A DNA stretch of 59,098 bases, counting the filler, from Bipalium vagum (Eukaryota), in assembly GCA_037834085.1 (NCBI GenBank). It is 3 parts of 3 records of this genome, joined end to end, with 100 filler letters (N's around TTAATTAATTAA, not from the genome) between each part and the next. Parts side by side here need not be neighbours in the genome. Positions count along the whole stretch, not along the records: positions 17,710 to 42,214 come from JBBMKC010200496.1; 2 more parts are not named here. One strand, given 5' to 3'. Both the position numbers and the translations under genes were made by a program. Below the pieces are notes generated by a model. It was not told the origin of the DNA and did not search any database. It saw nothing but the letters and a program-made list of their open reading frames with translations. Shown in pieces: positions 1 through 59,098 of this stretch; position 1 is the stretch's first letter, and each line of letters opens with the position of its first letter.

Positions 1-2049
1 AGGCTATTACACCCATGACATTTAAATTCGTATACGATATTAGCTTGCAATATTGCAGGTGTTGGCGTTTTAATTTAAAAAAAGAAAAAATAAGACTCTT
101 ATGTTGTGAACTATTCTGTTTATGAGCAGAGATATTATATATGAGTTATGTTAGAAAATAACAATGTTCATGAAAATAAAGGGCATCGTTAGAAAAAAAA
201 TTAGAACAAAGTTTTTTTTCATTAAAATTACAAACTCGAGACTGTCTATGATTTTTGATAAAGACGATATGAATGTTAAAATCATTTTTTTCTTTAAGAT
301 ATTCATACAAAAATAGAGAGAATGTATAGCGAATCGTTGAACAATTTGACGGATGTTAAACTTTTGAAAACAATGATGTGTCTTGGCGCGAAAAATATAG
401 TTTACTTTTTCCAAAGCATGAATTAATTATTTGTTATGCCACAAATCTTTATAATTTTTTGCATTATAGTCTACGATAAAACTATTCTTCTTATGGATTG
501 CACGAGTAGATCAGGTGGTTCCAGCTTCCTTTAAAGCTGATGATTACCTCAAAATACTTGGTTAGACAATCCCTCTTCATGATACAATCGCATAAAGTTA
601 GAATGTACCTTATATTCGGATTGGCAATATATTATCAGTAGGTTGTTTGAGAATACAAGATAAGTATCGCGAATCACACGTAAACAAGATGTCTGATCAG
701 GTCATCTGACACACACGGTACTCTAAACCACTCCGATGATAGTCGATTGTAATAGGCATGATATTTTGATTCATTTTATATTCCTTTTAGATTTTTCATT
801 TATTTTTTTTTAATATTTACATAACACACACGGATGAAAATGTCTGATTCTCAATTTAAGAAGCAAGCCAATTAATATATTTTACACTTTTATCATATTT
901 TAAATTGTCCAATTATTTCTTTATTTGTTTTAAACTTACATAACAACCCTATTTTTTTTATAATTCTTTTTATGACAGTGCTGAAATTCGTGCTGAAATT
1001 CGTCAATTCATCAATCACAGATCTTTTTTTGTAATTTCGTACTGAAAAATCATAATACGCAATTTTGCATATCATTTTATTAATATAAAAATATTTTTAT
1101 TGTTTCGTTTTGAAAATATTTATTTTTCTAATTTCTAATGATTTGATGTTTTATCAATTAATGTTCCTTCTGAATGTGATGCAGGAAGAGTAATTAATTT
1201 TCATTGTTGTCCGAAAATGGTTTTATTCAATTATGGTTCATAAATAATACTTTTCTTGCTCCATTAGCTAATGGAAAAGGGAAGATGAAATGATGAATGA
1301 CTCATAGTGACTTGAAAACTATCATTATATGGTTAGAAGAGGTGATACCTTTGATCTAGCATTGCGAGTTATCGTGGATGAAATCAGTTGATAATTGAGT
1401 GATTCTGTGGTGAAGGGCAATTGAATTCTAATTTACTTGATGAACTGAAGAATCACAAGACCTCTGCAAACTTCTATTTTAAAAACAATCAGAGCTGTGG
1501 AAATCATAAGTAAAGTAGTAGAAACCAGAGTTGAGAACGAAAGTGATTAGAATAAAGTTAAAAACAAAGATAGTGAACGATTTTAGAAGTACGTTGGTTG
1601 TGAGGCAATTATATATTAATTGTTGATGAAATTCGGAAAGATTTTCCAAATTTCTATAATTTATTTACTTACTAAATGCAAATGAATGCTTTATTTGAAA
1701 AGTTCGATTGAGACCATCTTAGACCTAAGAGACCTAAACTGTTCATATTACATTGTTATCCTGTAGATTTTTCGAATTTTTATATAAGCGTTTTGACACA
1801 AATTTTATTTAATTTACGGGTTGATTCTATTCTTATGTTTTTATCTATATTGTGCTCATTTTAGAAATAGATCTTCAAAATTTTATTTATCGTGTTCCAC
1901 GTAAGTTCCATAACTAAGTTGGTAATTTGAACACAAAAAGTTGGGTTCATTTTTTAAGTATTAATGAATACTTCCTAAAAACAATGGTTTATGTCTAAAT
2001 AGTCACGAGATTATTATAAAAGAAAAGATTACTTTTACTTTACTTAAGA

Positions 2050-2470
2050 ATAAATAAATCAAGTTTAGGCCCAAACAATTGAACATCAAACAACTGGGAT
2101 CCCAGAATTAGTGCGTGCTCCAATTATAGGACCTCCTAAATAGTTCTTAATAATTCTTGTTCTGGTTCAATAAATTCTTGTATTAATGAAATCAATGTTT
2201 CTACTTTTCTAGAAACTTGAATATGAAATAAAATACCTACGGTATATTTACCTATAGTATATACCTGTCCGCTATACTGATCAATAAAAGTACAATCACT
2301 ACCACACTCAAAACCACCAAACACTCAAGTTCAGTCAACGTAATAACCACGATGATATTTTGTTTCTCCAATTTTTGATTCAGTATTTTTTGATTCAATT
2401 TTTGATTTCCAGGACCAATAACCTGGAAAATTGTTTTGCAATTATTGATGTGGCCGAAATGTACCATAAG
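2050..2470 (-). mobile_element. Degenerate Ty3/gypsy gag-protease relic
   Basis: Minus strand gives a zinc-knuckle remnant (HFGHINNCK) followed by an aspartic-protease-like segment (FECGSDCTFID, cf. D-T/S-G-S/A..TFI); frameshifted. Confidence 0.4.
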
Positions 2471-5400
2471 TTAAAGAAACTTAAAATCTAAAAATACATA
2501 TATGATGTACTTTAAACAAAAATGTACCTGAGATATGTCTAGCTAATATCCTGCAAAAAACTTTATTTCAGATTTTTACATATCTTTGATTTTAATGGAT
2601 ATTTTATTGATCATATCCACTCTTTTATATGGTGGACTGAGACTGGTTGTTACTTGAATGGTCAAGATTGATAACTCAAGTGGTAACTTGGATGGTACCG
2701 TAGTGTTCTGGATTGTGTAGAACGGAATTGATTGTTGATTCTGTTTAATCTAGTTTTGTCTCAATTTATTGAACGATTGTTGGTTTCGTTCAACTTGGTT
2801 TTGGCTGAGCACTTAAATTGGTTGTCGATTTTGTTCAATCAGGCTTTTGTCGCAGTTTTATTATAAAAATTTTGTCTGCTTTTCTTAAAATCTCTGCTCT
2901 CTTTTATATGATTCTTTTTGTTCCTTTTTTTTATAATTAGAAAGTTTCTTTTCATTCATATAATTTTGCTAATCTACTTTTCTTCTATTTTTCTATTTTC
3001 GTATAAAATATTTTTTCTAATTTCTATTATTAGTAAGTTATTATTGTCTTAATATAAATTTTATTTAAGTATAATAACAAATAATAATAATAATAATTCT
3101 TACATATTATTTATCAGGATATTATATTATACTTTGTCTTATTTGCTATATTATAATATTATATTATATTATAATATTTCGTTTTCTTTTTGTTATTTAT
3201 TATTATTTAATTATCGTTTTATGATTTATTAAGAATCAGTCAAAATCGATTTTGTGATACATATATTCATACTATTATGTAATATTAAAAGGGTAAAAAA
3301 ATTGTCAAAAATAATTTTATTCAAATAATGGATAAATGTTCAAAGAAATCACACAATTAAAAGATGTCACAAAGGGATAGAATTGTCAAAAAGAATACTT
3401 ATTCGCGAATAATGGATAAAAATGTCCACAAGAAAACTGTTGTCAAAAATGGATTATAATGTCATTATTCTGGATTGATTAGAAAGATTGAGAATTGTAA
3501 TTGCTCTGGCTTGATTGGAAGGATTGAAACGGTTGGCTTTGGTGGGCTTGGTCGTAGTCTCCACAAAATTATTATTTTTAGTGTTACTATTATGATTATT
3601 ATTCTTATTATTTTTTCCTGAATTTCACAATTCTTATTCGTGAAAGGTGGGTGTTTTTGGTAAGCCTAACATAAGTATTATTTGAGTCAATACTTAATAT
3701 CGAAAAAAACAAATAAAATAACAGAAAATTTTTAAATATATTTTTTTGTATAAATTAACAAAATTACTTTTTATAAATTACTTTAAAAATTATTAAGTGT
3801 ATAATTTTTAAATTAAATATAAGAAAATAGAATATTAATAAAGATAAATATAAAAAATACAGAAAATTTAATATTTAAGATAGGAATATTATATATATTA
3901 TCATACCAACCAGACAAACTCAAAAAAAATATCCCGATTTTATGTGCCAGGAGGTAATTGCTAATAATTAAATAAATTATGAATAATAATAACGAACCTT
4001 GTTTTAAAATTAAAACAAAGTTTCTATTCGATTTCATAATAATTAAATAATAATTTTTTTATATTAATTTAATTAGGACTTGTTTTGAAAACAAACAAGA
4101 TATAAAAAAAAATTCGTAAATCATTAAATCATATATGTCCTTTTAAAATTTTTCAGATTTTGTAGTCAGAACAAGGTTTATATTTAACCAATTAAGTAAA
4201 TACTCAAGCCAGGACTTGAGAATCAAGTAATTTTTTTAATTCCTATTCCTATTTCTTTTTCCTTTTTTATTTTTTTTCTTAATTCACACACTAAGTAGGG
4301 CGGTGAATTAATTTGTTTTCCTTTATTAAGGACCTCTGGGCCTAAAAGCGAGAAGATTTTTATAACCCAAAAATAAAAAACCTTAAATAATATACATCAA
4401 GGACGATTATCACCAACCTTTGTAGAAATCCATATTTTTAATAAAAATATAATTTTGAAAGTTTAAATTTGTTATTTTTAGTGATTTTTAAGCAACCTTT
4501 GGTGTTAACTCCTAATCGTTTTTACCTCCACACTTAATTTTATTAGGAACTTAAAAGTAGTTATGTAACTACTAATATAATGTTCCAGATTTTTGTTTAT
4601 TTCTTTTCTATGCAGTATTGGTAAACCATTTAATGATCTCATTCATATACTGATGTCCAGGAACTGGAAAATAAAAAAAACTTTGATCGTCTGAAAAAAA
4701 GTATGTTTGAGACAGAAGACTATGATTTGAAAATAAAGGGCAAACCTAACATCTAATAGTTATTATTTCTGAGAAGACTGGATAACTTCTCGAAGTAGGC
4801 CAGATTAATAGTTTGAAATATATATAGAAATAAATAAATTAACTAAAATTAAAGTTTATTTAATTCTGATTAAGTAAAACTCGATCTGATTTTTAACGAA
4901 GGTTGATTAAGGGTTAATTGGTTTGATTTAAAAGCGTAACAGTGGCTTAGTAATTTGGTTCCATTTTAAATCATAACAGTAAGTTGACTTCAATTAAATT
5001 TTTAAAGTATAAGTAATTTGATTTTGATTTGATTTTAAAGACATTATAAAAAGATTTGGATTTCCAAGACCAAAGAAACTACCTGATATTATAATGAAAG
5101 AGATTTTCAATTGATAAATCAGCTTGTTCTAATTAAAATAAATTTGACCTGAAAGTGATTCATGAATAAAATTATTTTAAAGTTGATTTGACATTTCATT
5201 TTAAGTGGAAGATGATTTATAAAACGGAGGCCCACAGGTGTTGCATTAGAGAGGACAACTTTCTTTATACTTCAACCTAGGTCAATACCAAGTTATACGA
5301 TTTCATTTTGTTTTTTTCAATCAAATAATTTTTATTCACGTAGCTATGGAGACTCCCAGACTCAGCCTCTAAATTAAAACGTAATCTGGCAAAAACATTA

Positions 5401-6389
5401 TTGTACATATGACCTCAAATTATTTATTTTATGTGCATGGAAAATATAGTATGCTGGTATAATAATAATAAAAATTTTATTTTATTTTATTGTTTTAAGT
5501 CAGTAGAAAATCGTAAAAACAAATTTAAAAGGAAAACTAAAAAGACTACAGTCAAAAACAAACATTCCACATGAAAACGAAAAATATTAAAAATAATTTC
5601 CTTTTAAAATTATTTATTAGAAATATATAAAAATATTTTCATTCTACTCCTACTGTGCAATATTAAAAAATCCTAATATTTATGATATTGTGGAGACTCC
5701 ATAAGTATCAAAAATTACAATCTTTTTGTGAAAAAAAACTTGTATTTTTGATTTAATTTCTGATTAGTATTTTTAGTTGTAAAAGAAGAATTCCAAAACA
5801 TGAACGATCACAAACAATTATTATTAGCATTATATACACACATATACATATTATATTAACAAAATTCCTAGTAAGAAAATTATTATTTTATTTATATTAT
5901 AGAATACATTGTTTACTTAAGCAGGTATTCATTAAAATTATTTAAGCTGGCAATTCATTAGAGTTGCACAGATTATTAAAATCATAACTAAATCAACCAA
6001 ATTGGCAATTCTTTATACTTGAACAATTTCTAATTAATTCTTTTAAAAAAGTGTTAAGGTGCAGCCCTAAAATCAAAACTCTTCATTTCTGAAGTAGCTA
6101 TTCTTTGTTCGTAATTCACATAATAATTAGGGTAGTGAACTACAATTCATCGAGAGCCATTGAGATACAGATATTTACATCAATACGAAAGGAATCTAAA
6201 CTTTTAAATTAAGAATAACCATTGGGAATTTTTCTTAAGAGGATAGTTGTTATAGCAATCACTTTTAGTTTTGTAAATCACTATTTCTCGCTCATTTTTC
6301 ATTTAATTACAATAAGTTTTAATTTTGTGTAATTTTTTTGTAATTTTGTAATTTAATTAAGTTGTAAAATTTGTTTGCAAATCAACTGA

Positions 6390-6929
6390 AGATATGGAAA
6401 ATACAAGATTACCACATACTGATGATACCATCGTCTCAGAATTTAGAAATAATGTCAATTACATTGAATGCGATGAAAATATCAGTTGTTATGATACATT
6501 TATTGAAGATGTTTTTAAAAATGTTTTCAATGACTACCAAGCAGACAGAGCTGATCATGAAAGCATTGCTTCAGTAGTGATGATTTGATTCCAAATATTA
6601 CACGAAGAATCTGACTTTTAATAATGTTCTTGCAATGCTGAATGAAATTAGCAAGTTTGCAGCGAATAATTTTCCGGAGATTAAAATACCAATATCACAG
6701 GCTAAGCACAAAATTGAGAACGAAATTTGCAATAAAAAAATAAATCCAGGCAATCAAAATTGAATGAATTTTTTTATAAAAGTTTATATTGATTAATGTT
6801 CTTTTATTAATTAGTATTGTGTAATGTTTTATTAATGTTTTATTTTGAAATTTTTTTATGTAACAATCTGCTAATGTAACCGAATTTTGCTTTGCAATTA
6901 GGCTGTCACATTAGACAGGTTTCACTGTA
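6390..6929 (+). mobile_element. pogo/Tigger 3' end relic with TIR
   Basis: Acidic C-terminal remnant (YIECDENISCYDTF) and a typical terminus ...agacaggtttcactg-ta at ~6912-6929. Confidence 0.5.
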
Positions 6930-7556
6930 TTTATATTTGATTTGTTAATCTGAAACATTAAATTTCATATTATTTTATTTCTCATTAATATTTTAAATTT
7001 TATTTATTTTTTTATAAACACGGGAATAAAACTGTTGTCATAAATAAAAGTTTGAGTCGCTATTTAATCAATCATTTAATGACAGGTCTACCCAAACTCT
7101 TAGTGGAGAAAGAGTAGGATAGGATGCTGCGTAAAAACAATTCAAATTTGGAGAATCTGAAAATAAGGAAAACTCGATAGACATTTGTATACGTGGAAAA
7201 GTATCGTTGGTAGATCAAAATTCGAAAACTGAGGCAGTACCGTATAAAATTTTTTTAAGATTCAAGAAATTCTTCAACAGCGTATGATAACCAAAAACTA
7301 AAAAAAATTTTATGTAATAGTAGCAATACCTCATAAAACTATAGCAAACTAAAATATAAACCTTTTAAATCTAAAATTATTACTGTGGTTAAAATATTAT
7401 TTAATATTGTGTTCTTAACGACCAAAATCGATCGATTACTGACTATTTTATTACTTTTTTATGCCAAAAATTAAATTTATAAAAGCGATTCTAAGTGGTA
7501 CTTAAACTTTTATTTAGTTTACAATTTGGTTTACATGTAAATTTTAATTTTTATAC

Positions 7557-7805
7557 CGCCTTCATGGTCATCAACGGATATGAATTCTTGTCACTAAACC
7601 ACTCCATTATGATAGAATAAAAATTTGCATGGAACAAGAACTTCAATTTATTTTCCATGGGGAGCCGAAGAAAATTCATCAATAAATGAAGTAATAGAAT
7701 TGGATGGAAACCAGATAGATATAACCTCAGTAAATACAGATCATCAATGAGAGGTTTATGTCGAGACTCCCATAAACAAACAAGATTAGCGGGAAAAACC
7801 AAATA
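7557..7805 (-). CDS. Candidate internal exon of an unidentified gene (83 codons, phase 0-0)
   Basis: Acceptor tgtgttttag, stop-free frame YLVFPANLVCLWESRHK...YPLMTMKA, donor gtataa; GC-richer than the flanks. No compatible neighbouring exon found. Confidence 0.4.
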
Positions 7806-9399
7806 CTAAAACACACAACAGGCCCATAAATAACTTAAAAGTTTTACCCCAACAAATTTGACATTTTTGTTTTATTTTGTTTTTTTCAATTAAATTGCCA
7901 ATTGTGTTTATTTGATAAAAATCAAAAATTACGTTGTATCTTAATGGATATTGATATTTACTTTATTTAAAAATCGAGATTTTTCCAATTTAACAATTTT
8001 GTTTCCATTAGCAATTGTTTTCATTCATTTTATTTAATTGTTTTTATTTATTTAATATTTTTATTTTTTAATAAGCATGGTTTATATATTATTATTGTGA
8101 GAATCTAAAAATATGAGTAACATATTGAATTTTCAGTATATTGAGCTACAATATTGTAATAATTAAATAAATAAAATACTAAAATTAAACAATTAATAAT
8201 AAATAAATTAAAAGAAAATTTAAATTAAACATTTTAAATATAAATTTTAAAGCTCAGTATATTCGAATTAAATGCGAAGAATTTATTTGAAAAATAATTT
8301 AGTTTCATTTGTTTTAATAACAAATAAAAACAGAACTGTTTGAATAAATTAGTTATAGATGTTGATGACTTTTATCAACAATCATCGAGCGTAAAATACA
8401 ATGATACTGTTTACTGACTTTTAACTACTAAAGTATACATAAAAATAAAATCTGTGAAAAGATTTTTATTTATTTTCAGTAGTAAAAGATTTCTTAAAAT
8501 GTTGCAAACAGTACAAATAATACTTTTGAAAGTTTAACACATTTGAAAATAATTTCCCTTGTATCAATTATAATATTAAATCTGTTTAAGATTTTTACTG
8601 ATTATAACTTAAAATTTATTTTTAAAAATTTTTTGAAATCAAATTAAATAACCGTTAAGTTTCTGAAAATTAAACCCTGCTAAACTTTGAAAAAAATATA
8701 TATAAAATAATTAAGTGATTTTAATGCCTGAGTAGCAGGATAGGAGTATATTCTAGTTTGCCTTGAACGAGTCAGTTCCATGTCCGAGAACTAACAACCT
8801 GAATGGTCAATTTCGACTATAAAGCCAGCTCTCAGAACAGGAAAACACAAAAAACATTACTATTATTGACCAAATAGACGTAACATATCAGTCTTAGTTC
8901 AATATTCAATTCAAAATGTCGGTAATAAGTTTACGAGTGAATTTTTTCGGACCCCTTCGAATTTTGAGAGTTGGTTGGTACTATTGTAGTACCGAGGAAC
9001 TTTCGTGAGACATGAGCCTCTTAAAGAAAAAAATTTTGTTTTTTATAATATAAAGTAATTTTAGTACTTTTTTTTCTTACTTTTATTTCTTTTATAATAT
9101 TTTGATTTGCTTATCCTGTAATAATTATTGACATTTTTATTTGCTAAACAGTGGTGAATGACATTTGTGTGAGACATTGTCATATACGTCGATACAGGAC
9201 AGCTTTTTTATATATTTAAAGACTTTTTTATGATATAACTTTAGGGAACATTATACTTTAACTAACAAAATAAATTCTTGTGACTGGTGAATATCTAAAA
9301 TTTTAAAGAAAATTATGAACTGAACTTTTTCCAATATTTCATTGGGGTTAGAATTTTAAAAATTAGTTGTTGTGCATGGATTAAAATAAATTGAATATT

Positions 9400-10690
9400 T
9401 AATTATAGTATAAATTTTCTAATCCGGATAAAATTTGCGGTTCCAAATTAATTGTCCATTAAATTCCTACAAATTATATTGTCTAATCCGGTTTTTCGTA
9501 ATCCGGAATTTTGTCAATACTGGATAAAATTTCTGGTCCTATTTACAAAAAAATTTCCTTTTCCGGATTTCCTATTTAATTTATGACAAAAATAGGTTTG
9601 TTTAAATATTCTAAAATAGTTTTAAAATTGAAATAAATTTAGATTAAAAGTAATTTAATACGCTAATTATAAAATTTTAAATTATGAATGATGACAACAA
9701 AGCGATTAAGATGTGAAATTAATTTAGAGAAAAAATTGAAATAATTTGCTTTTCTAAACAAAATAAGATAATTACAAATATTGATATTGCTAAGCAATTT
9801 AATATTAAGCCACAAACTTTGCGACATTTTATAAAATAAATCAAAAGTTAAAGAAATGTTCAAAAATGATTTAATAACCGGTCATTAAAAAAAATTAAAA
9901 GTACAAAATATAAAAAAACAGCCAAATCATTATTACAATGGTTTAATGGAATGCGAGTAAATCAACCTAAATTACCATTGAGTGGAGAAATGATCAGACA
10001 GAAAGGAATTAATTATGCAAGGTTGTTAGGTGTGTTAGACACAAACGAAAAAGTAAGCATGAATTGGATAAGAGATGGAAGAAGCAGCACAACGTATCTT
10101 CCAAAAAGATGTATGGTGAAAGTGCGTCTGTATCATACGAATCAGTTCGACAATTGAAGGACATTCTTGTCAAAGATATGACAAAATATTCATTAGATAA
10201 TATACTTAACTGTGATGAATGTTGATTATTCTGGGTAATAACACCAGGTACAACTCACGCTTTCAAGGATGAAAATGTTCATGGTGATAAAAGACCAAAA
10301 GAACGTATTACCATTCTTAATTGTGTAACTATGTCAGGTAAAAAATTTCCTCTGTTGGTTATTGGAAAAATTTTTAAGACCACTTTGTTTCAAGCTTATC
10401 ATTCAGCTGCCCGTTACCTACCGTGTAAATAAAAAGGCATGGATGACTTGTGAAATCTTTACGGAATCCAGAAGTTGATAATAAATCTTGATGATTCTGA
10501 AGAGGTTTATATTCCTTCCTTCAATGATTTTACTCAGGCACTGAAAACGGCACATTTATACTTTCAAACTCATGAGGATTTAGTACAAGCTATGTAGATG
10601 CAATAGAGAATCTACAGAACAAAGTCAATATGGAAATGATTCAAGTTTTGAAACAAACACAAATAACGGATTTTTTTCAAATTGAATAAC
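9400..10690 (+). mobile_element. Degenerate pogo/Tigger (CENP-B-like) transposon
   Basis: HTH remnants (IAKQFNIKPQTL; LSGEMIRQKG), DDE_1 motifs NCDEC, KRPKERITILNC, LLVIGK, NKKAWMT with stops and frameshifts; subterminal tccgga repeats at 9420-9570. Confidence 0.8.
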
Positions 10691-12389
10691 TATTAAATTT
10701 TAATCTTGTATTAAAATAACTTTTTTCGCTCTACTGTTTGTTTATTAGTATTCAGTATTTATTTATTAATTATTTCGATAACCATTTAATTATTATCATT
10801 ATAATAATCAATTTGGTTTAATAATTATTTATTACTGTATAATTAAAGTGTTTTTTAAAAATTATGATGCAATATTATTACCTGCCTTCGAAAATAATCT
10901 TTTAGAAAAGAAATTCAAATTGATTTAAATTCATATCAATCATTAATTGGATCTTCATGCACAGAAATGATAATAAAATATTTGATAATAAATACTGAAT
11001 GCACGTAAATAATGTTTTTAAATAACAAAAGAACGATAATTTCTAGGATACATAAAAAATAAGTTAATTAAAGAAATGGCAATCGTTAGCCATATTTCAG
11101 ATAATTCATGGATACCATACCAAAAGAATTTCTCTGGTTTAAAAGCGAACCCATTTTTGAGATCAACTTTGGTCATTTTCGTAGATTTTTATGTGTTGCT
11201 CAGTAGTTACATGTGCCACTGATCGAAACAGATGAAAATCTGAAGGAAGAAGAACTGACGAATATGACGGATAAGAGTAATTTCTTGGTCATATATTTTA
11301 ATATAATTTTAACTACTTTAGCAGTCTTTTGCAGTGCGTTGTCATAAAGCAAAATAACTTTAACACAATTTTTTACTCATATTATAACGTTTAGCAATTA
11401 AACATTGATTCAGATAAACTACATAGTTTATCTAGTACTCAAATTTAACAATGAAACTTAGTCTGAAAACCTCATAAAACACCACAACTTTTTGATAATT
11501 CCAGACGCAGATCATTTTTTGATTTTCAAAGTGGTATGGTGCAAGCTTTTAACTTACGTTAACCCAATAATAGGTATTCTTGGATTTTCAAAATAAACCA
11601 ACTTCTCATATACTGTAAAAATTCAATGTAATTCTTTCTTAACGTTGCAACATCGTACTCACTATTCTTCGGTTTTAAGTTATCTTTCAGCCAATTGATT
11701 AAGCACAATTTTCTTATAAAAATTCCAGTTCTGTACCTTAAATTTCTTATTTCTGAAGAACTTAGACCGACGTTTGGTCACAAATTATCCAGTATTTTTC
11801 TGCGATAATTTTTTTCATCATAAAATAATGAATTATCTTAGCTTAGATTAAATGGCGGCATGTCAAATCTAAAACTTTTGAATATATTAACATCATATGA
11901 AAATTTGAATAAATATTGTAGTATATAACGATTATTAAAAAAAATAGATTAGCTTTGAATGATAGTATATTACCATATATGTCAGTGATTTAATTTAAAT
12001 AAATCCGCATTATTTATCTGTACACTTAGTATATATAATACATTATTTCTGTAAATTAAAAAGATAAAAGGCAATATACTTAAAGAACTATATACGTCAA
12101 ACAATAGTTTCTGTGAAAGATTTAAAAATGGCTTCATAAAAGGATTAATTCATAGAGTATGGTCTTAATATCAGACTATAAAGAGATAGATAAGGAAATA
12201 TAAAATTTTAATTGATTATGTTATTTTATGTACAAATCCAAAATTTTTTTGAATTCTGTCGCACAATTTTAAAGTTATTGACATGTGAAGTAAAATTACA
12301 TTTTTCAAATAAACTTACATAAATCCTTTGTTTTAACGATCTTTTTAAATTAAAAACAAGCGTAATTTTAATATTTTTGATATTGAACA

Positions 12390-13580
12390 GATAAGGGCAT
12401 CAAAATCACCCAGACAAATTTTGCTATATATGTGCGCAATTTATTTATGGCTCGAGGCGAAAATTCAGTAAAGTATTACGAGAAATCGATTGGAACTATT
12501 TCATGGCTAGTTGTTATGATGTCGATTCACGCCATCGCTTCTTTTCGCAGCATGCTACATGAATCTATATCGCTATAAGCAACATAGTACTAAATCTTAA
12601 TTAATTTCGTTGTCCTACAATCTGAACTACCTGCTCGAGTCACAAATATGGTAGATCCAGAAACCGTCTTTCAAACTTAAAGCCAACTACTTTGACTGTG
12701 AAAGCTGTCAAATTCCTAAAAAAAAAAAAGCCTTATCAGATATAGCTGATCGTCCAGATTTACAATCATTTAACGGGGACAGTGAAAATGGATCAGATTA
12801 TGAAGAAACAAAATTTGAAGAATTTAAACGGTACTTAGAAGTATTCAATGATTTTTGTAGAGAATTAAATCTTAGTAAATTAATATCCAATAAATGCCCT
12901 TTCATGCTTAAAAGGGATCCAGATTTGAAGAAAAAACTTTTGTCGGTCACATCTCAACAAGAAAATGAAAGTAAAAATGTTATTAATTTTTTTCTAACTA
13001 CTAGGGTATCAGATTTTTGTCATGATATCAGTGGTTTGATGATTTACCTTGGTGTCAATTACCAAAGCACTGCTTGGTACCTGTTTATTGACTCTTCAAT
13101 ATACATTCTGAAAGCAGCTCTTATATATAAAAATCATATGCTTCTAACCATTTCAATTGCATATGCCAATATAAAAGAGGGTTGATCTTAGAATCAGAAA
13201 ATAATGCAATACATAAACTATTATTCCCATAGCTGGCTCATAATGTGAAATTAGACTTCTTAAGAAAGATGATGCTTTACCAGTAACAATGAGAAGATCA
13301 TGCTGCTTGGACTAACATTTGTTCTGTTGCTAGACATTTTCTCGAAAAATTTGAAGACTGGAAAGAAAAAGTTGATTTTTTAATGTCTAGCTTTCAAGGT
13401 TTGGGCTGGTCAAGTGTCACCACTAAAATGCACGTGTTATTTAAACACAAGAGCAATATGAAAGACATTTAGTTATTTTTTCAGATGAAAATGGGGAAAG
13501 GCAGTATAAAGATATGCAATCAATAGAAAAGTGATATGGAAAATGCTTGAACAAAGAAATGCTTGCTGAATGCATATGGT
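12390..13580 (+). mobile_element. Highly degenerate Chapaev3-type transposase
   Basis: NHPDKFCYICAQ; WYLFIDSS..LKAAL; FSDENGERQYKDM..IEK.YG..MLAECIW. Same motif order as the copy at 22.4-24.2 kb. Confidence 0.7.
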
Positions 13581-13921
13581 TGTTAAAAATAAAGACCAAA
13601 CTCTTTATATCTAAAAAAATATTTTTTGATTGTAAATAGTGTTTAGTAAATACAATTTTTGTCGTATTGTCTCATTTTAATTCTATCTGGATGCAGATTA
13701 TTTCATAAATCTTGTATTCAATAATAAAAAATAGATATAAATCTGTAAAGATAATATTTTATTAATGAAAAATTAGATAGACAGAAATACTAAAAACCAC
13801 TTGATTTTGATTAATTATAATTAATAATCGTCTGTTTTTTCTGTTTTCTCTTTCATGAGAACTCAAAATAGTAGTTAAACTTCATTATTTAAAAGTCATA
13901 TATTCAAAGAATTTTTTTGAC

Positions 13922-14369
13922 AACCTGGAATTTCTCTTTAGACATTAAAAAGCTTCGATACACATGACCGAGAGACCATCAACATCGACATTTTCTAGGG
14001 TCTCGTCTGTAACGATTCTCTTGCAATTCACCAGCATAGAATCTCGCTTTGAAGAGTCCCGGTGACGATTTCGGTTTTGATCGATATAATCTCTGATGGC
14101 CCGTGAGCGTGAGCAGGAATTTTCAACAAGTAATGTCTTTTGGACCTTTTCACTTTGACGGCGACATATTTGATGAATATTGTTCCCAAATCGTCCTTGA
14201 CATATTCCAATTCACTATATTCCGGGTGATCAGTAATTTCTTGCCTCAATTCTTCGGGGATTATATCGGCTATTTTTGATTTGTTGGCTTTCTTAAAATA
14301 ATCGGCGATTTTCTTCATAAATAACCTGGAATTTCTCTTTAGACATTAAAAAGCTTCGATACACATGAC
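13922..14369. repeat. Perfect 47-bp direct repeats (13922-13968, 14323-14369) flanking a 354-bp island
   Basis: aacctggaatttctctttagacattaaaaagcttcgatacacatgac occurs twice, identical, 401 bp apart. Confidence 0.95.
14028..14318 (-). CDS. 96-aa ORF of unknown function inside the repeat-flanked island
   Basis: ATG-initiated ORF with natural-looking composition, GC-richer than the flanks; no recognised domain. Confidence 0.4.
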   Translation of the reverse strand: MKKIADYFKKANKSKIADIIPEELRQEITDHPEYSELEYVKDDLGTIFIKYVAVKVKRSKRHYLLKIPAHAHGPSEIISIKTEIVTGTLQSEILCW

Positions 14370-14479
14370 TTCAAATATTGAAAAATTTCGTTTGTGAAAC
14401 CATTCACGAAATATAACAAAACACGCTCCAAAAAAGTGACAAAATTGAATGAAATAGAATAGAAAAATTATAAAGTAAG

Positions 14480-14923
14480 ACAAAAATACATCTTTCAACA
14501 AGACGGAGACCGCTCATATAGGTTATTTAGTTAAAAACTGGCTGTCCGATAATGTTGACATGTATTGGAGCAAAGAATTCTAGGTCCCAAATAGTCCAGA
14601 TTATGGCCCTATGGACTATTATGTGTGGAACATTCTTGAAAGGGTTTACTAAAAAGTCGAGACACCCTGATCTGATATCTCTACAGAATTCCATTACAGA
14701 AAGGTTTGTCCAATTGAACCAATTCCATGTAAAGAAGGCATATATGCGCTTCAGGCAGAGAATCTTGAAGGTCATAGAAGCAGAAGTTGGTGATATCGAG
14801 CAATAAAAGCACGGAACATCTTTTTAATCCAAAAATATAACTATTGCTTAAATAATTATGATATTATTTAATATCTTTGTTTAAAGTTGTTTTTTTGTCC
14901 GAATTTTGCAGGCACACCTTGTA
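14480..14923 (+). mobile_element. Tc1/maT-like transposase 3' relic with TIR
   Basis: YIFQQDG..., WLSDNVDMYWSKEF.VPNSPDYGPMDYYVW (cf. WPPNSPDLNPLDY); terminus ...ggcacaccttg-ta. Confidence 0.8.
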
Positions 14924-16499
14924 TATAATTTTATTTAAAATATCAATTTATTATATTAACCTATGTTTTCATTTAAAAGCATACATTTTAAAATAAGTTT
15001 TGAACCATTATAATATCGAAATAATCATACAATATCATAAGATTTCTTTTATGAAGGGAATGAAACACCATCAAATAATTGCAGAATTTTTTACTGTTTA
15101 CCAAAAAGATTCCATCCAACGCATAATTAATTAATAATTAATAATTAGTGGCAAAATGAATTTCTAAATGGTAGGAAAACTGTTTTCGATGAACACAAAT
15201 GTAGGAAGCCTCTTGATGGACAAAATAACTGAAAAGCTAATACAAATTGTGCAAACCTTGCAGATAATTACCTCAAGAAAGTTAAAATTACGACTAAATG
15301 TGAAAAAGCACTCTTGAATCTCTCCTTATATATATAGTGTTCCGAAATTTTATTTCGATTTGTCATTTGAAAAGCGTCATCGTTTTCATATATATCAGGA
15401 AAATGTGAAACTTATTGACATTCTTGGAGAGGATAGTTCTCGAATAATATCACACATGACCAAACATCATTCACCTTGTATATACCAGAGTTTAAGCAAG
15501 GGTCTTTAGAGTAGAAATTGCCTCGCGTGTTCAATTCAAAGAAAATGCAGTCATCGGAAATTCTTAATACTGTTTGTCTTTTGGTATGTTAAAGGCATAA
15601 TTTTGATCATTGAAATAATATCATTGAAATTGGTTGAGGATAAACATTTCATGTTACTCAAATCTAATTCAAAGAACAAGGAAGTTGCTACGGAAAAGAA
15701 GACTGTTCAAACTTTATTATCTGCAGGACAACGACTCAATACACTAATACCACTTCCATATCGTCATAAGTCATCTTTCCATATTTTCCAGATGTTCGTC
15801 CTCTGTCTTTTAGGTTCAATCATTTAAAAAGAACTTAAGCAACAATTATACTAACAATTTAGAATTTTAGAAGGACGAGACTCAAGATTTCTTTAAGAAA
15901 CCTTTCCTGAATCTCGCATCTTGCTGGAAAAAACACATGTTATTGCAAGGAAAATATTTTGAGAATTAGTGTGTACGTAAGTTGCGTTTTCTTTTCAAGA
16001 TATAAAAATTAGGGCAACTAGAAAATTGACCTTATTGACTTAAAAATTTCAAAAATTGATCAATAAAATTAAACACTATTTTAATACAAAAAATTGTCTA
16101 ACCTAATTTTAGTCAGCTGGTTTATTAAAATATATAATCATAAGCCTGATATTTTCTAAATTAAAATTTCGATACTTTGTTAACAGTTTTTAGCATTTAA
16201 AAAAATATTGTGGTAGGCTGGCATTGCTGGAGTACATTATAAAGATCAGGTGATATTTCATTTCAACTTAGTTTCATAATTGAACTTATTTCTTTATTAT
16301 CCAAACTTTTTTAATGTAATTTTGAATACCACATGTATTTTCTCCGAATGAAGTGGATGTTAAGATATTGTTTGTTTTTTTGATTGATTTTGAAGAGTTT
16401 TCAAATTTTTTAATAATTAAAACAAGCTGGTTGTAACAGCTTTTAAAAAGCATAAGATTTTGATTCAAATCAGGATCCCGAATTGATTCTTTTGCTCTA

Positions 16500-16630
16500 G
16501 TCAATAAGATTCCATTTCCCTTAAAAGTATCTATCTTTCTCACCTCTGATAGATGGTCGGAATTATATAAAGATACTTATAACCATGTTGCCCACCGACT
16601 GACAATTGGAGCAGGAGGTTGACCGATTTC
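16500..16630 (-). mobile_element. hAT-type transposase fragment
   Basis: PPAPIVSRWATWL resembles the hAT P.P..TRWGTWL motif. Confidence 0.5.
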
Positions 16631-16925
16631 TTAAAAAAATATAATCGAAAAATTTATAACTTATTATTAATAATTAGCTTAGTGTTTTAATATTAAATAT
16701 TCATCCTTGATTAAATATACAATATTTTATCTAAGATTTTTATTTAAAAATATTTAACTATTATTACCTAAAATAACTATTATTTTAACTATTAATTATT
16801 AAACTATTATTAATTAACTATTAACTATTATTATTAAAATATTATTATATTTAAATCCATATATATTTTATCAGCCGAAAGTAGCTATATCTTCAAGCAA
16901 TAAGGCAACTGCAATTGTAAATACT

Positions 16926-17110
16926 TACCCAAAAGAATTTATAATTTCACCAACCGGAAGCCTATTTTGTTTACTATGCGAATCAATCGTTGGTTGTGAA
17001 AAGATGTACTTTGACGAAAAATATCGCGCCATAAATAAGCATAGTAAATTTATGAAAAACGTGTCAAAACAATCGTCAAGTTTGTTTTCCAAACAGCAAT
17101 TTATTCAGTT
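16926..17110 (+). mobile_element. CGGBP1-like zinc-finger N-terminus of a hAT-type element
   Basis: YPKEFIISPTGSLFCLLCESIVGCEK...NKH fits the F..G.LFC..C...V...K...H pattern. Confidence 0.5.
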
Positions 17111-17609
17111 TTTTATAATTAATTAAAAATAAGTTACAATATTTACAAATTTTTAAAAAAATTGATTTTATTACTCTAAAAAAAATTAATTTAAAATTTA
17201 AAAATTGACCGTGTTTACTTTTTAGTTGCCCTAATATTAATGTCTTCCTATACGAATGACAATACTTATTGGGTGCAATACGTATACTTATGTGGAAGAA
17301 GCTCCCATTATCGGACAGGGCAGTCCGAATCATTGTGATCATAACGATAGAGAAAGAAAAAGAAAAACAAGCAAAAGAAGAAAATGGAGAACCAACAGAA
17401 GACAAACCAAATAATAGATTATGACAAAGGACTGAAAATAATATTTTTAAATGTTCCTGTTCAAATTTAATAAAGTTTTCTGATTTTTTATACACTGGTG
17501 GAAATAAAATTATAGCCACCATGATTTTATTTGTTTTTTATCCTTATCTTTCCAAATGTTTGTTTGTCTTGTTAAATATTATGCAACATTTGAGCAGAGG
17601 TATTGGTTT

Positions 17610-17709
17610 NNNNNNNNNNNNNNNNNNNNNNNNNNNNNNNNNNNNNNNNNNNNTTAATTAATTAANNNNNNNNNNNNNNNNNNNNNNNNNNNNNNNNNNN
17701 NNNNNNNNN
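17610..17709. other. Assembly gap with artificial TTAATTAATTAA spacer
   Basis: 100 nt: Ns around ttaattaattaa (17654-17665), which encodes stops in all six frames. Confidence 0.97.
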
Positions 17710-19559
17710 TTTATTCTGGTGTGGTATAAATACAAGTGTTGCTTTACTGATTGTTTTGATTTGCACCACCTAAGATTTTGGAGTCAAGTTTAAATCTGAT
17801 ACCCTAAATATTGAACAATCACGTGATGATGCCACCCTAAAATTGTGATTTTTTGGATAACTTTGCACAATTAATTATTAATGAGGTTTTATTTTAAAAG
17901 ATATTTTTGTAACCCCACCAGTCTTTTTAATTGTGTTAATTTTTATTAATGTTAATCGTCAATTATTTTTATTAATCCTTGGAGGAAGATTTCTATCATT
18001 CTCTAATGTCATTTCATTTTCATTTTCATTTCATTTCATTTTCATTGACCTAAAATTATTAACAGTAAATAGATGGAATTTCTATGTTTGTGATACGAAT
18101 TAAAAGTTGGAATTTTTCACGACTAAATGTTATAGAAACATAAGGTTAAAATATCAATAATTAAACCTGTTAGTGATTGAATTAATTTTTCGGAAAAATA
18201 AACTCACAATTTTAATAATAAATAAACTGAGAAAATTCACAATATTTTCAAAATATTTTTACAGTTATTTGGAAACTTTATTTTCCATTGTTTTACTGAA
18301 ATACTTTGTTTATTGTTCGCAATGAATCGCATAAATTTGAATTAAGATTTTTTAAAAGTAAATAATGCTCAGGGGAAAATATTATCAATCTGTTATTGAT
18401 AGTGTATGGTTGATTTTTTATTTTTAATTGTGATTTTTGATGATAGGAAGGTGACCATGAAAGATTGAATGAAACGAGATCCGAAGTAAAGGTATTTCAC
18501 ATGTTTTCTACTACTTTAATGAGCCATCAATGTTTATCGATTTTCACAAATATAAATTAATAACTTCCAGGTTTTGATAATTTTAATTTCCATATTAAAT
18601 GATGATTATATATGATAGAGTTACTGATTTTTAAGGGAATTTGTTATTGAAAGTATCATTTTGAATCGACCTTAAATAATTTAAAATTAATAATTATAAA
18701 ATCGAAACTAATTTTATTATTTTAACTATTATTAATGATACAGAAATCTATGAATATTTTAGTACATAGTAATTTAATAAAATAATAATAAGAATCATTA
18801 ATAATAAATATCAATAATAAAAAGTAAAAATAATAAAATCAATAAACATTTAAATTATTTTAATAATAATTAACAGTAAATCATTATCATAATAAAGCCA
18901 ATAATTATTTTTTATTATTGATTAATCGAGTAGGCAACAAAATACTTCAAATAAAATAAATTGATTTCATCATTGAGTTATTGTGAATGACTAAAAATTT
19001 TATTTATTAAGTCATGTTGGCACAGAATACGGCACAATTGGTCATCTCTTAGTGAGATTTGATTAATTCACGTTCAGAAATATAATGAAATGTTATTTAA
19101 TTTTTATTTTAATTTTTTCGATCAATATTGTTTTTATTGACAAATTTAATTAACTATTAATTGCTTATTCTATTTGATATTAGAATTGTTTAAAAATCTC
19201 TTGGTAATAAATTTAAGAGTAATTTTTTAATTGGTAATAAATTATTTTAAATTAATTTTTTTAAAATAAAAATTTTATATTAATAATAATATTATTTTAT
19301 TTTGAGAAAATTATTATGATTATTAATTCTGATATTTGCTAAAAAAATTAATATTAATTTTCTATACTTTTTTCTATAATGTTTTTCTAAAAAAATTATG
19401 TACGGTCTTCTTGGACATTTGATCTTTAATAGATTTAATTGGTAAATTAAAAGTTATACTTTAAATCTATCTCTTTAATATTAATAATTTTTATTCAGAA
19501 TGTTTAAATTTATCAATTCATCAAAAACGGAACTATGTTTAAAAACATATCTACTCCAT

Positions 19560-20554
19560 TTTTTATTGGTTAGAAAAAAATCAAATGGCTTTCATCCTTG
19601 GTGACTTATCATGGTAATTATTTCCTCCTCTTACTATTATGGCTTTTAATTGTATTAGGAAATCCAAAAATGTTGATCTTTCTAAGCAAAAAATTAGAAA
19701 ATATTTCATTTAACCATAATAATTACATCATCGGTGTGTGATAATTTCACCAAGTGCATCAAAGCACCTATTGCTTTTGTTGTCATCCAAGTCAACGGAT
19801 TCAAATATAAAATCTTGAAAAAAATTCCACCAGTTCGATCTCAATGGTCATTGTACAGGCGTCTGAGTTGTCACATTTTTCATATTATTATGTTTACCTT
19901 TCTTTCCCAGCCTTTCCCGAAATGTAATGAATTTATCTGATCGTCAGGAATATCTCAGCCTGACAAAAAGGAAAGAGGTTTTTTGTCAAGCAATTTTTAA
20001 CAAGTATTGGTCAATTTCCAATGACTGATCTCCTTATGCTGACAAAAAAGCAAGTAACAACCTGAAATTATTTGTAATCAATATTCAATAATAAATTCTC
20101 AATAATATCGAAATCAAATATGAAATTAGCAAACCTGTCACAGATGAATTGTACAATGGTTTGGGGAAAAAAAATTTTCTGCAGACCATTTCCAGATTCA
20201 ACAAATATTTTTACGAGTTCGATGATTTTCTCTTCATTCTAAATATACTTATTCTTCATATATTCGTTGATCCGAGCTTGAGAGTAATTCGAATAAAACA
20301 GTACTTGCTTATTGAAGGAGTTCACCTTACCTCTAAAATTTATCAAACTATTGAAAATTTCTGCCTTTAAAAGCCCCACTGCTAAATGAAGCAATGAGTT
20401 CTTTTCATCGTCAGAACTATTGGAGTAATCTCCACAACTATTTAATGAAACAGGTATACATTGTACTGTTATAGAAGCAGCTTTCTCCCCTTGACAGTAG
20501 AATTTATCAGAGGGTATTTCTGTAAACTTCTTTTAAAGAAATTTTATAATCATC
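19560..20554 (-). mobile_element. Possible Sola-like transposase relic
   Basis: VCRKFF (cf. VCKKFFLNTL) and GFPNTIKSH (cf. SFP..ESHY); many stops. Confidence 0.3.
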
Positions 20555-20557
20555 TGA

Positions 20558-21650
20558 TAATGGGAAAAAGAAAGTTTTTAAAAATAAAAATTGACTATTG
20601 TTTCTAATTAATGAAAATAAAAAAAATAAATGTCTTTTAGAAAAATTTTGAGAACTGAAAAAGTTAATGTATTAATGGATGAAATTCAAAATAATAATAA
20701 TAATATAACAATTATAATAATAATAAAAGTTAAGACAAAGAAAATACATTTTTGTCTAACCTCTATGTATCGACTGCAGTCTGCTCCTCTCTTTATCAGC
20801 TAATCACCAAGGTATTCGCAGAAAATTGTTGATGAAACTGGAAAAGAAAATATAATGTATTCATGAAAGAAACTCAAAATAAAAAATAATAATATTAAAT
20901 GTTAAGACAAATAAAAAATATTTTTTGTCTAACCTCCGTGTATCGACTGCAAGCTGCTCCTCTCTTTAACAGCTAATCACCAAGGTCTTCGCAGTAACTT
21001 TTCGATGAGTGGAAAAGAAAATATAATGTAAAAATGAAAGAAACTCAAAATAATATTTAAAGTTAAGACAAAGATAATATATTTTTTGTCTAACCTTCAT
21101 GTATTGACTGCAATCTGCCCCTCTCTTTAATAACTCATCACAAGGGTCTTAGCGTGTATTTGTCACAGCGCAACACAAAACAATAATAATGGGAAAAAGA
21201 AAATTATAAAAAATTTATTATTATTATTTTTAATTAATGAAAACAATAAGAAATAAATTTCTTTTAGAAAATTTTTGAGAATTAGAATAGAAAAGTTAAT
21301 GTATTAATGAAGAAACTCAATAATAATAATAATAAAACAATAATAATAACAAAAGTTAGGACAGAAAGAAAATATATTTTTTGTGTTATCTCCATGTATC
21401 GACTGCAGTCTGCTCCTCTCTTTAACAGCTAATCACCAAGTTCTTTGCAGAATATTTTTTGATGAAACTGGAAAAGAAAATATAATGTATTAATGAAAGA
21501 AACTCAAAATAAAAAATAATAATATTAAAAGTTAAGACAGAAAGAAAATATATTTTTTGTCTAATCTTCATGTATCGACTGCAATCTGCTCCTCTCTTTA
21601 ACAACTAATCACAAAGATCTTTGCTCTATCACAGTGAAACAAAAAAAAAT
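20558..21650. repeat. Tandem ~160-180-bp repeat (5 core copies) with higher-order duplication
   Basis: Core aagttaagaca...tttttgtctaacct.catgtatcgactgca.tctgctcctctcttta.cagctaatcac near 20727, 20900, 21060, 21353 and 21528; lead-in block aatgggaaaaagaaa... repeated at ~20559 and ~21188. Confidence 0.92.
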
Positions 21651-22384
21651 CTGATCCGTATTTGAAGACAATATCATCAAATCAAATTCTCTGAGAAATC
21701 CACTCATAAATCCTGTTTCAGTTATTTTCATATTCCATGAATCAAAATTCTACTTTTGAAGATCTTCATTTGAAAGTAAATTGATCTGTCCCGGAAATAT
21801 CGTTCTTTTAATGAATAAAACTAATTTCGTAAAGTTCTGTCAATATCTATTCTTCTATACATCTTTTTTTCTTATATACTTATTGAAATAATTTAATTAA
21901 TTTCAAAATAATTATTAATTATAAATATTTTATTACTACTATAATTAATCTAAAATTTATTAAAATAAAAAATGATATATAAATAATAACTATATTATAA
22001 TTATTTCATAAATAAATTAAATAAATATTATAATTAATATTTATAATATTAATTAATAATAAATATTAAATAAAATTAATTGAAAACGAATAAATGCACT
22101 TAAAAAATTGTAATGTATGAGAAATAATAAGGTGAAAGAAATTCTGTCAATCTCTTTTTATTACACTTTCTGAAATGCTTACGTGCGCGTTTTAATAAAT
22201 TTAGCGTTAATATTATAATCAATTATTTTATAAAATTAAATTTATTTATATATAAAAATATTTTCAAAATAATTAATTTTTTTTAATTATTTCATTAAAC
22301 TAAAATAATAATAATAATAAAAATAATAATCAATTTTTAAAAAAATTATAAAAATTGAATTTCCTATATTTTGATTATGATAAT

Positions 22385-24191
22385 TATGTGCAAATAAGCA
22401 TCTTCACATCCCAGCGACCCTGATACCTTTCTTCCATAACACTAATGTCTTGATGAAATAGTTCTTGTTCTTCGTTCATGTCACCGCAATTGTCAGGAAA
22501 GTGTGAGTTGAGGAAATGTATCTTTGCAGACATACGTGCATCAAGAACCTAGAAACTCTGAAGGAGCTCTTCCACAATATGCTCATAGTCTGAACTTCGA
22601 TAGTTTCCTAGGAAATTGTGGATGATGGACTTGAATGTACGCCAAGTATTGGCTTCATAATTTTTAGGACAATCATCGAAATCAGTATCTTTCAGGAGCT
22701 CTCTAATTTGAGAACCATCAAAAATCCCTGCTTCCAATTTAGCCTTACTTATGCGCGGAAATTTATTTTTAATGAAAGCAAAAGCTTGACCTTTCCTGTC
22801 TAGTTACTTGACAACATTTTTGATTACGCCGAGCTTGATGTGCAGCGGTGAAAGCAAAATCTTCTGGGGATTGATAAGATCATTGGAAAGAACATTATGT
22901 GAACCTGGCTGGAGATGAGGTCTTACTGGCCAATCCCTTCGTATGTAATGCTGCTTGTCTGCCCTACTGTCCTATAAACAGATGAAACAGGGATATTTTG
23001 TATATCCACTTTGTAGACCAAGCAACAAAGAAATAACTTTTAGATCACCACATATCTTCCAGTTGTGATTTTCGTACTTTAAATTACGAAGAAGAAGCTT
23101 CATATTTCCATAGTTTTCCGACATTTGCATCGATTAGCCCACCGGAACAGAAGAGACTTTGTTACCATTATATAATAGTACAGTTTTCAGACTTCTGGAT
23201 GAAGAGTCGATGAATAGGGGCCATTCTAAAGGGCTGTATGTTAAATCCATAGCTGCTTTAAGGCCGCTTATATCATTGCAGTAAATAAGCGATACTTCTT
23301 TATGCAGTGTGAAGTATTTACGAAATTCTTCTTCACGATTACGGTACCAGGAGAATGTCACTGATGGATGTAACAGATGATTTTCCTTCAGCCGAGATCT
23401 CAAACGCTGAGCAGATTCCTTGGACAAGCATAGATCTCTTATCAATTCGTTCAGCTCAGTTTGGTTAAAGGGTATGGGTTCAGTTGTTGCAGCTGTTGGC
23501 TCATATGTTGCAGATTTATTCATAAAATCCATATCTTCACATGAATCATACGAAGAATTTATATGATGGGGTGTATTTGGAATTGGGACTTCTGGTCCAC
23601 GAGGAACCGGTTTCAGCGCAGATGGAACATCAGGATACTTGACATGATGTTTAGCTTTTCTATTTATGCCTTCCAGATTTGTCATGCAAAAATATCAGTC
23701 ACTTGCATGATCTCTTCCTTCTCTCCAAATCATAGGGATACCAAATGAGAGGCTTTTTTGTTTGCTCCAGCGTCGCAGACCTTCGACACATGTTTTACAA
23801 CATATGTGAGGTGCAAAAGCTTTGTCTTGATCACCAAGCTTAATACCAAAAAAATTGGTGATAGGCAACTGTCGACCCGAGAAAATTACTTGACCACAAA
23901 TGTAGCAGAACTTGCCACTATTGTTTTTGCACTTTCTATTCATCTAAAAATGTAATTTAAATATATTCTTTAATTATAATGTTTCACGTACTATCTATGA
24001 AAATTTCTTTTTCAATTTAAAAAATCTCACGATTTGTACAATTATGTAAAAAATTTGTTATTTAAAATATACATATTAAATGAAAACTTGAGGTGATGGA
24101 GCAAAATGACTTACATGTTTGAAATCAGCATGAAAAAACGATTCAGAAATGCATAATAAAATCCAGACCGCCAAAATGATGCAGACCAGTG
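22385..24191 (-). mobile_element. Chapaev3 (CMC) DNA transposon, near full-length pseudogenised transposase
   Basis: MNRKCKNNSGKFCYICG..GDQDKAFAPHICC..PMIWRE..; YPDVPSALKPVP; LFIDSSSRSLK; PLHIKLG; GIFDGSQIR; FLGN; FHQDI..MEERYQGRWD. Starts CACTG at 24191 next to a TWA triplet. Few lesions; 3' end deleted. Confidence 0.85.
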
Positions 24192-25181
24192 TAATTAATT
24201 ATTAATAATCATACATTAATAATTATTTTAAATTAAAATAATTAATATTAAAAATTTGAAATTTCGGAGAAAAGAATAAAATGATATGATTTTTCAGTTA
24301 TAAATTAAATTAAAATAAATATTCTGAATCTCAAATAAAAACAAAACAAAATAAAATAATAATAATTAAATAAATAAAAAAATTCCATTTTATTTATATT
24401 TTAAAAAATATTTTTAAAATTATTATTTTTTATCAATTTTTTTTCATTATCTTCTGTTTTTCTAAATTATCACAATTATTTTCGTTGTCGTTTGAAGTCA
24501 TCAAAAATATCGACAGTGGAAAAAATGCTATTCAATAATAAAAATGATTTTTCCCCGTTATTGTTTATTTCTCTAATTTATTTAAACTTTAACCGCATGT
24601 TTCATTATATTTTATATTATAATTTATAACTGCAAATTGTGTTTGAAATGATAAAATTTTCTGAAAAATTTAAATGGAAAAGTTATTTTAAATTTCAATA
24701 AAATAATTTCAATAACATCCCTTCCTCATACATTGTCCCAGTGATATTTTTATATAATGTAATATCTTTTGTGTAAAAAGTACAAGGAACTTTTTAAGAA
24801 AACAAAAATTTATTTTGTCACTTTCAAAAAAGCATCATCAAATGTTGTCACCTCTCGTCTAAAATTCCACGTAAAACAATACCAAATTATTGGAAAAAAG
24901 TATTATCGATCGATATCTCTAATGGATTTTTTAATATAATAATTTCCGAGTACTTTTTACGAGATTTATCAGTTTGAATTAAATGATCGTAACAATATCA
25001 AATGGGAACCGTTCGAATTTTGAGATTCGGACATCAAAACCAATATGGAAATATTGAAACGATTAATTTGCTGGCAAAATGTTTTTGCTCAGCGTTATCA
25101 CAGCGATTAGCGAATCTTTGATATATACTTTGTCCCCAGGAACGTTGTTCTGTAAATAAATCATCATCATCAAATTACAGC

Positions 25182-26645
25182 TTGTTAAATGGGGCACCAA
25201 TGAATCAGGCAGAAAATTTAGAATTTGGATCGCTTCAAATTCAAGAAGAATTTGTTTTCCTTTCTCCAAATGAAAGTGGCAGAGAAGCAGACAATGTTAG
25301 AAAGGAATTTGTGGATCAAGGTCTCAGTGAAAATGTTAATTCTTTGCCGAAGAAATGTAGGACTTGCAGTTATCCCAACGATGAAGGAATAGAGACTTGT
25401 ATAATTTGTCTGCATTCGCTGGTGGTGACACATGAACCAGTCGTTAACGTCACAATCAAGGAAAAGGTCGAAGAAGAAAAGGCAAAGGTTGGTCAGAAAG
25501 AAATGTTATTCGACATCAATATTGATGAAGATGAAAGGAAAAATAAGAACGAGAAAAAAGTTTGGGAATGTAAATTGTGCAAATGTGTCTGCGTTCCGAC
25601 GACTGTCAATTGCGAAGCATGTTTGGAAATGCGCGACTCTTCGGATGTGCCGGAATCTGAGTTTCCCAACGACCAGTTCTGGCAACCTGACGAAAAATGG
25701 TTGTGCAATACTTGCGACACTTTCAATTTGGTTGATGTTTTCAAATGCACCAAATGTTCCTCATTGGCAGACTTTATAGATAAATGGAAATGTGAGAGGT
25801 GCACCTTTGACAACAGGAGACTGAGTGTGTTTTGTGTAACATGTTTAAAAACCAATGACAATTTGGGCAAATGTGCTCAGTGTCGTAAAAGCATAATCGA
25901 TAAACAATTCGGAGATGATCTTTGCAGTAAGTGTTTCGAGGAGAAGAAGAAAAAAGAAATGAAGAAAAGGCATTCATACAAGGCTGATCAGAAAATGTGG
26001 AAAATGGTAGACAACGATGAGGAGAAAGAGAAAAAAGCCGAACTGTTCTTTATTCAGGACCCCTTATACAAGACGTTCTTTTTTTTCAAGAAACCTGTTA
26101 ACAGAAAACTTGTTCCAGACAGTGAACAGAAAAGTAGCATGGCGTTTCAAGAACACGAGAACCAGGAGTCTTTTTATCGAAGAAAATTGGAGCAATGGAA
26201 AAGACGGTGTAAAAATTGCCAAAAAATGTTGCATGAAAACAGGGAAGTATTTTGCTGTCGGGAATGTGAACAGTATCGATGGTACTGTAACAACAGCGCC
26301 TGTAACGGGATTAATTTTATATGTTATGCCTATTGTCAGAAATGTAACGTTCAAAGGAATTCTGATTTGTCCGATTGCCAAAGCTTCAGCAAATGGATCA
26401 ACAATCGCGAAGTCGTTCTGTTCCAATGTGACATTTGTCTACGGTTCAATGACGACCAACGCTCGCAATGTGTCAATTGTGGCAGACAACGAAAGACACC
26501 AAGTCGTTACAAACAGTCTCAACTGTACGCTGGGTTTCCTTTTCCGGAATTCGTTACGAAAAACAAATTTCTCTTTCGACTGGCCGCTGCCGGATATTGG
26601 CTGTACTTTCAAATCAAGAACCGGAAGAAGTTTAATGAGAAATGA
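25182..26645 (+). CDS. Intronless multi-zinc-finger protein (~6 RanBP2/NZF-like fingers plus 2 other C4 fingers)
   Basis: 487 open codons in DNA that otherwise lacks long ORFs; repeated W-x-C-x2-C-x3-N-x6-C-x2-C, e.g. WKCERCTFDNRRLSVFCVTC and WLCNTCDTFNLVDVFKCTKC. First ATG at 25200; possible splice acceptor ending at 25139. Confidence 0.85.
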   Translation: MLNGAPMNQAENLEFGSLQIQEEFVFLSPNESGREADNVRKEFVDQGLSENVNSLPKKCRTCSYPNDEGIETCIICLHSLVVTHEPVVNVTIKEKVEEEKAKVGQKEMLFDINIDEDERKNKNEKKVWECKLCKCVCVPTTVNCEACLEMRDSSDVPESEFPNDQFWQPDEKWLCNTCDTFNLVDVFKCTKCSSLADFIDKWKCERCTFDNRRLSVFCVTCLKTNDNLGKCAQCRKSIIDKQFGDDLCSKCFEEKKKKEMKKRHSYKADQKMWKMVDNDEEKEKKAELFFIQDPLYKTFFFFKKPVNRKLVPDSEQKSSMAFQEHENQESFYRRKLEQWKRRCKNCQKMLHENREVFCCRECEQYRWYCNNSACNGINFICYAYCQKCNVQRNSDLSDCQSFSKWINNREVVLFQCDICLRFNDDQRSQCVNCGRQRKTPSRYKQSQLYAGFPFPEFVTKNKFLFRLAAAGYWLYFQIKNRKKFNEK

Positions 26646-26929
26646 ATCGGTTTTTTGTTCGTTCATGTCTTTTTTACCTTCCAAAATTAAATTACTCACA
26701 TGTAACATCCAAAGGTGGAAGTGGAACTTGTCAAATAGTTTTTTATCTAATTTTCGCTCGATGTTTTATTATTGATTTGAAAATAATTTCGATTTTTATT
26801 ATTATATTTGATAATTTTTATTTTTGGTGATATTCTAAATTGTCATTTCAAATACAATTGTGTTCTTCCTGTGCCTTTCTCTATACTCTCTATGAACACA
26901 GTACTTTTTTGATATATTTAATCCCATTA

Positions 26930-27450
26930 AGTCAAATTCGTATTGATATGCGTTCGAAGTATATTTATCAAAGTTGTGCTAAATTTTTCTACCATGACAC
27001 TTGTTTGTAGAAGGTAAGGTGAGATTGGAAATTCCGGTAATCTCTGCCATTAATTCGCTTTGATAATAGTTCCATTATCTGAAAGTACTTTTGTTAGCAC
27101 TCAATATCGATGTACTGTTTGGTCTGCAAATATCTTTGCTATGGTCTCTGGTTTTGATATTGGATATCATTTATCCACTTGCTTAAAGTCTTTCATATTT
27201 TGTCAGTTATATTTTTGTTTCCATCGTAGAGGCACAGCATCGACACACAATAGATGTTAGTAAAGTCATTGACATTTTTAACATTGCTTGCTATACTTGA
27301 TGACATTTTTGTTTAAATCAATAAATATCGCTGGTTATAATTATTTAGTTTTGGTCTTGTATCCGATCGTGACTGTCATTTTTAGGCTCTACAATTCCAA
27401 TCACATTAAGGAAAGACCAACTTTAAACAAATAATTTCTATCATTTGTAA
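26930..27450 (-). mobile_element. Degenerate gypsy integrase core
   Basis: VHRY*VLTKVLSDNGT (cf. RYGVP..ILSDNG) and MVEKFSTTLINIL (cf. GMVERFN.TL). Confidence 0.55.
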
Positions 27451-27769
27451 TATGTTACAATATCTTGGACAATTTATGGATTCTATCATCCACTAAAACC
27501 ATTAACCGCACTGTATCATTTCCATGTCAACTATTCAAGATCTGATGATTTCTTCCTATACGTTCTTTATTTGGTTTTACTGCAATTAACATCATTCCTC
27601 AACCACTGAAAACCTTTTAAGTCGATGAAAAGTCAATTCATTAAAAGATGGAACTACATTACTTGTGAAGTTTCTTTATATTATTAGATTATTTGATCTT
27701 TACCATGGGTTCCCGATATTGAACTTAAAATTTATTGAAGGTGAAAACATTCCCTTAATAGAAAAAAAC

Positions 27770-28875
27770 GGCTAACCAAGTTTGTAAACAAATTTCACAC
27801 ATGAAACAAAAAATTATTATTAAATAATCAAATAAAAGTAAATTTACTCTTTAAGTCGACATGAAATAGCTAAAGAGTGAAGCCTATTTTTCGGCTTATA
27901 CCGTTATGAAATAAATCAAAGTATCAATATCATTTGATTACCTAACATGAAAAACATTGGTTGTATCCAATTGAATGAATAAAATGTTTTATTTATTGAA
28001 ATCAGTTGAACTTCATTGAAACAAAGTTGATAATGATTGAAAAAAATGTTGAAAATCGCTTTAAAACCCTATTCTATAATGACAAGACTAAGGTAATGTT
28101 CTTTTGCTACTTGATAATGTCCCTAGTCATTCTAAAATGTATTTTTCAAATGTTAAATTAATATATATGCAACCAAGTAAAACTGCAGCATTCCAGTCTT
28201 TTGGAGCTGGAATCATTAATTTTTAAAAATCTATTACCGTAAACAAATTTTATAAAGGTGTCATTGCCAGCAGTAGATCGATAATTTTTGAAAACTTAAT
28301 ATGAGTTGAAATCAGATGTATTAGCTAATGAAATAATATTAAAATATACAAAGGGACTTACAAAATTCTGACTTCTCTATTTATGAATGAACAGGAACTA
28401 TATTAGCTGACTCTACCAATGGGAGTTGGTGAAAAATTATTATTTGAAGAAAATATTGGTGTTTCATAAACTAGTAAAGATTGGGAATGGGTATTAAATC
28501 CAATTCAAGAAGACAACTAACTTAAAAAGATGATGTCACCATCTTACCTATTATTTTATCAAATTCATGAGCTTACATAAGCATTAAAAGTAGACTACAA
28601 TTATGTCTTTCATAACAACCTTGAGAATCTGCAGAAGGATAGTGCAAAATGAGAAAAAAGCGCATTTCTACATCTAATAAAAAGGTCATAAGGCACATAA
28701 TGGAAATAAATAATTATTTATTAATAGTCTTGTAATTTTTTCTTTAACCTTTAATAATTAACATTTTTGTAATTTAAAACTCTATAGAATGAACACCTGT
28801 AATAAAGGAACACTATAATAAAGGAACATTTTCTATAACCACCACGAAGAACTCAGTGTAGCAGGTTTCACTGTT
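27770..28875 (+). mobile_element. pogo/Tigger relic
   Basis: LLDNVPSH..SNVKLIYMQPSKTAAFQSFGAGII; subterminal taataaaggaaca repeats; terminus gcaggtttcactg. Confidence 0.7.
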
Positions 28876-29549
28876 CTTCATAAAATAGAATTTATGTATT
28901 ATTTAAATTCCTACTTTTAATATAAATTATAATCAAAATTTTAAGCGTATTTATATAAATATTTATAATAATCAATCTATAAATCTTTAAAGTCAAAATT
29001 GTTGAGTTTGGATAATGGAAAATGGATATCAATAAAATAATAATCAAAATCTATAGAAAAATTAAAGTAACTCATTTTTAAAATTGGAGTCAAAATTTTG
29101 CAAAACAAGACTTTGAAAAATATCAGATAGAGTTCTGGAATGACATATTGTTATGAGACTAGATCACCAGACTATTCATAAATACCCTGTCCTTTTGAGG
29201 AACCCATTACAAAGTTAGGTTATAGGAACGTAATAACAATGCCCGTATCATAAATGCATATCATACAATAAAAAATATATCAGCGAACTTGTAGAAAGAA
29301 AATTGAGCTATAAGAAAACCCGGATAAAGGAGAAAAACAGGTGTAATAGAATTTTTTGAAGTTCATCTACACATCCATTTATTTTACTAAAGAAATGATC
29401 TGGATATACAAGACCTGGATGTTTTGGAAACCATAGAAATAGACAATAAAAAATAAAAATTACAATTAAACCATTAATATAAGAGATTATTATTACACAA
29501 CGATACCCGTTGAGTGATTATAAAAAGGACGTATAATTTAGATTTCCAT

Positions 29550-30110
29550 ATTAAATGGATGCTTTAAACAAGATAAGAAAAGTGTTGTCAACTGCAGACA
29601 GAATCAAGGTGCTGGAAATGGGGAAAGACATAACCAAGAGCAAACTGTTATTTTAAGTCATTTTTCTATTGGTCTTTTCACATTCCACAAAATAAAATTA
29701 CAAGAAAGTGCACTCCATAAGGCTTTTGAAACAAATAAAAATTTTAAGTGCAAACGAAACAAAGTCATTATTTAGGAAGAATTAAACGAAACACTTTTGC
29801 TTTGGTCAATGTCAATTGTCAATGGTCTATTATTATGGAAAAATCACAGCAGAGGGTACAATCAATGGGGATTGACTTTAATCAATCTAATGAATTATCA
29901 GGATATGAATCAAGAAACATATACAATGCTAATTAGACGGGTATCTGATATAAAGCCCTTCCTAGAGGAACATTTCCTATATGTAGCGATCAGCCAACAG
30001 CAGGGAAGTTACAGAAAGAAAGCCTGACTGCACTATTTATTTGGAATAAAGATGGTTCTGATAAGCAGTTATTTATCATAGGTAAGACTGCATCTCCGAG
30101 ATATATATCC
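29550..30110 (+). mobile_element. pogo/Tigger N-terminal relic
   Basis: RKVLSTADRIKVLE (HTH_psq-like) and LEELNETLLLW (CENP-B HTH-like). Confidence 0.5.
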
Positions 30111-30492
30111 ATCAACAACCTTTACCACATTATAACAACAGAAAAGCTTGGATGATTTGTGATATATTTTATATAAAAAATAATGGAAATAAAAATTTTT
30201 AAAATATATAAATATAGTGAATAAATTAAAATGTGTTTTAATATTCTCACACACAAAATTCGAAAATCACCTGTCATAATTTAAAAATAACCACGAAAAC
30301 CCATGAGAACATTTATAGTTACTGAAATAACAATCACAAAAAAAACAATGATCATGTTTTCCAAAAAATCCTTCTACAAATGTCTCGTTTGCCTTCTAGA
30401 GAAATGACGAGATTAAGGAATGAAGAGCCGATTGAAAGCATTTCATAATTTCATCTTGCCACGTAGCAATATGATTATCAATGTGAAGCACT

Positions 30493-30679
30493 AGCAGTAT
30501 CTAAAACCAGACTTTGACGACAGGACCCAAACTTTTTTTGTCACTCACCCCCAGAGGGGGGCTCCCTCAAAAAATAAAAAACGTTGGGGGCATATTTTTT
30601 ACTCTTTTTCGGTAGCAGGGGCTCCCTCAAAATAGAAAAAAATATTTCCTCTCCTCAAAGTCTGGTTATACATACTACT
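30493..30679. mobile_element. 187-bp element with 33-bp imperfect TIRs, Polinton-like AGTAGT terminus
   Basis: Left agcagtatctaaaaccagactttgacgacagga vs reverse complement of right agtagtatgtataaccagactttgaggagagga (28/33); internal ggggctccctcaaaa occurs twice. Confidence 0.7.
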
Positions 30680-31199
30680 TCATTTATTATATTCTTATAT
30701 TACTAGTTTTTAAAAACTTAGAAATATCAAATTTTTTCTTTAAAAATAGAAACCAAAAGAAACGATTTAAATAACCTATCCAAATACAAAATAAATTTCC
30801 ACAAAATAAATATTATGAAATATTTTTAAGAGCTAAAAATTTTAATTTAGAAGAAAAAGATTAAAAATCTTAATCTAAAGACTTATTATGGTTAATAGAT
30901 AATTGCACATTTGAACTATATAAAAATAAAATAAAAGAACAACATAAAAATCTGAATGATATAATTATTTATAATTACTCGAAATAAATAAAGAGTTAAG
31001 TGTAGAAATATTAAAATTTTATCAAGGAAAATTAATAAAATTCTTAAGTAAAACTCAATAATCAATTTTTCATAATTTTTTAAAATTATAATTATTTTTT
31101 AAAAATCTTTGTTTTCCTAAAATATGGTATTGTGAAATTTGTGATAAATCTATTAATAAAAAAAATTCATCATGAAAATACAAAAATAGATGAAAAAAA

Positions 31200-31420
31200 T
31201 ATTCAACGAAAAAACAACGACTAAAAACAATGACAACAAAAAATCAACGATATCTACGAATAAAAATAACGACCTAAAAAATAAAACAACGACTGAAAAA
31301 CAACGATTAAAAATATCAATAACATCAATAAAAAACCATCGACTGAAAAGTAACGATTAACAATAACAATAACATCAATAAAAAACCAACGACTAAAAAA
31401 AATTTTATCAACGACGAAAA
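31200..31420. repeat. Short degenerate tandem repeat (aaaaacaacgact-like)
   Basis: About ten caacga-type cores in an A-rich array inside the Maverick. Confidence 0.8.
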
Positions 31421-31469
31421 ATAAAAATCTAAATATTCAAAACATTCAAGAAAGATTTCCATCTTTTTT

Positions 31470-32270
31470 ATAAAAACAGGAGGAGATATTCAATCAAAAA
31501 TTAAAAATAATAAATTTTTAAATAAATTTACACATGGAAAATACCCAGGTGAATTACATTTAAAATCTTTAAATCCTTTAAATAAAACAAATCCAATTCA
31601 CAATTTTACGGGTCAATTGGGCTCAAGTGAACTTTTCATAGAAGTCTGCTAGTGTTTGTAAATTAAATAAAAATATTCAGCTTTTTAAATTATTTTAGTA
31701 ATGCAACACCTTCAAATTGCGAGAAACTCCTTAGAGTCTTATTCTACTACTACCATTGAGAAATCTTTTGAAGGTTCTCAGGTAATGACTGATCACGAAA
31801 GTAATAACAAGCAAGAATTGGACAATCCGCTGCCAAGCCCCAATGTTCATTATGATAAGAATATGGAGAAGGTTCAGAGCCTAAACGGAGGTGGGCTTGA
31901 GAAATCTAATCAATTTCAATGATACCTTAAGATATAGTCCAGCTTGAATAGAAATATTCAAGATGTTCTGCCTGGAACTCATGTTGATATACGTTTAGAA
32001 AATTATAATGAAATAATAAATAATTATAATTAAAATCAAGATTTATCAATTCTCCCAAATCCAAAATCTGATTCCATTCCAATAAATCGAGTTGATCAAG
32101 CAGCTATGAAACATTATTTAAAATATATATCAACAGATTAAAAAGATAGACATGTTGCAGATGTTGAAATGATTCATGAAATGAACAACATTCAAAATCC
32201 AACTTCAAGAGAAAAACTTGAAAGAGCAATTGTAAATTATGAAAACAAAAGTAGTTTTAGGATTAGGATT
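31470..32270 (+). pseudogene. Maverick parvovirus-type phospholipase A2 gene, interrupted
   Basis: GGDIQ..GELHL..HNFTG | PGTHVDIRL..PINRVDQAAMKH..DRHVAD..MKTKVVLGLG; ~357-bp insert at 31614-31970 splits the GPG loop. Confidence 0.8.
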
Positions 32271-32339
32271 AGGATTAGAAAGATCTTCAAAAAACCTCGC
32301 TAATTAAAAAATATTTGAAAAGTCTAAAATTTTACCTCC

Positions 32340-33915
32340 TGAAAAAAGTAAGCAATTAGCAAACGAACTTCATAAAGAAATTAGAAAACCTAGAAATTTT
32401 CTAAAAGTAAAAGTAAATAACAAAGATGATATTTGGTCTACAGGTTTAGCTTTGTTCCAGGAGAATAGGATTATAAAATAATTCTAACAGTTATAGATTT
32501 ATACACTCGTTTTGCTTTTGCAGTTCCTGTAAAAAATAAAACTTTGTTGGCGCAAACCTACCCCTTAGCTTATCTGACCTTACTAAGGTTGCTATGGGCT
32601 TAACTATTGAGCTCGAACCCAAAAACACAAAAATAACTTCTCCAAAAATATATTAATAAAATGAGGGTAAGACCCTTTTGTTTACAACAACAAACTGCAA
32701 CAGGCAGTTACCTCAAACAAAATGCAACAATCGGCAGTCAAACAAAAACAACAAGCTGCTCAGGCAGTCTACAATCACCACTCCTTAATTAAAAAGCTGT
32801 GCCAGGGAAAACCCTGGTCACAAATATAAAATTACCAAGATAAAACATTACCTAATGGCAATTTTCTGGGCGAAAAACAATGAATTTTAGCTCGTTTATA
32901 TACTATTTTACTGTTCATTTTAGCGTCTCTGATTGGTCAGTTAAGCTGTCAATCATGACGTACCTTCTATATTTAAGTATTACTAAAAATAAAATAAATT
33001 TCTAAAAATTGAAAATTATAATATTATAAATTCATGCTGCTGACTAAAAATCAGTAGTTATAACTATTTAAATTTATTTTATTAAAAATTTATTATAATT
33101 TTAGGATAATATGCTACTGATTCGAAATCAGTAGTTACTCATAAATAATATTTAAAATTTATTTTTCAAAATTTATTTAATTAATTATTAATAATTAATA
33201 ATTAAAATGCATAATTTTAAATTGGCCAGCGTATTAATTAAACTTTATTTTTAGCCAAAAGTTTATATACAGAGATTATAAGATAGGAGTGGAACCTCAA
33301 CAACTTGATGCATTTGATAAAATATTTGAAGATTCTAATAGAGTTCCAGAAAAAATTTGGTTAGATAAAGGAACAGAATTTTATAATAAAACATTTGAAG
33401 ATTTTTGTGAAGATAATGAGATCGAAATTTACTCAACAGAAAATGAGGGAAAAATAGTTGTCATTGAAAGATTTAATAGAACTCTAAAAAAATTTAATGT
33501 TTAAAAAATTTACAGTATAATGAAACAGAAAATTGTAAAATCTTTTACCAAGCTTAGTTAATTCCTATAATAACAAAATCCATATTTCAATTGGAATAAC
33601 ACCAACTGAAGCATCTAAAAGTCCAACGAAGTTGGTAGAGTCTATGGCCAATCCTGAAAATTTAAAGAATGATTCAACTGATAAAACTTCTGAAATGTTA
33701 AAGGTAAAAATAAATATCATATTGGAGATAAAGCAGGAATTTTTAAATATAAAAATAAATTTGGAAAACGATATACAGCTAAATGCACAAATGAAATTTT
33801 TATTATAAATGAAGTTTATTTCACTAATCCAAATGTATATGGATTAATAGATTTAAAAGGAGAAAAAAATCTTGGGCAGTTTTATGAAAACTAATTACAG
33901 AAAAATAGGTTTTAA
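32340..33915 (+). pseudogene. Maverick retroviral-like (c-)integrase, split by a solo LTR
   Basis: LANELHKEIRK..DDIWS..ILTVIDLYTRFAFAVPVKNKT | DAFDKIF..PEKIWLDKGTEFYN..IERFNRTLK..IGITPTEAS..IGDK..EIF. Confidence 0.9.
32545..33302 (-). mobile_element. Solo LTR (758 bp) with 4-bp TSD ACTT
   Basis: TGTTG...CAACA termini; ACTT at 32541-32544 and 33303-33306; interrupts the integrase. CCAAT and TATA-like motifs read on the minus strand near 32895-32940. Confidence 0.88.
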
Positions 33916-34049
33916 ACTATCTACTTTTCAAGGTTAGATTTTAACCAGGCTAAATATATGTTTTACAATTTTTCAGATTTTATCTAATAGAGAATTCTTT
34001 CTCCTATCAGTCACAAGGTGCTAGAGCCGAAGGCTCGCTTCCAAAACAT

Positions 34050-34245
34050 AAATTTTATATTGGAGATCGTGTAAGAATTTTTAAATAGAAAAATAAATTT
34101 GAAAAAGATTACACAGCAAAATGAAATTTTTATTATAGATGAAATTTATTTTACAAATCCAATTATTTATAGAATTATAGATTTAAATGATGAACCAATT
34201 CTTGGAAGATTTTATGAAAATGAGCTTCAAAGAAGCTTGCTGTGA
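34050..34245 (+). pseudogene. Second, diverged copy of the integrase C-terminal segment
   Basis: FYIGDRVRIFK.KNKFEKDYTAK..EIFIIDEIYFTNPIIYRIIDLNDEPILGRFYENELQ; paralogous to 33715-33910. Confidence 0.8.
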
Positions 34246-35199
34246 GATGTAATCTTATGAACTGCAGCGTAACTGCAAGTGAGACAAAGTCTCAGAAGAG
34301 CAGAAAACTTTGTTTTATGACATCATTTTTTATTAATTGAAAACTATTAAATGTAATATAAAGATTTTATTATTATGAACCCGTCAAGCTATCAATCCAT
34401 TTTACTAACAGTAAATTTGATTAATTTATTTAACTAAATTTTTGATTTTCTAGTTGTAGCTATTGAAGGAAAACTGAAGGAAAGAAAAAGATATAAACAA
34501 TACATGAAGATGAAGCAAAAGAATCTGAAGTCGAAAAACGAATTCAGCAAAATATTTGAATCGAATGCAGCTATCCAAAATTTAAGATTAGAAGGACAAA
34601 GAAATAGTCAGGAGCAAGAAAATCCAAATGATATTAATTAAATTTTATATTGATTATATTTATAATTATATATTATTAAAAGTATAGTTAGTTACTTATT
34701 TTATTTATTATTAATTATTTATTAATTATATAGTTTTATTTTAAACAATCCACTTATTTTTTGGACACAGTTTCTATAGCTGGTGTCCGTTAGTGAAAAA
34801 TATTAAGCATTATCAGCTCAAACTGATAATGACCTATATTTTATTCAAAAAGTTTAAGCTGTTTTAACTTTGAATACCATTTTTATGGTCAGAAATATAA
34901 ATAGATTTTATAATTAAAAATAAATATATAAATAAAACACATATAACCGTACATATAATCAGATACGGTCTATGGATAACACAATAATAAATCATAATTA
35001 AAAAATAAATACATACAATCATAAAGGAAATTATCTACTTTACTGTAACATTTTATTAACTAAAAGTTAAAGTAAATAAAATATTACAGTAAGACTAAAA
35101 CAAACAAATTAATTATAAAATTTTTGTGTTTTAAACAATTCCAAAAATTCATCATTTCAATCAAAATAGATCAAAATAAATTTCTCAAAATCTTTCAAT

Positions 35200-35577
35200 T
35201 TTTTTATTAAAATATCCTGTCCGAAATTACAGAAACAAAACTCCAAAATATCATAAAAGTAGGTAAACCAAAATCAATTACTTTAAATGGTGAAAATGAA
35301 TGGTTATTCAAAAAAATAATTAATCAAGTTAAGGAACAAAGTGAAGAACAAAAATCAGGCGATGTACTTCCATTAATACCAGTTTTAGGAGCTATCTTTA
35401 GGAGCAGCTGGTGGAGTTGAAGGGAGAGTAGCAACTGCAATTCAAAAAGTAAATGAAACTCAAAAAACCGATTTAGAGAAAAAAATATACAAATGGAGAT
35501 CGATAAACTTAAACCAAAAGAAAAAGAAAAAATCAACCGGAGCTGGACTTTTTATAATCCATATTTTGGAAAATGAT
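35200..35577 (+). pseudogene. Maverick Gly-rich accessory ORF (PX-like)
   Basis: GDVLPLIPVLGAIF/GAAGGV..VATAIQKVNE...GAGLF.NPY resembles the GGFLPL..AGG..A....N..GxGLYL.PY ORFs of Polintons; frameshifted. Confidence 0.6.
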
Positions 35578-35969
35578 TAAAAATTAAAATTTTAAATTCT
35601 TCTGAATATAAAAGTTTACAGAAATCTGAAAGGAAAGATTTAAAGGAATTATTTCAAAAATTTTGTTAAAATAAAATTAAAATTATTAGTTTATATTTTG
35701 ATCGCTACGAGAAAAATAATTAGAAATATTTCCCAACATAATTTTTATTATTTTATAAATTATAGAATAAATAAAAAACAAAAATGGATGAATGCGATTG
35801 AGAATATTGTGAGAGATGGAGTATTATAGAAAATATGGATTTTACAACTTATGAAATTTTGATCATTTTACTAGAGGCTGAAGATTAATTTTTGTATTTT
35901 TTTTAAAAAATGAGTTGATTTTCAAAAATTAAAAATATAAATATACTTTTAGAAGTTTTTTGTAAATAT

Positions 35970-36313
35970 GAAATTAATTCAACATCAAATTTGGATTTAA
36001 TAGATTTTACTGATGATTTAGAAATGAAATTACTGAAAAAAAACGCAAAGCTAATGAGGCCAAAGGCCACATAAAATCTGAATTTCCATTAATTATTAAT
36101 TATCAAATTACAATTCAAAAAGGAATTCATTGGGTTGGATATTACAAAAATTTTGACTTTGATTCTTATGGATTACCATCACTTGAGGATTTAGAAAAAC
36201 ATGTTAAGGAATATTATAAATTTGATTTTCAGTCTGAAACAGATTTGGAATATTGTGGGCATTTATCTTTATATGTTTTATATTATTTATATAATAATAA
36301 AAAATTTAATTAA
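35970..36313 (+). pseudogene. Maverick adenain-like cysteine protease
   Basis: IINY..GIHWVGY..FDFDSYGLP..FQ..YCGHLSLYVL: catalytic H, D, Q and C in the expected order. Confidence 0.85.
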
Positions 36314-36509
36314 ATTTAAGAAGAGTTGGAATATGTTTTTTTTGAGAAGTTGAAACTAAGAATTAAAAATTAAAAATTAAATTAAAAAAAAAGAGATGAT
36401 TCAGGCGATAAATTTTTTGTTAATATTGCTGAAAATTGAGAACAGTTTTATACTAAAATTAAACCACCAATTTATTATGATGATGGTGATTATGAAGAAA
36501 TTAAAAATA

Positions 36510-36690
36510 TTCAAAATGAATCAGAAAATAAATTTTTAAATGTTACTGGAGATTCAATGAAAGGAATTTTAAAAATGAATAATAATAAAATAATAAATAT
36601 TCCAAATCCTACTGAAAATAATGGTGTTGTAAATAAAAAATATATAGATGATAAATTAAATATAATAAAAATTATATAAGTAAAAAAATG
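36510..36690 (+). pseudogene. Fibre/stalk-like repeat ORF remnant
   Basis: FLNVTGDSMKGILKMNNNKIINIPNPTENNGVVNKKYIDD fits the G..M.G.L.M..NKI..L..P....D..NK.YVD motif. Confidence 0.55.
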
Positions 36691-37479
36691 ATTAATGTAA
36701 ATGATAAAACAATTAATATTTAAAAATTTGAAAATGACTTAAATGAATTAAATACAAAAATTGAATATATAGAAAAAGAATTCCATGATAAAAAACTAAA
36801 ATCGAAAAAATATATTTCAAAACTAAAAATCTTTTATGAAGAAGATGATTATTAAAAATTAAATGAAACATTTAAACCAAATATTTGGCATTCATTTTGG
36901 AAATCACAATTATCAAAAAGTATAAATGATTCCGGTTTAAATATCACTGCAAATAATGATAAATATTTATTTGGAAATATTTCTAATTCTTTAATTGAAT
37001 TTTTTACAAAAATATTAGTTGCAGAAAAAGCAAGTCTTAAAAACATTATATTATAAATTTTAGAACAGAAAAAAAATGTTTTTGGTTGATATAATAATAA
37101 TAATTCTTTTTGTTAGTGGAAAATCAATAGGATGAACCTAAGTAACAGAAGCTAAATTTTGAACCGATTTAATATTTTTTAAATGTACTAAATCACTTAC
37201 TTTTCCAACACATTCATAGTTTTTCTATAATTCAGAAAAAAATATTCAATTCAACGATTTTTCCATGAAGTTGTAAAAAATGAATTTCAATTTAATTCAA
37301 AAAATAAAAATTTTATGATCTATTAAATCTATTTAAATATTAAAAGAACTTTATTTACAAATAAAATGGAAGAGATTGAAATTCCAAATAAACACTACAA
37401 TGTAGCGTTCTGAGACTTCGTCTGAATTCTTTACAATGTAAAATATTTTAAAAATATTTTAAAAAATATTTTAAAAAAG

Positions 37480-38029
37480 AAAGATTAAAAATTGAAAATT
37501 TTATGAATGAAAAAAAAATTTTAGAAGACTTATTAACACATTATCAAAATTTAAATTTAAATACTCAAAAATAGATTCTCATTTAAAATTAGGAACAAAT
37601 GTTGTGACAGTAATTGTTGGAGTTGGATCTGCAATAATGACAGGAGTTTCTACTTTAGGAATTGGATTAGGTATTTATTTTCCAATTGGTACTTCAATTT
37701 TTCCTGCATTAAATTTATTTATTTTTGAAACAATTAGTAAAAATATTATAAGTAAAAGAAAAAAACTTTATAGAGAAATTTGTGAATCAATAGAAAATTT
37801 AATTAGTAAACTTTATATGTTTCTAATGAAAGCATTTAAAGATAAAATATTAACTAATGAAGAAATTGAACAAATAAAAATAATTATTAATGAATATAAA
37901 ATTTTTGAATTAAATAAAACTTTATATTTATTAGAAATTTTTCCAATATTAAAAAATTTAGAATTTGACTCTCTTCAAGATATTTATGATTTTTTGGAAA
38001 TTGAATATTATGAATTTCCTTGGGAATAA
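37480..38029 (+). pseudogene. Maverick hydrophobic accessory ORF (gasderminX-like)
   Basis: Gly-rich hydrophobic stretch followed by KAFKDKILTNEEI (cf. SKAL.D..IS.EEF). Confidence 0.5.
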
Positions 38030-38275
38030 TTATTTTAATTATTTTAAAAAAAAATCTAAATGGATGAAAATTAAAATTTATTCGATCTTAAGAAAAGAAT
38101 AGAAAAATTACATAAATTACAAGAAGTAAAAAAGAAATTTGAAACTAATCAATTAATTCAATGGAAAGAAGAAAGAGGAATTCAACAAGATTTAACAATT
38201 TTTCATAAACATGTTACTGATGCAGTTAATAAATCTAAACAATAAATATTAAATGATGAAAACAAAACTAAAAAA

Positions 38276-38990
38276 TTAATTGTTTCTGAAAAAAATGAAA
38301 TAAGAGATGATCTTTTTTGATTTTGTTGGTTTATTTAAAACACAGAAATCATAATTTTTTTCATAGGCAGATCTATTAATATTTATTGATAAACATCTTT
38401 CACAAATAAATAATTCATCATCTTCACTCGGCTTAAGTCTATATCCAATTTCTTCATTAATCCATGCTTTAATATCTTTAATTAAAATGTTATGATATTC
38501 ATGAAATAATAAAGATATTGTTTTATAATTATTAATATCCTGTTTTTTTCTTAAATCAGTTTCAGAAACAGAAGCATTAGGTTCACGGATTTTGCTTGCC
38601 TTTTTATTAATACATTCAATCATATAAACATTTATTCCTAATCCATTTTCTTTTTCAAATTTATTAATATTACATATTTTCATTGGCATATATTTTTCAT
38701 TATATTTAAATTTATTTTCATATTCTTTATACCAACTCACTCTTTCTTTATGATGAGAAATTTTACGTTGTATAAAATAAGAAATAATTGACCATATTAA
38801 ACCTTTTTTTATTTTGATTCTGAAAATTAATTATTGAATGAGATTGAAAAAGTAAAGGAATAAATGATCTTTCTCTTAAAACATTTATATCATCAATTGA
38901 AAGTGTTAAGTGAGAAAAACTATCAATTATCCACCCAGATTGGTATGAGGATAACAATTTTGTGATTTTTATATAATATTTCATATTTTG
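38276..38990 (-). pseudogene. Protein-primed DNA polymerase B, N-terminal region only
   Basis: QSGWIIDSF..L..SFIPL..IINFQN; PM..INKFEKENGLGINVY; LLFHE.H.ILIKD; FICERCL. Exonuclease and polymerase cores absent. Confidence 0.85.
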
Positions 38991-39769
38991 GTAATGATCT
39001 TTTTATTTTATTTTGTACGTATAAGACAGTTTACTAGTTTTCTAAATATTAGGGTTTAAAACTTGTATAAGACGCATCCTATAGTCGCTAATATACTGTA
39101 ATGAATAAAAATTTAAAAAATTTATAACTTTTAAAATGTAACTATTATTGTTGAAAGAAATAAATAAAGATATCTTTTACTAATAAAGAAAAAAATGGAC
39201 TTTGGGTCATTAGTCAGGCCCTTGTGTTTTGTTTAAAAGTGACCAAGTCCCACAACACCCATTTACAATCCATCGATATGTGCACATAATCTAGTTGTTT
39301 GAATATCATTTCACAATAAACTGCTTTCGACTAAATTTTTTGCGTAACCATAAAAATATTATCAACGTTCGAGTAAATAACACCAGAAATATTGATAATC
39401 TACAGTTATATTTACAGTTACTTTAGAAGCACTTAGTAAATTTTAAATTCTTTAAGATATTAAATTTTTAAAATATCTTTTTGTATATCAATAGCAGATT
39501 TTCATTTGTAAATACTAATTCATAATTATTTATTTGATACGTGAAATAGAAAAGTTTAATTTTAAAAAAACCCTTGTTTAAAATATTCAATTGCGACATA
39601 ATTAACGAAGGAGTTTTGAAATTAAGTTTTATTACATATTTAAGATTGTATTTAAGTAGAAATATGAAAATTTCAAGAAATAGCACGATGTATTTATATT
39701 ATTACGATAGAAAAATTTAAAGAAACGAGGCCAAAAGATTAAGTTGTAAGTTTCGAAAAGTTGAGATAA

Positions 39770-40090
39770 GGAACCGAGTTTCCTTCCTTATAAATCTTTT
39801 CCATGGCTTTCAAACATCGCATGATCAACATTTAATGAATTCGCAAGTTCATTTTGATTTTGACATGGATTTCCATCAACCAATGCTTCGAGATCTTGGT
39901 CTTCAAACAGCTTCTTTTGTTCAGTTTATTCTTTATCTTTAATTATGATGTCACCATTTGTGAAGCGTGCGAACCATCTTTTGCAAGTTTCATTTAATGG
40001 TGCATTTTCGCCATAAGCATCCCTAAGTATTCTGTGCGTGTCTGCAGCTGATTTATTGATGTTAAAATGAAAAAGAATCACGAATACGGT
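39770..40090 (-). mobile_element. mariner transposase N-terminal relic
   Basis: KSAADTHRILRDAYGENAPLNETCKRWFARFTNGD..FEDQDLEALVDGNPCQNQNELANSLNVD. Confidence 0.85.
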
Positions 40091-40635
40091 GATTATTTGG
40101 TATGTATTAATAAAATGTTAAAAAATATGAAAAAATACAATCATTAAAAATATAAATCAGTATTATTAAATAATGTTTAAACTAAATAACAAAAATTAAT
40201 TCAGTAAAACAAATAAATTATTGTTATTATTATAGCCAGTTTAAAGAGGCGCATTTTCAAAACAAACATATTAGATTTTTTCATTTCTTTTAAATTTTTT
40301 AGACCTTTAGGTTTATTTTGTAAAATGTCTTTCAATTTTTCTAATTTAGTTAATGTTTTTCTTCTTCTTCAAATATATTTAGTTGTTTTTGAATGTTATA
40401 TCAGAGAATTATTTTTTCTACTTACCATTCTATTTATACTAACTTCATTTAAAAAAACATGTCAATCTTTTTATAAACAGTGTTTTCAATATTTTAAATT
40501 TATAACATCATTATTGTTTATTGGATCGGTCGTCTTTATAATTCCATTCATTTTATCAACTGAAACATTAAAAAATTTTCTGATTGATCTGATAATGTTT
40601 GAAACTTTAAAGCTGTATCATTTAATAAAATTAGA

Positions 40636-40889
40636 TAGGAAGCCACAATTTAGGGTGAAGTTGTTTAAATATATCAATTAATTATTTATTTCATTCATAA
40701 ATTTTTATCACTGAAATAAATTTCTGATTTAACCTCAGGCATTATTTTTAATAGTCTTCACTAAAACTCACTCACAAAAATTTTAAAATAACTAATAAAA
40801 AAATTTTAAAACACTAAAATAAACTTGATAGTAAAAATATAGTAAAAATGAAGCATTTAAACAACTTGGCCCTAAATTGTGGCTTCCTA
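40636..40889. mobile_element. MITE with 35-bp TIRs
   Basis: taggaagccacaatttagggtgaagttgtttaaat vs reverse complement of 40855-40889 (33/35). Confidence 0.8.
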
Positions 40890-42214
40890 CCAATATTTTT
40901 TATGTTATACAATATTTTAAAAATCCAGACTTAGTCATTTTTTAAGTAGCGGAGCATTTTAAAAAAACAGTGACCTTAATAGCGATTACTTTCATTAAAT
41001 TTCATTTATAAAGTGCAAAGGTTTTAGGTGGATATGGGGCTATTTATCTTATCTTACAAAAAGACAACATTTTTTTAAACTAGACAATAAGCTCACACTC
41101 AAATGAATAAATATCAAAATGACGTTTAGTTAATTAAAAGAAGAGATCAATCTACACTAGAAAATGTGCAGACACCCTGAAGAAAAATATCGAATCTGAC
41201 AACTAATTTATCAGACCGTAATTGTCGGAAACAAAAACAAAAAGAAGTAAATCTAATTGACAAAGACAGAAACGGGAAATGATATTCGCTTTCCCTTTAA
41301 TTATTTTAATTAATTAAAGTGAATATAATAATTCACTTACAATTTATCTTAATTGAGTTATAATAAACTCTGATAAAATTTTTCTTTATTATTGATAAAC
41401 TAAATTTTAGGATTATTAAGACGAATTTTATGATTTTTCTCTGGGAATTTACATTATTTTTCCTCTGATCATGTCGGTCTTAATGACGATTGTTATTCGT
41501 GTTTTTGAAATTCGTTTACTACTTTGACATCCTGATTCATAATTATATATTAATTCGTTATTATATGTTAAAAATTTCTTAACGTAATACTGAATTTAAC
41601 TCTAAATTATTTAATTATACTTATTCAAAATTATTATTATTAAATATTCATCTATTAAATTTATAAAACTTGTGTTATTATTATTAATTAATTTCTGATT
41701 TTTAATCCTACTAAAAAGAACCATCTGATTTGTGATATTTAAATATTTTTAATTCTCCTTAGTAGGACCGTCTCTCTCTTAGCTCCTACATACTTTACTA
41801 GTTCCATTCCCACAGGTTTAATTTTATTATTTTTTATATATATATATTTTTTCAAAAATCTTTTAGACTTCCATTTGCGCCCTAAACGATCGGCCTCCCC
41901 GATTTCAAATGGATATGATATTATATTATTTTTCATTTTATTATTTAAATTAATAAAAAAAATATTTTTTAAATTTCATAATTCCAAAAATTTATAAGTT
42001 CTCATCACAAATCCCAAAATGAAATTTTTTAATTATAAATAAAATGTTGTTTATTTAACCACGTAAAAAAATGTTATCACATAAAATGTCTCCACCAGTC
42101 TAAAATCATAATGATTTGAAACTGTATTGATACACTGTGTTGGGATCCATAGAAAAAGAGGTCCCAGCACCAACCAGCAACAATTCTAAACCAAAAGAGC
42201 AAGAGCTTATGGAG

Positions 42215-42314
42215 NNNNNNNNNNNNNNNNNNNNNNNNNNNNNNNNNNNNNNNNNNNNTTAATTAATTAANNNNNNNNNNNNNNNNNNNNNNNNNNNNNN
42301 NNNNNNNNNNNNNN
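42215..42314. other. Assembly gap with artificial TTAATTAATTAA spacer
   Basis: 100 nt, same design as 17610-17709. Confidence 0.97.
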
Positions 42315-42369
42315 TTATTTATTTTTTTTTTTCATTTTTAGATTTTCCATATATTATTCAATGACAAAC

Positions 42370-42561
42370 TTTTCTACTATGCCAACGGCTTTTTTTACCC
42401 TTCGATTTGCAAAAGCAATTCATTTTGATCCAGAAAAAAAAATAATAGAAAGTTTTTGGACTAATAATTATATTGAATGGAACAGGTAATGTATTTCCGT
42501 CTTCAAAATAACTGATCCACAATTTTGATCTTGCAAACTTCCATTCAATATCTGCTTGTTC
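42370..42561 (-). CDS. TRPC: TRPC channel exon (TRP box)
   Basis: Acceptor ttccag; [36 protein letters not shown]...; probable donor gtttgt; 192 nt, starts in phase 0. Confidence 0.93.
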
Positions 42562-44017
42562 CTGGAAAGAATAAATGAACTCATAATTTAATTAATGAAA
42601 AAGAATTTTAAAATATAAAATCATTTATGGAAAAAAATATTTTAATAAAACATATTTAATTATTGAAAAATAAAAAAAGGCGGCAGTTTCCCGCTTTTTT
42701 GATTTTTTTTGTTTGTTTTAATTAATTTATAATTTTTATTTTTCAAACGCTTAGCTTTGATATTTTGTAGTAAAACGTGCAGTTTATATCTTGATTATCA
42801 TATATTTCGTTTAAGCTTATATATTTTTACTAAAATCTCAGGTTTGAACTTACATAAAGATTTTTTTTATTTTGGATTTATTTTAGAAATTTTTAAAATA
42901 TTTTTTAAAATTTATTTAAGAAATTTTGATTGATATAAACAAACCAATTTTTATTAAATCATTTTAAAACATAAGTCAATAAAAAAGTTTTGTTTGATTA
43001 GTTTATTGTTATGAATAAAGTAAAAGAATTAATTAATTATTATTTAAAATGAAAATTAAATAATTGTTTTAATTTATAAAAAATAAAAAAAAATTAATTA
43101 ATATTAATACTATTCTATTCTTATAAAATTATGCAAAAATAAATTTATAGAATAATTAATTAATATATATATATATATATATAATTATGAAAAATTTCTG
43201 GTATATCTGAAAATAAATAATTCAAAAATTATATTTGTTATTAATTAAATTATTTATTAGAAGAAATTGATCTACATGGCTTAGAAAGAGTAATTGAGGA
43301 TTTTGAAAAAGAAGATGCAATTAATATTAAAAGTTATTTGAGTTTTGATGAGAATGCGTTTAAAAATTATAATTATAGTTCTGAGGATGCAGAAATTTAG
43401 AGTCATTTAAATGTGATATAAATAGTGAGAAAAGTGACTCTGTAAAATTGTGACATTACATTGGGCTAATTACATTGTCGTCCAGTAAAATGAATTTTAA
43501 AGACATGTTAAACGAATTAGATGTGTTATCAATTTCCTTGATAATAATCCAGATAAAATCAAGAAAGACATAAAAAATATTTTTTAATTAAAATAGAAAA
43601 TTGAAATCAATGAATCAGCTGGAAATTACATCTTTACCGAACACAAAGTTAGTTTTTTTGTTATATATATCACTCGTTGGCAGAAATTTGTTGACTCGCA
43701 TGGAAATTATTTTGATTAAAAAAGTTTATTTTCCATTGACTTATGACGTTTTTACTTTTATAGCTGTAAAATGACATTATTTTTGCACCAACCTAATATT
43801 TTACTTTAGGTACCGAGTTTTTAGCCTGATATTCGAATTTTCATTAAATTCTGTTTTGTTAGTGTTGGCATTTTTTATTAGGTGGACAGGTAAATAATGT
43901 GGACTTTCTTATATTTATTTTTTATGATAAAAGATAAAATAAATCTTATTGATTATATCTTGTATTTTTTTAAATATGCGATAATAATTTAAATGTTATC
44001 AAAGTTTTATTATATAA

Positions 44018-44560
44018 ATGTTTATAGATTTAGGCACGGCAAAATTTATTCATAGAAAAGAGCATTTGTGGGGAGTTTTGATTCACTTTTTTATTATTAT
44101 CGGAAAAACTGCTGCAGAGACCTACCACATACTTTGTGATGTATATGTGAACATGCCTCATTTAATAATAGCTGAGAGCCTTTCAAAAGCGCTTCAAAAA
44201 TGACCTCAGTTTGAGAGACAATGGAATCTCATATCTTACTTCTGCATTTGAATACCAACAATTTCAAGCTCTACTGGATGAAGAAACATGTCAAACGAAA
44301 AAAAACTTGCGATGCAACTAAATATTGCTCAATAAACAGTTTCTAATCACTTAAATACACTGGACAAGATTATAAAGAAAGAGACATAGATGCCACAAAA
44401 CCGGACGATAGACAATTAGAAAATAGAAATGTAGTCTGTGAAATGTGGCTGGAACAATACGAACACAATTCTTTTTTACATAAATTTGTGATAGAAGATG
44501 AGAAGTAGATTTATTATGAGAATACCAAACGTCATGAATTATTGGTTGATCGGGGTTAAG
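44018..44560 (+). mobile_element. mariner relic in a TRPC intron
   Basis: KTAAETYHILCDVY; ALLDEETCQT; FLHKFVIEDEK.IYYENTKR. Confidence 0.8.
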
Positions 44561-44874
44561 ATTTAAAACAGACTGCAGGGAGCGTTATTGGCGAAAATCA
44601 AATATCTATTGTACATACTTGTTAATATTTTTTTTTCATTATGTAGAATATAGTTAAAAAAAGCTTTTAATAAATTATTAGTTTTAAGAGGTATTGTTAT
44701 ATTTTAATTTTTTAAAAATCTTTTGTTATACTTTCCTTTTTATTTTACTAGTATTAATAAATAATAAAAAACGGTCACTATAATGAAAATAAGAAAATAT
44801 TAATATTCTAATAATATAAATATAAATATCATACTAAAATTTATGTGAAATAAATTTTTTTAATAAAAACTCAC

Positions 44875-44969
44875 AGCAATGAGCTGATAGGAGGTATTCA
44901 TCATGGCAATCAGCATGTTCAGTAATACTATCAGTGTTATGAATGAATATGTTCCGAACATTAATTTTC
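44875..44969 (-). CDS. TRPC: TRPC channel exon (S6)
   Basis: tttgcag | (G)[31 protein letters not shown] | gtgag; 95 nt, phase 1 to 0. Confidence 0.95.
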
Positions 44970-45690
44970 CTGCAAAAATATCATCATATAGATTTAACAA
45001 ACGAATTTTTATGTTATTTTGAATTTATATTGACTTTTTCCCAAAGTAAAGATTGGAAAAAAATCTCATTTATAAGTATAAAAATAATATTTAATAATGA
45101 TAAAACAGAACAGAAATAAGCCGAGGTTATTTCCGAAAGCATTTTTAAAACAATCAGATCTGAAAGGGAAATCGACATGGGATTTTCATATGAGGGACGG
45201 TTCTTTTCTTTTCATTTTGAAAGGTATATATGATTAAGCTTTTCTCACAGCATTTTATGAGAAGACGATCATGAAGACAATAATAACAAAAACACGGATT
45301 CTCCATTTTAAGGTTCACACATTTCCTCTATAAGTAGAATTCTAACTGAAAATATTTTAACAATGATGATCAAGATTATTTTCATTTCATTCATTCAATA
45401 TAGCGAATGCTGTTGAGACAGTATGAGAACAGGACATAAGATGAGTTTATCAATAATTATTTTATATCTTTTTCAACTGGGTCCAGTGTTTTCACTTTTA
45501 TATCAAATATCAAGAAATTAGAAACGAAATAATGGTTAAAAAGTATAAAACCAGGCTTGATGGAAAAAGAATTTAATGGATTGAATGTGGATGAAATACG
45601 AGTTTGGTTCGATATTTTGATAAGACGTAAGTATACTAGAAATAGAATATAAAAATATCACAATTATTTAGGTTTTAAGTGAAATCGTAC

Positions 45691-45791
45691 CTACAAATTC
45701 AGTAAATTGGTGAGGATATTCCAGATTTAGATTACTGAGATCAACCAGTCCATATGTACTCCAATAAAGACTTTGCACGATCTCAAATAGG
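45691..45791 (-). CDS. TRPC: TRPC channel exon (pore helix/filter)
   Basis: cttttag | (N)LFEIVQSLYWSTYGLVDLSNLNLEYPHQFTEFV(G) | gtacg; 101 nt, phase 2 to 1. Confidence 0.95.
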
Positions 45792-47941
45792 CTAAAAGAT
45801 TTTATAAATAATAATATTACTAATAGTACTTCATACTATTTTTAATACAACTACGAATTATAGGTTTATTCAGTAATATCCCACATACAAATGTATCGAA
45901 TTATATTTAATAAATAAATAAATAAAATCGTACATTCATCAAAATCTACTCTAAAATTTCTTTTTGTTTTATACATTTATGCCATTAATAATGAGTTACG
46001 TTGTATTTGTCAGTATTGAATGAACAAGATAAAATATTTGCGTTTTGTATGGTTTTCAGGATCTACGACAAAATATAAACACATGGAACTACGTTAGATA
46101 AAGAGATCTTTTGTCGCATGTTTATTTACAGTTACTATAGACTATTTCCAAATCCTTGACCATATCTTAAAGATTTTGACCATAATGTTATCATTTATTA
46201 TTGCATAGATAAAATACTCTTACAAAACATGATTATTATTTGAAAAATCGAATGTCATTTATTTTATTATTTCTTTCAATTATTACTCCAAACAAACAAC
46301 ATAAAGCTTGTGTATTTTCAAGATATAACTCCATTTTTCAAAGGCACTGCAAAGATTATGAAGGTTAGTACCACAATAGGGTCAAATTAATAATTACAAA
46401 ATAAATTATTTTCTTTTCAATTTTTATCGGAAATTCCGAAATTAGGAACTGATAAAAATATTTCCCTTCAAAATTGAGTGACGGACTTAAGATAATTTTA
46501 GAATTACCAGGACTCGAAGGAAAAACAAAATAATAAAAGTTTTACTTGGAAGCCGTTCTCATCCAAGTAGCAGTGGACTGTTGTATTGGTCGGCCTACGG
46601 TGACAATCGCATGTGAAACAAATAAAAGGGAAATTACACCGAGTTGCCGTTCGATGGTGATTGTTTATTTTTGTAAATCATAATTTTTGTCGAAGATTAC
46701 TTTTAATTTAAACAAGAGATTTACATTGGAAGATCAATTGCAAAGGTTTTTATTTCCATGTTATATATAGCCAAGGATTATAAATGGGTCCAGTCAGGCT
46801 TGATCGTCTTTGGTCGAACCATTCGAGTATAGATGATAGTCCAGGGACTCATGTCTCTCTCGGTTTCAGGTTAATTAGTTTTCTTAATATTTTTTATAAT
46901 TTTCTTCAATATTTATAAAGATTAATTAACTGCTTTTTTCTTTACATTATTTGATTATGCGAATTGTTTTCTTTATTTGATGTGAACGATAAATATATAT
47001 CATTTGATCAGCAGAAGATTCTATCGAAAGTGTTACTGATTGTTTGTGTTGATTTATGTTGTGAATTTTTATAAAAGTTACTGTGATTTCTGTGTTTTTC
47101 TGTCATAGGACAACAAGAAAATAAGTGAGAAGTCATTGAGTTTGTTAAGAGTAACGTTTTAGTGCACATTAATATCACAACAGAAGAACTGACAAGTTAT
47201 AAGAGAATATTTTTATTGTTATTTCCTGGTTTCAGTTCTGGTGTAACAAAGGATAAAAATTTCTTTGAAGTATTCAAATCTACATTTATAATGAAAAAAG
47301 TATGATCTTTATCAGTAATAGGCGGAAGAAATTTTTTTTCTAGTTAAATCGGATGAGATCTAAACAAAGAAGAACATTATTTTTAACCTTAAGGTTAAAA
47401 AAGTTATCGACGGATATCACCCAGTTTGTTCAAGTTCTTGGTTTAAATGGTCTTTATACTGAAAGTTTTTTAATGTTCTTGTTTTAAGTTAAAAAGAGTT
47501 TATGGCTCAGCCAAATATTTTATTTATCATTGAGAACTTTTAAAGCGTAATTTATAACATGAGCATATTTCTGGTCAGTTATTAACTGGTTGGAGTTTCC
47601 TCTTTGTTTCAGGTTAGTGTCATAAGTCGAAATAGTAAGTAATTATGATTAGGATAACGAGTACACCAGAATGAAGTTAAACATTTTATAAAAAATATTT
47701 ATTCAATAAATGTTCTCATAAAAAATACACATATAACTATTCTATATATCAGTAAAGGATAATTTTTTAGTTATTAAGTGTGTGGGTTGAAAATGATCCT
47801 TTTAATAATCAAATGAGGCGAACTAATTTATATATTCTAAGTATTGCCAAAAGCACTAATGATTAGATAAAAAATAAATAAAATAGATCCAAATGTAAAA
47901 GCCATTCACGTATGATATATAAATTAATATGTATTTCTTAC

Positions 47942-48324
47942 TTGGTGAAATATTTACCCCTTGTCACACAATAGTTGTATAGTTCATTTTGGCTATTGTT
48001 AGCTGTTGGTAAGAAATATCTATTTTTATCTTCAGAACATGTTTCAACCCTTTTCTTAGCGTAAAACCATAATAACTGATTAAGGCCACACGCAAAAGCC
48101 ACCAATACTAACATATATATAAGGAAGAACTTCATAATATCATTGAGCATTCTGCCCAGGGAAATTTGAAGGGGTCCCAGATTTGGATTGACCGTAAAAA
48201 TATATACCAATTTTAAAGTACTAAAAATATTGGCTGCTGCAAATAAGCATTCTGATATGAGTGTTGGATCATATGAGTCCCATTTGGGACGTCCCATGGG
48301 TAAGACATGAGGATCATTGGAAGA
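47942..48324 (-). CDS. TRPC: TRPC channel exon (S4-S5)
   Basis: ttttgtag | [62 protein letters not shown].. | gtaag; 383 nt, phase 0 to 2. Confidence 0.96.
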
Positions 48325-50762
48325 CTACAAAAATATGATTACAAAAGTCTTATTAAATTCATTTGTTAATATATCGTGAACATTTATTAAAATATAAGCT
48401 ATAACATATTTTGGTAACTGTTTATAATAAAGTCAATTCTTACCTAAATATTTGTTAAATAAATATATTTAGAACAACGTTTTTTATAAAATATCTATAC
48501 TATTAAATATGTTTTATCATATATATAATCAGAAAATAATAAAATGGCATCATAAAAACACAATTTTGATATATTATTTTAATGGTTTTAAATTAAAAAT
48601 TTTGAATTGTAAGAAAAAATGATACCGTCAGCAGAAGATATAACTTTTTTGAACTTTTCAAAGGAAGAATTTTAAATGAATTGAAATTTAGGCTCTTTTT
48701 TGTTTAAGGTTTCTATTGGTTAATCTATTTTTTGATTTAATAATTATAACTTTTTAATTGATAATATTATAGTTATGTCAATGTTCAAATTGCCTTGGCT
48801 TAAAACCGATATTTAAAATTGATAATTTGCTTTGAAAAAATATTAAATAGTTTTAAATATTAAATAGAGAAACGACAACCTTCGAAATTTTGCTGACTAA
48901 CTATTTTAAGCAAAAATGCATTTTTGTTATCAAATCTTAAATAATTATCGAAATAATTTTTAAATTATTTTTTCCAACCAAGACAATTTGATAATATTCG
49001 TATGAACATTGACGTATCTATAATATTATCAATTAAAAAGTTATAATTATTAAATCCAAAAAAACTACTAACCAATAGTAAGTGTGTTCCTCAAACAAAA
49101 AAGTACCGAATACATCAATTTTAAGAAGAACTATATGATAGTACTGGGCTAGGAAGACCAAAAAATGAAGAATAGTTGAAAATATCATGGAGTAATTGCA
49201 CAAGGTGGGTGCCTCATAATTTGAGCAACTATCAGAAAGATAACCGAGTAGAAGGTTCTCAACTAATTCATAACACAGAAAGAAAACATTTGTATTTAGG
49301 TCTGTCATGATGAAGGTAGTCATAAAAAATATGCAGAAGAATAGTCGCCATCATGCAGCAAAATTTATCAATTCTTTCTTGAGGCATAATGCAATCGGGC
49401 TTCTGAAATAACCATCTTACTCTTCTATCATGAACCTCATGAATGTCTTCATATTCCAGAATTTGATGTCAAAGAGAAGAGTGAAAATATTCAAATTGGT
49501 ACACGAAATAAAAATGTTCCTGGAATAATCTTTGAGAGAGCAGAGCACATGCAAGCTAAATCATGATTTAAACCGATTGTCAGTTGATCTGTATAGCATC
49601 ATCTTGTGAGATGATGAATAAAGTGAATATTGCTAATAAAATGTACAATTTCTCGAATAAATCTTTTTTTAGAAACAGTTTTTTGGATTTTCTTTTTTGA
49701 AATTAATTGTTAGATGAACAAGTAAATGGCTTTTAATTTATTTTGTCTATTTTTCATTCTTGAATAATTTCATACCTTCCTGAATAAATCTCAATCTTTT
49801 TTTGTTTCAAAATCAACTATTAATAGTTGTATTAGATCATGTTTTAAAGTCATCTCAACGTGACTTTTACAACTGAAGTAGAATGTTTGCTTCTTCATTA
49901 TACTTTTAGTATATCGCACCAAACAACTGGTGATAAATTTTTTTAAAAATGTATCTGTTCATCTTCTAGTGTGAAATGAGACTGACTGATTAAATATAAA
50001 AAATATAATGAAAAAATTTTTTTTTCAACATCAAAGTTAAATGTGTAACTGATTCCTGGTGGAATTTTGATATTGTTGAATTGGTTTTAACGTCTACATG
50101 ACCAACAGAGAAATGGAGAAAGGACATCCAGTAAAAGGAAAAAGACGTTTGAAGTGATTAGATGAAATTTAAGTGATTTTTAAATATTTTAAAGAATTGG
50201 ACAAGTTTTTCATTTAAATTTGTAGAAAACATTTTGCTATTGTATATATTCTTTTTGAATTAAATATTTATTCTATAGCAACATCGTTCAGTGGCTATTG
50301 GTATACTTATTTTCTATTTATATATAAATATTAGTCTTTTTAAATGAAAATTATGTTTTTAAATTTTTAAATTGAGATTTTTCAACATCATGTATAAATA
50401 TTTTTATTAAATTTATTTTTTAATTTCCTGTCTATTGTATTAAAGAATCAACTCTCTTGGGACCCATGAATGATGTTGATCAGCATAAATATCATTTAAT
50501 ATCTGTTAAAAGTTTTTAATGATCTTCATACAACCTCAAATGCAGAAATTGTTTTAATTGACTGATTTATCGTTCAAAGATGATAGAAGTGATAATTTCT
50601 TAGAAAAAATCATTTTCGAGATGTCCATAGGACGATCTACAATTCCCTAGAAAATTCTTCATATAAAATGATTGACAAAAATATTATTTTCTACATTTTT
50701 CAAATGAATTTATTGGTTTTATAATAATAAGTAAGTAATTTAAAACGTTTGATTACTATATA

Positions 50763-51096
50763 TTTGGTTGTAAAATAAGTTCGTAGTCTTTTAACATATA
50801 ATCAAGAAATATAAATCTTGAATATAAATATAGATATCTATATATTTTCTGAAATCTATTGTTTAAGCGCATCAATTACAAGTATTATCGATTTAATTTA
50901 AAAAAAATTTAGATTATTTATTAAAGGAAACTGGACCGATATATAAACCAAAAAAATGATAAATTCTGGGAGAATAGGTTGATGAAACTTCTTCTAAGAT
51001 GGCTAAGGTTGTGGAACAGAATAGTACACATTAAATAAATGTTTAACTTTTTTTTTATCTAGCTAAAAATCGCTACAAGCTTATGTTACAACCTAA
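50763..51096 (+). mobile_element. Internally deleted mariner (MITE-like) with TA TSDs
   Basis: ta-tttggttgtaaaataagttcgtag ... ctacaagcttatgttacaacctaa-ta; internal FWENRLMKL..RW resembles a mariner C-terminus. Confidence 0.75.
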
Positions 51097-52439
51097 TAAT
51101 TATGCCTTTATCTTAAAAATGTAAATAAAATTATTATTATAATATCTTTTATTTATTTTTTTTAAAAATAAAAAAATGAAAATATTTAATAATATTTCAG
51201 TTAGAAAATTAAAAATTTGGAAAAAACTATTCATGCTCATTGAACTTAAATAAACATGATAAGTGGGATCTTAATTCCACTCTTCCATTTTCGAATACAT
51301 AAATGAGCTCTTACAAAAAACGTCACAGCACTTGAGTATATAATACATAAATGGGAATTTATGTATGTGTATAAATTGCTAAGAGGAAACTGAGGATAAT
51401 ATTCATATTAAAATATAAAAATAATTATAAAATCGCATATTTTAATTAAAAAATGCCTCAATTTACATTATAAAATACAAATGGACAAGGAATATTTTTC
51501 TTTTATTGATTTTAAAATTAATTACTTTAATGTTTCCATTTCGAAATAGAACATTGTTATTGTTGTAATATTTTTTATTTTTACTATTATGTGATTATAC
51601 ATTAATATAAAATTTAATATATTTGTATGTTTAAGTGTCCTCGAATGATTCTTTCTATTCAAAAAATTTTTTACACATTTTTTAAATGTTAATAATTCTA
51701 GATTTTTGTAAATTAATTTTGATTTTTGATAATCAAATATATCTTCACATTGTCATTCAGCGTCCGATTTTACATTTATTATTTACACTTCCTCAGAAGG
51801 AATTGGTCAGCTAATTTCTAGTACAGCTAAAATGTATTCACGATTACCTTGTAAGTAGTTAAGTCAATGAGCCACCACTTGCAATATTTTCATTTTCTAA
51901 ATAATTAAACAAAGATCTTCTATCAAATAAAAATAAGTGACATATTTGTACACCCAGTACTAATAATTTTTATTTATGTATAATTCAATAATTTGACTAT
52001 TTCTCATTTGTCAGAAGGTCAATATTTAATTTACACATTAATTAAAAATAATTTGTTTGTTTAATAAAAATATAACACTAACTAGAAAAAAATAGAAATG
52101 ACGTGTTAGACCTTGTAATATAGTCCATCTTGATTTTATTGATTTAAAATGAAAAACTTTATTTATTTTAATGAAATTAAAAAATATCCAAGTTCATTTA
52201 AAATATTGAAAATTTATTTTTATTATGAAAAATATAATATAAAGAATTAATTTTTTATAAAAATATTCATACGATTATTTTACAAAGTTTAACATTTAAT
52301 CAAATTTGATTTATACATACAAAAGTATCGAATTATCATTTGATATCCAGAAAGTGCATCATTTCGACCCTTAACTTAACTAGATCTTCTATTTCTAATG
52401 TTATCAAAAATTCGAAAAAACAAATGATTTGACAAAACA

Positions 52440-53230
52440 CAAAAGGTCGGAAAACATATGAGTAAGTGGATAATGAAGAAAGCTCGTACATTCATGAAGT
52501 TTTACATAATGACTGTACAAAAAATTTACCTATAAAAGAGGTTTACTAAGTTTCAAGTGAATATATGTGAGGCTACTGTACATAAAAGTCTGCGTATTAA
52601 CTTGAAAATGTTAAAATTAGTACCGGTGAAAAGAAATGATACCAGAACAATTGAGCTAAGAAAAGAATATAAACTTTCCTTTAAAAAATTTTGATGATTT
52701 TTCTGATTCCAACATCTATTTTATAGATGAAGTTGGATTTAATATTTCGATGAAGTCTAATAAAGGGCAAAGGTTGGATTAACACCCATAACAATAGTAA
52801 AGAAAATAAAATCCAAAAATATGTAAGTGTATGATGCACGATGTCTAGAACCGGAATTGCATATCATGAAATTAATCAAAAGCCTTACAATTCTAGCACG
52901 TTTACGGGATACATTAACAATCTCTTTGAAAAAAATTGGAGACCTAACAACAAATTCTTGTGCGGTTATGATGGACAATATTTCTTTTCATAAATCTAAT
53001 ATTATTAAAGCTAGTTTTGATAAAAAGGACATGTCATACAATATCTTCTACCATACTCTCCAATGTTAAATCCAATAGAAAATAATTTTTTAAATGGAAA
53101 AATTTTTTTATGAAAAGAAGTAGTTGTGGTTCAGAAGAGGATTCGTTAAATGCAATGCAAGAAAGATTATCTTCTATTATCAGGAATGATTGTGAAGGTA
53201 AATTTGAAAATATGTAATGCAATTTTATAG
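52440..53230 (+). mobile_element. IS630/Tc1-like transposase relic
   Basis: IYFIDEVGFN; VMMDNISFHKS; LPYSPMLNPIENNFFKWK. Confidence 0.85.
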
Positions 53231-53508
53231 GTTGGCATAGAAATATGAAATTTTATGTGCGAATGACCAGAAATGGTGAACAAATTTTGTAATTAGAAAT
53301 AAAACTTTTCGATATATCTTTTAGCATTGCTTTCTCTTTTCATTTTAATAATGGAATAAAAAAGAGTTTATAAATATGCAAATAATAATATATAACCAAT
53401 TACTGTATAAAAAAACCACATTGAATTAAAAATCATGTATGAATATTTTTTATTATTTATTTATTATTATTATAAAAAATTAGAAATATAAAATAAATAC
53501 AAAAATAC

Positions 53509-53648
53509 TTTATAATAAGCGACTGCTCGCAAACTTATTGTGGCAACATAAAGAGAGTTTGTGGCAAAGTCCAATAGATTCCACATGTCCATTATATAGC
53601 CTTTCACTCCATTCTCCCACAACTCTTTAACTTCTTGCCAAATGAATC
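53509..53648 (-). CDS. TRPC: TRPC channel exon (S2-S3)
   Basis: gttaag | (G)[46 protein letters not shown] | gtattt; 140 nt, ends in phase 0 matching the next exon. Absent from the ORF track. Confidence 0.95.
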
Positions 53649-54689
53649 CTTAACATTCAATGTCAATATCAGACCTATTTAGCTTTTAATATTTCATTTT
53701 AAAAATATTTATAAATGATATATTTTTATACAAAGAAGTGAATAATAAAATATGCAGATGATTGACAATCAACCATAACCCTTTTTATTCTTGTAACTTA
53801 CTTAATATTTCATACAAGATTTTCGGAAAATGGAAAAGTACCTCATTTTACGAATATTGATCACATTAGGCTGAAGCAATTTCTTGTTAGATCATTTTAT
53901 TTTTATAAAAACAAATTTATTGATTTTCATTTCAAGAGAGAACAATAGTTTTATAACTTCTCTTTGTGTTAATAGTTATAATTTATTAAAAAATATTGAT
54001 TTATAAAAAGTTCACCATAACACGTTAGTTTACCCCTTTCTAATTAAAAAATCTATGTACTATTTTCTGTATTTTACAAAGTAGGTTTCGACACATTCTC
54101 AAAAGGTAATTTCTTCTTAACTGTTTATCTAATTGTAGCGTCTGGATTTAATGAATTTTACTGTCTTCAAACAATTTTAATGACATTGGAAAACAAATTT
54201 CTGAAGACTAAAGAAGAAATAATTTTATTTCCCTGCTTTATCCAGTCTGTAAATGTTCAAAATCAAATACAGTTCTAGATCAAATACATTTTTCTTTTAA
54301 CAGAATCTAGATGAAATATAAATATATTTCTAAGATTTATAATTAAATATAAACAAATATAAAAATCAAAACAACAATAATGATAATATGATAATAAAAT
54401 TATTTTCATTATTCATCTGAAAAACTATTCTGATATAAGCGGAAAAGTCACACTACCATTTTTATTCTTAATAACTTTAGAAATGTGTAAGATGAGTGAG
54501 TAATTTAAAAACAAAATATTGAACCAATCAATGAAATAGTTTAAGCAATGATTTTTAGTTTTTTAAAATATCAAAGTCTTTGTTCAATAATTTATTTTAA
54601 TACATTTTTAAAAATTTTTTTAATATTTGTTCTTGGTTTTATTGGGTTTTTCCTTATTTGTGATGATGCAAATTGACGAAATATAAATC

Positions 54690-55200
54690 TTATTAGTTTT
54701 ATTCAGTGGACCAATGAGGCTAAATTTTATATCGACGGCTCTGTGAACCTACAAAAAAGCGTTTATTGCTAATTATACAATCCTCATCTGACACTGGAGA
54801 TGTAGGTCAATGCACCTCATGTTATGGTCTGGGTCTGTATTTATGCTGATGGCTTGATTAGCCTTTATCACTTTTCCGAAAATATGACAGGTATATGTTG
54901 AACAATTATTATTGGCCCGATTTTAATCAATTACCCTTAACTTACTTAATGCTCTTTACACTCCTGTAAATTTGTCTTTAGCAGCTCACGAATGGCTATG
55001 GCAAAACTTTTTGCCAAAGAAAATTTATTGATTGGTCCACAAGGTTATTGGATGTTGCATTTTTTGTGTGCGGACATATTAAACAAAGATTCATTGATGC
55101 ATTTAACAATAAATATGCTAATCGAAATTTGTTAAAAAGCTTGTTTGTCTGTTCCTGGTAGATTACGTCTTTGCAAAGAAGCTAAAAAAGGAGCATTTTG
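54690..55200 (+). mobile_element. Tc1/Tc3-like relic
   Basis: VMVWVCIYADGLISLYHFSENMTG and FFVCGHIK (cf. VMVW..I....IIGPYFF, FFLWG.LK). Confidence 0.55.
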
Positions 55201-55584
55201 AAAATATTTGTATGTTGTGTATGTCTTTTTTCATTCTTCATCAGAGATAATTTTGATAAACAACAAGTATATAAGAATAAGAGATTTTGAAAAGCCTTAT
55301 GAGAGAGAGAGTATTATATTATAATTATTAATTAATTCGGAAATTATACAATTGGAAATTGGTATGTAATTTTAAGTAAAGAATAGCATACAGAAATAGT
55401 TAAATTATATTTTGAATTGTGAAAGATTTGATAAAACCAACCAAAAAATCCAAAGATTTTATAATAGCATACCGATTCCAATCAAAGAATGAGCAGAGTT
55501 AATGTAATGTTGAAAAAAACTAGTAAAAAGTAATAATATAACAAAAAATAGGAAACATACCCCAAGACATAGGCAAAATTATAT

Positions 55585-55845
55585 TTTATGGTTTACCTAA
55601 AATAAAAAGATTATAATCAATTAATAATTATCAACCGGTAAGATCAGTCTTCTACATGAAAAATTATAGTCAACTCAAACAAGCAAAACTTATTGATGAA
55701 TTACTGAAACCATTAATTGAAATGAAATATTAAGTGAAAGATAATTTTGAATCTTGCAATTTAATATATTTACTTATAACAAAACCTCTGAGAAAGATCA
55801 CCCGGTATCATTTGATGTATGTAGTTTATGTATAAATGTATATAT
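55585..55845 (+). mobile_element. Penelope-like element reverse-transcriptase relic
   Basis: FYGLPKI; QPVRSV; AKLIDELLKPL; VKDNFE; VSFDVCSLCINV (cf. FYGLPKIHK..PLRPIV..VSFDV.SLFTNVP). Confidence 0.75.
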
Positions 55846-57479
55846 ATAGTAAAAAAAGATTCATTCAAGATCTGAGGTAAGACCTTATATCTAAGTTCAT
55901 ACTCTTTAAACACCTTTCATATCAATTTATATTCTAATGCAATTTCTTCTGAAAGAAGAACATCACTAATCTTATAACACTCAATCTTATGACCTAACCT
56001 TATTTAAGTTCAGAATTTATTCTTTGATGAATACTCCTTAAATTTGATACTGATCTTACTATATTTTTCAAATCAAAGTCCACAATGAAATCTTAACAAA
56101 AATTCTAGAAATTAAGCTCAAACATTTTTCAAATTATTCAGTGCTCTAAGTCAATAACCTTCATCAACCTTAAAAAATTTTTAAAAATAAATATTCTATA
56201 GAATGCAGTAACGTAAGTGCATTAAAATTGGCGTTGACAAGAGCCCGGGACGAATAGTCGAGCATCGTATCAAATTTTTGAAGTAGAATAAAGAAATCTA
56301 TTGAAGCTGATAGGGTCAATTTTGAACATTTATTATAATTGTTTGGTTATTATTTTTGTATATTGTCTTAATAAAAGTTGTAAGAATTAATTGATTTGTT
56401 TATTTCTATGATAGTTTTAGTCTTCTGAAAACTTTACAAAAATTGTAATTATTTTTTGGCCACCCTGCATATTTTTAAAAACTTTTCCTAATATGGGTAA
56501 CTTTTTTTTAGTTTAATTCATTAATAAAAAATGTTAAATGTTGAGAATTTGTAAAATTTAAGTTCAGAATTTATGTTTTGTTTTGTGAAGCAACAAAAAT
56601 ATTCTCAAAACTTTTACTCTCATAATATAAACAATGGTGTTCTTTTACAACGAAAAAGGAATTTCTTATTCTAATTTATAGGGAATTTCTTTGAAATTAT
56701 ATCACAATCACCATTGTCAATGCAGTGTAAAGATGCAGACATTATGGATGGGATAATGTGATGAGGCTGTCAGTTGTGAGTGAGGTAACATTTATCAGAC
56801 TCAGCCTCGGATTTGCATATCTGAGATGAAATGATATTGGATAAGTGAAAATTGGTTGATTTTCATACTTTTGTGGAATTCATAAATTCTCATTTGTCAC
56901 ATTAAATATTTTATTTTATCAATATTTTCTTCGTCAAATGATTTTTCTGAATATTTTTGTTGAAAATCTTTATTATTTTTATATATTTTTCTTTTAAAAT
57001 CAAAATATTTTTAATAATATAAAACATATTTATAAATTTAAAGAAAAATTGGAATCTAATAATGGAACGGAAATTTTATTAAATTTGGATTAATTTTTTA
57101 TAATTTTTTTAAGAACATTTTGGAAAATGAATATTTTTTTTATAAAATTAAATTTCTTTTTGTGAAATAATTTAGTTTTAATTTAAAAATGGTTGAGAAA
57201 TAATACGTACATATGATTAACCGAGATGGAATCCCAAAACATTTTCCTTATGATACTGTTAACTTGTTCTTTCATTAAATTCCACGTTCTTTTAATATTT
57301 TATGTTTATATATTAACCATTGAGAAATTTTTAGAATCAAGTACTTGACCCAAACTAGTAAACCAAACAAAAATACGTTATTTCTTTTCAAAATAAACCC
57401 TTTGCCATGCCAAAAGATCAATTTCTGTACCAATTTTTTTATTCTGAAGTTGGAATTTCGAAACCAATATCTTTATTTT

Positions 57480-58010
57480 CGATGAAATAACCACGTAATT
57501 TTTTTTATAGTTGGGAAGAAACTAATTCATAATGCGATAAGTCAGTTACATACGGGGTGTGTCATTATTTCTACATTATAATGTCTGTGAAATCAATAGG
57601 ACGTATGATGAAGAATTATTTGTCAATTTTGATTGCCCTCTTTAATTTCTAATCATATGTGGTAAGAAAACTGTTATACACCATTTATCATTGAGAATTC
57701 TTGGATTCTCTGAACTTATCGTTGTCACATATCATTTTAAAATAAAGAAACAAACAATAATTTTCTTTGCAACATTGAGATAATGAACAGGCTTTTCGAT
57801 TTGGATTCACATTTAAATACCCAAACAGTATATTGCTGCTTACGAATAAAGCCAAAAGTCGTTTTAATTTTAATTAATACAAATGACATCTGCTAATCTT
57901 TTGGATTAATTTATGGAACAATTTAATACGCTATTCTTTTTAAGATGTCCAAGTGTATGAGATCAAACGATTACAAAGCTTCGGTAACTTCATATGGTCA
58001 TGCAAACTAC
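57480..58010 (-). mobile_element. Very degenerate gypsy integrase relic
   Basis: SFDLIHLDI and DTP..TDLSHYELV (cf. PFE.IHLD; TPH..TG.SPYEL). Confidence 0.3.
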
Positions 58011-59098
58011 TTTCAAATTTTTTCATGAAACAGCATGTGTGCTTTCATTTTCAGGGTATGTCATATTAAGATTTCATAATTGAAACTGACGTTGGCTGAC
58101 AACCCTCATAAAAATAAACCTTCTAGACTTGTGCTTCCATGTTGGAATTCTGGAAACAATTCTTAAATGCAGTTCTTTGATGGTATTTCTATCCCAAAAC
58201 CTAAAAGAAGTCAATATTGACATTGTGTTCGTTCTAGACCAAGTTATTATAAAATTATTATAAAATTATAGTAAATCATCAAAGGATAATTTTCCGATGA
58301 AAATTTCATATTTTATAGATCGAGTTTCAATTGATTACTTTTATAAAACAAATTCATTAATTTAGATTTATTCAAATGATTTATAGTAAATGATTTATTT
58401 ATAGGATCCCGAGTTCGAATCTTTGTATCTTCAATTAATTTTTAACTAACATATAACATAGCTTAGGTTTATATATTATGAATAATAAAATCTGTTTCTA
58501 TACAGTGCTCTCTTTGATTTTTATGCATTATTGAAACATACAATTTTTAATTTTATATCATTGCCCACGTAATTTTTGTTAGACCTTCTTTTAATATTCT
58601 AAGCAAATTTGCTTGAGAAAATCTCAGAATCTCTTGTATACATAACGTTAGAAATCTGCTACTGGGATTTTTTCTTCTAATTTTAATTTTTTTGTTTTTT
58701 TTATTTTGCTTCATTTTTTATGAATAAATAGAATTCTTCATAGATCCAAAATTTGAAAATACAATTTACTTAGTACAATAAAATTTTGCGCCCAATTTAA
58801 AAATAATTAAATATCTCACATATTTAAGCAATATTTTAAAAAATCTTTTGTAATTCTATTCATATTTTGAGGTAAAAATTAGAAATATGATAATTATTAG
58901 AAAACTGAATTATAATTAATTATGACACCTACTTTTGATAATTTTTAGTGGGTGGCAAATCATAGGAGTGGAAACTAACTAAAAAAAATTATTAGCTCCT
59001 CTGTATTTTTTAGCTTCCCTTTAATTTTTATTTTCAACCATTAACGATAATTTTTAATTATCGAATCACAATCCATTCTTGAATTTATTATATATATA

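Follow-up and report, generated by a model that had tools for sequence, protein, structure and literature searches.

The window analyzed here, a stretch of 59,098 nt from the genome of Bipalium vagum (GCA_037834085.1) joined from three parts, contains a single long intact ORF, as the first-pass annotation had stated: among the 17 frames of at least 100 aa, the next independent ones are pieces of transposons not exceeding 186 aa, and when the bases of the ORF region are shuffled 1000 times, the longest frame has 207 aa. The frame is open on the plus strand at 25122–26645, that is 507 codons from stop to stop. An earlier start, at 25182, had been proposed; it lies inside the same frame, but the first in-frame ATG is at 25200. 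The ORF has a GC content of 39%, compared to 21% upstream and 30% downstream, hence the reported excess over the flanks is real, while it is not distinctive, as transposon remnants of the window have 39–40% and exons of a neighboring TRPC gene 35%. The features assigned to the locus are as follows.

24905..24990, plus strand: possible core promoter and tiny first exon (candidate, from sequence only)
25200..26645, plus strand: coding sequence, first in-frame ATG to TGA, 481 aa
25350..25409, plus strand: finger 1, NZF-like; second Cys followed by S-Y, Ile preceding the last Cys, Asn retained, Lys in place of Trp
25563..25622, plus strand: finger 2, degenerate RanBP2-type; K-C dipeptide, Asn lost
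25698..25757, plus strand: finger 3, RanBP2-type lacking the T-F dipeptide; D-T here, G-N in relatives
25785..25844, plus strand: finger 4, canonical NZF; Trp, four Cys, T-F and Asn, with Thr at the third contact position
25872..25934, plus strand: finger 5, C-x2-C-x13-C-x2-C (x15 in the relatives P0002 and P0003)
25935..26207, plus strand: linker between the finger blocks; charged, Lys-rich, poorly conserved
26208..26480, plus strand: family-specific three-finger cassette, fingers 6–8
26686..26691, plus strand: candidate polyadenylation signal ATTAAA, 41 nt past the stop, followed by T-rich sequence

Upstream of the coding sequence we observe a tandem ATCGAT at 24905/24909, which we take to be DRE-like, TCAGT at 24969, presumably initiator-like, an ATG at 24983 and a GT at 24989. 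A phase-0 intron of 151 nt, extending up to an acceptor-like AG ending at 25139, would connect this candidate first exon to the main frame. The gene had been described as intronless, and this holds for the 481-codon stretch but is unproven for the transcript, because the ATG at 24983 and the GT at 24989 could be spliced in phase to this AG. A second acceptor-like AG 5' of the ATG ends at 25180, and at 25189–25203 on the plus strand there is an out-of-frame ATG…TGA of four codons, whose stop overlaps the main ATG; it could dampen translation or hint at a true start on an upstream exon. A stop-free frame of 254 aa in another phase (26011–26775, plus strand) overlaps the 3' half of the ORF. Frames of such length arise in 104 of 2000 synonymous permutations when any frame is considered and in 36 of 2000 in the same frame, Pfam gave no match of note for it, and it is probably due to chance. 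No Rfam matches were found within 24450–28000.

Eight four-cysteine units can be counted in the protein, far above chance and in agreement with the approximate number given previously. Six of them have the form C-x2/4-C-x10-C-x2-C, compared to at most two in 10,000 protein shuffles; two further units are C-x2-C-x13-C-x2-C and C-x2-C-x12-C-x2-C. All 32 finger cysteines are present. The only Pfam family found is PF00641, which gives just 15.2 bits with the whole protein, while fingers 3 and 4 alone score 29.4 against a cut-off of 27; as expected from the first inspection, Pfam identifies no catalytic domain in the ORF product. Taking the fold consensus from PMC7154859, we find the RanBP2-type pattern W-x-C-x2,4-C-x3-N-x6-C-x2-C in fingers 3, 4, and 7. 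Of the six fingers assigned to the RanBP2/NZF type, fingers 1 and 8 have no Trp, and the structural Asn is lost in finger 2.

The ubiquitin-type T-F dipeptide is confined to finger 4, one of the five x2-type fingers: it is not found in fingers 2, 3, and 8, and finger 1 has S-Y. The T-F read earlier in finger 3 (WLCNTCDTFN) is one residue out of register, D-T being the dipeptide that follows the second Cys. Finger 3 adjoins finger 4 via a conserved nine-residue linker, and the best PDB match of finger 4 is the HOIP NZF1 (E 4e-4). Finger 1 aligns with an S-Y finger of P0002, and the homologue of the degenerate finger 2 in P0002 and P0003 is an S-Y finger with Ile. Finger 5 yields only weak matches of the treble-clef type (E 0.015–0.08). 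It had been called A20-like, but no zf-A20 match is seen at E up to 10 (in this isolated-finger search the filters drop most matches above E of about 0.1), and its loop is of 13 residues, and of 15 in relatives. The loop of A20-type fingers has 11 residues.

Scanning of 1,835,955,588 representatives with HMMER produced three matches, P0002 (E 5e-28), P0003 (7e-21), and P0004 (1.5e-6), with 30–36% identity. All three form clusters of one member and are known only by a UniParc identifier, and from the range of these identifiers we assume that they are worm gene models. High AT, abundant transposons, and long introns, as seen here, would be compatible with the genome of a free-living flatworm. 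P0002 is collinear with the ORF product over 387 columns (27% identity), including all eight fingers. P0004 has an array of the same type as well as the C-terminal cassette; fingers 3 and 5 are absent from it, and its C-terminus is extended by about 180 unrelated residues. P0003 is partial, being incomplete at both ends, with no start Met and no cassette; it is 93% identical to P0002 (274 of 294 residues) and has one more array finger, five of its fingers being of the S-[FY] type. The N-terminal S-[FY] fingers of P0002 and P0003 are arranged in repeated units of approximately 47–65 aa, which points to recent internal tandem duplication. Word-index searches added nothing to this set: the single protein gave no match among 2358 candidates, while the alignment A2 gave one of 2851 and the cassette in longer proteins two of 976, all of them already in the query.

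For verification of these similarities, the query was shuffled 300 times with Cys, Trp, and Asn fixed, preserving the finger skeleton. Since none of the 300 shuffles reached the whole-protein score with any of the three relatives, the family similarity extends beyond the cysteine skeleton. The cassette score was likewise never reached with P0002 and P0004, and was reached by 291 of 300 shuffles with P0003, which lacks this region; for the block of fingers 3–5 compared to P0004, two of 300 shuffles reached the observed score. With P0002 the similarity of the tail is marginal, as 11 of 300 shuffles attain it; P0002 terminates at a comparable position, not more than about 10 residues from the C-terminal lookalike. 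A BIR-like reading of the C-terminal tail was rejected: it has no Pfam match and is absent from the relatives.

Hence the label of orphan does not apply to the gene, as UniParc contains three relatives whose fingers follow the same order; the alternative suggestion of a lineage-specific family agrees well with these three distant proteins. A young retrocopy, also suggested, is at odds with collinear relatives at approximately 30% identity: a frame intact at such divergence points to long purifying selection in the family, which argues against recent retroposition. No poly(A) run follows the stop, and a convincing direct repeat was not found. We regard it as very likely that the ORF is a real gene under selection, and the best reading of the sequence comparisons is a small, old, and narrowly distributed animal family. 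A recently silenced or neutrally drifting family copy, to which one could attribute the degenerate finger 2, the loss of Trp from finger 1 and the absence of the last Cys cluster of P0002, seems very improbable, given that all 481 codons are free of stops and frameshifts although the genome is AT-rich and the neighboring element ORFs are all broken, and given the complete set of finger cysteines.

The ORF is located on a 24.5-kb contig bounded by gaps at 17610–17709 and 42215–42314. Both gaps carry an identical artificial spacer (N44, TTAATTAATTAA, N44), and the order of the contigs on either side was inferred by the assembly. On both sides of the ORF, Pfam identifies broken pieces of transposases and integrases, which confirms the dead transposons noticed earlier. 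Six of 12 flanking element fragments have any Pfam match, only one of them above the cut-off: HTH_48 (E 9e-15) is the strong match in the flanks, while rve, DDE_1, HTH_Tnp_Tc5, and DDE_3 are below their cut-offs. Upstream, a broken frame on the minus strand ends about 1.2 kb before the ORF; it has no Pfam match, and we presume it to be transposon-like. Downstream, there is a DDE_1 fragment (28.1 kb) and, further on, debris with an integrase (33 kb). The latter belongs to a degraded element at 30500–39000 with an integrase core at 33241–33501, a partial duplicate at 33.7–34.2 kb, and every frame broken; we take the 31–39 kb region to be a Polinton-like remnant, with the fragments at 35.2, 37.5, and 38.3 kb presumably representing Polinton/Maverick-like genes.

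Elsewhere in the window, a degenerate array at 20550–21630 consists of about five AT-rich units of 160–190 nt with a 630-nt higher-order repeat, and a perfect 47-nt direct repeat (13922–13968 and 14323–14369, 401 nt apart) lies inside a GC-raised transposase-like remnant. The TRPC gene reported previously is confirmed, with exons on the minus strand matching TRPC4 at E 9e-19. Exons of this TRPC4/5-like channel occupy 42361–53649, and the last one located ends after the TRP box with no stop; neither later TRPC exons nor calpain exons were found by a motif scan of the window. With a gap between the two, the ORF may be situated inside an intron of TRPC in antisense orientation, or beyond TRPC.

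One possibility is that a large mobile element or an endogenous virus carried the gene as cargo, acting as a ubiquitin decoy against host defense. Compositional data would be compatible with this: GC3 at synonymous positions is 192/464 (41%) versus 81/273 (30%) in five TRPC exons (p 0.0016), TRPC with its 294 codons being the only comparison gene, and CpG is undepleted (1.0 versus 0.42 in the TRPC exons). The coding stretch is uninterrupted, two of the relatives are 93% identical and show an expanding finger array, and integrase-bearing debris is located 4–13 kb downstream. Moreover, ubiquitination and apoptosis domains are known from the giant Burro elements of planarians (PMC6431247), but the available part of this source mentions no RanBP-type finger in giant planarian retroelements. 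On the other hand, no relatives were confirmed in IMG/VR (among two and 260 pattern matches) or in JGI metagenomes (among 130 and 526), and none was found in 50,697 phage records or in PHROGs (0/3), all these collections having poor coverage of transposons and viruses of animals. Among inverted repeats in the flanks, the best (20 nt, 24635/26840) does not exceed the chance level, since scores as high are obtained for 67 of 300 shuffles and for 47 of the 95 real pairs. Moreover, the intact ORF has unrelated broken elements on both sides. With no relatives in viral, phage, or metagenome collections and no terminal repeats, the earlier proposal of viral or mobile cargo gains no positive support, and we consider it unlikely.

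A stand-alone host gene is the probable identity of the ORF. Alternatively, it could be one large exon of a longer gene, e.g., calpain-15/SOL, TRABID, HOIP or a gene with some partner domain yet to be named, whose other exons are small or lie across the gaps. The two acceptor-like sites before the ATG and the short out-of-frame ATG just upstream are consistent with this, as are the missing start Met of P0003, the long extra C-terminus of P0004, the termination of the contig at gaps on both sides, and the multi-finger N-termini known for SOL calpains (PMC12805371). Against it, the frame continues for 54 codons beyond finger 8 to a stop, no strong donor match is seen after finger 5, and P0002 is a complete-looking model of similar size. 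Of the 118 same-strand contig frames of at least 35 aa, we also scanned for domains the 96 with a GC of at least 0.22, frames internal to the ORF and one short stretch of the upstream flank having been set aside beforehand; none of the 96 matches a calpain, OTU, or RBR family, DDE_1 and rve being the only matches. Hence neither the ORF nor the 96 contig frames scanned up to the gaps contain the domain expected if the ORF belonged to calpain-15, TRABID, or HOIP. The length-unrestricted HMMER search gave no known gene, and, as a weak argument, a search for the cassette in proteins of 182–2000 aa recovered only P0002 and P0004 among the 976 candidates. Overall, an exon of a longer gene is an improbable explanation.

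The C-terminal cassette is specific to the family. It consists of finger 6 (C-x2-C-x12-C-x2-C), finger 7 (W-x-C-x4-C, with the spacing of the first finger of ZRANB2, F1, and of TAF15) and finger 8 (RanBP2-type, with an L-R dipeptide), the linker before finger 8 being of near-fixed length with conserved S-D and F. Within the cassette, pairwise identity among the three proteins that have it is 29–34%. The near-fixed spacing together with 12 invariant Cys and 10 other invariant residues suggests that fingers 6–8 may fold as one unit. Finger 6 had been described as FCS-like, and it has no zf-FCS match in Pfam. FCS zinc fingers are marked by an F-C-S motif. The extra Cys of finger 6 is not conserved, because relatives show W-C or L-C followed by C-x2-C. 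AlphaFold2 gave a mean pLDDT of 36 for the single sequence and 45 for the three-row alignment of the cassette, both too low for use. In the ESM Atlas the cassette matches mostly clusters of RanBP2 fingers with scores up to 0.82, to be treated as leads only, and the whole protein has no usable match.

As the pattern of finger 7 had been likened to RNA-binding fingers, we considered that the protein is mainly an RNA-binding factor, with fingers 7–8 as a diverged ZRANB2-like tandem (x4 then x2) assisted by the basic linker. The best PDB matches of finger 7 are ZRANB2 F1 (E 0.18) and TAF15 (E 2), which share its spacing and the aromatic residue after Asn; the cassette profile matches ZRANB2 F1 (E 0.16) and F2 (E 0.025) in the same order, and in P0002 a K-K is located close to the arginine positions. 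The E-values are weak throughout. RNA contacts of ZRANB2 F2 are made by Trp79, Asn76, Asn86, Arg81, and Arg82 (PMC10349855); compared to them, finger 7 retains only the aromatic residue, the two Arg being replaced by Cys and Tyr and the first Asn by Gly. The position before the first spacer of the last C-x2-C pair is Gln, versus Asp in ZRANB2 F1 and Asn in TAF15. Moreover, the aromatic residue after the structural Asn is Phe in finger 7 and in P0002, while P0004 has neither this aromatic nor the Trp and Asn in finger 7. Thus the resemblance holds for the spacing, but RNA binding is doubtful, with one of four in-finger contact positions of ZRANB2 kept, and some fingers of the RanBP2-type fold do not select RNA (PMC6384913). 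A mainly RNA-binding role therefore appears unlikely.

We return to the N-terminal array. The NZF is defined by four Cys, Trp, Asn, and Thr-(Phe/Tyr) after the second Cys, typically with a hydrophobic residue inside the second C-x-x-C (PMC11372445). Among the 20 C-x2-C-x10-C-x2-C fingers of the four proteins, 13 have [ST]-[FY] (SY in six, SF in five, TF in two), and the third contact position in these 13 is always occupied by a beta-branched residue (T in eight, I in three, V in two). Six of the seven remaining fingers are at the finger-3 and finger-8 positions, and one is the degenerate finger 2; hence 13 of 14 array positions have [ST]-[FY], mostly with S rather than T, from two to at least five such fingers per protein. 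The third contact residue is Thr in finger 4 and Ile in finger 1, and Val or Thr in the counterparts of finger 4 in relatives. In PDB, the family profile finds its best matches in RYBP, HOIP, and TAB2, namely in their ubiquitin-binding NZFs.

The prevalence of [ST]-[FY] in the array makes ubiquitin binding by the protein rather likely, finger 4 being the likeliest putative binding site. Several observations are against such a reading: the strict T-[FY] is seen in only two of the 13 array fingers; in the ORF product finger 4 alone is canonical, and Thr occupies the third contact position of this finger instead of one of the usual hydrophobic residues. Ser in place of Thr is outside the NZF definition as taken from PMC11372445, and we found nothing on Ser in the open-access literature. 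Further, nine of the 13 fingers are not independent, because they come from P0002 and P0003, which are nearly identical over their shared part. Of the catalysis-free ubiquitin-chain reader originally proposed, the catalysis-free multi-finger protein and one true ubiquitin-type NZF are retained, while the binding itself is still a prediction.

We tentatively favor, at somewhat less than even confidence, a stand-alone host adaptor with no enzyme domain that holds ubiquitin-tagged proteins via its N-terminal NZF-like fingers. By analogy with NZF biology (PMC11372445), finger 4 with T-F, and more weakly finger 1 with S-Y and Ile, would make a low-affinity contact with the Ile44 patch of ubiquitin, and the tandem fingers could add avidity, as in TRABID. 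The conservation of the three-finger cassette is consistent with a folded unit that would bind a specific partner. The protein would then bridge ubiquitinated substrates to the cassette partner, as TAB2/3, SHARPIN, and RYBP do with a single NZF.

Another reading, which we hold to be unlikely, is a reader of ubiquitin chains, or a decoy, restricted to one lineage, whose S-[FY] array would grow and shrink through tandem duplication as in an arms race between host and parasite, possibly residing first on a giant mobile element, and whose cassette is an undescribed recognition module. If true, it would extend the NZF ubiquitin code from T-[FY] to S-[FY]. More generally, if Ser can replace Thr in the TF motif, many RanBP2-type fingers classed as non-ubiquitin-binding need re-examination.

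Compared to known systems, the predicted adaptor resembles the ubiquitin-binding NZF adaptors TAB2/TAB3, SHARPIN, RYBP/YAF2, and NPL4, with which it shares the lack of a catalytic domain and the canonical W/4C/TF/N finger, represented here by finger 4. Each of those proteins has one NZF combined with its own domains, whereas the new family has from two to at least five array fingers, mostly S-[FY], and three further finger types, and outside the fingers they have no similarity to the family. To our knowledge, multi-NZF proteins with no catalytic domain are uncommon among characterized NZF proteins. TRABID/ZRANB1 and HOIP/RNF31 resemble the ORF product in their tandem NZFs, with single-finger matches at E 4e-4 to 1e-2, but it has no AnkUBD/OTU or PUB/UBA/RBR domains. 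RanBP2/Nup358 and Nup153 also contain repeated RanBP2-type fingers and give the best matches of finger 8; these are single-finger matches only, Pfam finds no nucleoporin domain, and the dipeptides are [ST]-[FY] here versus L-L/L-V in the nucleoporins. ZRANB2, FUS/EWS/TAF15, and RBM5/10 share the W-x-C-x4-C-x3-N-F-x5-C-x2-C form of finger 7 and the x4-then-x2 order; in the ORF product, neither the Arg-Arg pair nor the Asn contacts are present, and there is no RRM or RS region. The N-terminus of calpain-15/SOL is similar in having several RanBP2-type fingers, of which only some have TF (PMC11372445, PMC12805371); in contrast, the ORF and its contig have no calpain protease or SOH domain, the HMMER scan gave no SOL match, and the non-TF fingers are not of the T-L type.

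No description of the family architecture or of the cassette was found in the main text of open-access planarian and flatworm literature. The family pairs a variable finger array with a conserved cassette, which is unexplained as a unit by Pfam and PDB. As the building blocks are all known from the systems listed above, the surprise is moderate.
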